From: Kiritimatiellia bacterium
GTDB lineage: Bacteria; Verrucomicrobiota; Kiritimatiellia; RFP12; JBMNHG01
DNA length: 64,000 bases
Assembly (NCBI GenBank): GCA_050950285.1
Contig: JBMNHG010000003.1
Coordinates: 62,001-126,000, forward strand
Direction: 5' to 3'
Shown: positions 1-64,000 of the stretch, one piece after another
Numbering within the stretch: position 1 is the first letter of the stretch
Layout: each line of letters opens with the position of its first letter
The notes under the pieces: generated by a model
Databases searched by the model: none
Told to the model about the DNA's origin: nothing
Seen by the model: only the letters and a program-made list of their open reading frames with translations
Position numbers and translations under genes: made by a program

Positions 1-1220
<1,220 letters not shown>

Positions 1221-1233
1221 CGGACGAGTGGCC

Positions 1234-1272
1234 GGGCGTTGCGCGGCGATGCAGGCTCGCCGCGCAACGCCC
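1234..1272. repeat. Perfect 16-bp inverted repeat (intergenic hairpin) between ilvC and ilvD
   Basis: GGGCGTTGCGCGGCGA-tgcaggc-TCGCCGCGCAACGCCC; no U-tract. Confidence 0.8.
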
Positions 1273-1307
1273 CCCGTCCTCCCTGCGCCCTCCCCCGAGG
1301 AACCACC

Positions 1308-2975
1308 ATGAATTCAGATCACGTAAAACAAGGCATCGAGCGCGCGCCGCACCGTTCGCTGATGAAGGCGATGGGCATGACCCAGAAGGAGATTGACCGT
1401 CCGCTGATCGGCATTGTCAACTCCTTCAATGAAGTTGTTCCGGGGCATGTCCACCTTCAGGAGATCGCCCGTGCGGTGAAATATGGCGTGCTCAGTGCCG
1501 GCGGCAGCCCGATGGAATTCAACACGATCGGCGTTTGCGACGGCATCGCCATGGGACACAGCGGCATGAAATACTCGCTGTGCACCCGCGAACTGATCGC
1601 CGACAGCGTCGAGTGCATGGTGCGGGCGCACCGTTTCGACGGGCTGGTCTTCATCCCCAACTGCGACAAGATCGTGCCGGGCATGATCATGGCGGCGGCA
1701 CGCCTGAACCTGCCCTCGATCTTTGTCAGCGGCGGCGCGATGTTGTCGCTCGAAGACGAAGAGGGCAGCCGTTGTCTGGACCTGAACAGCGTGTTCGAAG
1801 GCGTTGGCGCCTTCAAGGCCGGCACGATCACCGAAGAGGAGTTGGCCCGCCTCGAGGAAAGCGCCTGTCCGGGCTGCGGTTCCTGCTCCGGCATGTTCAC
1901 GGCCAATTCGATGAACTGCCTGACCGAAGCGATTGGCCTGGCGCTCGAAGGCAACGGCACCATCCCGGCGGTTTTCGCGGCGCGAACCCGCCTGGCCAAA
2001 GAGGCCGGCATGAAGATCATGGAGCTGGTGCGGCGCGACCTGAAGACGCTCGATATCCTGACGCCGGCGGCGATCCGCAACGCGCTGGCCGTCGATATGG
2101 CGCTGGGATGCTCGACCAACACGGTGCTGCATCTGGCGGCCATCGCCCATGAAGCGGGAATCCCCTTCTCCTTGCAGATGGTCAATGAAGTCAGCGCAAA
2201 GACCCCGAACCTGTGCCGCCTGGCCCCCGCCGGCAAGCACCACATGCAGGATCTGTATGCCGACGGCGGCGTCTATGGCGTGATGAAAGAACTGGCCAAG
2301 GCCGGCCTGCTCGATACGTCGCCGACCACCGTTTCCGGCAAAACGGTGGGCGAGAATCTGGCCCAAGCCGGGCGCAAGGGGCGCAATGTCATCGCCCCCA
2401 TCGAAAAGCCCTGCTCTGCGGTGGGCGGACTGGCCGTCCTGTTTGGCAATCTGGCGCCCCGTGGGGCGATCGTCAAAAAGAGCGCGGTCGCTGACAACAT
2501 GCTCGAATACCAGGGCACCGCCCGCGTCTTTGACGGCGAGGAAGCCGCCATCGAGGCGATTTACCAGCAGAAGATCAAGGCCGGCGACGTGGTCGTCATC
2601 CGCTACGAAGGCCCCCGCGGCGGCCCCGGCATGCGGGAAATGCTCGGGCCGACTTCGGCAATCGCCGGCATGGGGCTGGACAGTTCGGTAGCCCTGCTGA
2701 CCGACGGACGTTTCTCGGGCGCGACCCGCGGCGCGGCCATCGGGCACATCTCCCCGGAAGCACAAGCCGGCGGGCCGATCGCCTACGTCCAAGAGGGCGA
2801 CCGGATCGCCATCGACATCCGCAAGGGCACGCTGGATGTCCTGATCTCCGATGAAGAACTGGCCTTGCGTCGCCAAAGCATGCCGCTTCGCAAACAGGAA
2901 GACCTCCGTGGCTACCTTCGACGCTATGCGCAGTCCGTCACCTCCGCCGACTGCGGGGCGGCATTCAAGGACTAG
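1308..2975 (+). CDS. ilvD: Dihydroxy-acid dehydratase
   Basis: [47 protein letters not shown] motifs. Confidence 0.97.
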
Positions 2976-3029
2976 TCCTTCCCGACGACAGAAACGAGGC
3001 AATCGACACGAGGATTTGGAGAACAAGCA

Positions 3030-4529
3030 ATGAGAACCATCAAGGTATTTGACACGACCCTGCGCGACGGCGAGCAGGCCCCCGGCTGCAGCATGCATCT
3101 GAAAGAGAAGATCGAGATCGCCATGGCCCTCGAGCGCCTGCGCGTCGACGTCATCGAAGCGGGCTTCGCCATCGCCTCGAAGGGCGATTTCGAGGCCATC
3201 CGGAAAATCTGCGAAGTCGTCAAAGACAGCACCGTATGCAGCCTGGCGCGTGCCGTGCCCAAAGACATCGACGCGGCCTACGAGTCCCTGCGCGGCGCCA
3301 GGCATGCGCGCATCCACACCTTCCTGGCGACGTCCCCGATCCACATGCAGTACAAGCTGAAGATGTCGCCGGAAAAGGTGCTGACGCGGATCGGCGACAT
3401 GGTGCGCCATGCGAAGAAGTATCTGCCGGACGTCGAGTTTTCGGCGGAGGACGCGATGCGCAGCGACAAGGAGTTCCTGGCCCGCGCGCTGGAGGTCGCC
3501 ATTGCCGCCGGCGCGACGACGGTGAATGTGCCGGATACGGTCGGCTACGCGACACCGACCGAGATGGTGGACATGCTGAAATACCTGGCCGACCACGTCA
3601 AGGGCATCGAGAATGTGACGATATCGGTGCATTGCCACAACGACCTGGGGCTGGCCGTGGCCAACTCGCTGGCCGCGGTGACCGCCGGGGCCGGGCAGAT
3701 CGAATGCACCGTCAATGGCCTGGGCGAACGCGCCGGGAATGCCGCCCTGGAAGAGATCGTCATGGGGCTGCATACCCGCAAAGCCTTCTACCAGTGCGAA
3801 ACCAACATCGACACGACGCAAATCTACCGCTCCAGCAAGCTGGTCTACAACCTGTTGGGCCTGCCGACGCCGATCAACAAGGCGATTGTCGGCGCCAATG
3901 CCTTTGCCCACGAAGCCGGCATCCATCAGCATGGTGTTCTGGCCAACCGCGAAACCTACGAAATCATGACGCCGCAATCGATCGGCCTGATCAAGAACGA
4001 GATGGTTTTCGGCAAGCACAGCGGGCGCCATGCGGTTGAAAACCGCCTGAACGAGATGGGCTACCAGCTGAGCAAGGAGGAGATGGACGATCTGTTCGAT
4101 CGCTTCAAAGACCTCGCCGACAAAAAGAAGACGGTCAACGACCATGACCTCGAGGCGCTGGCCGGGCGGAAACTCGTCGAGACGGCCGGTGGCTTCAAGC
4201 TGGAACGCTTTACGGTCAACTGCGGCAATTACGTGACCTCGAGCGCCGTGGTGCGCTTGAGCCATGACGACCAGATGATCGAGGAGGGCGCCATCGGCGA
4301 TGGCCCCATCGCGGCCGCCTACAATGCGATCGACAAGATCATTCCGGCTCCGCCGCACCTCCTCGAGGACTACTCGATCTTTTCGGTGACGGAGGGCCAG
4401 GACGCCCTCGGCGAAGTCATCGTCAAGATCAAGGCCGGGGACAAATCGGTGATCGGCAGGGGGCTGTCCACGGACATCATCGAAGCGAGCATCGTCGCGT
4501 ACGTCAATGGTCTCAACCGGCTCTTATAG
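3030..4529 (+). CDS. leuA: 2-isopropylmalate synthase
   Basis: [38 protein letters not shown]-terminal regulatory domain. Confidence 0.95.
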
Positions 4530-4536
4530 GGGAATC

Positions 4537-6093
4537 ATGAAACGACTGCACATCTTGGACAGCACCCTGCGCGACGGCGCGCAAAGCGAAGGCATCTCCT
4601 TCTCGGTGTCGGACAAGCTCCACATCGTCCAGGTGCTGGATGATATCGGGGTGTCCTACATCGAAGCGGGCAACCCGGGCTCGAACCCCAAGGACATCGA
4701 GTTCTTCAACCGGGCTGCGGAAATCCCGCTGAAGAACGCGAAGCTGTGCGCCTTTGGCAGCACGCGCCGCAAGAACCTGAAGGTGGAAGAGGACGACAAT
4801 GTGCTTTCGCTGCTGAAGGCCAAAACCGACACCATTGTCATCTTCGGGAAAAGCTGGGACCTGCACATCCGGAAAATCCTCCAGACCACGAACGAGACGA
4901 ACCTCGAGCTGGTTTTTGACACGGTCGAATTCTTCAAGAAGCAGGGCAAGGAACTGATCTTCGACGCGGAGCATTTTTTCGACGGCTACAAGAGCGATGC
5001 CGACTGCGCGATCGAAGTGCTCCGGGCCGCCGACGCGGCCGGCGCGGATTCGCTCTGCCTCTGCGATACCAATGGCGGTTGCAGCCCGGATGAAGTCTTC
5101 CGGATCACCCGGGAGATCGTGCGGCTTTTCCCCGGCCGTCCGATCGGCATCCACTGCCACAACGACACCGGTTGCGCGGTCGCCAATTCGATGCTGGCGG
5201 CAACCGCCGGCGCGGTCCAGGTGCAGGGGACCTTCATCGGCATCGGGGAGCGCTGCGGCAACGCGGACCTAAGCGTGATCATCCCGAACCTGCAGTTGAA
5301 GCAGGGCTATCGGTGCGTCGCCGGCGACCTGTCCAACCTTTCCGAAGCCGTCTACGCGATCTCGGAAATCTCGAACATGCCGGTGCCGGGGAACAAGCCC
5401 TATGTCGGCCTCAGCGCCTTTGCGCACAAAGGAGGCATGCACATCGACGGGGTCGCCAAGTGCTCGTACTCCTTCGAGCATGTCGATCCCGAAGCGGTCG
5501 GCAACAAGCGGCGCTTCCTGATGAGCGAAGTGTCCGGACGCACCACCGTGCTGGCCAAACTCGGCGGCATCGCGCCGGACCTGACCAAGGACTCGCCGGA
5601 GACGGCGGCGATCGTGCGGCGCCTCAAGGAGATGGAACACGAGGGCTATCAGTTTGAATCCGCCGACGCGAGTTTCGAGCTGATGGTGCTGCATGTGCTG
5701 GGACGCTACCGGCCGCATTTCAACCTGATCATGTACAAGACCAGCGGCGAATACCCCAGCCCCAATGGCGAGTTGAGCGCATACGCGATGCTGACCATCG
5801 AGGTCGACGGCAAAACCGAAACTGCGGCCTCCCTCGGCAACGGCCCGGTGAACGCGCTCGACCTGGCGCTGCGAAAGGCCCTGATCGTCTTCTACCCGGA
5901 AGTCGGCAGGGTCCAGCTGATCGACTACAAGGTCCGCGTGCTCGACGGAGGACAAGCCTCCGCCGCAAAGGTCCGCGTGCTCATGGAGAGCACCGACGGC
6001 GAAACAGCCTGGACGACCGTCGGAGTCTCCTCCGACATCATCGAGGCCAGCTGGCTTGCACTCGTCGATTCCATCGAGTACATTCTGAAATAG
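4537..6093 (+). CDS. cimA: Citramalate synthase
   Basis: DSTLRDGAQSEG, FGKSWDLH, FDAEHFFDG, AHKGGMH, GNGPVNALD: CimA subfamily of LeuA. Confidence 0.92.
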   Translation: MKRLHILDSTLRDGAQSEGISFSVSDKLHIVQVLDDIGVSYIEAGNPGSNPKDIEFFNRAAEIPLKNAKLCAFGSTRRKNLKVEEDDNVLSLLKAKTDTIVIFGKSWDLHIRKILQTTNETNLELVFDTVEFFKKQGKELIFDAEHFFDGYKSDADCAIEVLRAADAAGADSLCLCDTNGGCSPDEVFRITREIVRLFPGRPIGIHCHNDTGCAVANSMLAATAGAVQVQGTFIGIGERCGNADLSVIIPNLQLKQGYRCVAGDLSNLSEAVYAISEISNMPVPGNKPYVGLSAFAHKGGMHIDGVAKCSYSFEHVDPEAVGNKRRFLMSEVSGRTTVLAKLGGIAPDLTKDSPETAAIVRRLKEMEHEGYQFESADASFELMVLHVLGRYRPHFNLIMYKTSGEYPSPNGELSAYAMLTIEVDGKTETAASLGNGPVNALDLALRKALIVFYPEVGRVQLIDYKVRVLDGGQASAAKVRVLMESTDGETAWTTVGVSSDIIEASWLALVDSIEYILK

Positions 6094-6105
6094 AGGAGTT
6101 CCCGC

Positions 6106-7365
6106 ATGCAAATGACCCTGTCCCAGAAAATCCTGGCGGCCCATTCGGGCCGGGAGTCGGTACGTCCCGGCGAGTTGATCCTGGCGGACCTGGATTTGGT
6201 CCTGGCCAATGACATCACGGCGCCGGTGGCGATCAACGAATACCGCAAGGCCGGCGCCGGCTGTGTGTTCGACTGCCGGAAAATCGCGTTGGTGATGGAT
6301 CACTTCACGCCGAACAAGGACATCAAGGCCGCCGCGCAGACCAAGCTGGTCCGCGATTTCGCCGACGAGAAAAACATCGAGCACTTCTATGATGTCGGCG
6401 AAGTCGGCGTCGAGCACGCGCTGCTTCCGGAAAAGGGTCTGGTGATCGCCGGCGATCTGGTCATCGGCGCCGACAGCCATACCTGCACCTACGGTGCGCT
6501 GGGCGCCTTCTCGACCGGCGTGGGCTCGACGGACATGGCCGTGGGCATGGCCTACGGAAAAGCCTGGTTCAAAGTGCCGGCCGCCATGAAATTCAACCTG
6601 CATGGCCGCCTGCCCAAATGGGTCGGCGGAAAAGATGTCATTTTGCACATCATCGGCAAAATCGGAGTCGATGGCGCCCTCTACCGATCGATGGAATTCG
6701 CCGGTGACGGCGTCGCCTCCCTGACGATGGACGACCGCCTCTGCATCTGCAACATGGCCATCGAAGCCGGCGCCAAAAACGGCATCTTCCCGGTGGACGA
6801 CCGGACGTTGCGCTATATTGCCGAACGCTCCAGGCGCAAGCCGGTCGTCTTTGCCGCCGACGAGGATGCCGAGTATGAATCCGAGATGGAGATCGACCTG
6901 GGCCGCGTGCGTTCGACGGTGGCTTTCCCGCACCTGCCTTCGAACACGCGCACCTTTGATCGAATTCCGGAGATCCGGATCGACCAGGTGGTGATCGGCT
7001 CCTGCACCAACGGGCGCTTGTCCGACCTGCAGGCCGCCGCTGAAATCCTCAAGGGGCGCAAGGTCAACAAGCGGGTGCGCACGCTGGTCATTCCCGCCAC
7101 GCAGAAGATCTGGCTGGACGCCTCGCGGCAGGGGCTCCTCGAGATCTTCGTCCGTGCCGGCTGTGCGGTGTCGACACCGACCTGCGGCCCCTGCCTGGGC
7201 GGGCACATGGGCATCCTGGCCCAAGGCGAGCGCGCCGTGGCAACCACCAACCGCAACTTCGTCGGACGCATGGGACACCCCGGGAGCGAAGTCTATCTGG
7301 CCGGCCCGGAAGTCGCCGCCGCCTCCGCCTTGACCGGCGTCATCACCGATCCGGCCACCCTGTGA
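6106..7365 (+). CDS. leuC: 3-isopropylmalate dehydratase large subunit (short ~420-aa type)
   Basis: [37 protein letters not shown]. Confidence 0.95.
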
Positions 7366-7382
7366 GCAAAGGAGAACGCACG

Positions 7383-7858
7383 ATGAAACTTACCGGCAAC
7401 GTCATCCGCTATGGCGACAATGTCGATACCGACGTCATCATCCCGGCGCGCTATCTGAACACCTCGGACCCCAACGAACTGGCCGCGCACTGCATGGAAG
7501 ACCTCGACAAGACCTTTGTCGAGCGCGTGCGGAAGGGCGACATCATGGTCGGCGGGCAGAATTTCGGCTGCGGCTCCTCCCGCGAGCATGCTCCGATCGC
7601 CATCAAGGAATCCGGCATCGCCTGCGTCGTCGCAAAGAGCTTCGCGCGCATCTTTTACCGCAATTCCATCAATACCGGCTTGCCCATCGTGGAATTTGAC
7701 GGGGAAATCGAAGAGGGCGACCAGCTCGAGATCGATTTCGAAAAAGGGGTTCTGAAGAATCTGACGCGGCACACGGAAGGCCGTTTCCCCCCGTTTCCGG
7801 CTTTTCTCCAGAAGATCATTCACGCAGGCGGTTTGTTCAAAGCGATGGAGGAACTGGC

Positions 7859-7862
<4 letters not shown>
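7383..7862 (+). CDS. leuD: 3-isopropylmalate dehydratase small subunit
   Basis: [34 protein letters not shown]. Confidence 0.95.
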
Positions 7863-8927
<1,065 letters not shown>

Positions 8928-9051
8928 CGGGGCATAGGCGGAGGATCTCCATTTCCGGATTGGCCTCGTGGAGGATGCAGGCGAGCATGCCGTGACGGCA
9001 CGCGGGAAGTGCCCGGGGATCTCGCGCCGGAATTTGTCGGCAATGCGCCTC

Positions 9052-9117
9052 GTTGAGCGTCAGGAAATACCAGCCGGGGCTGGTGAAGTCCCAGCCCCGC
9101 ATGCGCAGATGCTTGCG
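9052..9117 (-). mobile_element. N-terminal remnant of a REP-associated tyrosine (Y1/RAYT) transposase
   Basis: Translation RKHLRMRGWDFTSPGWYFLTLN resembles the RAYT N-terminal consensus RxxLRLxGxDYSxPGxYFxT; no start codon, HUH motif or catalytic Tyr region follows. Confidence 0.7.
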
Positions 9118-9128
9118 CGTTGCGCCGG

Positions 9129-9734
9129 CTACTGGCTGGAGGGTCGCGGACTTCGTTTGCGTGAAAAGCAGGCTTGCAGGGCTTCTTCGCTTTCGAAGCA
9201 TTCCCGCAGCCGCAGGTAGAGCCGGTGTGTTTGCACGCAATCCGCCAGGGCCCGGTGGAAGGTGATGTCTTTTGATTCGATGCCGATGCGGCGGCAAAGG
9301 TCTTCCAGCCGATAGCCCGGGAGGCCCGGGACGGCTTTCCGGGCGATCCGGACGGTGTTGACGAAGTCGTTCGAGAAGGCGATGCCCAGGTAGGATGTGC
9401 GGTCGTAAAGGAAACGGATGTCGAACGATACGTTGTGTCCGAGGAGGATGTCGCCGCCGATGAAATCCATGTATGTCCCGAGGACTTCCTCGAGGGGCGG
9501 CGCATCTTCGACCATGCCGTTGGTGATGCCGGTCAGTTCCGTGATCCCAGGGGGGATCCCGCGCCAGGGCCGCACGAGTTGCTGGAAGCTTTCCACGATC
9601 TCGCCGTCGCGGACTCGCAGGGCCGCCATCTCGATGATTTCGGCGTATGTGGAACTCAACCCCGTCGTTTCGAGGTCGACAACCACATAGTCCAGCGGCA
9701 AGGCGACGAGGCTACGTCCTGGGTGTTTGCGCAT
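9129..9734 (-). CDS. DEDDh 3'-5' exonuclease (DnaQ/PolC-exonuclease-like)
   Basis: VVDLETTG (ExoI), GHNVSFD (ExoII), HRALAD (ExoIII). Confidence 0.9.
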   Translation of the reverse strand: MRKHPGRSLVALPLDYVVVDLETTGLSSTYAEIIEMAALRVRDGEIVESFQQLVRPWRGIPPGITELTGITNGMVEDAPPLEEVLGTYMDFIGGDILLGHNVSFDIRFLYDRTSYLGIAFSNDFVNTVRIARKAVPGLPGYRLEDLCRRIGIESKDITFHRALADCVQTHRLYLRLRECFESEEALQACFSRKRSPRPSSQ

Positions 9735-10482
9735 CCGGCGTTCCTGTTCCCGATGATGTAAGGGGCGGCGCGCCGCGTATTTCCGCGACGAAGCGGAAGT
9801 CGTGGCAGAAGCAGGCGATGCCGGGGATCCGGCAGAGGAGCTTGTTCAGCGGGTAGATGATCCATTTGGGCAGGCCGTTTTCGGGAAGCCATCCCTGGCG
9901 CTCCATCGCGAGGCACCGGAAGCCGCTTTCCTCCAGCGCATCCCGCAGCATCTTCCGGGTTACGACCTCCTCCCCGTGGTTCACCACGCCCAGGAGGTCC
10001 GCCAGCTTCTCGGCGAAGGAGAGGCGGTTGACCATGCGGAAGGCGAAGATCTTTCCGCCGGGCTTCAACACCCGGCGCACCTCGTTGAGGAATCTCGTCT
10101 TTTCCTTCACGTGCTCGAGCACGGCGTAGAGCATCACGCCGTCGAAGGTGCCGTCTTCATAGGGCAGTTCGAAGGGTTTGGACCATCGGAAGGGGATCTT
10201 GCGCAGTTTCATGACCATTTCGACGAATTCCGTCGGGCGGCCGTTCCACGAGGGGATGTCGCACGCCTCGACGTCGAAGTAGCGCGCCAGGTCGCGCGAT
10301 GGAAGGCCCACGCCGCACCCGACGTCGAGCATCTTCGCCCCGTCGGGCAGGTAGCGCCGGATGGAACGGATGTCCCTTCGCTGTTCGAGCCCGTAGGCGC
10401 CCAGATCCAGCCGGACCAAGCCGTCGTAATCGGCCATCGTGTCGAATTCCGTGTTGCCGCATCGTGTTTCGCCGGGCGTCAT
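9712..10482 (-). CDS. Class I SAM-dependent methyltransferase
   Basis: MLDVGCGVG, LPYEDGTFD, AVLEHV, RRVLKPGG. Confidence 0.88.
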   Translation of the reverse strand: MTPGETRCGNTEFDTMADYDGLVRLDLGAYGLEQRRDIRSIRRYLPDGAKMLDVGCGVGLPSRDLARYFDVEACDIPSWNGRPTEFVEMVMKLRKIPFRWSKPFELPYEDGTFDGVMLYAVLEHVKEKTRFLNEVRRVLKPGGKIFAFRMVNRLSFAEKLADLLGVVNHGEEVVTRKMLRDALEESGFRCLAMERQGWLPENGLPKWIIYPLNKLLCRIPGIACFCHDFRFVAEIRGAPPLTSSGTGTPDAQTPRT

Positions 10483-10592
10483 GTTCGTTCGTCCTTTTCC
10501 GGGGATGGTCGCCCCCTTTGATCGGGCAGGCTCGCCGGGGGCGGACGCCTTGCGACGGCGCGCCGCGCCTCCTGCTGGAGCCCCTTGGTGGC

Positions 10593-10622
10593 AAGGTATC
10601 CCAACCGGGACGGGGATGTCAA
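10593..10622 (-). promoter_or_regulatory. Putative sigma70 promoter of the methyltransferase-exonuclease unit
   Basis: TTGACA-18 nt-TACCTT on minus strand. Confidence 0.55.
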
Positions 10623-10709
10623 ACCCGCTGTCGCCGCCCGAGGCGCCGTCTTCGCGGCGGGCGGTTTTGGCTTGCCTGTCGACAGCCGTTTCCCCCAAAA
10701 TGTCTTTCT

Positions 10710-12080
10710 ATGGCATACGAAGTATTGGCGCGCAAGTGGCGTCCCCGGCAGTTTGCCGACGTGATCGGCCAGGAGCATGTGACGCGCACGCTCTCCAACG
10801 CCATTGCCTCTGGGAGAGTGGCGCACGCGTACCTGTTCATCGGGCCGCGCGGCATCGGCAAGACCACGCTTGCCCGCATTTTCGCCAAGGCCCTCAACTG
10901 CGAGAAGGGCCCGACGGTCGCCCCGTGCGACGAGTGCGAGCATTGCCGGCTGATCATGGGCGGCAACGCGCTGGATGTGATGGAGCTGGACGGCGCCTCC
11001 CACAACAAGGTCGAGCATATCCACCCCATCCTCGACTCCATCCACTTTGCGCCTGCCGCCGGACGTTTCAAGATCATCATCATCGACGAATGCCACATGC
11101 TGACTCCTTCGGCCTGGAATGCGCTGCTGAAGACGCTGGAGGAGCCGCCGTCCTTCGTGAAGTTCATCTTCGCCACGACCGAGGGCGACAAGCTTCTGCC
11201 CACCATCATCTCCCGCTGCCAGCGCTTCGATTTGCGCCGCATCCCCTCCACCCTGATCGCCTCCCAGCTCGAGAAGATTGCCGCCGCGGAGAAGATTCCG
11301 ATCGAAAAAGACGCCCTGCTCGCCATCGCGCGCGGCGCCGAGGGCGGCATGCGCGACGCCCTCTCCGCCCTCGACCAGCTGGCCGCCTTCACGGACGGCA
11401 CCATCGCCGAATCCGACGTGCTCGGCATCTTTGGCCTGGTCTCCCGCGAGTCCCTCGAGAACCTGGCCGCCCACATCCTGCGCGGCGACGCCGCCTCGGC
11501 CCTTCGCCTGGTGGACGAACTGTACCAGTCCGGCAAGGATCTCCGCCGTCTCGTGGCCGAACTCCTGAACCACTTCCGGAACCTCCTGGTCTGCCAATAC
11601 GTGGGCGCGGCCGGCAGCGCTTCGCTCGATGTCACGCCCGAACAGGAGAAGGTGCTTCGCGAGCAGTCGGCCCTGGCTTCGTCCGAGGGCGTCCTCCGCG
11701 TGGCCGAGCATCTTGCCGACGCCGATGGCCGCATGCGCTACGCCCTCTCCGGCCGGGTTCTTCTCGAGACGGCCCTCGTGCGCTGCTGCCGCGCCGCGGT
11801 CACCATCTCCCTCGACGAGGTGCTGCGCCGGCTGAAGGCGCTGCGCACGGAAGCCCCGGCAACGGCTCCGGCCGCCCGCGCGGAATCGGGCGGGGCGCCG
11901 CAGGCGGCCGTTCCTCCCGTGGCCATCCCCATCCCGCCGGTGGCGACGCCCGCGCCCGCCGCGCCCGCGCCCTCTTCCCCCTCTTCTTCCTCCTCTGCCG
12001 ACGACCCATCGCTTTTCCGGGATCCGGTGCTGAAACAGGCGCTGTCCTCCCTCGATGGCCGCGTCATCGGCGTGGAATAA
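10710..12080 (+). CDS. dnaX: DNA polymerase III subunit gamma/tau
   Basis: YEVLARKWRP, GPRGIGKTT, Zn-binding cysteines, IIDECHML, SRCQRF; followed by ybaB-recR. Confidence 0.96.
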   Translation: MAYEVLARKWRPRQFADVIGQEHVTRTLSNAIASGRVAHAYLFIGPRGIGKTTLARIFAKALNCEKGPTVAPCDECEHCRLIMGGNALDVMELDGASHNKVEHIHPILDSIHFAPAAGRFKIIIIDECHMLTPSAWNALLKTLEEPPSFVKFIFATTEGDKLLPTIISRCQRFDLRRIPSTLIASQLEKIAAAEKIPIEKDALLAIARGAEGGMRDALSALDQLAAFTDGTIAESDVLGIFGLVSRESLENLAAHILRGDAASALRLVDELYQSGKDLRRLVAELLNHFRNLLVCQYVGAAGSASLDVTPEQEKVLREQSALASSEGVLRVAEHLADADGRMRYALSGRVLLETALVRCCRAAVTISLDEVLRRLKALRTEAPATAPAARAESGGAPQAAVPPVAIPIPPVATPAPAAPAPSSPSSSSSADDPSLFRDPVLKQALSSLDGRVIGVE

Positions 12081-12108
12081 CCCCCACATCCATCCCCAAA
12101 GGATCCGT

Positions 12109-12444
12109 ATGGCCAACATGTTCGACCAAGTGAAGCAGGCGATGCAGATGCGCAAAGAAGCCAAGCGCATGCAGGCCGAAGTCGAGAAGATCACCGCCGA
12201 GTACTCCAACGGCGGCATCACCTGCGTGGTGCGCGGCGACCTCACCGTCACCTCGATCACCTTCGCCCCCGGCGCCTTCGACGAAGTGCTCGCCGGCAAG
12301 CCCGACCGCTTCAACACGATGCTTGTCAACGTCGTGAACAACGCCCTCAAGAGCGCCAAGAACAAGACGCAGGAGCAGATGGTCGCCGCCATGAAGGCCA
12401 ATGGCCTGGGCGACATGCTCGGCGGACTCGGCGGGCTCGGCTGA
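12109..12444 (+). CDS. ybaB: YbaB/EbfC nucleoid-associated protein
   Basis: Size, N-terminal KQAMQM..MQAE helix and conserved dnaX-ybaB-recR synteny. Confidence 0.88.
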   Translation: MANMFDQVKQAMQMRKEAKRMQAEVEKITAEYSNGGITCVVRGDLTVTSITFAPGAFDEVLAGKPDRFNTMLVNVVNNALKSAKNKTQEQMVAAMKANGLGDMLGGLGGLG

Positions 12445-12445
12445 C

Positions 12446-13042
12446 ATGCCCCGGCCGCTCGACGATCTCGTGCGTGCGCTGTCCCGCCTTCCGGGCCTCG
12501 GCCGGAAGAGCGCGGAGCGCGCCGCGCTGGCTCTCGTGCGCAAGCCCGACGACCTGTTGGACGGGCTGGTGGCCGCCCTGCAGGCCGCCCGCGCCTCGGT
12601 GCGCGTGTGCGACGCCTGCGGCGGCTTCGCCACCGTGGACGCCAACCCCTGCGCCCTCTGCACGGATCCCACGCGCGACGACTCCATCCTCTGCGTGGTC
12701 GAGGAGCCGGGCGACATCCTCGCCATGGAGCGCGCCGGGGTCTTCCGCGGCCGCTACCACGCCCTCCTCGGGAAGGTCTCGCCCGCCCGCCAGACGGGAC
12801 CCGGCGCGCTGCGCCTCGAACAGCTCGCCGCGCGCGTGCGCGCAGGCGGCGTGCGCGAGGTCGTCCTCGCCATGTCCACCGACCTCGAAGGGGACGCCAC
12901 CGCCGCGATGATCCGCGCCCTCCTCGAACCGACCGGCGTGCGCGTCTCGCGGCTCGCCTTCGGACTTCCCGCGGACAGCGGCGTCGGCTATGCCGACCCT
13001 CTCACGCTCAAGCGCGCCCTCGCCGGGCGCATGGACGCCTGA
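12446..13042 (+). CDS. recR: Recombination mediator RecR
   Basis: LPGLGRKSAER HhH, C4 zinc finger, CVVEE, EGDATA Toprim. Confidence 0.95.
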   Translation: MPRPLDDLVRALSRLPGLGRKSAERAALALVRKPDDLLDGLVAALQAARASVRVCDACGGFATVDANPCALCTDPTRDDSILCVVEEPGDILAMERAGVFRGRYHALLGKVSPARQTGPGALRLEQLAARVRAGGVREVVLAMSTDLEGDATAAMIRALLEPTGVRVSRLAFGLPADSGVGYADPLTLKRALAGRMDA

Positions 13043-13057
13043 CCCCCGGAGTCCCCC

Positions 13058-15259
13058 ATGGAAAAAACCCTCCGCACCGCCCTCCTCGCGCTGGCCGCCG
13101 CCTGCGCCGCATCGCTCCTGCCGGCCGCTCCGCAGGACTCCCGCGCCTATCTCTTCACCGACGAGCCCTTCGTGCTGGCCGTCGAAGGCGTTCCCGACGG
13201 CGTCGTCCCCTACGGCATCGCCACCCTGACGGCGGACGGCATCGGCCCGCGCGCTTCGGGCATCGCGACGATCGCGGGCGGCGAGGTCTCCGTGCCTGCC
13301 GCCGCCACGGGCCTGAACATCGTCACCTTCGGCGCGCCGCTTTCCCGCGAGGCCCGTTTCCTGGCGATGGATCCGCCGGCTCCGATCGACGAGGCCGCCC
13401 TTCGCGCTTCGCTCCCGCAGGTGGCCGGCAAGCTTCTCGGCGGCGAGCCGTTCCTCGTGATGGGCATGGGGGATTCGGTCACCGACACCGGCGACCACTT
13501 CATCCTGCTCGCGCGCCTGCTCTCCCGCGCTTGCGGGAACCCCGACGTCACCGCCGTCAAGCGGGCCTATGCGGGCCGTTCCATCGACGCCACCGTGCGC
13601 CACTTCGACCGCGACGTGCAGGGGATCCATCCCGACCTCGGCGTGCTGATGTACGGCCTGAACGACGAAATCTGCTTCGTCCCGCGCGAGGGTTTCCAGG
13701 AGCAGGCGGAGTGGGTCGCCGTGCAGCTGCGCGAGCGCTTCGGCGCGGACCTCCTCCTCCTCCAGCCCACGCCGCACATCGAGACGGTCCGCACCGGGGC
13801 GTCGGGCCGCGCCGAACCGCCCGAGTTCGCCGCCCGCACCGCGGACTACGCGCTCGCCATGGACGAACTGGCCGCCCGCCTCTCCATCCCCTGCGCCGCC
13901 ACCTTCCAGGCCGTCTGGGGCAAGGGCGCGAACTCGCTGGTCGAATCCGCCATCGCCATGTGGCCCTGCTATCCGACCGGCTACAGCCGGCAGTTCTCCT
14001 CGATCGTCGAGACCGCCGGGCGGGGCGACACCATCCACCCGAACGCCCTCGGCCACTACCGCATCGCCCTCGCGGCCTACGAGGCGCTGAACGGCCGCCG
14101 CCCCGTCCCCGCGCTCGCCTTCTCCGGCGCGACGCACTGGACGGAGGAGGGGCCGGTCGCCCGGGTCGTCGCCCGCAACGCCACGGACGCGGCCCGTTCC
14201 GGCCGTCTTTCCGCCTACGCCCCCACCGGCGCGGCGGTCGAAGGCCCCGTGGACCTCCCCTACACGCTCGAACCGGGCGCCGCCCTGGAGTTCGAGGTCC
14301 GCTGGAAGGGCGTCGCGAAGCCCGCCGATCTTGCCGCCCATCCCCATGCCGACCACCTCGGGTGCGGCTCGATGCCCGTCACGATGGTGGACTTCTCGGG
14401 CGGCGGCAGCACGGTGCAGGGCATCCGCTGCCCCTACGCCGTGGGCGGCGGCTTCGACCGTTCGCGCCGGGAGGTTGCGGGGCGGCGCGCCGCGATTCCG
14501 CTCCACCGCCCCGACGGCTCCGTGGAGGCGGTCGAGGTGACGATTCCGGAGGACGACGACGTGGGCCGCATCCCGCTCGTGAAGGAGCTGCGCGGCGCCG
14601 GCGGCGAGACCGGCTGGGCCGTGGCGGACGTGGTCTACGCGAAGGTCGCGAGCGCACCGGAAGGCGAGGCGACGGTGGACGGCGACCTCGCGGAGTGGGC
14701 CTCCGTGCCTTCGTTCCCGGTGGGCCTGCCCTGCCAGGCGCGCTCCCCGAACGGCCACAACGACGCCCGGACGTCCGTGGAGGAGGCATACGTCGACGTG
14801 CGGGTGATGGCCGGCGGGAAGGGCCTCTACATGGCCTTCGAGGGGACGGGCTTCCTCGACCGGGACTCCGTCAACATCTTCTTCGACAAGCGCGAGCCCG
14901 CATGGATCGGGACCGCCGGCCCCTACTACTGGCTCGGCATGGGCTTCCGGCCGGAGGGCGCCGTGGCCCTCGGCCAGGGCGAGACCAGTCGGCCGAACCA
15001 GCCCTTCCAGGGCGCCTGGCGCGCCACGGACAAGGGACTTGACGCCGAGATCTTCGTGCCCTATTCGCTCTTCGATTCCGAGACGTGGCCCGCCGGCGGC
15101 GACCTGGGGCTTTCGGTCGTCTGGCGGCACAGCCACGAGGGCCGCTCCACGCGCCTCGGCTGGTTCGAGAACGGCCACGAGTGGAACAGCCGCTGGTACG
15201 GCACCGTCCGCAAGGGCCCGGCGCCCGGCGTCCCCTCCTACGTGCTTCGTCTCTGGTAG
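13058..15259 (+). CDS. Secreted SGNH/GDSL esterase with C-terminal CBM9-like domain
   Basis: Signal peptide; MGDSVT, GLND, DTIHP catalytic blocks; VDGDLAEW..EIFVPY tail. Confidence 0.7.
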   Translation: MEKTLRTALLALAAACAASLLPAAPQDSRAYLFTDEPFVLAVEGVPDGVVPYGIATLTADGIGPRASGIATIAGGEVSVPAAATGLNIVTFGAPLSREARFLAMDPPAPIDEAALRASLPQVAGKLLGGEPFLVMGMGDSVTDTGDHFILLARLLSRACGNPDVTAVKRAYAGRSIDATVRHFDRDVQGIHPDLGVLMYGLNDEICFVPREGFQEQAEWVAVQLRERFGADLLLLQPTPHIETVRTGASGRAEPPEFAARTADYALAMDELAARLSIPCAATFQAVWGKGANSLVESAIAMWPCYPTGYSRQFSSIVETAGRGDTIHPNALGHYRIALAAYEALNGRRPVPALAFSGATHWTEEGPVARVVARNATDAARSGRLSAYAPTGAAVEGPVDLPYTLEPGAALEFEVRWKGVAKPADLAAHPHADHLGCGSMPVTMVDFSGGGSTVQGIRCPYAVGGGFDRSRREVAGRRAAIPLHRPDGSVEAVEVTIPEDDDVGRIPLVKELRGAGGETGWAVADVVYAKVASAPEGEATVDGDLAEWASVPSFPVGLPCQARSPNGHNDARTSVEEAYVDVRVMAGGKGLYMAFEGTGFLDRDSVNIFFDKREPAWIGTAGPYYWLGMGFRPEGAVALGQGETSRPNQPFQGAWRATDKGLDAEIFVPYSLFDSETWPAGGDLGLSVVWRHSHEGRSTRLGWFENGHEWNSRWYGTVRKGPAPGVPSYVLRLW

Positions 15260-15276
15260 GGAGGGCGGGAGCCGCT

Positions 15277-16221
15277 TCACCAGCAGAGGCCGATTTGCGG
15301 GCAGAAGGGGCGGACGGCCTCGATCTCGCGTTCGCCGCAGAGGAGCATCACGAGGCGGTCGAACCCGAGCGCGATGCCCCCGCAGGCGGGCATGCCGCGT
15401 TCGAGGGCCTGCAGGAAGGGTTCGTCGAGGGGGTAGACCTCGCGTCCCGCGGCGCGCCGCTCTTCCGCGCAGGCCAGGAAGCGCGCCCGTTGCGCGGCGG
15501 CGTCGGTGAGTTCGGTGTAGGCGTTCGCGAGCTCCAGGCCGCCCAGGTAGAGTTCCCATCGCTCCGCCGTGCGGGGATCCGAAGGCGCAAGGCGCGCCAG
15601 CGACGCCGTCGCCGCCGGCCAGGCGCGAAGCACGCACGGGCGTCCATGGGGAAGCGCGGGCTCGATCTTCGACACGAGGTCGGCGTCGAAGCGGTCGGCA
15701 TCGTACGCCTCCACCGGGTTCCAGTCGGACCAGCGGCGGAAGGCCTCCTCCATCGTCAGGTCGAGGACGGGCGCGGCGAAGTCGATCTTGCCGGTCCCGC
15801 GCCCCCGCGTGGTCCGCCCCAGCGCGCGGCGCGCCACGAAGGCCAGCAGTTCCAGGGTTTCGCGCAGGATGGCGTCGCAATCGACCCCCGCGCGATACCA
15901 CTCGAGCATCGTGAACTCCGGATTGTGGCGGGCGCCCCGCTCGCCTTCGCGGAAGCAGGGGCCGAGCTGGAAGATCTTGTCGAATCCGGCGGCGACCATG
16001 CGTTTCATCGGGAGTTCGGGGGAGGCGCGGAGCCAGGCGCGTCCCGAGGGAGGGGCGTCGATGGCGGCCTCCATCGCGGGGGCGGGCACGCGGACGGGCG
16101 TCTCCACCTCGAGGTAGCCGCGGCGCCGGAAGAAGGCGCGGACGGCCTCCGCGGCCTTTGCGCGGAGGAGCAGGTTGCGGCGGGAGGGGATGCCGGTGTC
16201 GGAAAGGCGGTCTTCGCTCAT
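15277..16221 (-). CDS. epmA: EF-P lysine aminoacylase (GenX/EpmA)
   Basis: GYLEVETP, SPELPMKR, CFREGE, HNPEFTMLEWY, ELANAYTEL, GIALGFDRL; no anticodon domain. Confidence 0.93.
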   Translation of the reverse strand: MSEDRLSDTGIPSRRNLLLRAKAAEAVRAFFRRRGYLEVETPVRVPAPAMEAAIDAPPSGRAWLRASPELPMKRMVAAGFDKIFQLGPCFREGERGARHNPEFTMLEWYRAGVDCDAILRETLELLAFVARRALGRTTRGRGTGKIDFAAPVLDLTMEEAFRRWSDWNPVEAYDADRFDADLVSKIEPALPHGRPCVLRAWPAATASLARLAPSDPRTAERWELYLGGLELANAYTELTDAAAQRARFLACAEERRAAGREVYPLDEPFLQALERGMPACGGIALGFDRLVMLLCGEREIEAVRPFCPQIGLCW

Positions 16222-16231
16222 GTCGGCGTCC

Positions 16232-16903
16232 TCATGCCTGCGGGGCGGCGAGACAGCGCGGGAGATCGTCGAAGCGGTCGATCGCGGCATCCCAGGCTTC
16301 GCCCTTCGGATTTCCGAACCCGAAGCGGCAGAAGCAGCGCTTCAGGCCCGCGGCGCGGGCGGCGGCGAGGTCGGTGTGGTTGTCGCCGATCATCCAGATG
16401 GGGCCCGTGCGGCGGGGATCGTCTTCGCGCAGGGCCCGCCCGATGGCGACACGGAGGGGCATGGGGTCGGGCTTCATCCGGGGGCAGTCCGCCCCTCCGA
16501 CCAGCGCGTCGAACATCTCCCGGACGCCCAGTCGCCCGAGGATGGGGCGCGAGAGGGACGAGAGCTTGTTGGTGACCACCGCCTGCGACCAGCCTTGCGC
16601 GCGCAGGGCGGCGAGGGTTTCGGCCACGCCGGGGTAGAGCACGGTGTGGACGACGGGATGGTCCGCGTAGTAGGCGACCATCGCGGCGGTGGCGGCGTCC
16701 ACGGCGTCGGGGCGTTCGGGGATCGAGCGCTCGATGAGCCGCCGCACGCCGTCGCCGACGCCGGGGATGATGCGTTCGAGGGGCCAGGGGGCGAGGCCGA
16801 GCGTGGAGCGGGCGTGGTTCACGGCTTCCGCGAGGTCGCCCCGCGTGTCCGCGAGGGTGCCGTCGAGGTCGTAGAGGAGGAGTCCGACGGGGGAGGGGGC
16901 CAT
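16232..16903 (-). CDS. HAD-family phosphatase (phosphoglycolate phosphatase-like)
   Basis: DLDGTLAD, VVTNK, KPDP, IGDNHTD. Confidence 0.88.
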   Translation of the reverse strand: MAPSPVGLLLYDLDGTLADTRGDLAEAVNHARSTLGLAPWPLERIIPGVGDGVRRLIERSIPERPDAVDAATAAMVAYYADHPVVHTVLYPGVAETLAALRAQGWSQAVVTNKLSSLSRPILGRLGVREMFDALVGGADCPRMKPDPMPLRVAIGRALREDDPRRTGPIWMIGDNHTDLAAARAAGLKRCFCRFGFGNPKGEAWDAAIDRFDDLPRCLAAPQA

Positions 16904-16909
16904 CGGGTC

Positions 16910-17773
16910 CTAGGCCTTCCATCCGTGGCGCCGGAGAAGACGGACCGCGTTCCCCCCGAGAAGACCGGCCTTCCATTCCGCCGGATCGGGAAGGGAGCCG
17001 ATGGCCGCGAGGTCGGGGGCGTGGGGGCGCCAGGGCCAGTCGGTGCCGAAGAGGATGTGGTCGGCGGGATGGCGCCGGAGGAGGCCGCCCATGCGTCCGG
17101 CGCCCAGCATGGACGGCGCGAAGGAGGTCTCGATGTAGAGGCCCGGAAGCCCGATGAGCTCGCGTTCCACCTCGTCCCAGGCCGACCATCCGCCCAGATG
17201 GGCGGCGACGAGATCGAGCCCGGGGACGGCCTCCGCCACGCGGCGGATGCGGATGGGGTCGCAGAGCAGGTCGCGGGCGAAGCCCACGTCGAAGCCGGCG
17301 TGCGTCACCACGAGGAGCCCCTGGTCGCGCGCCATCCGGAGGAAGTCGAGGATTGCGGGGGCGTCGAGTTCGAATTCCTGGTAGTAGGGGTGGAGCTTCA
17401 CGCCCGGGATGCCGGCGGCGGCGACTTCCGCGAGGTGCGCTTCGGCCTCGGGGTCGGCCGGATGGACGGAGGCGAGCGGGATGATCCGCTTCGCGGCCTC
17501 CTCGCCGGATCCGCCGTCGCGGAGGGAGAGCGACCAGTCCAGGATGGACCGCCACTGCTTCGGGCGGGTCGCGATGGAGCAGACCACCGCGCGGTCGATC
17601 CCGTTGGCGTCCAGTTCCGCGATCAGCGAGGCGATGCGCCCGTCGCCGCAGGAGTGGAAGGCGGAGTCGTCGATGCGCTCGTTGAGCGAAACCATGGCGC
17701 GTTCCGCCAGGGATTCGGGGAAGGCGTGCACATGGAAGTCGATGCGCATGGGGCTGGAGTCGCGGGGTTCCAT
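16910..17773 (-). CDS. Amidohydrolase family (Amidohydro_2) TIM-barrel protein
   Basis: IDFHVH, GVKLHPYYQ, HAG, AAHLGGW, FGTDWPW; start may be at 17749 instead. Confidence 0.88.
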   Translation of the reverse strand: MEPRDSSPMRIDFHVHAFPESLAERAMVSLNERIDDSAFHSCGDGRIASLIAELDANGIDRAVVCSIATRPKQWRSILDWSLSLRDGGSGEEAAKRIIPLASVHPADPEAEAHLAEVAAAGIPGVKLHPYYQEFELDAPAILDFLRMARDQGLLVVTHAGFDVGFARDLLCDPIRIRRVAEAVPGLDLVAAHLGGWSAWDEVERELIGLPGLYIETSFAPSMLGAGRMGGLLRRHPADHILFGTDWPWRPHAPDLAAIGSLPDPAEWKAGLLGGNAVRLLRRHGWKA

Positions 17774-17798
17774 CAGTCTTTCCCCTTTCGAGAGTCGC

Positions 17799-17827
17799 TT
17801 GCGTCCCCCGACGAGGCGGGATATCCT
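17799..17827 (+). promoter_or_regulatory. Putative sigma70 promoter upstream of the pseudouridine synthase
   Basis: TTGCGT-17 nt-TATCCT. Confidence 0.5.
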
Positions 17828-17936
17828 AGCACGCGACGAAAGGCGAGCCACAGCGCAAAGCGCAACCGGGCGAACCACCCCGGCTTGCGGGACGGCTGGT
17901 AGTCCGGGCGCATGTATCTTCGATCCGACAAAGCCA

Positions 17937-18727
17937 TGAACGAGTTTTCGCTTTCCCTCCCGGAGGACGGAGGAGGAGATGCGTCGCCGAAGCGGCTTCC
18001 CCGCTTGCAGGTGGCGCTGGCGGAGCGTGGCGCGGCGTCGCGACGCGGAGCAGCGGACATCATCGCGGCAGGGTGCGTCTGCGTCAACGGGAAAATCGTG
18101 CGCGACCCCGGCGCGCGGGTCGATCCCGCGAAGGATTCCATCACGGTGAACGGCGTGCCGCTTCCCGCCGCCCGCGAGCCCCGCCGGACGATCCTGATGT
18201 ACAAGCCGGCCGGGGTGGTCTGCTCCGCCAGCCCGTCGCAGGGGCGCACGGTGTGCGACCTCGTGGCGCACCTGCCGGAGCGGCTGGTGCCCGTGGGGCG
18301 GCTGGACAAGGAGAGCGAGGGCCTCCTGCTCCTGTCCAACGACGGCCCGCTCATCGAGCGTCTCACGCATCCGCGCCACGGGCACCGGAAGCGCTACGAA
18401 GTGACCGTTTCCGGCGCCGTGGACCGCCGCGCGCTCGCGTCGCTGCGCGCCCCCATCGCGATCGACGGGCGCGAAACGCGGCCCGCCGCGGTCGATGTGC
18501 TTTCGGAGGGGCCTCCCGCGCGGCTCGCCTTCGAGATCGGCGAAGGCCGGAACCGCCAGATCCGGCGTCTCTGCGGGCGGGCGGGATTGCGCGTGGAGCG
18601 CCTCCTGCGGGTCTCGTTCGGTCCGCTCGGGCTCGGGGAACTCCGCCCCGGCCAGTGGCGCGACCTGGCCGAGTCCGAACTCCGCGGGCTGGCGGAGGAG
18701 CCCGAAGGCGGCGCGCCGCCCCGATGA
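17937..18727 (+). CDS. rRNA pseudouridine synthase (RsuA/RluB family)
   Basis: S4 domain RLQVALA..ASRR, YKPAG, VGRLDKESEGLLLL, EGRNRQIRR. Confidence 0.93.
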
Positions 18728-18794
18728 TGTGTCCGTCCTCCCGCCGGGGGTTCCCGGAACGGGGGGCAAGCCTGGAACGTTGGATGGTGTCCCG

Positions 18795-20528
18795 ATGATG
18801 AAACTGGAATCGCTTCGCCCTGTCGCTGGAGTTGCCGCCATGGCCGTGTCCCTTGCCCTTTCCGCCGGCTGCCGGTCGCCCCTTGCCGGCAAGAAGGCCG
18901 CCGCCCCGGGCCCCGTGATCGTCTGCCTTGGCGACTCCATCACCGAAGGCCTCACCTATGCGCTTCTCGTGCGGCAGTCGCTCCGCGAGGCGGGCCGGAC
19001 GGAGCCCGTGATGCTCGGCGCGGGGGTGGGCGGCGATACCGCCGGCGGGATGCTTGCGCGCCTCGACCGCGACGTCTTCTCCTACGACCCCGACCTTGTG
19101 ATGCTCGATACCGGCCTCAACGACTACGCCCTCACCGCCGGGGAATACGAGCAGGCGTTGCGCGCCATCTACGACCGCTGCAAGGCCGAGAAGGTCCCCG
19201 TGCTTTCGCTCACGCTGACCACCCTTGCCCCGCGCCATTCCGGCATGGACGCGCATCTCGCGGAGTTCGACGCGGTGATCCGGCGGCTCGCCGCCGAATA
19301 CGGCTGGGCGCTTGCGGACGTGCAGGCGCGCATGCGCGAGGCGCTCGCCCGCGGCGGCGAGGAGCTGAACGAGCCCGACGGCGTCCACCTGAACCTCGCC
19401 GGATACCGGGCCATGGCCCGCGCCGTGCTCGACGCGATGGGCCACGGGGACGTGCCGGTGTGCGAGACCTTCGTGCCGCCGCTGCTGCCGGGCGTCGTCC
19501 CGCTGTGGAGGACGCGCGCCCTCGCCGAAGGGGAGACCTTCGATCCCGCCGCCGCCGATCCGGGTGGCGAGGGGTGGACGGATCTCCGCCTGCCGCGCCT
19601 GCAATCCGCCGGAAACTGGTGGCTCGACCAGGAGCGCCAGCGCGGCGTGGCCGTCCGCCTCGACCAGGTGGCCGGCGCCGGCGCCGGATATGCGAGCGTC
19701 GCCGAACTGGACGAACCCGCCGCCCGCGAGGCGTGGCTCTGCGTGGGGGCGGACATGAAGCAGGCCTGGCTCAACGGCGAGCCGGTCTACGGGAACACCG
19801 AGCCGCGCGGATGGTACCCCGGCCGCGCGCGCATCCCCGTCTCCCTGCGCGAAGGCAGGAACCTCCTCGCCGTGACGAGCGGGAGCTCCTTCTTCGCCGC
19901 CGTGCTTCCCGGCCGTCTCGACCTCGACCAGCCGCGCCCCGTCCGCGTGGCGTGCGTGGGCGACAGCCTCACCTCCGGGTTCAAGATGGAGCACCCCGGC
20001 CGCGACGGCTATCCCGCCCGACTGGGGCGGATCCTCGGCGACGGCTTCGAGGTGCGCCCCTTCGCCGTCCCCGGACGCACCGCCCTCCGGGATGCCGGCC
20101 TGCCGCTCTGGAAGGAGCCGTGCTTCGAGACCGCCCAGGCATGGAATCCGGAAATCGTGGTCCTCTGCCTCGGCGCGAACGACTGCTGGCCCGCCATCTG
20201 GCAGGAGCACGGCGCCCGCTTCCCAAAGGACCTCGCCGACATGGTGCGCCTCTTCCAGGGCCTGCCCAGCCGCCCCCGCGTGTTCCTCGCGCCGCCTACG
20301 CCGATGTTCATCGATCCCGGGCGGAACGCCGTGCAGCTCCGCATCCTCTCGGAGGAGGTCGTCCCCCTCGTGCGCGCGGTGGCGGAGGAGACCGGATGCG
20401 TTTTCCTCGACTGGCACACGCCGCTCCGGGGGCGCGCCGGCCTCTTCCTGGAGGGCGACGGCGTGCACCCCACGCCCGAAGGCGCCGCCGCGATGGCGGC
20501 GGAGGCCGCCCGCGCTATCGGGCGCTAG
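18795..20528 (+). CDS. Lipoprotein with two SGNH/GDSL esterase domains
   Basis: Lipobox LSAGC; CLGDSIT..GLND..DGVH and CVGDSLT..GAND..DGVH. Confidence 0.82.
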   Translation: MMKLESLRPVAGVAAMAVSLALSAGCRSPLAGKKAAAPGPVIVCLGDSITEGLTYALLVRQSLREAGRTEPVMLGAGVGGDTAGGMLARLDRDVFSYDPDLVMLDTGLNDYALTAGEYEQALRAIYDRCKAEKVPVLSLTLTTLAPRHSGMDAHLAEFDAVIRRLAAEYGWALADVQARMREALARGGEELNEPDGVHLNLAGYRAMARAVLDAMGHGDVPVCETFVPPLLPGVVPLWRTRALAEGETFDPAAADPGGEGWTDLRLPRLQSAGNWWLDQERQRGVAVRLDQVAGAGAGYASVAELDEPAAREAWLCVGADMKQAWLNGEPVYGNTEPRGWYPGRARIPVSLREGRNLLAVTSGSSFFAAVLPGRLDLDQPRPVRVACVGDSLTSGFKMEHPGRDGYPARLGRILGDGFEVRPFAVPGRTALRDAGLPLWKEPCFETAQAWNPEIVVLCLGANDCWPAIWQEHGARFPKDLADMVRLFQGLPSRPRVFLAPPTPMFIDPGRNAVQLRILSEEVVPLVRAVAEETGCVFLDWHTPLRGRAGLFLEGDGVHPTPEGAAAMAAEAARAIGR

Positions 20529-21093
20529 CGGGCCGAAGGGAAAATTCGCAGCCGCAGTACGCCTGCCGGTAGAGCCCGTAGCGGCGGGAAAGCTCCACGC
20601 TGTGCTGGAAGCCGCCGTTTTTCTTGAAATCCACGGGCAGGAAGCGGACGGGATCGAGGGCGCGGCCGACCTCGAAGACCGTGGCCGAGTTCTTGTGGGG
20701 GCTCACCGTGAGCGAGGTGGCGAAGGCTTCGAAGCCGTGCGCCGCGGCATAGTCCCGTGTCCGCCCCAGGTTCAAGGCGAAGCAACGGCGGCATCGCCCG
20801 CCGCCCTCGGGGGCGGACTCGAATCCCGCCACGGCCCTTTGCCAGTCGGCGTGCGGCGGCGCCTCCTCCACGAGCGGCACGCCGAGAATCGCCGCCAGCT
20901 TCCGGACATTCTCCAGGCGGAGCAGCCGCTCCTCCTCCGGGGCGATGTTCGCGTTCGTGAAAAACGCGGTCACCTCCATCCCCGCATCGCGCAGCACGCC
21001 GATGCAGTGGGAGGCGCAAGGGGCGCAACAGACGTGCAGCAGGATGCGCCGCGGCCGTGCGCCGGAGGGCAGGGCGGGGACGGTGTACGCCAT
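20515..21093 (-). CDS. queH: Epoxyqueuosine reductase QueH (DUF208)
   Basis: LLHVCCAPC, RCRRCF, VSPHK, YRQAYCGC. Confidence 0.92.
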   Translation of the reverse strand: MAYTVPALPSGARPRRILLHVCCAPCASHCIGVLRDAGMEVTAFFTNANIAPEEERLLRLENVRKLAAILGVPLVEEAPPHADWQRAVAGFESAPEGGGRCRRCFALNLGRTRDYAAAHGFEAFATSLTVSPHKNSATVFEVGRALDPVRFLPVDFKKNGGFQHSVELSRRYGLYRQAYCGCEFSLRPASAR

Positions 21094-21097
21094 GTGG

Positions 21098-22918
21098 CTA
21101 GCCCTCCCCGGCGGAGCCCTTCAGCACGGCGATGAAGGCGGACTGCGGCACGTTCACGCTCCCGAACTCCTTCATGCGCTTCTTGCCCTCCTTCTGCTTC
21201 TTCAGGACCTTCTGCTTGCGGGTGACGTCGCCGCCGTACAGCTTGGCGAGCACGTCCTTGCGGAAGGCGCGGATGTCCTCGCGGGCGATGATCGTGCGGC
21301 CGATGGCGGCCTGGACGGGGATCTTGAACTGGTGGGGCGGGATGGTCTCGGAAAGGGCCTTGCAGATCTGGAGGCCGCGGGCGCGGGCCTTGTCGCGGTG
21401 GACCATGATGGAGAAGGCGTCGACCGGCTCGCCGTTGAGGAGGATGTCCATGCGCACGATGTCGGAGGTCTGGTAGCCTTCCGGCTCGTAGTCCATGGAG
21501 GCGTACCCGCGGCTCATGCTCTTGAGCGAATCGTTGAAGTCCACGAGAATCTCGTTGAGCGGGAGATGGCAGGTGAGCATCACGCGACGGGCGTCGACGT
21601 TCTCGGTGGCGGTGATGGTGCCGCGGTGGTCCATCGTGAGGCGCATCATCTCGCCGATGCAGGTGTCCGGACAGATGATCGTGGCCTGGATGGTCGGCTC
21701 TTCGATGAAGTCGATGACCGACGGGTCGGGCATGGCGACGGGGTTGTCGATCTCCAGCACTTCGCCGTCCGTGCGATGCACGCGGTAGACCACCGCGGGA
21801 TGGGTGTTGATGATGTCGAGGTCGAACTCGCGGCGCAAGCGCTCCTGGACGACTTCCATGTGGAGCATGCCGAGGAAGCCGCACCGGTAGCCGAACCCCA
21901 GGGCCACGGAGCTTTCGGGGTGGAAGGTGAAGGCCGCGTCGTTGAGATGGAGCTTCTCGAGGCCTTGTTGCAGCTTCGCGTATTCGTCGGTGCTGACGGG
22001 ATAGATGCCGCAGAAGACCATCGGGCGGACCTCCTTGAAGCCGGGGAGCGGCTCGGAGACGTCGTCTTTCGCGCCCATGAGCGTGTCGCCGATGCGGATG
22101 TCGCCCGGGTCTTTGATGGTGCCCACAAAGTAGCCCACCTGGCCGGCCTCGAGGAAGCCGGTGGGGGTCTGGTCCGGGCTGAAGACGCCCACTTCGCGCA
22201 CCTGGGTCTGGATGCCGTTGCCGTAGAGGCGCACGGGATCGCCGGGCCGGACGACGCCGTCGACGACGCGGATGTAGGCGATCACGCCGCGGAAGACGTC
22301 GAAGATGGAGTCGAAGACGAGCGCGCGGAGCGGGGCGTCGCGGCCGAGGGTGGTCGGCGGCGGGACCTTCTCCACCACGGCTTCGAGCACGTCGCGCACG
22401 TTGAGGCCCGTCTTGGCGCTGAGGAGGATGGGGTGGTCCGGGGAGAGGCCGAGAAGCGACTCGACCTGCTTGAGGACGCCCTCGACGTCCGCCCCCGGAA
22501 GGTCCACCTTGTTCAGGGCGGGGATGATTTCGAGGCCGGCGTCGATGGCGAGGTAGGCGTTGGCGACGGTCTGCGCCTCGACGCCCTGGGCCGCGTCCAC
22601 GAGCAGCACGGCGCCCTCGCATGCGCCCATGCTGCGCGAGACTTCGTAGCTGAAGTCCACGTGGCCGGGGGTGTCGATGAGATTGAAGCGGTACGTCTTG
22701 CCGTCCAGCGCCTCATAGGCCATCGAGACGGGGTGGGACTTGATGGTGATGCCGCGCTCCCGCTCGAGATCCATGGCGTCGAGGGTCTGCTCCTGGATCT
22801 GGCGCTTTTCCAGGGTGCCGGTCAGCTCGAGCAGGCGGTCGGACAGCGTGGTCTTCCCGTGGTCGATGTGCGCGATGATGCAGAAGTTGCGCGTGTCGGT
22901 GATGGCGTGTTCGGGCAT
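21098..22918 (-). CDS. lepA: Elongation factor 4 (LepA)
   Basis: RNFCIIAHIDHGKTTL, DTPGHVDF, CGFLGMLHME, YGGDVTRK..KQKEGKKRMK. Confidence 0.98.
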   Translation of the reverse strand: MPEHAITDTRNFCIIAHIDHGKTTLSDRLLELTGTLEKRQIQEQTLDAMDLERERGITIKSHPVSMAYEALDGKTYRFNLIDTPGHVDFSYEVSRSMGACEGAVLLVDAAQGVEAQTVANAYLAIDAGLEIIPALNKVDLPGADVEGVLKQVESLLGLSPDHPILLSAKTGLNVRDVLEAVVEKVPPPTTLGRDAPLRALVFDSIFDVFRGVIAYIRVVDGVVRPGDPVRLYGNGIQTQVREVGVFSPDQTPTGFLEAGQVGYFVGTIKDPGDIRIGDTLMGAKDDVSEPLPGFKEVRPMVFCGIYPVSTDEYAKLQQGLEKLHLNDAAFTFHPESSVALGFGYRCGFLGMLHMEVVQERLRREFDLDIINTHPAVVYRVHRTDGEVLEIDNPVAMPDPSVIDFIEEPTIQATIICPDTCIGEMMRLTMDHRGTITATENVDARRVMLTCHLPLNEILVDFNDSLKSMSRGYASMDYEPEGYQTSDIVRMDILLNGEPVDAFSIMVHRDKARARGLQICKALSETIPPHQFKIPVQAAIGRTIIAREDIRAFRKDVLAKLYGGDVTRKQKVLKKQKEGKKRMKEFGSVNVPQSAFIAVLKGSAGEG

Positions 22919-23028
22919 GAGGGAGCGAGGATACCAAAGTCCCCCGCCTGGAGCAAGCGTTCCACCCGGCGAAGGGCCACGGGAATGCACGGGCCGCTTC
23001 GGGCGCCATGCGCAATCTCCGGCCCTTC

Positions 23029-23057
23029 TTGACAAGCCATGCGCTCCCCGCTACGCT
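23029..23057 (+). promoter_or_regulatory. sigma70 promoter divergent from lepA
   Basis: TTGACA-17 nt-TACGCT; AAGGAG Shine-Dalgarno before ATG 23119. Confidence 0.65.
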
Positions 23058-23118
23058 TCCTTCAAAGGTCGAGGCGTATGGAAACCAAGGGTTCCCCTCG
23101 AAGGAAAGGAGTGCGGGC

Positions 23119-23266
23119 ATGAGACGGAAGCAGTGGATTCTGGGCGTGGGCCCTTTATGGGATCACGGCCGACATCCGCGGGCTCCCGCGCCCGCAATCC
23201 CGCGCCTGCGACATCGGCGCCTACGAGGCCGACCTGTGGCAGGGCACCTTGTTCCTCCTTCGCTGA
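23119..23266 (+). pseudogene. Collapsed remnant of a secreted protein: signal-peptide start fused to a choice-of-anchor-Q-like C-terminus
   Basis: MRRKQWILGV then, after a 1-nt shift, ALYGITADIRGLPRPQSRACDIGAYEADLWQGTLFLLR*. Confidence 0.7.
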
Positions 23267-23306
23267 CGTCCCGAAGCCGGCCGATCCCGCCGGAGATGCG
23301 TACGCC

Positions 23307-24926
23307 ATGATCCCGTTCCGCATGCCGGCGGCCGAGCCCGTCCCCCAGTGGCGGCCGGCCGAAATCGTCCTGGCCAGCCAGGTCGAACGCGAAGACCCCT
23401 TCGCCGAAGTGGAGGTGGACGTCGAGTTCACCGCCGCGTCCGGCACCCTCGTGCGGCGTCCTGCGTTCTGGGATGGCGGCACCGTCTGGCGCGTCCGCTT
23501 CGCGCCCGTGGAAACCGGCGAATGGAGCTGGCGGAGCGTCTGCACCGATCCGGCCGACAACGGCCTCCACGCGGTTTCCGGAACGCTTTCCTGCGTTCCC
23601 AACGCCGGCACGACGCCGGTCGACCGCCATGGCTTCCTTCGCGCGAGCGGCGACCGGCGGCGCTTCGAGCATCGGGACGGCACGCCGTTTTTCTGGCTTG
23701 GCGACACCCATTGGCTCATGCCGGACACCGAGCGCATCGACGAATGCAACCATCCCGCGCATGGCGGCGGGCCCTGTCCCTTCGGAGGACAATTCCAGCA
23801 TCTCGCCTCCGTGCGCCGCGACCAGGGCTTCACCGTCTACCAGCTCTACCCCGAACCCGGCAGGAGCCACTGGTGGTCCGACGCCGCGCGCACCCGAATC
23901 GATCCCGCCCGCTTCCAGTCCGTCTTCGACCCCGAAATGGACCATCTCGCCGGCCTCGGCTTCGTGATGGCCGTCGGTCTCGGGCACTACACCAACTCCG
24001 TGCGCATGCCCCCGGAGGTGCTCCGCCGCTGGGCCCGCTACGTGACGGCCCGCTACGGCGCCCATCCCGTGGTCTGGATCACCTGCCAGGAGATGAACTG
24101 CCCGCCCGGTCCGGGCGGCGGCCCCTGCAACGAACAGTCGGTCTGGGAGGCGGTCGCGAGGGAGATCGATCGCGCGAACGGCCACCGCCACCCGCATTCC
24201 GCCCATCAGTGGGTGGTCGACCCCGGCGTCCGCCCGGTGTGGCGGGAAGCGTGGCACACCTGGTTCGCGCTCCAGGGCGGCCATCGCGGAAGCGGCCTCG
24301 CGCCCTTGTCCCGCTATCGCGCGTACCGCGCCTGCGAGCCGGTCCGGCCCGTGATCGAGACGGAGGCGATGTACGAGAAGGTCGACTGCGGCGGCATCGC
24401 GGACGCAGGGGACGCACGGCGCGCCGCCTGGCGCGCGTTCCTCGCGGGCTGCGCCGGCTACACCTACGGCGGCGCCGGCATCTGGGCCTTGAAGTGGGAC
24501 GAGGACGACCCGGCGTGGAAGGACTACAACCACGAAGTGTCCGCCTGGCACGAAGGCATGGACCTCCCCGCCGCGAAGCAGATGCGCCCGCTCCGCGACT
24601 TCTTCGAGGCGATGGACTGGACGTCGCTCGAACCCCGTTTCGACGACCCCGCCTGGAGCCGCTTCGACGAGCCGGAGGCGTGCGTGCTCTCGACGGCGGA
24701 CGGCAACCGCCGCTATCTCGTCTATTGCCACGGGACAACCGCACGGGGCGAGCTTCGCGGCCTTCCCCCCGGCGCGGCCTGTTCCCGGCGGTGGATCGAC
24801 CCCCGCACGGGTGCGCCCTTCGGCGCCGCCGTCTCATGCGCGGCCTCGCCCGGCGGCGTCGTGCCGATGCCCGAAAAGCCGGATTCGCAGGACTGGCTGT
24901 TCGAGCTGGGACTTTCCGGCGAATGA
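23307..24926 (+). CDS. DUF5060/DUF4038 (apiosidase/GH140-like) glycoside hydrolase-like protein
   Basis: AFWDGGTVWRVRFAP, DGTPFFWLGDTHW, ETEAMYE, GYTYGGAGIW, C-terminal WIDPRTG..QDWL. Confidence 0.78.
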   Translation: MIPFRMPAAEPVPQWRPAEIVLASQVEREDPFAEVEVDVEFTAASGTLVRRPAFWDGGTVWRVRFAPVETGEWSWRSVCTDPADNGLHAVSGTLSCVPNAGTTPVDRHGFLRASGDRRRFEHRDGTPFFWLGDTHWLMPDTERIDECNHPAHGGGPCPFGGQFQHLASVRRDQGFTVYQLYPEPGRSHWWSDAARTRIDPARFQSVFDPEMDHLAGLGFVMAVGLGHYTNSVRMPPEVLRRWARYVTARYGAHPVVWITCQEMNCPPGPGGGPCNEQSVWEAVAREIDRANGHRHPHSAHQWVVDPGVRPVWREAWHTWFALQGGHRGSGLAPLSRYRAYRACEPVRPVIETEAMYEKVDCGGIADAGDARRAAWRAFLAGCAGYTYGGAGIWALKWDEDDPAWKDYNHEVSAWHEGMDLPAAKQMRPLRDFFEAMDWTSLEPRFDDPAWSRFDEPEACVLSTADGNRRYLVYCHGTTARGELRGLPPGAACSRRWIDPRTGAPFGAAVSCAASPGGVVPMPEKPDSQDWLFELGLSGE

Positions 24927-25053
24927 TTCGCCGGCCGGGAGTCGGGCGGGGCCCTCTGCCCGTTACGGACCGATTGGGCGCCACGATCACGCCAAGGCTT
25001 CCCGCAACGCCTGATCCGGGGGCGCATCCAGCAGGACAGGTCCTGCCCTCTTC

Positions 25054-25740
25054 CTATTGCCCATCCGCTCCGTCAAGGGTGACGGCATAATTCAGGAAGA
25101 GCTCCACGTTGGCCTCATCGATCTGCCGGACGATAACGGGACTCTGGAGGCCCTCGACGACAAGCGTCCCCTTGCCGCCCATTTGTTCCTTCGTATGCCG
25201 GATGTCCTGGGCAATGAGTTGGAGCAACGCCGCTCGATGCTGTTCAGGATCTGCCACGGCGAGTTGTACCTGGCCAAGATTGCACCGCGTCTTCTCTCCG
25301 AACCGGATCCCGTCCACGAATCGCGTGATTTCGCTTGCCGCGGCAAAAACGTCTGGCGCCTGGGGATCGAGTGCGATCATGATGGTCAGGCTGGCCGCGG
25401 ATGGTTGCTCATATGGGGAAAAGGAAGAGAAAGCGGCCATTTTCGACACGGGGCGTGCGGAGAGCGACAACGGCCCGTCCCGGATGGTCATTCCCTTGTT
25501 CGCAATGGCTTTGTCCTGGATCAGGCGTTTGGCCGCACGAATGTCATCGAATCTCCGAGCCGTTTCTTTTTGCTCGCTCACGATAGAAACCGGCATGGCC
25601 ACAAAATCCGCCGTCCGTACAAGGGAGACGGATACCGGCCTGGCATCCCGAACGGCCAGAATGTAGACCGGACGGACGCCGGCCCCGGCGAATGCTGTGG
25701 TCGCGGCGACCACCATGGCCGTTGCAATCGATCTTCTCAT
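25054..25740 (-). CDS. Hypothetical secreted protein (possibly SIMPL-like fold)
   Basis: AAGGAGG Shine-Dalgarno, signal peptide MRRSIATAMVVAATTAFA; lower-GC codon usage than neighbours. Confidence 0.65.
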   Translation of the reverse strand: MRRSIATAMVVAATTAFAGAGVRPVYILAVRDARPVSVSLVRTADFVAMPVSIVSEQKETARRFDDIRAAKRLIQDKAIANKGMTIRDGPLSLSARPVSKMAAFSSFSPYEQPSAASLTIMIALDPQAPDVFAAASEITRFVDGIRFGEKTRCNLGQVQLAVADPEQHRAALLQLIAQDIRHTKEQMGGKGTLVVEGLQSPVIVRQIDEANVELFLNYAVTLDGADGQ

Positions 25741-25775
25741 TGTCTTTCCTCCTTTTGCCGAATGGTTGGAACCAA

Positions 25776-25829
25776 GGCCAACGATCCCCTTGACGGTTTG
25801 GGCGAACCGTCCGCAGGCTGACGCATGCC
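25776..25829 (-). other. Degenerate attC-like recombination hairpin
   Basis: Minus strand: ..CAGCCTGCGGACGGTTcgcccaAACCGTCAAGGggatcGTTGGCC; imperfect stem with unpaired bases ending in GTT about 40 nt upstream of the next ATG; the inverse core is degenerate. Confidence 0.35.
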
Positions 25830-25869
25830 GTCCTCGGCATGGCTCGCACCCTGTGGCCCAACGAATTCG

Positions 25870-26194
25870 TCATCCATGCGAACGTCGAGCCCGCCCATCC
25901 GAGGGCGAAATCTCGCGAGACCGTGCTGCAGAAGCAGGCATCAGGGAAGGAAAACGTGAAATCCCCGCACGCATAGGCTCCCATGTGGCCAGAGCGCAAG
26001 CCATAGCCCTTGCCTTCGGGCAACGAAAGCCCGGCAAAGACAGGCGCCATCCGTATGCTGGCGCCGTAGCTGCCGGTCTCAACGCTGGCCGCCACGATAT
26101 CGGCAAGGTCGGCTCCGCGGTTCCGGAAGTAGGCGCGGCCGGTCCAGAACGGCATCGCCAAGGCCACCGTCGCCCTGGTGCTTCTGCTTTTCAT
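25870..26194 (-). pseudogene. Degraded gene fragment, lipoprotein-like
   Basis: MKSRSTRATVALAMPFWTGRAYFRNRGADLADIVAASVETGSYGASIRMAPVFAG..GYGLRSG reads like a protein N-terminus, then loses coherence; end approximate. Confidence 0.4.
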
Positions 26195-26481
26195 CTTCTT
26201 CCCTGACGGCGTACTTGGGCGTATCCCACAGTACAAGCTCCGACAGCCCACGTTACGTTTACGACGTTTACGGATTTCTCCACCTGCCTGTCAAGCCCTT
26301 CGTCTGCGCACGGGGAGCCCGCATTGCGACCAGCAATACGCTGGACACCCGCGCAACGAGCCATCCGGAGGCAATGAAGGGCCAGCGAGCTTTCCCCTTC
26401 TGTTTCGGCATCGGCATCGTCCCTCCCGGCCCCGCGGAAAAGCGGCGCGCCGTTTTTTGCGGTTCGCCCGGACGTCCGCAC

Positions 26482-28449
26482 TCACCGGCGCAACAGGCGG
26501 ATGAAGAGGCCGCCGACCACGGAGCGGGCCTGGAAGCCCGCCGGCATGGCGGTGTCGGCCCAATACCAGTCGGTCATCGGAACGCGCATGGGCGTGCGGT
26601 GGTAGAACTCCCAGAGGCGGCTCACGAGCGCCTCGAAGTCGCGGGGGTCTTCGGCCAGGGCCGCGGTCCAGACGAGCCAGTCGGCCTTGGTGTAGGCGGC
26701 CCGGCTGTCGAGCGGGGCGCCGTAGGGGAGCTGGCGCCGCAGCGCGCCGCGGATCTCGCCTTCGAAGAAGGAGGCCGGGAAGAGGCCGAGGCCGAGGATC
26801 TTGTCCCACACGGCGTTGTACTTCAGGCTGGTGGTGCCGGGGCGGTCGAAGGCGAGACGGGTGGTGCCGTCGCCGTTGGCGGCGGCGGCGAGCCAGTCCC
26901 CGGCCATTTCGACGGCTTTTGCGAGGAGGGGTCCGGCCTTCTGCGGCTGATCCAGCATCTTGTGGATCAAGCCGAGGGAGGCGATGCCGACGATGGCTTT
27001 GATGGCGAGGTTGCAGTTGTGGGCGAGGTGGCCGGCGAAGTCGTCGGTGCAGAGCTGGTTTCCGGGGTCGCCGCCATGCTCGAGGAGATACCCCGCCCAT
27101 TTCTCCAGGGTCGGAAGGTGCTTCGCGGCGTTCGACGGGTCGCCGGAGAAGAAGGCCGCGAGGGCCTCCATGACGATCATGTTGCCGCACCCCTCCACGG
27201 GCATCTGGCTGTCGAGGCGCGGCTGGCCGGTCTTTTCGTCCACGCCGTAGCGCTGGACGTCCACGAACGGATAGCGTCCCGCGTCGTGCGGGGCAAAATC
27301 GAAGGGCCAGTCCTTTGACCGGGCGAAGCGATAGATGGGCCGCAGCATCGCGGAGACCAGTTCGGGGGCGTAGCGCAGGAAGAGGGGGGTGGACGGATAG
27401 CTCACGTCCACGGTGGCCGCGCACCCGTTGGAGAAGCACTCCTTCGAGACAAAAAGCAGCTCGCCGTTTTCGTCGGCGACGAGCTTGTGGGCGGCGATGG
27501 CCTGGCGGTAGGCGAGGAGCAGGAGTTCGGCGTACTTGACGCCGCCGGCTCGGGTGGCTTCGAGTTCCAGGGCATCGGAGAAGGCCCGGCAGGATTCCAG
27601 GGTCTCGTCCGCATCCTCCGCGGCGGCCCGAAGCGCCTCTTCCATGGACTTCCAGCGGGACGTCCACAACGCGGCGCAGGGTTTCCCGGAGACGAGCAGC
27701 GACTGGCCGAAGTCGTCGTAGCCGACGAGGAGGCGGGCGCTCGGGTCGAGATCCGCGCGCAAGGCGATGAAGTCGAGGCCGACGATGGCCGTCGCGCCTT
27801 CGGGGAGGTCGCGGGGCGCGACGTGGTCGTTGGCGGCGCGCGAGTCCTGCGGGGTTTCGACGGCTTCGCGCCGGAAGACGGAGGCCGTCGCGCCTTCGCC
27901 GGCGAGCCAGAGCCTGCCCCATTCGATGCGCAGGTCGTCGCCGTCGCGGCCGAGGGGCTTTTGGTCCGCAGACTCCATCCAGACGGCGGAAAGCGGGCCG
28001 ACGGCGCACGTGCCGGTGCGGACGGAGCTGTCGCCGGCGCGGTCCATGCAGAATTGGCCGGAGAGGGCGACCGTGACGGAAACCGCATGGGCCCTGCCGT
28101 CGAGCGGGCGTGCGGAGAGGTCAAGGTAGCCGATGGGGCGCGACATCCGCTCGAGAGGGTCCAGCAGGAGCGGGGAGGTGAAGGTGGCGGCGAGTTCCAC
28201 GCCGCCGGCGGAGAAGACGTAGGCGGAGGACATCGCCGCGATGTCGAGAGAGAGCTGCTCCATCGCGGGTTCGCCGCCGCGGCCCATGAAGCGGTAGTCC
28301 TTGCCGTCGATGGTCGCGATGCCGAGCATCAGGTTGCCGGAGCCGGTCCAGTGCACGGTGTCGCGGTCGGTCAGCCGGTCGGCGGGCGACCAGACGGAGA
28401 AATAGGGGTCGAAGGTGAAGAGCGGTACGGATGGGGGACGGAGCTTCAT
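26482..28449 (-). CDS. DUF5127/DUF4965 glutaminase-A-like (alpha/alpha)6 hydrolase
   Basis: RPPSVPL..DPYFSVWS, SKECFSNGCAATVDVSYP, APHDAGRYP, MPVE, QLCTDDFAG, YTKADW, FQARSVVGG. Confidence 0.88.
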   Translation of the reverse strand: MKLRPPSVPLFTFDPYFSVWSPADRLTDRDTVHWTGSGNLMLGIATIDGKDYRFMGRGGEPAMEQLSLDIAAMSSAYVFSAGGVELAATFTSPLLLDPLERMSRPIGYLDLSARPLDGRAHAVSVTVALSGQFCMDRAGDSSVRTGTCAVGPLSAVWMESADQKPLGRDGDDLRIEWGRLWLAGEGATASVFRREAVETPQDSRAANDHVAPRDLPEGATAIVGLDFIALRADLDPSARLLVGYDDFGQSLLVSGKPCAALWTSRWKSMEEALRAAAEDADETLESCRAFSDALELEATRAGGVKYAELLLLAYRQAIAAHKLVADENGELLFVSKECFSNGCAATVDVSYPSTPLFLRYAPELVSAMLRPIYRFARSKDWPFDFAPHDAGRYPFVDVQRYGVDEKTGQPRLDSQMPVEGCGNMIVMEALAAFFSGDPSNAAKHLPTLEKWAGYLLEHGGDPGNQLCTDDFAGHLAHNCNLAIKAIVGIASLGLIHKMLDQPQKAGPLLAKAVEMAGDWLAAAANGDGTTRLAFDRPGTTSLKYNAVWDKILGLGLFPASFFEGEIRGALRRQLPYGAPLDSRAAYTKADWLVWTAALAEDPRDFEALVSRLWEFYHRTPMRVPMTDWYWADTAMPAGFQARSVVGGLFIRLLRR

Positions 28450-28652
28450 GAAAACCCGCGGTGTTTTTGGATGAAATCGGTGGGATGGCGGAATCGGCGG
28501 GATGACGATAGCGGAAATCCCGTTGTTCCGCCAGCCCCCGGTGGAATCATCCCGCCCCCGTTTTTGGGGGTGCTCCCAGGCAGGAGCTTCACACTCCTAT
28601 CTTTCTGGCATGAAATTCGCTCGCGTTCTAACAGAATCGAAACAATCTTATG

Positions 28653-28786
28653 GAGGCGCCTGCAAAACCCCCTTGCCGGTCGGGACAGAGCCCGACCCTC
28701 CCGATCCGCCCCTGGGGACCGTCCCCGGCGGGCTGGATGGGGGGACGATCTCCGTGTCGTCCGGCCGGGTTTTGCAAGAGCCCCTC
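28653..28786. mobile_element. MITE-like element, short copy
   Basis: Imperfect TIRs GAGGCGCCTGCAAAACCC / GGGTTTTGCAAGAGCCCC; internal sequence matches 61319-61621 in the opposite orientation. Confidence 0.75.
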
Positions 28787-28812
28787 ATGGTCTTACGATA
28801 TGGAGCACGACT

Positions 28813-29856
28813 ATGGCTGATGTGAACCCGTTGCCCATCCGTGTTGGCATCGTCGGGTTGGGCAGGGCGGGCTGGGGTATGCATTGCCGCGAGCTCGATG
28901 AATATCCGGAGCTTTTCAGGGTGGTCGCCGTGTGCGACATCGACAAAGCGCGCCGCGATGCCGCGTTCGCGAAATACCGCTGCCGGACCTATCGGCAATA
29001 CGCGGATCTGCTGCGCGACATCGATGTGGAGCTTGTGGACATCGCCACGCGCAGCGACGACCACTTCGGGCATGCGCTTGAGGCGCTGAAGACCGGCCGC
29101 TCCGTGCTCCTCGAGAAACCGATGAGCCTCGACCTCGCGGAGGCGATCAAGCTCCGCGCCGCCGCCATCCGGGCGGGGAATCGCCTCTACATCCGCCACA
29201 ACCGCCGTTTCGAGCCCCTGTTCCTGCACGTCCGCGAGATCATCGAGAGCGGAATGCTCGGTGTCGTCTACGACGTGAAGCTGCGGCGCGGCAGCTTCTC
29301 CCGCCGGAACGACTGGCAGACCGTGAAGCGGTGCGGCGGCGGCCAGCTCCTCAACTGGGGCCCGCATATCGTGGATCACGCCTTGCAGTTGCTCGGCCCG
29401 CAGGCCAAGCTCGTCTTCTCGGATCTCAAGCGCGTCGCGGCCGTGGGCGACGCGGAGGACTACGTGCACCTTGTGCTCCGCAACCCCGGAGGACTTACGG
29501 TGGACATCGAAATCTCCGGCGGGCGCATCCTCCCCGAGCCCGAGTACCTCGTGAGCGGCACGAAAGGTTCGCTGTCCGCCTCCGGTTCGACCATCCACAT
29601 CCGCCGCCTCGATCCCGCCCACGCGCTCCCGCGCCGCCGGGCGAGCGTGCGCACCCCGCCCCTTGGAAGTTTCGGAACCCCCGAAAAGCTGAAGTGGATC
29701 GAAGAGGACATCCCCGTGGCGCCCAGGCAGCCTTCCGGAATGACGTACATGTGGCCGCTTCTCCACGATGCCATCCGCAACGGCAAGCCCTATCCCATCA
29801 CCCTCGACGAGGCCGTCGACGTGATGCGCGTCCTCTCCGCGGCGCGGCACGGGTGA
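28813..29856 (+). CDS. Gfo/Idh/MocA family oxidoreductase
   Basis: GIVGLGRAG, LEKPM, HNRRF, GGQLLNWGPHIVD. Confidence 0.92.
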   Translation: MADVNPLPIRVGIVGLGRAGWGMHCRELDEYPELFRVVAVCDIDKARRDAAFAKYRCRTYRQYADLLRDIDVELVDIATRSDDHFGHALEALKTGRSVLLEKPMSLDLAEAIKLRAAAIRAGNRLYIRHNRRFEPLFLHVREIIESGMLGVVYDVKLRRGSFSRRNDWQTVKRCGGGQLLNWGPHIVDHALQLLGPQAKLVFSDLKRVAAVGDAEDYVHLVLRNPGGLTVDIEISGGRILPEPEYLVSGTKGSLSASGSTIHIRRLDPAHALPRRRASVRTPPLGSFGTPEKLKWIEEDIPVAPRQPSGMTYMWPLLHDAIRNGKPYPITLDEAVDVMRVLSAARHG

Positions 29857-30018
29857 TCCACCCCTTTCCGCCGGCGAATCCCGGCGAATCGCGTCCGATC
29901 CGAAAGCGCGGTTCGACGATTGCGCGGGGGTTCGAAGTGTGCCATACTGGACGCACCGTGTGGCGGACCGCCATGATGGCGCCGCCCGCCCGCGGAATCC
30001 TGCGGAAAGGAGTTTGTC

Positions 30019-30456
30019 ATGCTGCCAGTCCCTGCCCTGTGGGCCGCTGCCGGGCTGTTTTTGATGATCGCCGAATTCTTTGTTCCGGGCGTCTTCCTGA
30101 TGTTCTTCGGCTTCGGCGCCTTGGCCTCCGCGCTCCTCGCGTGGATATGGCCGGGCCTTCCGTATGCCTGGCAATGGGTGTTCTTTGCGGCGGTGTCGGT
30201 GACGATGCTGCTCCTGCTGCGCAAGCGGATGGGGAAGGTCTTCGGCGGCCGGACGACGGTGTCGAAGGACGACCTGAACGCCGACTTCATCGGGAACACC
30301 GCCGTGGCCCTTACCGATCTCGCCCCCGGACAGGCGGGCAAGGTCGAGATCAACGGCGTCGGATGGAATGCGGAAGCCGCCGAACCCATCCGCGCCGGCA
30401 CGGCCGTCGTGATCGTCTCTCGCGACGGCCTCACCTTCACCGTCCGCAAGGCCTGA
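30019..30456 (+). CDS. NfeD-like membrane protein
   Basis: N-terminal TM helices (AEFFVPGVFLMFFG), C-terminal OB fold GKVEINGVGWNA; paired with SPFH gene. Confidence 0.9.
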   Translation: MLPVPALWAAAGLFLMIAEFFVPGVFLMFFGFGALASALLAWIWPGLPYAWQWVFFAAVSVTMLLLLRKRMGKVFGGRTTVSKDDLNADFIGNTAVALTDLAPGQAGKVEINGVGWNAEAAEPIRAGTAVVIVSRDGLTFTVRKA

Positions 30457-30538
30457 CCGGCCATCGCGCCGGTTCCGTCCTTGTTTTCCCGTCCCTCACA
30501 ACCCCCAGCCATTCCTCGCAACCCCCAGGAGTATCGAA

Positions 30539-31471
30539 ATGCCAACCGCCATTGCCATCCTACTTGTCATCCTCGTCCTCGTCACCCTTTCCCGCTGCAT
30601 CCGCATCGTCCCGCAGAAGATGGCCTATGTGGTGGAGCGCCTCGGCAAGTACAACTGCACGCTCGAGGCCGGCATGCACCTGCTCGTGCCGATCATCGAC
30701 CGCGTGGCCTACAAGCATTCGCTCAAAGAGCACGCCATCGACGTGCCTCCCCAGCAGTGCATCACGCGGGACAACATCACCGTGGAGGTGGACGGCGTCC
30801 TCTACCTGCAGGTGGTGGACCCCGTGCGCGCCTCCTACGGCATCGGCAACTACCTCTTCGCCACCACCCAGCTCGCGCAGACCACCATGCGCTCGGAGAT
30901 GGGCAAGCTCGAGCTCGACCGCTCGTTCGAGGAGCGCACGCACATCAACGCGTCGATCGTGGGCGCGGTGGACAAGGCGAGCGATCCGTGGGGCATCAAG
31001 GTCACCCGCTACGAAATCAAGAACATCACGCCGCCGCAGTCGATCCGCGACGCCATGGAGAAGCAGATGCGCGCCGAGCGCGAGAAGCGCGCGCAGATTG
31101 CCGAATCCGAGGGCGACCGCCAGGCGAAGATCAACCGCGCCGAAGGCGAGAAGCAGGAGGCCATCGCGAAGTCCGAAGGCGAGAAGGCCCGCCGCATCAA
31201 CGAGGCCGAAGGCCGCGCCCGGGAGATCCTGCTCGTGGCGCAGGCCACCAGCCAGGGCCTCCGCGAAATCGCGCAGGCCATCGACGGCCCGTGCGGCGCC
31301 GAGGCCGTGAACCTGCGGCTCGCCGAGCAGTACATCGACGAGTTCGGGAATCTCGCCAAGGCCAACAACACGATGATCATTCCGAGCGACCTCGCGAACG
31401 TCGCCGGCTTCATCCAGTCCGCCGCCGCCGTCCTCAAGAAGACGGGATGCGGCAATTCGGCGAAGGCCTGA
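30539..31471 (+). CDS. SPFH/stomatin (paraslipin/QmcA-like) protein
   Basis: VVERLGKY, ITRDN, QLAQTTMRS, WGIKVTRYEIKNI, QMRAEREKRA. Confidence 0.95.
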   Translation: MPTAIAILLVILVLVTLSRCIRIVPQKMAYVVERLGKYNCTLEAGMHLLVPIIDRVAYKHSLKEHAIDVPPQQCITRDNITVEVDGVLYLQVVDPVRASYGIGNYLFATTQLAQTTMRSEMGKLELDRSFEERTHINASIVGAVDKASDPWGIKVTRYEIKNITPPQSIRDAMEKQMRAEREKRAQIAESEGDRQAKINRAEGEKQEAIAKSEGEKARRINEAEGRAREILLVAQATSQGLREIAQAIDGPCGAEAVNLRLAEQYIDEFGNLAKANNTMIIPSDLANVAGFIQSAAAVLKKTGCGNSAKA

Positions 31472-31481
31472 TCCGCCGGAA

Positions 31482-31512
31482 GGCCGCCCCGTGCTCCGGG
31501 GCGGCCGTTTCG
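31482..31512 (+). terminator. Probable intrinsic terminator
   Basis: GGCCGCCCCG-tgctc-CGGGGCGGCC followed by a short GTTT. Confidence 0.5.
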
Positions 31513-31565
31513 TATCCTGTGCTCCACCCCGCCCGTTCTCCCGTTCCAACACCCGCCACCCCGCC

Positions 31566-33041
31566 ATGCTCAAATCCCTGACACTCGGCGTCATCATCGG
31601 CGCCCGCGGCTTCTTCCCCGGCCACCTCTGCAAGAAGGGCCGCGACACGCTCCTTTCGGTGCTCAAGCGCTTCGGCATCCGCGCCGTGATCCTGCCCGCC
31701 TCCTTCGGCGGAAAGGCGGGGGCCGTCGAGAACTTCGAGGGCGCTCGCGCCTGCGCGGAGCTTTTCCGGTCCAAGGCGGGCGGGATCGACGGCATCCTGG
31801 TATCGCTGCCGAACTTCGGCGACGAGCGCTCCATCGCCGAGGCGATCCGCGCCTCCGGGCTCGACGTGCCCGTGCTGGTGCATGCATGGCCCGACGATCC
31901 CGACGCGATGGGCGCCGCCGTGCGCCGCGACAGCTTTTGCGGGAAGCTGTCGTGCTGCAACGCCCTTCGCCAGTACGGCATCCGCTATTCGCTCACCACG
32001 CTCCACACCGAGGATCCGCAGTCGGAGGACTTCGCCTACGACCTGCTCCGCTTCGGCGAAATCTGCCGCGTGGTGCGCGGGATGCGCGGCCTTCGCATCG
32101 GCCTCGTCGGCGCGCGTCCGGCGGATTTCACCACCGTGCGCTTCAGCGGGAAGATCCTCGAGGCCGCGGGTATTTCCGTCGAGCCCATCGACCTCTCCGA
32201 GATCATCGCCGCTTCGCGCAAGCAGGGCGACAACGATGCCGCGGTGAAGGCGAAGCTGGACGAATTGCGGGCCATCCCATGCGGGAAGACGCCGGCGGAT
32301 GCGCTCCTGCGCATGGCGAAGATGGGCGTCGCCATCGACACATGGATGGCCTCCCGCGCCCTCGACGCCTCGGCCATCCAATGCTGGACCGCCATCGAGG
32401 AACTCTACGGCATCGCGCCCTGCGCCCTGATGAGCGTGATGAGCGAGAAGCTTCTCCCGAGCGCCTGCGAGTGCGACGTGGGCGGCGTGCTCGGCATGGC
32501 CGCGCTGCAGTTCGCCTCCGGCACGCCCTCCGCCCTGCTCGACTGGAACAACAACTACGGCGACGATCCCGACATGGGCGTCTTCTTCCATTGTTCGAAC
32601 CTGCCGCGCAGCTTCATGGAGGACCCCAAGATGGGCGTTCACGCCATCCTCTCCGGAACCGTTGGCAAGGAGAACGCCTGCGGCACGGTGTGCGGCCGCA
32701 TCCGCCCCGGCCCCTTCACCTTCCTGCGCCTGGGCACGGACGACGTCGCGGGCCGCATCCGCGGCTACGTGGGCGAGGGGCTCTTCACCGACGACCCGCT
32801 CGATACCTTCGGCGGTTACGGCGTGTTCGAAATCTCCGGCTTGCAGGGGCTGCTCGCCTATCTCTGCGAGAACGGCTTCGAACACCACGTGGCCGCGAGC
32901 CTCTCCGAGGTGGCCGACTCCGTTTCCGAGGCGCTGGCGAAGTACCTGGGCTGGAGCATCCACGTCCACGATGGACCGTCGGCCTCCTGCTTCGACTGCG
33001 AGGCTCTTGCCGACTTCATGGATCCCGGCGGCGAGCCGTAG
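31566..33041 (+). CDS. L-fucose/L-arabinose isomerase family protein
   Basis: LPNFGDE, RRDSFCGK, AIQCW, CECDV, FHCSN, GFEHHVA. Confidence 0.87.
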   Translation: MLKSLTLGVIIGARGFFPGHLCKKGRDTLLSVLKRFGIRAVILPASFGGKAGAVENFEGARACAELFRSKAGGIDGILVSLPNFGDERSIAEAIRASGLDVPVLVHAWPDDPDAMGAAVRRDSFCGKLSCCNALRQYGIRYSLTTLHTEDPQSEDFAYDLLRFGEICRVVRGMRGLRIGLVGARPADFTTVRFSGKILEAAGISVEPIDLSEIIAASRKQGDNDAAVKAKLDELRAIPCGKTPADALLRMAKMGVAIDTWMASRALDASAIQCWTAIEELYGIAPCALMSVMSEKLLPSACECDVGGVLGMAALQFASGTPSALLDWNNNYGDDPDMGVFFHCSNLPRSFMEDPKMGVHAILSGTVGKENACGTVCGRIRPGPFTFLRLGTDDVAGRIRGYVGEGLFTDDPLDTFGGYGVFEISGLQGLLAYLCENGFEHHVAASLSEVADSVSEALAKYLGWSIHVHDGPSASCFDCEALADFMDPGGEP

Positions 33042-33045
33042 CCCG

Positions 33046-33990
33046 CTACGTCCCGATCAGGATCACCGCCGCCAGCGTCGGGAGGGCGCACAGCGTGCTG
33101 AGGACCACCACGGCCCCCGCCAGCTCCCGGTCGGCGCCCATCTGGTCGGCCATCACATACGAGGCCACGGCGGCGGGCGTGGCGATGAAGAGCAATGCCG
33201 CCAGCCGCAGGTCGCCGACCACCCCGAGCATCGCCGTGGTGGCCAGGCCCAGCAACGGGCACACGACCAGCCGGAGGGCCGTGGCGGCCGCGGCGCGGGG
33301 CAGCAGGCCGCGCAGGCGTTCCGGCGCGATCCCGGCGCCCAGCGCAATCAGCGCGCCGCCCATGCTCATGTTCCCGGTGGCCCGCACGGCGCGGGCCAGG
33401 CAGTCCGGAATCCCCAGGCCGAAGCGGATCCGCAGGAAGGCCGCGAGGACGCCCAGGAAACAGGAGATCACGAGCGGGTTCGCGAGCATCTTCGCGGCCG
33501 TGCGCGCGAGGAGCTTCCAGAGGCTCTCCCCGCCCCTTTCGAACGGGGTGAGCACCGCCACCGCGAGCATGTTGTTCACGATGGTGAGCAGGGCCAGCGC
33601 CAGGTAGATCACCGAGGAGCGGCCCGCGTCTTCGGGAAGGGCGAAGAAGACCACGGGAAGCCCCACGTAGGCGTAGTTCCCGCGGAAGGCCGCCTGCACG
33701 AACGCGCGCATCGAGGGCGCGGGCAGGCGCATCGCCGCGCCCGCGCCCCAGGCGACGAGCGCCGTCAGCACGTTCGCCGCGAACATGGCGGCGGCCATCC
33801 GGGTGGCGGCCCCCGCGGCAACCTGCGCGCGGGCGGTCTCGAGGAAGAGCACGGCGGGAAGAGCCACCCAGAAGACGAGCCGGTTCAACTGCGAGAAGAA
33901 GAGCGCCGGGAGGAATCCGCCGGCGCGCAGGGCAAAGCCCAGCACGACCAGCAGCACGACCGGGACCAGCGTATTGAAGACGGTTTCCAT
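33046..33990 (-). CDS. AEC family transporter
   Basis: About 10 TM helices; LNRLVFWVALPAVLF, FRGNYAYVGLP, NPLVI, PAAVASYVMA. Confidence 0.9.
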   Translation of the reverse strand: METVFNTLVPVVLLVVLGFALRAGGFLPALFFSQLNRLVFWVALPAVLFLETARAQVAAGAATRMAAAMFAANVLTALVAWGAGAAMRLPAPSMRAFVQAAFRGNYAYVGLPVVFFALPEDAGRSSVIYLALALLTIVNNMLAVAVLTPFERGGESLWKLLARTAAKMLANPLVISCFLGVLAAFLRIRFGLGIPDCLARAVRATGNMSMGGALIALGAGIAPERLRGLLPRAAAATALRLVVCPLLGLATTAMLGVVGDLRLAALLFIATPAAVASYVMADQMGADRELAGAVVVLSTLCALPTLAAVILIGT

Positions 33991-34049
33991 GGCGGGTACG
34001 ATACGGATGGAAAGGGGAAAGGGGAAGGAGAATCGGCTCTTCCCCCGGA

Positions 34050-34694
34050 TCATGCGAGGCCCGGGAGCCTCTCCAGGACGTCGCGCACGGGGCCGAAGGT
34101 GCGGCGGTGCTCCGGACAGGGGCCCAGCCGCCGGAGGGCGTCGAGGTGCTCCCTGGTGCCGTATCCCTTGTTCCCGGCGAAGCCGTATCCGGGATAGCGG
34201 GCGTCGAGCTCGTCGAGCGTCCGGTCGCGGCGCACCTTGGCGATCACGCTCGCGGCGGCGATGAGGAGGCTCTTCGCGTCCCCTTTCACGATGGCGGTGA
34301 AGGGGCAGGGGAGGCCCGAGGGCGGCAGGCCGTCGACGAGCGCGTGATCGGGCGGATGGGGCAACGCGTCCACGGCGCGCCGCATGGCGAGATGGGTGGC
34401 GCGGAGGATGTCGGTCGCGTCGATCTCCCCTGCGGCGGCTTCGCCGAAGCCGATGGAGACGCCCGGCGTGGCGCACAGCACGTCGTGGAAGTGCTCCCGC
34501 CGCCGGGCGGAGAGCTTTTTGCTGTCCGTGAGCCCCGCGAGGGCCGTGGCGAGCAGTTCCGCCGCGTGCTCGGGCGGGATGGAGACTGCGGCGGCAACGA
34601 CGGGGCCCGCCAGCGGCCCGCGGCCCGCCTCGTCCACGCCGGCGAGGACGGCCCCGGGGTGCGCCTTCCAGAAGGCTTGTTCCAGCGCGAGCAT
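34050..34694 (-). CDS. rnhB: Ribonuclease HII
   Basis: GVDEAGRGPLAGPV, DSKKL, KGD, AASVIAKVRRD, KGYGT. Confidence 0.96.
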   Translation of the reverse strand: MLALEQAFWKAHPGAVLAGVDEAGRGPLAGPVVAAAVSIPPEHAAELLATALAGLTDSKKLSARRREHFHDVLCATPGVSIGFGEAAAGEIDATDILRATHLAMRRAVDALPHPPDHALVDGLPPSGLPCPFTAIVKGDAKSLLIAAASVIAKVRRDRTLDELDARYPGYGFAGNKGYGTREHLDALRRLGPCPEHRRTFGPVRDVLERLPGLA

Positions 34695-34763
34695 GGGCGG
34701 ATTCGCGGAAGCAGGGAGAGACGGACGCCCCATCCGGCCCGTTCGCTCCGTTTGAGAATGAAC

Positions 34764-34800
34764 AGGCAGCTGGGGCGTGCGCGGCACGCCCCAGCTGCCT
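34764..34800 (-). terminator. Strong hairpin after rplS (terminator or processing/stability element)
   Basis: AGGCAGCTGGGGCGTGC-gcg-GCACGCCCCAGCTGCCT, perfect stem, weak U-tail. Confidence 0.6.
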
Positions 34801-34823
34801 CGTGGAAAAAGAGGGCGGGAGGC

Positions 34824-35180
34824 CTACTTGGCTTCGCGCAGGCGGGCCTTCTTCCCCTTGAGGCCGCGGAGGTAGTAGAGCTTGGCGCGGCGGACGCGGG
34901 CCGAGCGCTCGACTTCCACGCGATCGATGTAGGGGGAGTGCACGGGGAAGACCTTCTCGACGCCGACGCCGAAGGAGAGGCGGCGGACGGTAAAGGTTTC
35001 GGTGCTGCCGCGACCGTCGCGGGCAATCACGGTTCCGGCGAAGGCCTGGATGCGGCTTTTATCGCCTTCCTTGATCTTCACGAACACGCGGACGCTGTCG
35101 CCGATGGCGAACTGCGGGGCGTCCTCGCGGAGGTTCTCCTTGTTAATCTTGTCAATGGCCTTTGCAATCATGATGCTCAC
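34824..35180 (-). CDS. rplS: 50S ribosomal protein L19
   Basis: GDSVRV..EGDKSRIQAF..TFTVRR..GVGVEK..VRRAKLYYLR. Confidence 0.97.
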   Translation of the reverse strand: MSIMIAKAIDKINKENLREDAPQFAIGDSVRVFVKIKEGDKSRIQAFAGTVIARDGRGSTETFTVRRLSFGVGVEKVFPVHSPYIDRVEVERSARVRRAKLYYLRGLKGKKARLREAK

Positions 35181-35226
35181 TCCTCAAGAAAAGGGCCGGG
35201 AGCCCTGTTTTGAAATCAACCGGTTG

Positions 35227-35931
35227 TCATTCGCCCGTCGCGGGGGTGGCCCCGCCTGGGGCGGCGAGCAGATCGGGCCGGCGTTTCGCCGTCCTCTCCA
35301 CCGCCTTCGCGCGCCGCCACGAGGCCACCGCCTTGTGGTCGCCGCACAGCAGCACCTGCGGCACGGTCATGCCGCGGAACTCCGGCGGCCGCGTGTAGTG
35401 CGGATATTCGAGCAGCGGCGTCGTGAAGGATTCCTCCTCCGTCGCCGCGTCGCCTCCGCCCAGCACGCCCGGCATCAGGCGGACGACCGAGTCGATCACC
35501 ACCGCCGCCGGCAGCACGCCGTTGGTCAGCACGTAGTCGCCGATCGAAAGCTCGTCGGTAACCAGCGCCTCCCGCACCCGCTCGTCCACGCCCTCGTAGT
35601 GGCCGCAGAGGAAGACCAGGTGCCGTTCGCCGGCGAGGCGTCGGGCCTCCGCCTGGCGGAACGTCCGCCCTTGGGGGGTCATCAAAATCACGCGCGCACC
35701 GGGGGTTCGCACATGCTCGACGGCCTCGAAGAGCGGTTCGGGCTTCATCACCATCCCTGTGCCTCCCCCGTAGGGCCGGTCGTCCGTCGTCCGGCGGGCG
35801 TCCTGCGCGAAGTCGCGCGGGTCCAGGATGTTGAACTCCACGGCGCCCATGCGTGTCGCGCGCTTCAGCATGCTTTCCCCAAGGAACCCGTTCAGCGTTC
35901 CCGGAAAGATGGTGATGACGTCGATTCGCAC
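35227..35931 (-). CDS. trmD: tRNA (guanine-N1)-methyltransferase
   Basis: DDRPYGGGTGM, CGHYEGVDER, SIGDYVL, LEYPHYTRP. Confidence 0.97.
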   Translation of the reverse strand: MRIDVITIFPGTLNGFLGESMLKRATRMGAVEFNILDPRDFAQDARRTTDDRPYGGGTGMVMKPEPLFEAVEHVRTPGARVILMTPQGRTFRQAEARRLAGERHLVFLCGHYEGVDERVREALVTDELSIGDYVLTNGVLPAAVVIDSVVRLMPGVLGGGDAATEEESFTTPLLEYPHYTRPPEFRGMTVPQVLLCGDHKAVASWRRAKAVERTAKRRPDLLAAPGGATPATGE

Positions 35932-35955
35932 GGGCGGAAGCCCTCGGAACCCGCC

Positions 35956-36219
35956 TTACGTAGCGGCTTCGGCGGCCTGGGTGCGCTTGATCTTGCGCAC
36001 CATGCTGGCGACCGTCTCGGACAGCTGGGCGCCCTGGCTCTGCCAGTAGGCCACGCGATCCATGTCGATCACGAAGTTCTCGCCGGCGCGCTTGGGATCG
36101 TAGTGCCCCAGGTTCTCGATGAAACGGCCGTCGCGGGCGGCCCGGGAATCGGTCGCCACGATGCGGAACGAAGCGCACTTGTTACAACCAGTGCGACGAA
36201 GTCTAATCTTCACTGCCAT
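35956..36219 (-). CDS. rpsP: 30S ribosomal protein S16
   Basis: MAVKIRLRRTG..FRIVATDSRAARDGRFIENLGHYDP. Confidence 0.97.
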   Translation of the reverse strand: MAVKIRLRRTGCNKCASFRIVATDSRAARDGRFIENLGHYDPKRAGENFVIDMDRVAYWQSQGAQLSETVASMVRKIKRTQAAEAAT

Positions 36220-36629
36220 GTCGGTTTTTCTCCGTTGGAAACAAAGATAAATAGCAAAAGCGCAACGGCCACGCAAGCGCGGAATACCAACAGCGCGGGA
36301 ACCGCCCGCCGAATTACGCGCGACCAACCGCTGGCAGGTGTGTGGCGCGGAAACAGGGGCGGGCGGATGCCACCGGTACGGCTGGGAATCGAGAGAATCG
36401 GACGAATCGAATCTTTAGGATCACGCGATGACACCACCCCTCGGCAGTTCCGGCAGTTCCGGCTTCCCGCACAGCGAATGGCCCTTCTTCCGCTTCTTTA
36501 GCATGTACCGAAGCAGAAGAATCGCCCAGGCAATCAAGGGTACCGTGATCCAGTAGTACTTGGCCGCCAGGATGGGCACGGCAACTGCCAGTCGATCGCA
36601 CCGATTTCTGCAAGCGCGCGCCAGCAATT

Positions 36630-36716
36630 TTGACCTTATTGACTTCATTGACTCTATTGACAGGCTGGAATTGCGGCGCGAGCCACCGTCAATAGGGTCA
36701 ACGAGGTCAATGAGGT
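36630..36716. repeat. Inverted pair of 9-nt-period tandem arrays
   Basis: TTGAC at 36630, 36639, 36648, 36657; GTCAA at 36688, 36697, 36706. Confidence 0.85.
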
Positions 36717-36748
36717 GCCCGCACAAGCTCGCGGTGCGCCACTGAAAG

Positions 36749-36771
36749 GTGGGGCAAGCGTCCCGCTTGTC
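36749..36771 (+). repeat. REP-like palindrome (GTGG-type)
   Basis: GTGG + GGCAAGCG-tcc-CGCTTGTC. Confidence 0.6.
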
Positions 36772-36976
36772 TCTGTGATGGAACGATGGAGCGTGCAAGG
36801 CCTTGCAGTCGTGGGCTTGCAGTCCTGCCCTGCCGGCCTCCTCTCCAACACCCGTCCGCATTCCGCCCACTCTTCATGCGTGCCCTCGGTCACCCAACGA
36901 ATTACGCTCCACCTTCCCGATGTTTGCCATCTACTGCGGGATTTCTGCTAGAATACCCCTTTTCAAGGAATTCATC

Positions 36977-37276
36977 ATGGAACTGCACGACATCCTCGAA
37001 GCGCTGATGCTTCTCTGCTTCGGCGCGAGCTGGCCTTTCTCCATCGCGAAATCGATCCGCACGAAGGTGGTAAAAGGGAAAAGCCCCGTCTTCCTTTTCC
37101 TGATCCTCTCCGGCTACGTCTTCGGCATGGCCAAGGTCGTCACCCAGCATGCCGCGAAACGGGCGGTCTCCGGGGAGGCGACCCCGTTCCCGTGGATCTT
37201 CTGGTTCTACGCCGGTCTCTTCCTGCTTGTGGCCGTCGACGCCTGCCTCTACCTCCGCTACCGGAAGAACGCCTAG
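36977..37276 (+). CDS. Small 3-TM membrane protein (PQ-loop/SemiSWEET-like)
   Basis: LEALMLLCFGASWPFSIAKSIRTK..KGKS..FL..GY; three hydrophobic segments. Confidence 0.75.
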   Translation: MELHDILEALMLLCFGASWPFSIAKSIRTKVVKGKSPVFLFLILSGYVFGMAKVVTQHAAKRAVSGEATPFPWIFWFYAGLFLLVAVDACLYLRYRKNA

Positions 37277-37374
37277 CCACGGGGCCCGCGCCCTGGCAGG
37301 CACGGAAGTTGCACGGGTTCCCGGATGCGCCCCGCAGTCCGCGCGGCGCGCCGCCACCCTTCTGGAGAGTCCCG

Positions 37375-39342
37375 ATGCAGCCGTATGTCCCGCCGCTTCC
37401 ACCCGCCGCTTTCGCCGAGATCCGCTCCGTCGCGCAACCCACCGGCGCCACCGGGAACCGCGCCCCCGCCTGGACCGACGGCGGAACCTTCGTCTACCGC
37501 GTCTGCACGCCCGACGAGGAGTGCCTCCAGCCCATGCGCGAGGGGATCCGCATCACCGCGAACCTCCTCGACAACGAAATCAACCACATCGCGATCATCA
37601 ACGGCGTCATCGGCCACGACCATCCGGGCGGCTGGAACTGGGATGGACTCTGGCCCTACTGGAACCGCGTCACCTTCCGCGCCGGAAGCTGGGAGAAGCT
37701 CGCCGCGTTCATGTCGGACATCCTCCGCGAATCCAACGCCAAGGCCTCGTTCCATGTGAACCTCACCGACGTCAACGCCGGATTGCGCGACTACCCCGAA
37801 ACGCGGGCCTTCTTCGAACGCCTCGTCGAGACCCGGTCCATCTACCGGCGCGACTTCAATTCCGACACCCGCAAGCGCGACATCGGCCCGCCTTACGTGA
37901 TGAAGGAACTCCCCGCGAACGCCAACCCCGTGGAGATCGTCTCCCTCGTGAACTACGGGAATTTCTGGGACAGCGGCCTCGCGAAGGAGATGCTCGACGA
38001 GTTCTTCGCGCGCATGCCCTACGCCCCGCCCGTGCTGTATGTGGACGTCCTCACCCTGCAAGGGAGCAACTTCGAGACCGGCTACCCCGACGGCCCCCTC
38101 GGCGGAAGCCGCGACACCCAGCTCCAGGGCGTGCTGCACATCGCCGGATACCTGCGTTCGCGCGGGACCGAAATCGGGACCGAGGGCGATCGTCCCGAAT
38201 TGGGCGACTACGGCACCTACGGCTGGCTCCATTGCGACGCCGGCGCCGGACTCTCCACGCCCGACTACGCAAAAATCAAGGGCGCCGCGAAGGGGGCGCG
38301 CGCCGTCCTGCAGCAGGTCTATGGCAACACGGGCGCCTTCGCCGTCTCCCCCGTGGCCAATTCGGCCGGCCAGATCGCGAAGGTCCGCGACCACCACGCC
38401 ACGCTTCTCGCCGGCCGCCCCAGCCGCCGCCCCATGCCCGGCATCCGGACCTGGCACATCGCCGACCGCTCCGCCGAACGCAACGAATTCGACATGCTCC
38501 CCGGCGATGGCGGCGACCCCTTCCGCGGCGACTGGACAGACCTCGTCAACAATTTCTACATGGTCTCCATCCAGGAGCTGTTCCACATCGGGAATCGCTC
38601 CGTCCGCACCGCCGGATACCGTCGTATCGGCGTGATCCACATCGCCGGCATGGCCCTGCTCGACGCCGGCGGGAACGAGGCCGCCGTCCGCGCCATCTCC
38701 GACGCCGACCTCTCCCGGGTCGCCCCCTGGGCCGTGGAGGACGTCAAGCGCAACAACCGCCTGATGCTCGAGGAGCCGGTCGGATGGACCCTCGACGTGC
38801 CCGCCGAAGGCGACTACCGCTTCTGCCTCGACGGCTACCGCATCCGGGACGCCGGCGCCATCAACGTCTACGTCAACGGCAGGCATCGGCTCACCTCCCT
38901 GTCCGTCCAGTTCGGGGGCGACGGCGTCTCTCCCGCGCGTTCCGGGTTCGGGACCATCCGCCTCCAGGCCGGCACGAACGAAATCCGGATCGATTGCGGC
39001 CCCGTCTACGCCGCCTGGAGCGACGGCACCGAGGCGCTCTGGCTCACCCCTTCGCTCGGCACGGGCTTCACCGCGCGCAACGGCGACGTCGTCTACGCCG
39101 TCGACTACGACCGCATGTGGCCGGACACCTGGAGCGGCGCCCGGAAAATCCACTTCTTCAGCTGGGACGGGACGAGCCGCGAATGGCTCCTCCCGGAGGA
39201 CTGGGCCGATGCGGGGAGCGCCACCCTCTACCCGCTCACGCCGGATGGCCGGGGCGCGGGCGAACCCGTCGCGATCCGCAGCCGTCGCGTTTCGCCCGAA
39301 CTCCTCCCGCAGGTGCCGTACGTGCTGGTGCGGGCGGAATAA
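37375..39342 (+). CDS. Putative glycoside hydrolase (GH101-like) with CBM6/35-like module
   Basis: SFHVNLTD, LYVDV, GTEG barrel-like motifs; VPAEGDYRF..VYVNG..LQAGTNEIRI CBM-like segment; C-terminal W.LP..W....LYPLT..G. Confidence 0.5.
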   Translation: MQPYVPPLPPAAFAEIRSVAQPTGATGNRAPAWTDGGTFVYRVCTPDEECLQPMREGIRITANLLDNEINHIAIINGVIGHDHPGGWNWDGLWPYWNRVTFRAGSWEKLAAFMSDILRESNAKASFHVNLTDVNAGLRDYPETRAFFERLVETRSIYRRDFNSDTRKRDIGPPYVMKELPANANPVEIVSLVNYGNFWDSGLAKEMLDEFFARMPYAPPVLYVDVLTLQGSNFETGYPDGPLGGSRDTQLQGVLHIAGYLRSRGTEIGTEGDRPELGDYGTYGWLHCDAGAGLSTPDYAKIKGAAKGARAVLQQVYGNTGAFAVSPVANSAGQIAKVRDHHATLLAGRPSRRPMPGIRTWHIADRSAERNEFDMLPGDGGDPFRGDWTDLVNNFYMVSIQELFHIGNRSVRTAGYRRIGVIHIAGMALLDAGGNEAAVRAISDADLSRVAPWAVEDVKRNNRLMLEEPVGWTLDVPAEGDYRFCLDGYRIRDAGAINVYVNGRHRLTSLSVQFGGDGVSPARSGFGTIRLQAGTNEIRIDCGPVYAAWSDGTEALWLTPSLGTGFTARNGDVVYAVDYDRMWPDTWSGARKIHFFSWDGTSREWLLPEDWADAGSATLYPLTPDGRGAGEPVAIRSRRVSPELLPQVPYVLVRAE

Positions 39343-39348
39343 GCGGGC

Positions 39349-40233
39349 TCAAAGGCCGCGGAAGGCTTCGTAGTAGCGCCGCCCGAAGATCTTCAGGCTT
39401 CTCGCGTCGAAATGGACGCGGTCCGGATTGGGCGTGAGATCCGCCGAGGAGACGAACGCCGCCGGAGGCTGCTCGTCCACCACGCGCCGGTGGGCGGCGG
39501 TCACCTTGATCTGCCCTTCCCGCGAGGGGCGGTCGTCCCAGCGGGAGAGTTCGCCGATGAGGACCGGCACCTCCGGCGCGCCCAGACGTTCGCGCAAGGT
39601 GCGGATGTGCGCGCTCAGCAGATCGTAGTAGCGATCGGCGCGGGCGCCGGCGTCGGACTCCCCCTGGTGGAAGAGGATGGCGGTCCAGGCGCCCTGCCCC
39701 GCCACGGCTTCGATGCGCTTCATGGCGTCGTCGAAGGGATAGGTCTTGGTGGAGGCGCACAGGACGCCCGGAAGCCATTCGGTGAGACTCGACCCGCCCG
39801 CCGCGACGGGCACGAGCCCCACGACGGCATCGGGACGATCGGCCGCGAGGTGCTCCGCAAAGGTCCGGGCGAGCCCCACGCCGGCCATCTTTTTGTCGAA
39901 GTGGACGGGATCCTTGGCCACCACCCATTGCAGGTCGCGCGTGAGCATCAGCACGCGCGGGTTGAGGGTCTTGTTCTCGTCCGTGACCTGGCCGCGCCCG
40001 GCCATGTTCGACTGCCCCGTCAGCAACACCAGGAGGAACTTGTCCGCCGGCGGAAGCTCGATCCCCTCGCCCGGCACGGCCACCCCGGCGGCGGCCTCCC
40101 GCACGGCGGAATCCGCATCGGGCAGTTCAACCGCCTGGCCGTCCCGCTCGATCACCTGCCCATACGAAGACGACGCCAAGGCGCCCAGGCCCAACAAGGC
40201 CATCCAACCGGAAAAGAATCGCTTGAAGTTCAC
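39349..40233 (-). CDS. Secreted sialate O-acetylesterase (SASA/CE6-like)
   Basis: GQSNMAGRG, FHQGESD, DRVHFD; signal peptide; GTG start. Confidence 0.9.
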   Translation of the reverse strand: MNFKRFFSGWMALLGLGALASSSYGQVIERDGQAVELPDADSAVREAAAGVAVPGEGIELPPADKFLLVLLTGQSNMAGRGQVTDENKTLNPRVLMLTRDLQWVVAKDPVHFDKKMAGVGLARTFAEHLAADRPDAVVGLVPVAAGGSSLTEWLPGVLCASTKTYPFDDAMKRIEAVAGQGAWTAILFHQGESDAGARADRYYDLLSAHIRTLRERLGAPEVPVLIGELSRWDDRPSREGQIKVTAAHRRVVDEQPPAAFVSSADLTPNPDRVHFDARSLKIFGRRYYEAFRGL

Positions 40234-40425
40234 GCGCCCCACTGTACCCCCATCCCGCGTCCGGCGCAACCCCGCCCGACAGGACCGCGCGCAAAACAAA
40301 TCCCCTTGAGCGCGGCCCTCTCCCGCAATTTCTAGTGGCTTTCTAACGAAGGCAACACGCTCGTTTAACGCGGGAAAGTTACCCTGTCCGCCAAACAAAC
40401 CACTCGATGCGTACAGGAGAATACC

Positions 40426-43400
40426 GTGAAGACACCAACCACAGACACCCGCCGTCACACCCGCCTTCCGGGCTTGATCGCCTTCATGCTCGCGATGTGC
40501 ATGAGCGCCCGCGGCGCACTCGTTATCAACGAGGTCTGCTACAAGAACTCGACCGTGCCCGACGAGACCGGCAACACCTCGCGAGACTGGATCGAGCTGT
40601 ACAACCCAGGCCCGGAAGCGGTGAACGTCCTGGGCTACGGAGTGTACGACAAAAAAACGTTCGACGCGAGCCAAGGGGCGCAGTTGCCCGACTACATCCT
40701 TCCGGCCGGCGGATTCCTCGTGGTCTTTGCCGACTCGGACAAACATACGGCCTGGACCAACAACACGCTGGATATCGCCGCGATTCCCGCCAACACGGCC
40801 TGGCGCTACAGCGCACCGGACAGCGCACCGCCAGCCGAATGGAAGGAGAGGACGTTCGACGACACCGCATGGGCGAGCGGAATCGCGCCGCTGGGCTATA
40901 ACGACGCGACCCTCGACATGGATTGCGCGACGGCCCTGCCATACGGCGCCGACCCCGCCGATCGCCACCCGACCGCCTATTTCCGCAAGACGTTCGATAT
41001 CTTCAAACCGTCCGCCGTGACCGGCCTTGTCGTCCGCGCGCGCATCAACGACGGCATGGTCCTCTACCTCAACGGCGAGGAACAGACGCGCGTCAACATG
41101 CCGGACGGCACGGTCTCTTACGACACGCTCGCCACGACGAGTGTACCGCCGACGCTCTGGACCAACTTCCTGCTTTCGGCCTCCGACCTCGTGGCCGGCG
41201 ACAACGTGCTGGCCGTCGAGGTCCACCAGGCTGCGGCGGACAGCGTCGACCTGATCCTGGACATGACCGTCACCGCGCTCGTCAACGAACGGGTGCCGAT
41301 CGTCCACGGTTCGTTCGGGCTCAAAAAGGAGGGCGAGGATGTCTACCTCTTCGAGCCCGGGCAGACGGGGACATACATCCAAAAATTCGAGAAACCCGCT
41401 GCAGAGCCTGGCGAGAACAAGTCCTATGGCTTCGTCGTCGACGGCGACAAAGGCGGTGCCCGCCAAGTCTATGACCGTCCGACCCCCGGCTTCTCCAACG
41501 CGACGACGCCCCCGCAGGGGTACGAGGTCACACTCGACAAGCCGACCTTTTCGGTCGCGCCCGGCTTCTACGCCGCCAACCAGTCCGTCGTGCTAAGCGC
41601 TGCGTCCGGCAGCACGATCTACTACACGCTGGACGGCAGCGATCCCTGGGACAGCGACACGTCGGTATCCAGCGGCACGTCGATTCCAATCGACGCCGTG
41701 GCACCGGCCACTTCCGGCCTCGCGTGGATTCGCACCAACCCGGCCGAGATCGGCTCCCGGGTTCCCGGCGCCGACTGGCGGGCGCCGATCGGCAGCGTTT
41801 CCAAGGCGGTGGTACTCCGCGCGATCGCCGTCAGTTCCGATGGCACCCAATGCTCGCCCGAGGCGCGCGGCACCTACTTCATCGGCCCCTCCTTCGCCGG
41901 CCGCACCCTGCCTGCGGTGGCGATCATCACCGACACGAACAACCTGTTCGGCTTCACCTCGGGCATCTACGTGCCGGGCAAGTGTTACGCCGACTCGCCG
42001 GAGGGCTACGGCCCGGAGCAGTTCGGCAAGCCCAACGCGAACTACCACCAGGACAACGACGACCAGGCCTGGGAGCGCCCGGTGCAGGTCGAGCTTTTCG
42101 AGACCGCGCAGGATACCGCCGCCTTCGCCCATAATACCGGCATGGCCCTGCGCGGCGGCAGCTCGCGTTCCCTCCCGCAGAAGACGCTCTACCTCATCTG
42201 CCGCAACAGCACATACGGCACCGACACCATCCACTATCCGCTCTTTCCCGGCGAGAGCGGCACGCGCTACAAACGCTTCCTGCTGCGCAACAGCGGCAAC
42301 GACTGGTACGGCCACGACGGCACGAACCAGGTGGTGTCCGGCGGCGTCGGCACGATGCTCAAGGACGCGGTCTTCCACCGCATCGTCAGGAACCTGGACA
42401 CCTCGGTCATGGCCTACCGCCCCGTCACCGCCTACATCAACGGCGAGTATTGGGGCATCCACAACCTGCGCGAGAGCTTCGACAAACACTACCTCGCCAC
42501 ACGCTACGGGCTGGATCCCGACAACATGGACATTCTGGCGCACAAGGCGGATGATACCGACCCGACCAAGGTCAAAATCAAGCGCGACGACGGCGACAAG
42601 AACAGCGACGAGGAGTACGAGGAGCTGATCGCCTGGATCGGGAGCCACCCGCTCTCGCAGGCCGGCAACTACGAGCGCGTGCAGACGGCCGCCGTGTTCA
42701 CCAACGCGAGCGGTATCGTGATCACCGGCATCGACGTCGCCAACCACGCCGACTACATCATCGCCGAGACCTTCTTCGCCAACACCGACTGGCCGATCAA
42801 AAACTGCGACTTCTGGCGGGCGCACGCCGACGAGAGCGACACCTGCGGCGCCTTCGGCGACACCCGCTGGCGCTGGATGCTCTACGACCTCGATGCCTCC
42901 GGCGAGAAGGGCGCGGACTTCAACATGTTCGCCTACCTCTCCGCGGACGACATGACGGGAACCAACGAGCCCGGATTCCTGATCAACCAGCTCTGGTCGA
43001 ACCCGGACTTCCGCGACTACTTCGTGAACCGCTACGCCACTCTGCTCAACACCACCTTCCGCCCCGAACGCATGGCCGCGATCATCGCCGATGCCGCCGA
43101 CGAAATCGCCCCCGAGATCGAGCGCCACTTCCGGCGCTGGGGCCGCGACTTCACGCAGGCGCAGTGGCGCGCCGCCGTGACCAACGTGCTGATCGATTTC
43201 ACCGCCACGCGCCATGCGGTCTCCTGGCAGCATCTCAGCGACCACTTCAACCTGGGCGGAACCGGCACCCTCACGGTGAACAACCACGACGCCGCAGGCG
43301 CCGGCGGACGCTTCATCGTCAACGGGATCGACATCACGAACGGCACCGAAGGCGTCGCCACGCGCGCCTCCTGGAGCGGCACCTTCTTCCGCGGCCTGCC

Positions 43401-43998
43401 GGTCACCGTCGAGGCCGTGCCCGACGACGGCTACGCCTTCGACGGCTGGGTCGGCACCGCCGTGACGAACCCCGCTCCCGGCCTTTCCGTCGGCGAGGCG
43501 CCGATCGTCCTGACCGCGCGCTTCCGCCCGCTTGGCGCGCCGGCCCACCAGCCGACCGGCTACGAGCGGTGGCAGCGCGACAACTACACGGAACAACAGG
43601 TTCTGGGCACCGGCGAGGCCGCCGCAGGCGCGCCGTCGGGCTGCGCCGGCATGAGCAACCTCGCGCTGTACGCCTTCGGCATGAACCGCTTCGACGGCCT
43701 GTCCGACGAGGAGCGGATCGCCCGCGCCCGCCTCTCCATCCACGCGCGGGGCAATGCGCTCTGGCTGGGCTACACCCGCCTCAACGACAGCTTCGACGAT
43801 GTGCGCTACACCCTCAAGGTCGCCTCTTCGCTCGCCGCACCCGTAACCTGGAGCGACGCCGCCACCGGCCCCGATCTCGATCCCGTGGCGCTGACCAACA
43901 TCCTGGACGCCTCGGCCTGGTCCTGCGAAGTGCGCCTGCCGCAGGCCGCGCCGGAACGGGCCCAGCGCTTCTTCAGGCTGGAAGCGGAGCTGCAGTGA
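40426..43998 (+). CDS. Secreted CotH-family kinase with lamin-tail and Fn3-associated/chitobiase-like domains
   Basis: LVINEV..DWIELYN (LTD); IYYTLDGSDP; WERP, LRGGSSR, LRNSGND, YINGEYWGIHNLRE, NTDWP, RWRWMLYDLD (CotH); C-terminal RFFRL. Confidence 0.88.
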   Translation: MKTPTTDTRRHTRLPGLIAFMLAMCMSARGALVINEVCYKNSTVPDETGNTSRDWIELYNPGPEAVNVLGYGVYDKKTFDASQGAQLPDYILPAGGFLVVFADSDKHTAWTNNTLDIAAIPANTAWRYSAPDSAPPAEWKERTFDDTAWASGIAPLGYNDATLDMDCATALPYGADPADRHPTAYFRKTFDIFKPSAVTGLVVRARINDGMVLYLNGEEQTRVNMPDGTVSYDTLATTSVPPTLWTNFLLSASDLVAGDNVLAVEVHQAAADSVDLILDMTVTALVNERVPIVHGSFGLKKEGEDVYLFEPGQTGTYIQKFEKPAAEPGENKSYGFVVDGDKGGARQVYDRPTPGFSNATTPPQGYEVTLDKPTFSVAPGFYAANQSVVLSAASGSTIYYTLDGSDPWDSDTSVSSGTSIPIDAVAPATSGLAWIRTNPAEIGSRVPGADWRAPIGSVSKAVVLRAIAVSSDGTQCSPEARGTYFIGPSFAGRTLPAVAIITDTNNLFGFTSGIYVPGKCYADSPEGYGPEQFGKPNANYHQDNDDQAWERPVQVELFETAQDTAAFAHNTGMALRGGSSRSLPQKTLYLICRNSTYGTDTIHYPLFPGESGTRYKRFLLRNSGNDWYGHDGTNQVVSGGVGTMLKDAVFHRIVRNLDTSVMAYRPVTAYINGEYWGIHNLRESFDKHYLATRYGLDPDNMDILAHKADDTDPTKVKIKRDDGDKNSDEEYEELIAWIGSHPLSQAGNYERVQTAAVFTNASGIVITGIDVANHADYIIAETFFANTDWPIKNCDFWRAHADESDTCGAFGDTRWRWMLYDLDASGEKGADFNMFAYLSADDMTGTNEPGFLINQLWSNPDFRDYFVNRYATLLNTTFRPERMAAIIADAADEIAPEIERHFRRWGRDFTQAQWRAAVTNVLIDFTATRHAVSWQHLSDHFNLGGTGTLTVNNHDAAGAGGRFIVNGIDITNGTEGVATRASWSGTFFRGLPVTVEAVPDDGYAFDGWVGTAVTNPAPGLSVGEAPIVLTARFRPLGAPAHQPTGYERWQRDNYTEQQVLGTGEAAAGAPSGCAGMSNLALYAFGMNRFDGLSDEERIARARLSIHARGNALWLGYTRLNDSFDDVRYTLKVASSLAAPVTWSDAATGPDLDPVALTNILDASAWSCEVRLPQAAPERAQRFFRLEAELQ

Positions 43999-44226
43999 GG
44001 GGGTAGCCGGCCCGGCTCATCCCCGGGGCCGGCGCTTCGTCCCCGATCTGCCGCCCGTGCCCGCACAACGCCCGCGCCTGGATGCAGTCCTTACTGCTCC
44101 ACGCGGGCGTTGCCGTTTTTCCGGAAGCCGCGCGGAAGGTGGACCGGTTTGGGCTTCATCCCGGGGATTTTTTGGGGTATAGTGCAGGCGTCTGTGTAAC
44201 CTGTGTGACCAAAAGGTGGTGAACAC

Positions 44227-44931
44227 GTGATGCCGACGAAAGGGACAGGGCGTTTTTGCCTTTGGACGTCCGCGGTGTTGGGCCTTGCGCTGTGCGGGGT
44301 CTGCCGGGGGGCGTTTACGATGCCGTTGGGCGGGAGTGTCGCGCGGCTGCTGGAGGCGTTGGGGGGCGTTTGCGGCTATTCCGCGAAGTGCGAGGCGAAT
44401 GGCGTGGAGGTCGCGCTTTCCGCGAGGGGGATCGAGGGGCGTTCCCCGCGCGCCGTGGCGGCGGAATGCGCTGCGGCGCTGGGCCTCCCCGGGGATGCCG
44501 TGCCGCTGGGCGGGGGGCTTCTTGCGCCCGTGGGCACGGATGGGGAGGATCGTCTCCTGCTGGTTCCGGACGGGAAGGGCGGTTGCGTGGCGTGGACGGT
44601 CGAGGGCGTGAAACGCGGCGTGCCGCGAAATCCCCCGCCGGAACGCGGCGTGCCGTTTTCCCCGCTGGCGGCGCCGGTGTTCCATGCGGCGAACCGGACG
44701 TCCGGGGCCACGCTGGCCGTGGGCGAGTCGGCCGAGCCGCCGGATTCGCTCCGGGCGAGCCAGGGTGCGCGGCTGGTGGCGGAGGGATGGGAGGCGCTGG
44801 ATCCCGGCGGCGACTCCGGGCTGGACCTGTACGTGCGGGGCGGGCGCCTGTGCCTGGTTTGGGCGGGCGCCGCGCCGGAAGGCAGGAAATCGCGGCTGGC
44901 GGTCTTTTGCCGTGGCATGGAGGCCCCGTAG
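44227..44931 (+). CDS. Hypothetical exported protein leading the Tad-like cluster
   Basis: N-terminal hydrophobic segment, stop 24 nt before cpaB; no recognised domain. Confidence 0.55.
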   Translation: MMPTKGTGRFCLWTSAVLGLALCGVCRGAFTMPLGGSVARLLEALGGVCGYSAKCEANGVEVALSARGIEGRSPRAVAAECAAALGLPGDAVPLGGGLLAPVGTDGEDRLLLVPDGKGGCVAWTVEGVKRGVPRNPPPERGVPFSPLAAPVFHAANRTSGATLAVGESAEPPDSLRASQGARLVAEGWEALDPGGDSGLDLYVRGGRLCLVWAGAAPEGRKSRLAVFCRGMEAP

Positions 44932-44955
44932 CCTGTATACTCTCCTCCAAGCATC

Positions 44956-45786
44956 ATGAAACAGAAAATCCTTCTCGTTCTATCCGTTGCCGCCGGCCTG
45001 CTTGCGATGTTCCTTACGCAGCAGTATTTGGCCGCGAACAACCGCAAGGTCGAAAGGCGCCTGGCGGAGATCGACCGGCGCTACGCCAAGATCGGCGTGC
45101 TTGCGGCGGGCCGCGATTTGCCGGCGGGGTCGATCCTGCAACGCTCCGACCTCAAGGTGCTCGACGTGGTGGCCAGCGGGGTGCGGGGGCATGCCGTTCC
45201 GGAGCAGGACGTGCAGCTCGTGATCGGCCGGAAGACGATCGCCCCGCTGCAGACGGCGTCCCCGATCTACTGGTCCGACCTCGAGGGCGGCGACCCCGCG
45301 CGACGCGGATTGGCCGGGGACATCACCCACCGCATGCGCGCGCTTTCCATCAACGTCTCCGGTGCCGCCGCCGTGAGCGGCATGGTGCGCCCGAACAACC
45401 GCGTGGACGTCATCGGGACCTTCACCTTCCCCTCCCGGACTGCGCCCGGCGAGATGGAGCTGGTGACGATGACGATCCTGCAGGACGTGACGGTGCTGGC
45501 GTGCGGGCGCGAAACCGCGAAGTCCCAGGTGGGTTCCGCCCGTTCCGGCGAGTCTGCTGCGGGCGGGTCCTACGGCACGGTGACGCTCGAAGTGACGCCT
45601 CGCGAGGCCGAGATGCTCGTTTTCGCCGAACAGATCAAGGGGCGTCTCGCGCTGGCCTTGCGCAATCCGGACGATGTCGATTACGAGAAAGAGCTTCCCC
45701 GCGTGAACTACGAGAAGATCGAGGAAGAGATCGAGCGACTGAACGAGCATCGCCAACGCGTTCTCCGCAACAAGCGCGACCGGTAG
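44956..45786 (+). CDS. cpaB: Flp pilus assembly protein CpaB/RcpC
   Basis: N-terminal TM, SAF domain (AGRDLPAG), MRALSI..VSGMVRPNNRVDV, ILQDVTVLA, VTLEVTP..LALRNP. Confidence 0.93.
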   Translation: MKQKILLVLSVAAGLLAMFLTQQYLAANNRKVERRLAEIDRRYAKIGVLAAGRDLPAGSILQRSDLKVLDVVASGVRGHAVPEQDVQLVIGRKTIAPLQTASPIYWSDLEGGDPARRGLAGDITHRMRALSINVSGAAAVSGMVRPNNRVDVIGTFTFPSRTAPGEMELVTMTILQDVTVLACGRETAKSQVGSARSGESAAGGSYGTVTLEVTPREAEMLVFAEQIKGRLALALRNPDDVDYEKELPRVNYEKIEEEIERLNEHRQRVLRNKRDR

Positions 45787-45832
45787 GCCAAACGGCCGCC
45801 GGGCTCCTTGGCCCCCGGTTCGAAAACGACCC

Positions 45833-47536
45833 ATGACCATCCTCCTCCAGATTCGCGACGCCTCCGGCGAAGTGTCCACGCGGGAGTTGCCGCCCGGCAA
45901 CTACTTCGTGGGGCGGGGCCCCTCCTGCACCCTTCGCCTGTCGGACCCGCTGGTGAGCGAGCGTCATCTGCTGGTGGCGGTGCAACCCTCCGGCGTTGCC
46001 GTGGAGGACATGGGGTCCAGCAACGGCACCTTCGTGAACGACGTCCCCGCGCCGCGGCGGGTGCCGGTTCGTCCGGGCGACCGGATCCGCCTGGGCTCGC
46101 ACACGCTGTCCTTCGTGGAGAAAACGGAGGGGTCGCAAGCGCCCGGGCCACCGCCCGCCGGGCGCGAAGCCCCCGCCCCGCCCGCGCCTTCGCCCGTTCC
46201 GGCGCCGCCCTCCGCGGCCGCCCCTCCGCCCGCCGCCTCCGCGGTCGCCACCTCCGTTTCCCGTGATCTCCGGAGCCAGATCCACCAGGAGCTGGTGCAG
46301 CGCCTGGACATCAAGCGTCTCACCACGGAGCGCGTGAGCGGCGAGGAGTTGCAGCGGCGCGCCCGGGAGACGATCGACGCGATCGTGGCGGACGTGCGGA
46401 AGAAGCTGCCTGCGGGCATCGATCCGGCAAAACTGGCGCAAGACGTCTTCAACGAGGCCTTGCGGCTGGGTCCGCTGGAGGATTTGCTGGCGGACGATTC
46501 GGTCACCGAAATCATGGTGAACGGGCCCCACCAGGTGTTCGTCGAGCGCCGCGGCCGCATCGAGCGCGTGGAGCAGGACTTCCTCGACGACGCGTCCGTG
46601 CTGGCCATCATCGAGCGGATCGTCGCGCCGCTCGGGCGGCGCATCGACGAGAGCCAGCCGTACGTGGACGCCCGCCTTCCGGACGGCTCCCGCGTGAACG
46701 CCATCATCGCGCCGCTTTCGCTCGTGGGGCCGTGCCTCACGATCCGGAAATTTTCGAAGACGCCGCTGCGCGATGCCGACCTGATCCGTTTCGGCACGCT
46801 CACCCCGCAGATGGCGGAGTTCCTCAGCGCATGCGTGAGGATGCGGAAGAACATCGTCGTCTCCGGCGGGACCGGCTCGGGCAAGACCACGCTGCTGAAC
46901 GTGCTGTCGTGCTACATCCCCGGGGACGAACGCATCGTGACCATCGAGGACGCCGCGGAGTTGCGGCTGGTGCAGCCGCACCTCGTGCGTCTCGAGGCGC
47001 GCCCCCCGAACATCGAGGGCCGCGGCGCCATCACCATCCGCGACCTCGTGCGCAACGCCCTGCGCATGCGCCCGGACCGCATCATCGTTGGCGAATGCCG
47101 CGGCGGCGAGGCGCTCGACATGCTGCAGGCCATGAACACGGGCCACGACGGCTCGCTCACGACGGTGCACGCCAACACCCCGCGCGACGTGGTGTCGCGC
47201 CTCGAGACGATGGTGATGATGGCCGGCATGGACCTCCCCTCCCGCGCCATCCGCGAGCAGATTGCCTCGGCCATCGACATCATCGTGCACGAGGCGCGCT
47301 ACTCCGACGGCGGGCGGCGCATCGCGCAGGTCAGCGAAGTGGTGGGGCTCGAAGGCACGCAGGTCGTGATGCAGGACATCTTCGCCTTCCAGCAGACCGG
47401 CCTGGACGCCGCCGGGAAGGTCGCGGGCTCCTTCCGCGCCACCGGTTCCGTTCCGACCTTCTTCCAGGACCTGGCGCCGCGCGGCATCCACCTCGACCCC
47501 GCCATCTTCCAGCCTTCCGGAGGAGGTGCGTCGTGA
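45833..47536 (+). CDS. cpaF: FHA-domain-fused Tad ATPase (CpaF/TadA)
   Basis: FHA motifs GR, SERH, SSNGT; Pro/Ala linker; [46 protein letters not shown]. Confidence 0.94.
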
Positions 47537-48426
47537 GCGCCGGGCTGGCCATGCGCCTGTTGACCGGGCTGGCCGCCGGGGTTTCCGCCGGCGGCCTCAC
47601 GGCGATCGTCGCGCACGCGCTGCGCGAAGGCGCCGCCGCCTACAACAGCGCCCATTCGAGCGAGACCTCCCGCCAGTTCGAAGACCTCTTCCTCTTCGTG
47701 CCGCCACGCCGCATCGCCGAGGCCGGATGGGCCTGCGCGGCGGCGGCCTTCCTGCTGGTGTCGATTCCCTTCTTCAGCGCCGCCTCGATACGCCAGACCC
47801 TCGTGGGCGTCGCTCTTGGCGCGGTGGCGGCCGCGCTCGCCCTGCAGGGCCCCCGCAAGCTGCTCGCGATCCTCCGCGTGCGCCGCCGCCGCCGCTTCAA
47901 CGACCAGCTGGTCGAGGCCCTCTCCCAGATGAGCAACGCGCTCAAGGCCGGCTTCAGCATCACCCAGTCCTTCGAGGCCATCGTGGCCAACGGCGAGAAC
48001 CCCATCTCGCAGGAATTCGACGCCATGCTCCGGCAGATGCGCGTGGGCGTGAGCTTCGCCGAAGCCCTCCAGAACCTCTCCCGGCGCGTCGGCAGCGAGG
48101 ATCTCGACCTCGTCTGCACCGCCATCGACATCGCGCGCCGCACCGGCGGCAACCTCACGGAGATCTTCGACACCATCGCCGCCACCATCCGCGAACGCAT
48201 CCGCATCGAGCAGCGCATCCAGACGCTCACCGCCCAGGGGCGCCTCCAGGGCTTGATCGTCGGCGCGATGCCGGCGGTGGTGCTCGCCGCCATGGTGCTG
48301 CTCCGCCCCGGCACCACGCTCCCCTTCCTCCGCTCCTTCCAGGGAATGGCCTGCATCGCAGGCGTCCTCATCCTCATGAGCCTCGGCGCGTTCCTCATCC
48401 GGAAGATCATCCGCATCGACGTGTAA
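47533..48426 (+). CDS. tadB: TadB-like inner-membrane platform protein (T2SSF)
   Basis: FNDQLVEAL..ALKAGFS, TGGNLTEI, TAQGRLQ, KIIRIDV; GTGA overlap with cpaF. Confidence 0.9.
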   Translation: MSAGLAMRLLTGLAAGVSAGGLTAIVAHALREGAAAYNSAHSSETSRQFEDLFLFVPPRRIAEAGWACAAAAFLLVSIPFFSAASIRQTLVGVALGAVAAALALQGPRKLLAILRVRRRRRFNDQLVEALSQMSNALKAGFSITQSFEAIVANGENPISQEFDAMLRQMRVGVSFAEALQNLSRRVGSEDLDLVCTAIDIARRTGGNLTEIFDTIAATIRERIRIEQRIQTLTAQGRLQGLIVGAMPAVVLAAMVLLRPGTTLPFLRSFQGMACIAGVLILMSLGAFLIRKIIRIDV

Positions 48427-48447
48427 CCCCCCTGCCAACCACCGCCC

Positions 48448-49359
48448 ATGACCCTTCTCCTGTCCATCACGGCCACGCTTGCGTGGGGATTTGCGATCGC
48501 CGGCCTCGTCTGGTGCTGCGGCAGCCTCGCCCGGCAGATCACCTACGTGACGCTCGCGGACGGCCGCCGGGCGGAGCGAAAGCTCCCGCTCTCGTTCCGG
48601 CTGCTCCTCCCGTTCGCCCCGAACGCGACGCCGCTCGTCTCCGGCCCCGCCTTCGCCCGCGCACGGCAGGAGACCGACTCCCGGCTCGCCTCGGCCGGGT
48701 TCGACGGCCTGCTCTCCTCGACCGAATTCCTCGCCCTCCGCATCCTCCATCCCGTGGTGCTCGGACTGGGCTGGACGCTCCTCATGCTGTTCTTCTCGAG
48801 GGTGGACGACACCCTGCGCGACTACGCCGGGCTCCTCTCCCTCGCCGGCATCCTGCTCTTCGCCCTCCACCCCATCCTCTGGCTCCGCTCCGCCGTCCGC
48901 GCCCGCCACCACTCCATCCGGCGCGCGCTCCCCTTCCTGCTCGACCTGCTCACCCTCTCCGTCGAGGCCGGCATGGACTTCATGAGCGCGCTCCAGCGCA
49001 GCGTCGACTCGCGCCCCCTCGACCCCCTCGGCGAGGAGGTCATCCGCATGAGCCACGAAATCCAGCTTGGCACGTCGCGCCGCGACGCCCTCCGCGCGAT
49101 GGGCGCCCGCATGAACCTGCCCGAACTCCGCTCCGTGACCCAGGCCCTCGTCCAGGCCGACGAACTCGGCGTGAGCATCGGCTCGACCCTCCGCATCCAG
49201 GCCGACCAAATGCGCCAGAGGCGCTTCGCCACCGCCGAGAAACTGGCCAACGAGGCCCCCGTGAAACTCCTCGGCCCCCTCATGCTGTGCATCTTCCCCG
49301 CCGTCTTCATCGTCCTGCTCGGCCCGATCCTCAGCCAGGTCATGGGCAATCTCCTCTGA
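48448..49359 (+). CDS. tadC: TadC-like inner-membrane platform protein
   Basis: LPFLLDLLTLSVEAG, QADELG, AEKLA..APVKLLGPL..IFPAVFIVLLGP. Confidence 0.92.
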   Translation: MTLLLSITATLAWGFAIAGLVWCCGSLARQITYVTLADGRRAERKLPLSFRLLLPFAPNATPLVSGPAFARARQETDSRLASAGFDGLLSSTEFLALRILHPVVLGLGWTLLMLFFSRVDDTLRDYAGLLSLAGILLFALHPILWLRSAVRARHHSIRRALPFLLDLLTLSVEAGMDFMSALQRSVDSRPLDPLGEEVIRMSHEIQLGTSRRDALRAMGARMNLPELRSVTQALVQADELGVSIGSTLRIQADQMRQRRFATAEKLANEAPVKLLGPLMLCIFPAVFIVLLGPILSQVMGNLL

Positions 49360-49369
49360 GGCCCGCACC

Positions 49370-50704
49370 ATGCCAGACTCCCAACCCACCCGCTTCCACC
49401 TGCTCGTCGCCAAGGGGCCCCACGTCGGCCGGCGCATCGCCGTGCCGCCGGGCGGAGCCTCGCTCGGACGCTCCAGCGCCAACGACATCCCCATCGACGA
49501 TCCCGCCCTCTCGCGGCGCCACTGCCGTTTCGAGTTCCACGAGGACGGTTCGCTCTGGGTGCTCGACTTCGGCAGCGCCAACCAGACCCTCGTGAACGAC
49601 CGCCCCGTCACCGAGACATGCCTGATGCCCGGCGACCGCGTCCTCGTCGGCGACACCCTCCTCCAGGTGGTCGAGGCGGAGCCCGCCGGCGCGCCCGCCG
49701 ATACGCCCGCCGATGCCGGCGGCGACACGCCCCGCCCCCACTCCATCGACCTCGGGTTCGGGAAGGCGGAAGGCCCTGCGGATTCGAAGCGCCTCTCCCT
49801 GCGCCCCGTGGTCTGGACCATCGCGGCCGCGGCCGTGCTCCTGCTGGGATGGGCCTTCTTCTTCCGGGACGACCCCGGCGAGGCCGCCGGCCGCGCCCGC
49901 CCCGCGCCCGCCCCGCGCAACCCCCGCTTCGTCTCGCTCCGATACGAGAAGGTCGAGGCCTCCACCAACAACATCTTCCGCTACGAGATGACCCTCTCCC
50001 CGGACTTCACGCTCGCCGTGAAGATCGACGACCTCGCCGAAAACCGCCACGTGCGCGAGGAGAAGGTCGTCGCCTCGAACCTCGTCTACGCCCTCGCCCG
50101 CGAACTCGAGTCCAGCGGCTTCTTCCAGCTCGACGAACTCTACGCCGGCATCCCCCGCGACGGGATGTGGAACACCTGGGACCTCCAGGTGGTGGTGGAC
50201 CGCCGCGCCCGCCGCTGCAGCGTGCGGAACCGCGTCGAGCCCCGGCTCTTCCAGGACATCCGCGAGCGCCTCGAGACCTTCGGCAAGAACGAACTCGGCA
50301 TCTGGGCCATCCAGTTCTCGCGCGAACGGCTCGTCGAACTGGCGGACGACGCCTTCCGCCTCGCCCGCAAGAAGCAGGACGAACGCGACGTGGCCTACGA
50401 GAACCTCGCCACCGCCATCCGCGCCTACAGGGAGGCGGAGTTCTACCTCGACACCGTCGAACCCAAGCCGGAGTTCTACCCCGAAATCGTCGCCGGCCTG
50501 CGCGAGTCCATCGAGGAACTGGACCGCCGCCACGCCGAGCAGCGCTTCCTCGCCGACCGCGCCATCAACCTTTCGAACTGGAAGGAAGCCGCCGCCGAAC
50601 TCCGCGTGCTGCTCGCCATGATCCCCGACCGCGAGGACGAACGCCACCGCGAAGCGGAGCGCAAGCTCCTCGACGTCGAAAACCGCTTGAGATGGAGGAA
50701 GTGA
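49370..50704 (+). CDS. FHA-domain bitopic membrane protein with TPR-like helical C-terminus
   Basis: N-terminal FHA (LGRS, SRRH, SANQT), single TM (VVWTIAAAAVLLLGWAFF), helical tail. Confidence 0.85.
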   Translation: MPDSQPTRFHLLVAKGPHVGRRIAVPPGGASLGRSSANDIPIDDPALSRRHCRFEFHEDGSLWVLDFGSANQTLVNDRPVTETCLMPGDRVLVGDTLLQVVEAEPAGAPADTPADAGGDTPRPHSIDLGFGKAEGPADSKRLSLRPVVWTIAAAAVLLLGWAFFFRDDPGEAAGRARPAPAPRNPRFVSLRYEKVEASTNNIFRYEMTLSPDFTLAVKIDDLAENRHVREEKVVASNLVYALARELESSGFFQLDELYAGIPRDGMWNTWDLQVVVDRRARRCSVRNRVEPRLFQDIRERLETFGKNELGIWAIQFSRERLVELADDAFRLARKKQDERDVAYENLATAIRAYREAEFYLDTVEPKPEFYPEIVAGLRESIEELDRRHAEQRFLADRAINLSNWKEAAAELRVLLAMIPDREDERHREAERKLLDVENRLRWRK

Positions 50705-50705
50705 C

Positions 50706-52043
50706 ATGAACCGCCGCCTGCTCCTCTTCGCGTCGGCCGTGCTGGCCGCCGCATTCCCGCCCGGGGGCGAAGCCGCGGGGGAAGCGTCCGCCACGGCCGT
50801 CCTCCACGTCTCCTCGGAACCCGCCGACGCGCAGGTGCATGTGAACCACCAGCTCCGAGGGACCACCCCGCTGACGATCGAAGGGCTGGCCGCCGACACA
50901 TGCCTCGTGACCATCCGGAAGCCCGGCTTCGAGGACGTCCATCGCACGGTCTCGCTCCTTGCGGGGGTCCGCCACCCCGTCCAGGTGGAGCTCGAGCCGC
51001 TGCGCGGCCTCCTCCTCGTGACAAGCGCGCCCGCCGGCGCGGAGGTCTCGATCGACGGCGCCGACTACGGCACCACCCCGCTGCTGGTCCCGTCGCTGCG
51101 CCTCGGGACCTACCGCGTGCGCCTCTCCGCCCCCGGATTCCAGGCGAAGGAGGCGGAGGTCGAATTGACCGACCGCACCCCGCGCCAGGTGTCGCTCGAC
51201 CTGGCGTCCGACTCCGGAACCCTGCACGTCTCGAGCGAACCCGGCGGCGCCCGCGTGATGCTGGACGGCATCCCGCGCGGGACCGCCCCGTGCGCGATCG
51301 ACCGCATCCCGGGCGGCGACCACGAACTCGAAGTGGGCCTCGATGGCTACGTGGCGCAGAGGCAGACCATCCGCCTCGCCGCAGGCGAAACGCAGTCCAT
51401 GCGGATCTCGCTCGCCCCGCAGCCCGCCGCGCTGCAAATCGTCTCCATCCCCGACGGCGCCCGCGTGTACGTGGACAACCAGTTCCAGGGCGAGACCCCG
51501 CACTCGCTGCTCGACCTCAAGCCCGGCGAGTACCGCGTGCGTGTCGAAATGGCCGGGCACGATCCGCAGGCCCGCAACATCGCCCTCTCCCGCGGGGAGC
51601 GCAGGGTGGAGGAGTTCCGCCTTTCCGCGAACACGGGGCGCCTTGAAATCACCACCGAACCGGCGGACGTGACGGTGCTGGTGGATGGACGGAAGGCGGG
51701 CGTGACCTCCGCCAAGCCGGACGAGACCACGAGCGTCTCGTCGCCCTTCCCGGTGGAGGCGGTCCCGGCGGGCGAGCACGAGCTGCGCTTCGTGCGAAAG
51801 GGCTACTTCGAGAAGACGGAGAAGGCCGTCCTCCAGCGCGGCGTCACCACCACCCTCCACGTGACCCTCCAGCGCCGCTTCATCCCCGATTACGAAGTCA
51901 CCACCGCCAACGGCGTCTACCGCGGCGTCCTCGTCGCCGAAGGCGTGGATGGCCTCCGCCTCGAGACGCGCCCCGGCGTCGAGCACTCGTTCGCCTACAA
52001 GGACATCGTCTCGCGGAAGGTCCTGCGCGAAGAAGAGGAGTAG
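50706..52043 (+). CDS. Exported PEGA-repeat protein (about 5 PEGA domains)
   Basis: Signal peptide; repeated VSSEP.GA.V.vDG...G.TP..G.Y/H....GY/F units. Confidence 0.9.
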   Translation: MNRRLLLFASAVLAAAFPPGGEAAGEASATAVLHVSSEPADAQVHVNHQLRGTTPLTIEGLAADTCLVTIRKPGFEDVHRTVSLLAGVRHPVQVELEPLRGLLLVTSAPAGAEVSIDGADYGTTPLLVPSLRLGTYRVRLSAPGFQAKEAEVELTDRTPRQVSLDLASDSGTLHVSSEPGGARVMLDGIPRGTAPCAIDRIPGGDHELEVGLDGYVAQRQTIRLAAGETQSMRISLAPQPAALQIVSIPDGARVYVDNQFQGETPHSLLDLKPGEYRVRVEMAGHDPQARNIALSRGERRVEEFRLSANTGRLEITTEPADVTVLVDGRKAGVTSAKPDETTSVSSPFPVEAVPAGEHELRFVRKGYFEKTEKAVLQRGVTTTLHVTLQRRFIPDYEVTTANGVYRGVLVAEGVDGLRLETRPGVEHSFAYKDIVSRKVLREEEE

Positions 52044-52086
52044 GGCGGCGCGCCGCTTTTTTCGCGGCATGCCGCGAAGGCTTCCG

Positions 52087-53274
52087 TCAGGGCTTTTCGA
52101 CAACGCCGCAGAACAGGACGACGCCGGTCCGGTCGTCCCGGAGGACGACGACGAAGGGCCGGTCCGCCCGGAAGAGCTTGTACTCCGGCGGGGGAGGCGG
52201 GAGGCTCGTCGCTCTCACCAGGATGGCCGTCGCGGCGGCGGCCTCGGTCTTTTCCTCGTCGGCACGGAGGCGGGTCGCGTGGATGACGCTGTCGATGTAC
52301 AGGTCGCGCGTGCCGCCGATGCCCGAGAAGTCCGCGCGGGCGGAGAAGGGGGTCGCCATTCCAAGCTTCTCCAGCAGCGGTTCGATGGCGGCCGAAAACT
52401 CGATGTCGAGCTTCGGAAGCCACACCTTGACCGCCGCGTCCCCCTGGTCCAGCCATGGGTCGAGGGCGCCTTCGGAGAGCCGCTCCAGCGTCCGCGCGAT
52501 GGAACCGCCCTCCGCGTCGGGGAGGATGGCGATGAAGCGGAAGCGGGGATCTTCATAGGGCAGGGCGATGCCCCGGATCGCGGCGTCGGCGTCTTCGAAG
52601 TAGCCGGCGCGGTCGAACGCCGCGTGCATCAAATCCACGTCGCCCGCGGAGCCGTCCCCCCGCGTGAAGGGCGCTTTGCGGGTGTTCTCCCGGGGGAACT
52701 CCACCCTCCACTTCGCGCGGAAGTAGAGGGTGTTCACGAGGAGGAGCTTCGTGCCCGGGGAAATGGCGTCCGCCGCGAGGAGGGAGGGGATCATCTCCCC
52801 GGTCGTCCGCGACACGAAGCGATTGATGTCCGACGCGGCCTTCGCGGGATCCCCGAAGTCCGTCGGGAAGACGCCCGCGCCGAAGGTCGCCCGGATGGCG
52901 TTCCGGTACTCGGGGAGCAACGCCTGGCCGAGTCCCACCCAGGCGGAATTGGAGGTCAGCGCCTTCGCCTGGGCCGACGACTGGATGGATTGGCCGATCT
53001 CGCCCAGGAAGGCTCCCGCTTCCTCGGGAAGGCCGAGCACGGATCGGATTTCCGCTTCGGTCTCGCCCTTCGCCCCCAGCCAGACGAGGCCGAAGGCCGA
53101 GTTGATGCTGTAGGGCGAAAGCAGGACGTTCCCGGACCCCCCGGCGTCTTCGACGGCCAGGCGGAGGAGTTCGAAGCCCCGCGTGTTCATGGCCGCGACG
53201 GCCTCGGGCGAGGCGGCGAGGCCGCGGGCCGCCACAAGCGAGGCGGAGACGATGGCGAGGGGGAGGATTCGCAT
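52087..53274 (-). CDS. Secreted serpin
   Basis: NVLLSPYSI, GAKGET, INRFV..T.EMI, VNTLYFRAKW, LPK, hinge EEKTEAAAAT, FRADRPF. Confidence 0.93.
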   Translation of the reverse strand: MRILPLAIVSASLVAARGLAASPEAVAAMNTRGFELLRLAVEDAGGSGNVLLSPYSINSAFGLVWLGAKGETEAEIRSVLGLPEEAGAFLGEIGQSIQSSAQAKALTSNSAWVGLGQALLPEYRNAIRATFGAGVFPTDFGDPAKAASDINRFVSRTTGEMIPSLLAADAISPGTKLLLVNTLYFRAKWRVEFPRENTRKAPFTRGDGSAGDVDLMHAAFDRAGYFEDADAAIRGIALPYEDPRFRFIAILPDAEGGSIARTLERLSEGALDPWLDQGDAAVKVWLPKLDIEFSAAIEPLLEKLGMATPFSARADFSGIGGTRDLYIDSVIHATRLRADEEKTEAAAATAILVRATSLPPPPPEYKLFRADRPFVVVLRDDRTGVVLFCGVVEKP

Positions 53275-53362
53275 GGGCGTGGACCTTTCGATGGGGAGTC
53301 GCGTTGCACGGAACCGTCGCCGGGGGATCCTTTTTCTTCGACAGGATGCCCGTCCGGCGGAT

Positions 53363-56300
53363 TTACCAGTCGAGCGCTTCGACGGCGCGGAGGCAGTCCT
53401 CGGGCTGGCTGGCGCCGAGGACGAGCTGTCGCCCGGGCGCGAGCCGGGCGCTGTGGCGGCCGTCGGCCCGGGAGAGGCAGGGAAGCGAGAGCATCACGAG
53501 GGAGCGTCCCATGCCGGGGAAGTCCTGGTTCACTTCGAGCGGGAGCCACCCGCATTCGCCCTGCAGGGAGATGAACCCGTACATGAGCCCGTTGTCCTGG
53601 CAGTTGCCAAGGAGGATGTCCGCATGGACGGGGGGCGCGCCGTAGCCGGGCCATCCGTAGCCGTCCATGTAGTCGTCGCGGCAATTCTCGACGCGGGCTC
53701 CGGCCATGGTCACCGAGGCCGTCACGCCCAGGCGGGTGCGCAGGCGTTCGGCGAGGAGGTTCGCGGCGGGGAGGAAGCGGCGGTCGCCGCAGCCGATGAG
53801 GACGCCTTCCTTCTCCCGCAGCCGCTCGAGGTAGGCGCGGACCTCTTCGGGGTGGTGGATGGTGACACCCGCCGGCAGGACGTCGCCGGCGGAGGCCTCG
53901 GCCACGCGGGCGCGAACGGCCTCGGGGGTGTCGCCGGCGGGCGGGGTTTTGCCGAAGAGCCGGACGGAGCCGCCTGCGGTGACGGCGAAGACGGCGGACT
54001 GGGCGGCGGGGATCCACGTGGCGAAGCGGAGGCGCGCCGCGTCCGCAGGCTGGTCGCCGGAGGCTTCGCGGGCGGGGATCGCGGTGAAAGGCACGGGGAC
54101 GCCGAGGCGGGCGTCCACCACGAGCCCGGCGCCGGCGGCGGGGGCTTCGGGCACGGCGACCTCTGCGGTGAGGATGGCGCCGGCGAGGGTGGAGATGAAG
54201 TATCCGCGCTCCCACATGTAGTTGATTTCGGTGTTCGCGATGCCGACGTAGAGGGCGTCGACGCCTTCGCGGCGGCGCGGGAAGCAGTAGGAGGCGCGCA
54301 CGGGCGTCTCTTCCTCGAACATGTACTCCTGGTAGTTCGGGCCGTTGCGGTACACGTGGTACCAGTCGGGGTCGTCGCCGCGCTGCGACCGCAGGTAGCG
54401 GCCGCGGACGAGCACGGCGGGCCGCACGACGCCGCGGCGGGCGAGCTCGCGCTCCACCCATTGCTCGTAGCGCTTCTGCTCCATGTTGCGGTTCGGGTTG
54501 CGGTGGTGGGTCAGCCCGAGCGCGAGTTCGTAGGGCGCGGATTCCCAGTATTCGAAGCCGAGGGGGAAGCCGCACAGCAGGGACTCGCCGTCGCCGAAGC
54601 GGTGCTCGACGATGGCGGGCTGCGTCTTCGCGCCATCGTACCAGGCGCGCGGCGTGCCGTCGCCCGCGGCGAGGACGGCGGCGAGGCCGGTCTCGAACTT
54701 GTAGGAGCGCGGGGGGAGGTTGCCGCCCTGGAAGCAGCCTTCGGGATGGGTGGTCTCGAGCTTGTCGGGCTGGACGGGGCCGGGCTGGCGCATGGCGGCG
54801 AGGTCGGCGCCGAAGACGTCCGCCAGGGGCAGGGACGCGCGTTCCGTGCCGTCGGGCGCGAAGCGGCCCGGCGCACCGAAGCCGAGGAGGATGCCGCCGG
54901 AGCGCACCCAGTCGCGGATGATGGCGCAATCGGCGTCGTCCATCGCCTGGCAGTTGGGGAGGACCAGCACGCGGTAGCGCGGCAGTTCGGCGGCGAGCCG
55001 CGCGTCGCCCACGTAGGCGAAGGGCGTGTGGATGCGCTGGAGGAGGTGGCCCCACGCCATGGCGCTCTTGTAGGTGCTCTTGCGCGAGCGGCGCAGGCTG
55101 TCCTGGCTCCACAGGATGGCGACTTCCGCATCGACGGGCCGGGTGTTGAGCAGGACGGGGGCGATCTGCGCCATGCGGAGCGGGGCGATCCAGTGGTTCC
55201 CGATGCCGCTGTCGCCCAGCTGGCGGTCGGGGTAGCGGAACCACGATCCGGGGAAGAGGGCGCGCACGGAGCGTCCCTGGTTGCCGTGGACGAGGTGCAC
55301 CGAGTCGTAGAAGGGGGCATGGGAGGCGGCGGAGGATCCGCACATTCCGCAGCCGGAGTGGATCATGTGGTTCCAGAGGGGGCGGCCGTCCGCGAGGCTC
55401 CGCAGCAGGACGAAGCCGGCGGGGCTGTCGGTGGCGGTGCTTTCGACGTCCGGAATCGCGGCCAGGGCGTCGAAGTCGCGCGAGAGGCCGGTGTGGCCGT
55501 CGATCATGCGGTGGAAGTCGTCGCTCGCCACGGGCAGCTGCACGCGCACCCCGGGCCAGCCGGCCTTGAGGGCGTCGCGCACGGCGGACAGGGATTCCAC
55601 GAGCCAGCGTTCGCGGAAGGCCTCCGCGCGAAGGAACTCCGGCGTGCCGCGCCCGAGTTCCTCCGGGGGAATCCAGCGCGTCGTGTTGCCGGCGGCGCGC
55701 CACCCGGCGGCAATGGCGTCGGAGACGTCGGTCACGGCCTCCGTCTCGACGCGCGAATCGATGGAGATGGCGTCGATGGACTCGGCGGCGGTGTCGCGCA
55801 GGTGGGCGGCGTAGGCGGCGAGGAAGGCGGCGTAGGCGGCGCGCGTGGGCTCGTGCGAAAGGTTGATGCCCACGAGGTTCGTCTGCACGCCGCCGGTGCG
55901 GTTGTCGCGCGCGGGCACGTGGAGCCGGCAGGCGGCGCCCTGTTCTTCGGCGAACCAGTCCGGCGGCGCGCCGTTGAAGGTGCGGAGGCGCGGGACCATG
56001 CGCATCCCGCGCCCGGCAAGCAGGGCGACGGCGCGGTCGAGCGCCGCGAAGTCGTAGACGCCGCGCGACGGCTCCATCGCGGCCCAGTCGCACGCTGCGG
56101 CCCAGTCCACCTCGGCGAAGCGCGCGCCGAGCGCCTTCGCCTTGTCCGCCATGTACGCGAGGTCGGCGTCGGACTGCCCGAAGAACGCGTCGTCCATCGT
56201 CCATCCATACTGCAGGCCCGCCTCGCGGGAGGCCTCGCGCACCGGATCGTCCGTCCACGGCATGGGCTCGGAGACGATTTCGAAGGGGCGCGTCTCGGCG

Positions 56301-56794
56301 GCCTTGGCGCGGACCTGCGCCACGAGCTCCGCCTTGAGCGCGACGGCGCGGTCGTAGAGCGAAAGCGCGTCCGCCGCGGCGAAGCGGCGCGCCGCGGCGA
56401 CCAGGGCGAGCTGGCCGGCATCGGCGGCGGGCGGTCCGGCGGAGGATCCGTCATCGCCGCCGCTCTCGCGCGGAAGGCGGCGCGCCTCGGATGCCTGCGC
56501 GTCGCGAAGGGCCTGGAGCGCCTGGCCGCCATGGTCTGCGGCCCGGATCACGCCGTACAGCCCTTCGGCCTCGACCATGAGGGTGTCCGCCTCGGGATCC
56601 CGGGCGGGACCGCCCCAGTCCTTCAGGTAGCGCGCCAGCGTCCGCACATCCTGGATCTCGGCGATGGCGGCGCGGTGGAGCTTCCGCACATCCTCCACGC
56701 GCTCCTGTTCGAGCGACACGCCGTCCGCGCGCGTCGCGACGGCGGACAGCAGGAAAAACGGCAGGGACGCCCAAAGGGACCATTCGCGTTTCAT
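53363..56794 (-). CDS. Large secreted GH42-like (beta-galactosidase-like) protein with trimerisation domain
   Basis: Signal peptide; WAAMEPSRGVYDFAALD, PPDW, AEVAILW, YRVLVLP..WVRSGG. Confidence 0.7.
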   Translation of the reverse strand: MKREWSLWASLPFFLLSAVATRADGVSLEQERVEDVRKLHRAAIAEIQDVRTLARYLKDWGGPARDPEADTLMVEAEGLYGVIRAADHGGQALQALRDAQASEARRLPRESGGDDGSSAGPPAADAGQLALVAAARRFAAADALSLYDRAVALKAELVAQVRAKAAETRPFEIVSEPMPWTDDPVREASREAGLQYGWTMDDAFFGQSDADLAYMADKAKALGARFAEVDWAAACDWAAMEPSRGVYDFAALDRAVALLAGRGMRMVPRLRTFNGAPPDWFAEEQGAACRLHVPARDNRTGGVQTNLVGINLSHEPTRAAYAAFLAAYAAHLRDTAAESIDAISIDSRVETEAVTDVSDAIAAGWRAAGNTTRWIPPEELGRGTPEFLRAEAFRERWLVESLSAVRDALKAGWPGVRVQLPVASDDFHRMIDGHTGLSRDFDALAAIPDVESTATDSPAGFVLLRSLADGRPLWNHMIHSGCGMCGSSAASHAPFYDSVHLVHGNQGRSVRALFPGSWFRYPDRQLGDSGIGNHWIAPLRMAQIAPVLLNTRPVDAEVAILWSQDSLRRSRKSTYKSAMAWGHLLQRIHTPFAYVGDARLAAELPRYRVLVLPNCQAMDDADCAIIRDWVRSGGILLGFGAPGRFAPDGTERASLPLADVFGADLAAMRQPGPVQPDKLETTHPEGCFQGGNLPPRSYKFETGLAAVLAAGDGTPRAWYDGAKTQPAIVEHRFGDGESLLCGFPLGFEYWESAPYELALGLTHHRNPNRNMEQKRYEQWVERELARRGVVRPAVLVRGRYLRSQRGDDPDWYHVYRNGPNYQEYMFEEETPVRASYCFPRRREGVDALYVGIANTEINYMWERGYFISTLAGAILTAEVAVPEAPAAGAGLVVDARLGVPVPFTAIPAREASGDQPADAARLRFATWIPAAQSAVFAVTAGGSVRLFGKTPPAGDTPEAVRARVAEASAGDVLPAGVTIHHPEEVRAYLERLREKEGVLIGCGDRRFLPAANLLAERLRTRLGVTASVTMAGARVENCRDDYMDGYGWPGYGAPPVHADILLGNCQDNGLMYGFISLQGECGWLPLEVNQDFPGMGRSLVMLSLPCLSRADGRHSARLAPGRQLVLGASQPEDCLRAVEALDW

Positions 56795-56886
56795 GGCACA
56801 ACCTCCGATGTCGATGAGGATAGCATACCTCCGGCGCCGTTGTCCCCGAAGAAAACGCGCGGGGGGGGCGGCGCGCCGCCCGCATG

Positions 56887-59800
56887 TCACGGGGCGGGCG
56901 CTTCCGGGGGGATGCGCTCGAACCGCCACACCTGGACTTCGTTGTAGCCGAGGCGCGTCTCGAAGCCGGTTTCCGCGAGCGCCGCCGCGGACGTTCCGGG
57001 GAAGCCGCGTCCCGTGATGGCTTCGGAGACGCGGTAGTCGCCGTCCGGCAGGGAGAGGCGGATGGTCCCGGCGTCGGGCACTTGGTCGCGGCTCGTGACG
57101 AGCAGGTACCAGGTGTCGGCGCCCTTGCGGAGCAGGTGGGTCCAGAAGAGGCGCGTGGAGGTTTCGACGGGGAGCGCGGCGCCGGCGTCGCGCGCGATCT
57201 CGCGGAAGAACGATCCGCTCGCCTCGCGGCCGGATTCGCCGTGGGGCACGACCGCGTTGTACCAGAGCACGTATGCCCGGCCCTTGCCGACACGCTTGCG
57301 CGTGAGGCCGGGAACGCCGTCGTCCAGGCGCCGGAGGAGCGCCTCGCCGGCGTCCTGCGGGGGCTCGAAGGAGGTGCGCACGTTCACCCGCAAATCGCCG
57401 CGGTCCGCCCATGCCCCGGCGGCATCCGCCTGCAGGTCGTGGCGCACGTCCCAGGCTTCGGAAAGCGGCGCGCCGAAGCCGAGACGGCGGAGCAGGCACC
57501 AGTCCTCGCCTTCGTGCCCGATGATGCGTCGTCCGGAGTCCGCAGTGAGGAAAAGCGTGCCGCCCTTCCTGGCGAAACGCGCGAGGTCGTCCGCCTCGGC
57601 GGCGGAGAGGATGGTCTGGCCCGGCGAGACGAGCACGCACTTCGCCTTCTTCCAGGCGGGCGTGGCGTTCATGCCGAGCGGGAGTTGCGCATCGAGGAAG
57701 GCGCGGGCCTCCCATCCGCCGCAGTCGAGGCCGGCGGTGTTCACGGATCGCGATCGCACGAGCTGGCCTTCGAAGCCGGCCCAGATGCGGATGTCGCCGA
57801 AGACGGGGCGGGCCTCGCGCAATTCGCGCCAGAGCGGGATGAAGGATTCGAAGCGGTCGAGCGAATGCGGCTCGCGGCGGAGGTCGGCGAATTTCGCGTC
57901 CTGCGGGATGAACATCTTCCAGTGGCCGTTCGCGCCGCCGCCGCCCATCATGTTGAAGAGCGATCGGTCGAGCTGGAAGGGGATCCACGACCACTGCGTG
58001 CAGGAAATCTCCTCGGCGCGCTGCGGGACGCCCGCCTCGGCGTAGGCGCCCTGGAGGAAGGTGGATTCCGGCACGGCGCAACCGCCGTTTGCGGAGATGA
58101 CGCCGAACGCCGCAAGCTCGGAGAGGCGCGTGTTGATCACGCCGTCGAGGTAGACCATGACGATGCGGTGGGGGTCGAGGTCGCGTATCGTCTTCGCGGA
58201 TTCGAGGATGAAATCGTAGATGCCGTTGCGGCGGAAGAGCAGCCAGTCGCGGCGGAAGGCCATCGGCGCCTCGTCGCGGACGGACGGCGGGCGCACGGCG
58301 TCGAACGAGCCGAAGGCCGTCCCCCACGCCCGGTTTGCACGGGCGATCGTTCGATAGCGCTTCCGCATCGCCGCGCGGAAGTTCGCGAGCGTATCCGGGT
58401 CGAAGCCTTCGTACCAGCCCGCCCACGGGGCTTCGCCGGAGTGTTCGGAGATGTAGAAGTAGCCAAGGAGGCCGGGATGGTTCCGGACGTGGAGGACGAG
58501 GGCGCGGAGGTAGTCGAGCGCCGCGCGGCGTCCCTGCGGATCCTGGAAGAGGTTGAAGCGCCCGCCATGGAAGAGGTAGGCGGTGTGGCCGAAGCGATAG
58601 CCCTCCGCATCCCGCGTGAAATGCGAGGGGACCCATTCGGGCGGGGCCAGCGGGGCGAAGGTGACGAAGCATCGGATGCCGCGGGCCGCGGCCTCGTCGA
58701 GCACGCCGTCGATCACGGAGAAGTCGTAGACGCCTTGCAGGGGTTCGCATTCGTTCCAGGAGGTCTGGATCTCGGCCGCCCGCGAAACGCCCGAGGCGAC
58801 CATCTCGTCGAAGAGATTCGCATAGTGCTCCACCGTGCGGGCGGGGTCGTGGATCATCGGGCAGAAGAGCACGAGCTGCTCGGGGCCGTCGCGGATGTCG
58901 CGCCAGTCCGGGGTGTCGGCCGGGCGGCGGAACCGGGCGGCGTCCGACGGGCGCGACCGCCTGCCGACGAGGCGGGCGAGCGTATCGAGCGTTGCGCCGG
59001 AGGGCGAAACGAGGCGCGCCGTCACGGTGTACGCGCCGGGGGGAAGGGTCGAGAGGTCGAGCGGGATCGTCGCTTCGCCGGCGTCGAGCGCGTGCTCCCG
59101 GGCGAGGAGGACGCGCCCGTCGCCCGCGGCGACCTCGATGCGGGCGGTGCATCCCGCGGCGTCGAAGAAGCGGACCGTGGTGCGCCACGCCTCTTCCGCC
59201 CCCCAGGTGAACGACGGGCGTTCGGGGGCGATGCGGATGTGGCCGGCGCCGATCCGGGCGCCGGCGGGGATGGGCGCCTCCGGGAGCGGATCGGGAGAGG
59301 CGTTCCGGAAGACGTCGTAGCGGAACTCGAGCTCGCGGAGGAAGGCCGGCGCCTCGCCCTGGAAGCCCGACCGCAGCTTGGCGCGGATCCAGTAGGTGCC
59401 CTCGGGAAGGGCCGGGAGGCGCAACGCGCCGGCGAAGCGCAGCTTGAAGGGCGTCGCGTCGTCCGGGGCGAACTCGAAGGTGCGATTCCCGCAGAGAAGG
59501 GGCTGCCCGTCGTAGGTGGCGCGAAGCTCCCAGTCCAACAGATGCCGGTCGCCCCAAATGCGGCCGAAATCGGTGGGGCGGAGCGCCGGGGCGCCGTCGG
59601 CGGCGCCAAAATACTCGGCATCTTTGAAGCCGTAGTAAAAGGGCTCGGTCCGGAAGTCGGCCCCGGTGACGCGGAAATTCGAGAGGTAGAGCGCGGTGTC
59701 CTGCTCCAGCGCCTCTTTCCGTTCCAGCCGGAGGCCGAGGAAGGCGAAGGGCGGAACGGGCGTCCGGTGCCCGGCGTCGAGCGGGCGGAAGGACTCGGGG

Positions 59801-60237
59801 ACGGGAGACGCCAGCCCAGGCACGCGCACGCGGACGATGCCCAGTTCGTCCAGCCCGCCGCGGAAGCGGCCGCCCAAGAAGTTCCCCCGCTGGATCGTCG
59901 AATACGACTCGGTGAAGAAGAGAAACGGATGGCCGTCGGCATCCCGGACGAGCGCGTTCATCAAGGTGGGGCAGATCGTGCCGAGCGCGGCGTCGAAGAA
60001 GACATCGTGCCCGTCGGGAAGCACGATCGGTTCCGTCAACAGCAAATCATGCCGGGTCTCTCCGCCCGCCGGCGCCAGACCCGCCGCCAGCCACCCCGCC
60101 TCCGACGACAGGGGAAGCGGATCCCCCTCCACCCTCCAGGCCCCGGGCCCGGCCAGCCGTTCCATCGGCGTCGTCTCCGCCCAGGCCGCTCCCAACGCGA
60201 AAACCGCCATCGCCACTGTCATCCGTGCGTTTCCCAT
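56887..60237 (-). CDS. Large secreted GH42-like (beta-galactosidase-like) protein
   Basis: Signal peptide; WNECEPLQGVYDFSVID, PPEWV, HPGLLGY..SE, FRAAMRKRY.TI..NRAWGT.F.SF, DW..FR. Confidence 0.75.
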   Translation of the reverse strand: MGNARMTVAMAVFALGAAWAETTPMERLAGPGAWRVEGDPLPLSSEAGWLAAGLAPAGGETRHDLLLTEPIVLPDGHDVFFDAALGTICPTLMNALVRDADGHPFLFFTESYSTIQRGNFLGGRFRGGLDELGIVRVRVPGLASPVPESFRPLDAGHRTPVPPFAFLGLRLERKEALEQDTALYLSNFRVTGADFRTEPFYYGFKDAEYFGAADGAPALRPTDFGRIWGDRHLLDWELRATYDGQPLLCGNRTFEFAPDDATPFKLRFAGALRLPALPEGTYWIRAKLRSGFQGEAPAFLRELEFRYDVFRNASPDPLPEAPIPAGARIGAGHIRIAPERPSFTWGAEEAWRTTVRFFDAAGCTARIEVAAGDGRVLLAREHALDAGEATIPLDLSTLPPGAYTVTARLVSPSGATLDTLARLVGRRSRPSDAARFRRPADTPDWRDIRDGPEQLVLFCPMIHDPARTVEHYANLFDEMVASGVSRAAEIQTSWNECEPLQGVYDFSVIDGVLDEAAARGIRCFVTFAPLAPPEWVPSHFTRDAEGYRFGHTAYLFHGGRFNLFQDPQGRRAALDYLRALVLHVRNHPGLLGYFYISEHSGEAPWAGWYEGFDPDTLANFRAAMRKRYRTIARANRAWGTAFGSFDAVRPPSVRDEAPMAFRRDWLLFRRNGIYDFILESAKTIRDLDPHRIVMVYLDGVINTRLSELAAFGVISANGGCAVPESTFLQGAYAEAGVPQRAEEISCTQWSWIPFQLDRSLFNMMGGGGANGHWKMFIPQDAKFADLRREPHSLDRFESFIPLWRELREARPVFGDIRIWAGFEGQLVRSRSVNTAGLDCGGWEARAFLDAQLPLGMNATPAWKKAKCVLVSPGQTILSAAEADDLARFARKGGTLFLTADSGRRIIGHEGEDWCLLRRLGFGAPLSEAWDVRHDLQADAAGAWADRGDLRVNVRTSFEPPQDAGEALLRRLDDGVPGLTRKRVGKGRAYVLWYNAVVPHGESGREASGSFFREIARDAGAALPVETSTRLFWTHLLRKGADTWYLLVTSRDQVPDAGTIRLSLPDGDYRVSEAITGRGFPGTSAAALAETGFETRLGYNEVQVWRFERIPPEAPAP

Positions 60238-60330
60238 GGGGTAGAGTATCGACGATTCCGCAGTCCAAGGGAAGGGATTTCGCTCCCGTCGCATGGGATC
60301 GGCCCGGCGAGCCTCGCAACGCGGCTTCGG

Positions 60331-60370
60331 AAAAAGAAAACGGCGCGCCGCGAAATTCGCGGCGCGCCGT
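60331..60370 (-). terminator. Intrinsic terminator of the beta-barrel gene
   Basis: ACGGCGCGCCGCGAA-t-TTCGCGGCGCGCCGT followed by a U-rich tract on the minus strand. Confidence 0.85.
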
Positions 60371-60406
60371 CTGGTTCGGGATTCCGGGTTGGCCGGACGC
60401 GGGGAC

Positions 60407-61168
60407 TTAGAACACGCGGCCCCAGCCCACGGCGCCGACCCACTCGACATCGTAGCCGTAGGGGTTCTCGGAGGTGGCGTCGGGGAGGACGTCGTCGTCG
60501 ATCTGGACGATATAGCTGCCGGAGACGTAGAAGTCCTTCCAGCTGAGCTTCGCGGTGAGGAACGAGCAGGCGAAGCCGTCATCGAGCTCGCTGCCGGACT
60601 CCTGGCCGATGTAGGTGCAGTCGGCTTCGAGGCCGAGGCTGACGCCGGTGTCGGCCAGGGGGATGTCGTGGCCAATGCGCCCGATCAGCTCGTACTTGCC
60701 GGTCGAGGGGCCGCCGACACGCCACTTGAGGCGGAGGGAGGGGTTGAGGTAGGGGACGGCGTAGCCGACCTTGGCATCGAAGACGTGGTCGGTCTCGGCG
60801 CCGATCCGGGGATAGTCGTACTCGAGGTAGCCGACGTAGAAGGTCAGGTCTTCGTCGCCGATCATCTGGGCGAGGTCGAGATTGGCCCAGAGGTCGATTT
60901 CGGAGAAGCGGCCGGACTTGTAGGCGGAGTCGAAGCTGTCGTCGAGGTCCATGTTGCCCCAGAATCCAATGACGAGAGGAAGCGCGGTTTCTCCGATCTT
61001 CATTCCGGAGACCTCGACGCAGGGCCACAGCACGGAACCGTCGTTGACGGTCGTACCGGACGGGACGTAGGCGGTTTCGTAGTCGACACCGACCCAGACG
61101 TCGGCAGCAAGGACGGCACCGGCGCAGAGGATGGCTGCGATGGTGGAAACGATGGTGGAGGACTTCAT
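60407..61168 (-). CDS. Outer-membrane beta-barrel protein (TIGR02001/TorF-like)
   Basis: Signal peptide; WGNMDL, SEIDL, GYLEYDYP; alternating beta-strands; C-terminal Phe. Confidence 0.75.
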   Translation of the reverse strand: MKSSTIVSTIAAILCAGAVLAADVWVGVDYETAYVPSGTTVNDGSVLWPCVEVSGMKIGETALPLVIGFWGNMDLDDSFDSAYKSGRFSEIDLWANLDLAQMIGDEDLTFYVGYLEYDYPRIGAETDHVFDAKVGYAVPYLNPSLRLKWRVGGPSTGKYELIGRIGHDIPLADTGVSLGLEADCTYIGQESGSELDDGFACSFLTAKLSWKDFYVSGSYIVQIDDDVLPDATSENPYGYDVEWVGAVGWGRVF

Positions 61169-61318
61169 TGCGGATTGGTTCCTTTCGTTGTGTATCGGGG
61201 GCCAACATCCCGAACCATGGCGGCCTGGCCTGGAAGGGCCAGGGTTAGCGGGCATCATACGAAAACCCTTCGCGGAAAGGAAGCCGAAAGTTTACGGAAA
61301 TCTAACATTCCAACATTC

Positions 61319-61621
61319 GAGGCTCTTGCAAAACCCAGCCGGACGACAGCCATCCAGCCCGCCGGGGACGGCGGTCCCCAGGGGCGGCCGTCCCTCCAGG
61401 CGGCGACACGCGACACGTCGCGGGCGCGTGGGTGTAGACGCGGCGTCCCCGCCGCGTGTGGCGTGCGTTGACGGGCGCGTGTGTCGCGAGTCGAAGGTCG
61501 AGTGTCCTCTCCCTGATCCGTCCGATCCGACAGCCCGCCGGGGACGGCGGTCCCCAGGGGCGGATCGGGAGGGTCGGGCTCCGTCCCGGCCGGTTTGGGC
61601 GAGGGGTTTCGCAAGCGCCTC
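61319..61621. mobile_element. MITE-like element, long copy with internal duplication and REP hairpins
   Basis: 18-bp TIRs GAGGCTCTTGCAAAACCC / GGGTTTCGCAAGCGCCTC (16/18 match); identical 33-bp direct repeat at 61355-61387 and 61531-61563. Confidence 0.8.
61434..61457 (+). repeat. GTAG-type REP palindrome inside the MITE
   Basis: GTAG + ACGCGGCG-tccc-CGCCGCGT. Confidence 0.7.
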
Positions 61622-61769
61622 GTTCCTCGAGAAAATCGAATCAAGCGCTCACAACGCGAGAGAAACCGCCGGGCCATTGGATACGGGACGCCTTCGGGCA
61701 CGATACGGCCTGCGTCTCCACGCCTGGAAGGGTTCGTCTTCCCCGGCGATGCTGTGGTACACTTCGGGC

Positions 61770-62924
61770 ATGATCCTCCCCTCTTCCCTTCGGATTCCGC
61801 CCTGCGTGCTCGCGGGCGAAGGCTCCCTTGCGAAACTCCCGCCGCTGGCGATGGAGAAGGGTCGTCGCGGCGTGTTCGTGCACGGCGGGGCCCTTGCGGG
61901 CGGCGAAGCCCGTTCTTCGCTGGATGCCGCCTTCCGTGCGGCGGGACTCGACGTGGTCCCCTGCCGCCATCGCGGTGGCGAGCCGACGCTGGAAGAGGTC
62001 GAAGCGCTTCGCTCGATTCTCCGCGAGACCCGGGCCGACTGGGTTCTCGCCGCCGGCGGCGGGAGCGTCCTCGATCTTGCGAAGGCGGCCGCCGGTCTCG
62101 CCGGGGCGCCCGCCGCCGCGGCCGACTATCAGGCGGGGGCGGCCATTCCGCCTTCCCGCCTTCCCTTTCTCGCGGCTCCCACCACCGCCGGCACCGGATC
62201 GGAGGCCACGGAGGTTGCCGTGCTCACGAACCCTGCGAAGAGCCTCAAGCAATCCATCCGCCACCCAAGCTTCCTGCCGTGCACGGTGGCCCTCGATCCG
62301 GCGCTTTTGCGCGACTGCCCCGCGCCGGTGCTCGCCGCGTCGGGCATGGACGCGCTCACGCAGGCCTTCGAATCCCTCACCAGCAACAAGGCCACGCCCT
62401 TCACCCGCGCCCTGTCCGAGTTGTCGCTCGTGCGCCTGGCGAAGGCGCTTCCCGCGGCCTACCGCGGCGATCGTTCGGCCGACGTGCTGGCGGACCTGCT
62501 CGAGGGGAGCTTTCTGGCGGGGGTTGCGCTTTCCCATGCGCGGCTGGGCGTGGTGCATGGCCTGGCGCATCCGCTCGGCGTCCGCTGGGGCATTCCGCAT
62601 GGGCAAGCCTGCGCCATCTGCCTGCCCGCCGCGCTGGCGTTCAACGCCCCCGTGATTGCCGGGGATCTGGCCCGCATCGAGGAGCTCCTGGGAACGCCGT
62701 TCCCCCGGCTGGTCGAGGATTTCCTCCGGGAATTCCACATCGAATCGCCGCTTCGGGGGAAGGCCCCCGACGAAGACGTCCTCGCCGCCATCGTCCGCGA
62801 GACCCTCGCCTCCGGCTCCACCGCCGCAAATCCGCGCCCCGTGGACGCCGCCGCCGTCCGCGCCCTCCTGGACGTGCTTTTCGCCGCGGATCCGGACGCC
62901 CGACCTCCCCGCGTGCGCCCTTGA
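61770..62924 (+). CDS. Iron-containing alcohol dehydrogenase family protein
   Basis: GGGSVLD, PTTAGTGSEAT, GMDALTQAFES, GVVHGLAH, HG. Confidence 0.92.
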   Translation: MILPSSLRIPPCVLAGEGSLAKLPPLAMEKGRRGVFVHGGALAGGEARSSLDAAFRAAGLDVVPCRHRGGEPTLEEVEALRSILRETRADWVLAAGGGSVLDLAKAAAGLAGAPAAAADYQAGAAIPPSRLPFLAAPTTAGTGSEATEVAVLTNPAKSLKQSIRHPSFLPCTVALDPALLRDCPAPVLAASGMDALTQAFESLTSNKATPFTRALSELSLVRLAKALPAAYRGDRSADVLADLLEGSFLAGVALSHARLGVVHGLAHPLGVRWGIPHGQACAICLPAALAFNAPVIAGDLARIEELLGTPFPRLVEDFLREFHIESPLRGKAPDEDVLAAIVRETLASGSTAANPRPVDAAAVRALLDVLFAADPDARPPRVRP

Positions 62925-62967
62925 CAAACGGATGGACACGCCTCCCCTGTTGCCGTACCCTTCCCCC

Positions 62968-64000
62968 ATGCACCCGGTAGAAGAAGCCGCCGCCGATGCC
63001 CCCGCCGCCCCGCGCCCGAGACGCTGGGGGACGGCCGCCCTCAAATTGGCGGTAAGCCTCGGGCTTCTGTGGTTCCTCTACTCCAAGCAAGACATCCGCG
63101 AACTCGCGAAGGCCGCCGCCGGCGCCGACTGGCGCTGGCTCGCCCTCGCCTACGCGCTGATGATCCTGAACACCGTGGTCAACACGGCCAAGTGGAGGCT
63201 CCTCCTCGCGGCGGACGCGATCCACCTTCCCTTCCCCAGCCTCTGGGCAAGCCATCTGATCGGGGCGTTCTTCAACCTCTTCCTGCCTTCGACCATCGGT
63301 GGCGACGCCTACCGCATCGCCGATGTCGGGCGCCGCACGGGCCGGACCGCGCGTGCGGCCGCCTCGATCCTCGTCGAGCGCATCACCGGCTTTTTTGCGC
63401 TGTCGGCATACGGCTTCGCGGCGTCGTTCCTGGCGCGTCCGCTTGTCGCCCGCTGGCAGGACTGGTACGTCCTCCCCTCGCTGGTGGCGATGGTGGCGCT
63501 GATTGGCGTGGCGGTCGCCCTCTGCATTCCCGGCTTCGCCCGCTTCTGCTGCCGCTTCGTGCCCGGGAGGAGACTTCGTGCGAAGGTCGAAGGCGTCGCC
63601 CTCCAGATCCTCGATGCGATGGGCTCCACCGTCCGCCACCCGGTCGTGCTGGCGCGCGCCCTGGCCCTCTCCTTCCTCTTCCAGTTCAATTTGATCCTCG
63701 CCGTGTGGGCCATCACCCGGGCGATTCCGCCCTCGATCCTCCCCGTTGCCGTGCCCTTCGCGCTCTTCTTCCTCTTCGTGCCGGTCAAGGCCTTCCTGGA
63801 GATGATCCCCGTCTCGGTCTTTGGCCTTGGCCTGCGCGACCTCGGGTACGCGCTCTTCATGTTCGCGGCGGGCGTCGCGGCCACGCTGGACGACTCCCGC
63901 GTGGCGGGCATCATCTCCTCCCTCGAAGTGCTTCTCACCATCCTCTACGTCCTTCCCGGCGGAATCCTCTTTGTCCTCCGCCCGAAGGCAACCGTCGTAA
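62968..64000 (+). CDS. Lysylphosphatidylglycerol-synthase TM-domain (UPF0104) membrane protein, 3' truncated by window edge
   Basis: Missed by the ORF track; LKLAVSLGLLWFLY, KWRLLL, FFNLFLPSTIGGDAYR, ER, PVSVFGLGLRD; no stop before 64000. Confidence 0.85.
   Translation, partial: MHPVEEAAADAPAAPRPRRWGTAALKLAVSLGLLWFLYSKQDIRELAKAAAGADWRWLALAYALMILNTVVNTAKWRLLLAADAIHLPFPSLWASHLIGAFFNLFLPSTIGGDAYRIADVGRRTGRTARAAASILVERITGFFALSAYGFAASFLARPLVARWQDWYVLPSLVAMVALIGVAVALCIPGFARFCCRFVPGRRLRAKVEGVALQILDAMGSTVRHPVVLARALALSFLFQFNLILAVWAITRAIPPSILPVAVPFALFFLFVPVKAFLEMIPVSVFGLGLRDLGYALFMFAAGVAATLDDSRVAGIISSLEVLLTILYVLPGGILFVLRPKATVV

Follow-up and report, generated by a model that had tools for sequence, protein, structure and literature searches.

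We asked whether a seven-gene Tad cluster in a Kiritimatiellia bacterium (GenBank assembly GCA_050950285.1) is related to the Kil system of Myxococcus xanthus, and what kind of machine it might encode. The cluster lies in a window of 64,000 nucleotides (contig JBMNHG010000003.1, positions 62,001 to 126,000). An earlier note had read it as a phosphorylation-gated machine of a probable PVC bacterium, resembling Kil and possibly serving cell contact, killing, or secretion. Kil-type Tad systems are described as restricted to predatory deltaproteobacteria in the sections of Seef et al. and Herrou et al. cited here (PMC8460266, PMC12075869).

The seven open reading frames at 44227..52043 are co-oriented on the plus strand, with successive gaps of 24, 46, −4, 21, 10, and 1 nt, and those of the Kiritimatiellia copy contain no stops (Table 1). 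These calls agree with the seven tightly spaced genes described before, the seventh, unnamed gene being g1. Profile matches for CpaB, CpaF, TadB, and TadC bore out the Tad origin of the cluster: CpaB exceeded the TIGR03177 cut-off of 71 bits and had RcpC and SAF domains, and TadB and TadC had one T2SSF domain apiece, giving paired platform genes. The g1 product had no Pfam or NCBIfam match; its signal peptide was judged by eye, its atlas model resembled AF_1845 START-like clusters (TM 0.67–0.78), and g1 sits 5' of cpaB in relatives. Because the next gene after g7 is an opposite-strand serpin gene (PF00079; 52087-53274, minus strand), the unit ends at g7. The serpin gene was absent from the loci of 40 relatives, and synteny with a CotH gene upstream of the locus was not kept in relatives. 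Within 44227-52043 there was no gene for a pilin, a peptidase, a secretin, or CpaE, as the earlier note had stated.

Table 1 Genes of the Tad locus, in window coordinates
Feature	Position	Strand	Evidence
g1: small, probably exported protein, family not assigned	44227..44931	+	MXAN_4657-position homologue, distant
CpaB/RcpC periplasmic alignment protein	44956..45786	+	TIGR03177 162 bits, PF16976, PF08666
FHA-CpaF (TadA) motor ATPase	45833..47536	+	PF00498 24-88, PF00437 (T2SSE) 212-485
TadB inner-membrane platform protein	47533..48426	+	PF00482
TadC inner-membrane platform protein	48448..49359	+	PF00482
g6: FHA, TM helix, Mago-nashi-fold domain, TPR/MIT-like helical domain	49370..50704	+	
g7: exported, five PEGA repeats and small C-terminal domain	50706..52043	+	PF08308 x5

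An FHA domain on CpaF had been taken as a mark of Kil, a claim that did not survive, because FHA-CpaF was also found on a Moraxella bovis plasmid and in 50 of 147 representatives. The relation to Kil was nevertheless upheld by two accessory genes and a gene order common with kil cluster II. As the Kil genes are presented in the sections cited (MXAN_3102-3108, MXAN_4648-4661; PMC8460266, PMC12075869), an FHA-fused ATPase is common to both systems. The locus is colinear with kil cluster II in the order tip pilins, MXAN_4657-like gene, cpaB, tadB, tadC, and gene for the MXAN_4649-like FHA-TM protein, except that here the ATPase gene lies between cpaB and tadB. The C-terminal helical domain of g6 matched the MXAN_4649-position protein (HHalign 99.8%) and also L204:10918-12369 (E 6e-18). 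For g1 and the MXAN_4657 family, HHalign gave a probability of 82.8 (E 9.3e-6 over 162 columns; reversed control, E 0.47); only this profile comparison was significant, and comparisons with single Moraxella or Myxococcus sequences were not. Both systems have Flp, a second Flp-like pilin, and a three-part tip, both can have core genes spread over several loci, and TadZ and TadD were found in neither. These sequence comparisons support the assignment of the locus to the same Tad sub-lineage as Kil, by a link that goes beyond FHA.

In a TadB+TadC+CpaB tree, the locus and KilB/G/H formed sister clades (93/91, not starred, on a thin outgroup of nine rows). The CpaF protein scored 356 bits against TIGR03819 and grouped with named CpaF; its core was 58–64% identical to 29 KilF cores and 46–55% identical to 13 plasmid CpaF cores. 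The CpaF phylogeny suggested as a check gave a divided answer: the ATPase fell outside the canonical CpaE-associated group (IQ-TREE, 99/85), but no joint clade with KilF was recovered. The locus instead formed a separate clade in a polytomy, with KilF closer to the Moraxella group (81/82), and an AU test did not reject CpaF and KilF as one clade (p 0.14). From 229 CpaF cores, 186 were used in FastTree and 57 in IQ-TREE, where the bootstrap had yet to converge (0.924). The model in the two IQ-TREE runs was LG+G4, with no mixture component, and there was no identified Bdellovibrio sequence among the rows of the trees.

The N-terminal FHA domain of the ATPase has the intact phosphothreonine-binding motif attributed to it, located at GR27, SERH42, and NGT64, with Walker A at 345. 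Of 19 loci belonging to this order, 16 had the intact motif, compared with 0 of 10 in other orders and 0 of 10 in the sister class; elsewhere in the lineage, outside the order, the key Arg of the ATPase FHA is lost. Because the intact motif is confined to this order, phospho-gating of the ATPase is not general. The genome has four FHA genes, each accounted for, and eight kinase domains. No kinase is linked to the locus, a single kinase gene having turned up across the relatives' loci.

Of 61 genomes of the order, 57 had a strong CpaB orthologue and 56 had g6. The gene order had been proposed for comparison across relatives; the complete order cpaB-cpaF-tadB-tadC-g6-g7 was found in 9 of 9 loci of the sister class and 3 of 10 loci of other orders. 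DUF192 followed tadC in seven sister-class loci, and no other neighbour was seen more than three times among 39 loci. The locus is retained in genomes as small as 1.7–2 Mb. It is near-universal in the order, and its gene order is kept in the sister class.

Pilins had been expected elsewhere in the genome, and five pilin-type genes were indeed found at other loci (C2:281220-278492 and C2:458743-459288): two Flp-like, and one each TadE-, TadG-, and TadF-like. Matches to PF04964 were below cut-off and those to PF07811 above it. In 12–14 of 39 relatives' loci, the pilin genes lie directly 5' of g1-cpaB. The tip set consisted of one TadG-like, one TadE-like, and one TadF-like gene as detected with lineage-built profiles, which very divergent tips could escape; its identity among closer relatives was 44–49%. 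For TadG the model was of low quality (pLDDT 62.5), its best fold match having Z ≤5.8. The only A24 peptidase in the genome is of the PilD type with A24_N; a dedicated TadV/CpaA peptidase was not found in the genome. Four CpaE queries returned a single weak match (E 2e-5), which was not accepted as TadZ/CpaE.

The RcpA/CpaC secretin noted as absent from the cluster was also absent genome-wide: a search with the RcpA N-domain (PF13629) was empty for this genome, which is 99.35% complete, and the domain was missing in 70 of 79 relatives too. RcpA and KilC queries gave only 22–35% secretin-domain matches in the genome. Although none of 39 main loci had a secretin, other secretin matches numbered 2–14 per genome in all 39 Tad-positive genomes examined, and a search among these for a secretin-free genome yielded none. 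For three of the six secretins of this genome, occurrence was compared between 40 Tad-positive genomes and 20 Tad-negative ones, with strict E cut-offs that may overlook distant orthologues. The standalone GspD-like secretin was present in 12/20 Tad-negative and 20/40 Tad-positive genomes, the second PilM-linked secretin in 1/20 and 5/40, and the PilQ-like secretin in 14/20 and 25/40. The presence of these three secretins does not track the locus. The host is diderm, because Omp85 proteins are encoded. In the passages cited from Denise et al. (PMC6668835), secretins are seldom transferred between these systems and secretin loss goes with monoderms; secretin borrowing would therefore be unusual.

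The second FHA protein, g6, is predicted to span the membrane, as the earlier note had proposed: it has FHA at 31-94 (motif GR/SRRH/NQT) and, on visual inspection, a hydrophobic segment around 147-165. Its predicted structure had a pLDDT of 90. In that model, residues ~186-314 adopt the fold of Mago nashi of the exon junction complex (PDB 1hl6/1oo0; Z 15.5 and rmsd 2.6 for 123 aligned residues; E 7.7e-7 in Foldseek). Identity is 16–19%, the g6 domain is predicted to be periplasmic, and its predicted partner is PEGA, whereas that of Mago nashi is an RRM. A sequence search of the PDB with the periplasmic part gave nothing below E 0.02, and its Pfam matches, to DUF6438 (9/41 members) and Emfourin (3/41), were weak. 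Among the best 120 of 298 matches in the homologue search, the only names were Kiritimatiellia, Myxococcota, and Deltaproteobacteria, which fits the Kiritimatiellia host and the earlier placement in the PVC group. The exported PEGA-repeat protein was recognized again as g7, whose C-terminal 62 aa had no Pfam match.

That g6 and g7 form an envelope accessory, also proposed earlier, is favored by co-inheritance and by a complex model. g6 was present in 27 of 28 genomes with a CpaF orthologue and 1 of 20 without CpaF; with CpaF paralogues alone it was found, weakly, in 1 of 9. In 29 of 30 loci g7 comes after g6, and the two are co-inherited with the ATPase. The g6-g7 model scored 0.71 and the best of three controls 0.00; of 157 solved complexes, 116 attained the mark used for this score, as did 2 of 215 mismatched pairs. 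In the model, g7 is the predicted partner of g6, with the Mago-nashi-fold domain docking onto PEGA repeats 1-2; runs shared at least 91% of contacts, and partner pLDDT was at least 83. Conservation of the predicted interface (0.45) was not higher than in the rest of the domains (0.46 and 0.40). The complex modelling gave no confident contact between g6 and CpaB, and the score was 0.00 when another protein took the place of g7; this does not count against a g6-CpaB contact.

The best explanation, to which we give about an even chance, is that this is a vertically inherited Tad (type IVc) pilus of the Kil sub-lineage, used for contact with surfaces, particles, or neighboring cells and not for killing. 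Motor, platform, CpaB, pilins, and tip set are all encoded, and their functions are predicted from the genes. The single PilD-type peptidase would mature the pilins, and FHA-CpaF would polymerize and retract the fiber on TadB and TadC via a CpaB ring. Because a Tad-type secretin is not encoded, a T2SS or T4aP system would lend the secretin by which the fiber exits. g6 would cross the inner membrane with its FHA domain reading a cytoplasmic phosphothreonine signal; in this order, the ATPase FHA may bind phosphothreonine too. The Mago-fold domain would hold g7, giving an arm in the periplasm for positioning or anchoring the machine. A bolder proposal, which we offer tentatively, is that the Kil sub-lineage is older than the predatory myxobacteria and that in Kiritimatiellia and the sister class it became a diderm Tad machine with no need of a Tad secretin. 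The g6-g7 arm might then replace the secretin-pilotin module, either by bringing in a foreign secretin or as the anchor of a filament in the periplasm, with phosphothreonine control via g6.

An unlikely but sizeable alternative is that the fiber stays inside the outer membrane and acts as a short piston in the periplasm or as a filament that senses the envelope, g6-g7 being a scaffold or a link to a non-secretin pore. The secretin-free main loci, the missing RcpA N-domain, and the lack of co-variation of the three profiled secretins in a diderm host all suit such a filament, and five PEGA repeats could bridge the periplasm. However, the complete tip set is retained, its large TadG-like pilin included, as in surface pili, every Tad-positive genome examined has other secretins, and the profiling covered three of the six. 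It is very improbable, and largely refuted, that the locus is an ordinary adhesion Tad with unrelated neighbors or a decaying remnant. It is often split, and g6-g7 adjoin cpaB in just 2 of 20 loci of the order, but even with the locus split, g6-g7 come after tadC in 14 of 30 loci; g6 is lost together with CpaF, the copy is stop-free, and CpaF lies outside the canonical group. With pilin-type genes elsewhere in the genome, and in many relatives immediately 5' of g1, the locus is not in decay.

A Kil-like device for contact-dependent killing or antagonism, as the earlier note had envisaged, is quite unlikely. The shared accessory genes and order, the sister position in the TadB+TadC+CpaB tree, and the AU result would fit it, as would the RHS gene adjoining the related Moraxella locus. 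The parts associated with killing were not found, however: genome queries with KilD, KilA, MXAN_4648, and KilC gave generic secretin and FHA matches alone, no FlhA/SctV (PF00771) of a needleless T3SS was found in the genome, and there is one tip set, compared with four in Myxococcus as given in the cited part of PMC12075869. The scarcity of recurring neighbors and retention in small genomes also speak against it. The Kiritimatiellia lineage is, moreover, known for polysaccharide fermentation, and the group is not known to include predators. In some bacteria, DNA is taken up by means of Tad pili, and core, single-copy inheritance suits competence systems; a competence pilus is still improbable here, as no comEC/comEA-like gene recurred at the locus among annotated neighbor clusters.

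A colinear sister system in two Verrucomicrobiota classes allows an ancestral scaffold (the FHA-ATPase and the MXAN_4649- and MXAN_4657-like proteins) to be told apart from predation additions (KilD, several tips, T3SS*), and singles out the two unstudied kil genes, MXAN_4649 and MXAN_4657, as likely structural parts. The Mago-fold middle domain and PEGA partner gene are not found in kil loci, and provide a bacterial domain with this fold and a predicted partner. The locus is also a diderm Tad system without an RcpA-type secretin, a loss tied to monoderms in the published view cited above (PMC6668835). With canonical Tad/Cpa systems of Caulobacter, Aggregatibacter, and Pseudomonas, as covered in the same passages, it shares Flp, TadE/F/G, CpaB/RcpC, CpaF, TadB, and TadC; it differs in that the genome is without RcpA, TadZ/CpaE, TadD, and TadV/CpaA, and in adding the ATPase FHA, g1, g6, and g7. 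The Bdellovibrio machine, in the cited portion of bioRxiv 10.64898/2026.07.08.737194, has dispersed genes and an often separate tadC, as here, and PilD-processed pilins, as predicted here, but unlike the locus has a TadZ-TadA fusion and an RcpA secretin. The Moraxella bovis plasmid locus (NZ_CP087831.1) has, unlike ours, an RcpA-type secretin and the RHS gene, and is without g6 or a PEGA gene. It also has FHA-CpaF and no CpaE, its tadC is followed by DUF192 as in the sister class, and its Flp is similar to that of this lineage (E 4e-18).

The window corresponds to positions 62001-126000 of contig C3 of the host genome (4.05 Mb, 99.35% complete). As the earlier note had described, window positions 44227-52043 are occupied by seven tightly spaced, co-oriented genes; all are on the + strand, with intergenic gaps of 24, 46, −4, 21, 10, and 1 nt. 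The GR/SxxH/NGT motifs reported for the FHA domain of the ATPase were confirmed as intact. ATPase homologues bore the names Kiritimatiellia and 'Lentisphaerae bacterium'. The host genome encodes Omp85 proteins and six secretins, and the host is therefore a diderm. Among the flanking genes, the synteny of the CotH kinase gene 5' of g1 was absent in relatives, and no serpin was seen in the loci of 40 relatives.

Features of the cluster, its flanks, and related loci (C, host contigs; L, fetched loci)
Feature	Location	Strand	Description
CotH kinase protein	window 40426-43998, upstream of g1		large, exported-looking; lamin-tail and Fn3-associated domains
g1	first gene	+	small, probably exported protein; no family matches
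CpaB	second gene	+	TIGR03177, 162 bits
FHA-CpaF	third gene	+	ATPase; FHA residues GR27, SERH42, NGT64
TadB, TadC	fourth, fifth genes	+	
g6	sixth gene	+	FHA and membrane helix
g6 middle domain	window 49880-50310	+	predicted Mago nashi fold; bacterial periplasmic domain
g7	seventh gene	+	five PEGA
Serpin	window 52087-53274	−	convergent with operon; PF00079, E 1e-83; signal-peptide-like start
GH42-like glycoside hydrolase genes	window 53363-60675	−	large; long ORF 53363-59557 apparently merges a shadow frame with a real gene
Pilin-like gene, Flp, TadE, TadG-like gene	C2:281220-278492		Flp motif GQTMVEY
TadG-like pilin	C2:278492-280039 (L062 8496-10040)	−	C-terminal CxxC...C stretch and Gly-rich tail
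Third minor pilin	C2:458743-459288		
DUF192-like match	C2:139234-139584		
DUF192 gene, sister class	L130 7206-7655		between tadC and g6
FHA-sigma-54 activator fusion	C6:334531-336066		
FHA-MoxR-type ATPase fusion	C8:394567-396030		
Moraxella bovis plasmid Tad locus	L181 (NZ_CP087831.1) 1994-17236		FHA-CpaF, secretin, DUF192, TadE

CpaB was matched in 60 of the 61 genomes of the host's order (strongly in 57) and the C-terminal part of g6 in 56. CpaF matches at E 1e-60 or better, paralogues included, occurred in 138/301 genomes of the phylum; those listed fall in the host's class and a few further families, which we infer to be Lentisphaeria. The run cpaB-cpaF-tadB-tadC-g6-g7 was intact in all nine loci from this sister class and in 3/10 loci from other orders. 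The unit was mostly broken in the host's own order, with g6-g7 inside the 20 kb loci in 2/20. There g7 followed g6 in 29/30 loci, and tadC preceded g6 in 14/30. g6 was present in 27/28 genomes with a CpaF orthologue, in 1/20 without CpaF, and weakly in 1/9 with paralogues only; these genomes are non-independent kin, yet the presence/absence split also occurred within families. From the adjacency and the co-occurrence with CpaF we conclude that g6-g7 are part of the machine. In sister-class loci (L127-L133), tadC and g6 are separated by a DUF192 gene.

The suggestion that the FHA-membrane and PEGA proteins form an envelope accessory gained support from this co-inheritance and from complex modelling. 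In a three-chain model of g6, g7, and CpaB, g6-g7 scored 0.71 versus 0.00 for the best control, the score mark being attained by 116/157 solved complexes and 2/215 mismatched pairs, counts that apply only roughly here. Contacts were at least 91% concordant between runs, with partner pLDDT of at least 83; the confident ones would join the g6 Mago-fold sheet to g7 PEGA repeats 1-2. Conservation at the predicted interface positions was no higher than background. We know of no comparable solved complex. The model of g6 residues 171-444 (pLDDT 90) comprised a TPR/MIT-like helical domain and a beta-sheet domain resembling Mago nashi (Z 15.5, rmsd 2.6, 123 residues; Foldseek E 7.7e-7). The latter is weakly linked in Pfam with Emfourin and DUF6438, which suggests that the fold is shared by a broader family in bacteria.

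For comparison with Kil, 33 loci, nearly all Myxococcales, were retrieved by a pattern from a published kilF primer, and the kil cluster II locus from M. xanthus AM003 was added; MXAN numbers follow gene position relative to the table in supplement 18 of PMC8460266. The g6 periplasmic-part profile matched the product of the gene that follows tadC in kil cluster II (E 6e-18) and 46/121 Myxococcota genomes; among the best 30 loci, 29 had an FHA domain on the same frame and 21 had tadC directly 5'. In HHalign, g6 matched the MXAN_4649-position protein at 99.8% over the helical domain, and the alignment of g1 with MXAN_4657-family proteins spanned 162 columns (82.8%, E 9e-6, against E 0.47 for the reversed control). 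The order tadG-4657-cpaB-tadB-tadC-4649 was found in 8/20 Myxococcota loci and its last four genes in 16/20; this is the Kiritimatiellia gene order minus the ATPase. A tree of TadB+TadC+CpaB united the clades of PVC (99/100) and of Myxococcota (100/99) with support of 93/91; its remaining rows numbered only nine, several of them long. The myxobacterial 4649-position protein has a middle domain unlike that of g6 and lacks a PEGA gene behind it, consistent with Mago-fold g6 and PEGA g7 being a lineage-specific pair.

These accessory genes give a stronger link to Kil than does FHA-CpaF. The ATPase core was 58-64% identical to KilF and 46-55% to plasmid CpaF. The phylogeny (IQ-TREE) placed the PVC ATPases in their own clade (95/99) within a group that unites FHA-fused with TadZ-fused ATPases (99/85); KilF was closer to the Moraxella FHA-CpaF group (81/82); a PVC plus KilF grouping was unrejected (AU test, p 0.14). 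FHA-CpaF is therefore an old, wide type. A large set of ~700-aa CpaF representatives (P0201, P0179, P0158, and P0157), with an N-terminal ParA/MinD (TadZ-like) domain, grouped with the FHA-fused ATPases. On the Moraxella bovis plasmid, an RHS-repeat gene immediately follows tadE and a DUF2235 gene lies upstream; that Tad system is possibly tied to antagonism. A kilF locus titled Comamonas sp. (L146, BNCN01000010.1) resembled the Myxococcus ones, and its label may be wrong.

The proposal of a phosphorylation-gated machine was weakened, in that gating of the ATPase would not be general. The R/S/H/N motif of the ATPase FHA was complete in 16/19 loci of the host's order (host included) and in 28/28 KilF, but in 0/10 loci from other orders and 0/10 from the sister class (one a paralogue). 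For g6 it was complete in 31/32, 1/3, and 7/9 loci of these three groups and in 28/30 from Myxococcota; of the two FHA proteins, g6 is therefore predicted to read phosphorylation more constantly. The host genome encodes eight kinase domains above cut-off, none linked to the locus; the 39 main loci of relatives contained one kinase gene.

Flp, which the earlier note had recorded as absent from the cluster, and other pilin genes were found elsewhere in the genome (table). Pilin genes lie directly 5' of g1-cpaB in 12-14/39 relatives' loci, and the ancestral unit was therefore pilin, flp, tadE, tadG, tadF-like, g1, cpaB, FHA-cpaF, tadB, tadC, g6, g7. In the TadG-like pilin, the C-terminal CxxC...C stretch and Gly-rich tail (consensus GGGTRRGH) are conserved in both classes. 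Neither a CpaE orthologue nor FlhA/SctV was found in the host genome. The search for the remaining components yielded a single prepilin peptidase gene, of PilD type, and the six secretins, but the RcpA N-domain (PF13629) was absent. Five of the secretins adjoin T2SS- or T4aP-type genes (that at C2:826k being grouped by its T2SSF neighbour) and one, GspD-like, is solitary; the three profiled did not co-vary with the locus. No secretin gene lay within the 39 main loci. PF13629 occurred in 9/79 system-carrying relatives (M. xanthus matched as control); in seven it lies next to an additional copy of cpaB or cpaF; the remaining two have three CpaF matches each. One of these paralogous loci (L135) had the usual order cpaB-secretin-cpaF. 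Secretin matches were present in every Tad-positive genome examined (39/39, 2-14 each; 5-14 in sister-class genomes). According to Denise et al. (PMC6668835), Tad secretins are monophyletic and their loss is tied to monoderms.

We give about an even chance to a pilus that would extend and retract for contact or attachment, with a single conserved tip; the fibre would exit through a borrowed secretin, and the g6-g7 arm would position the machine. A periplasmic piston is a doubtful alternative. Killing in the manner of Kil, one of the roles raised at the outset, is unlikely and went unsupported: according to PMC8460266, PMC12075869, and PMC12428579, Kil requires the secretin KilC and operates through four tips together with a T3SS that lacks a needle, whereas KilC, KilD, extra tips, and T3SS were all not found in the host genome. 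DNA uptake seems slightly less probable again, and an ordinary or decaying Tad system very improbable. Literature searches on Tad/Flp pili or predation in Kiritimatiellia/Lentisphaerae, on Kil in Verrucomicrobiota, and on a Mago nashi fold in bacteria found no description of this system, and those on MXAN_4649 no study of the protein. Herrou et al. screened 38,791 genomes with kil profiles; their Supplementary Data 1 may include the present ones.

Elsewhere in the host genome, the other two FHA proteins are fusions (table), and contig C9 (5854 bases) has a G+C of 34% versus ~66% in the remaining assembly and is possibly foreign. Contigs C2, C3, C6, and C8 carry, with the secretins, eleven additional matches to ATPases of the PilB/PilT/GspE type; for type IV filaments this is an unusually rich repertoire.
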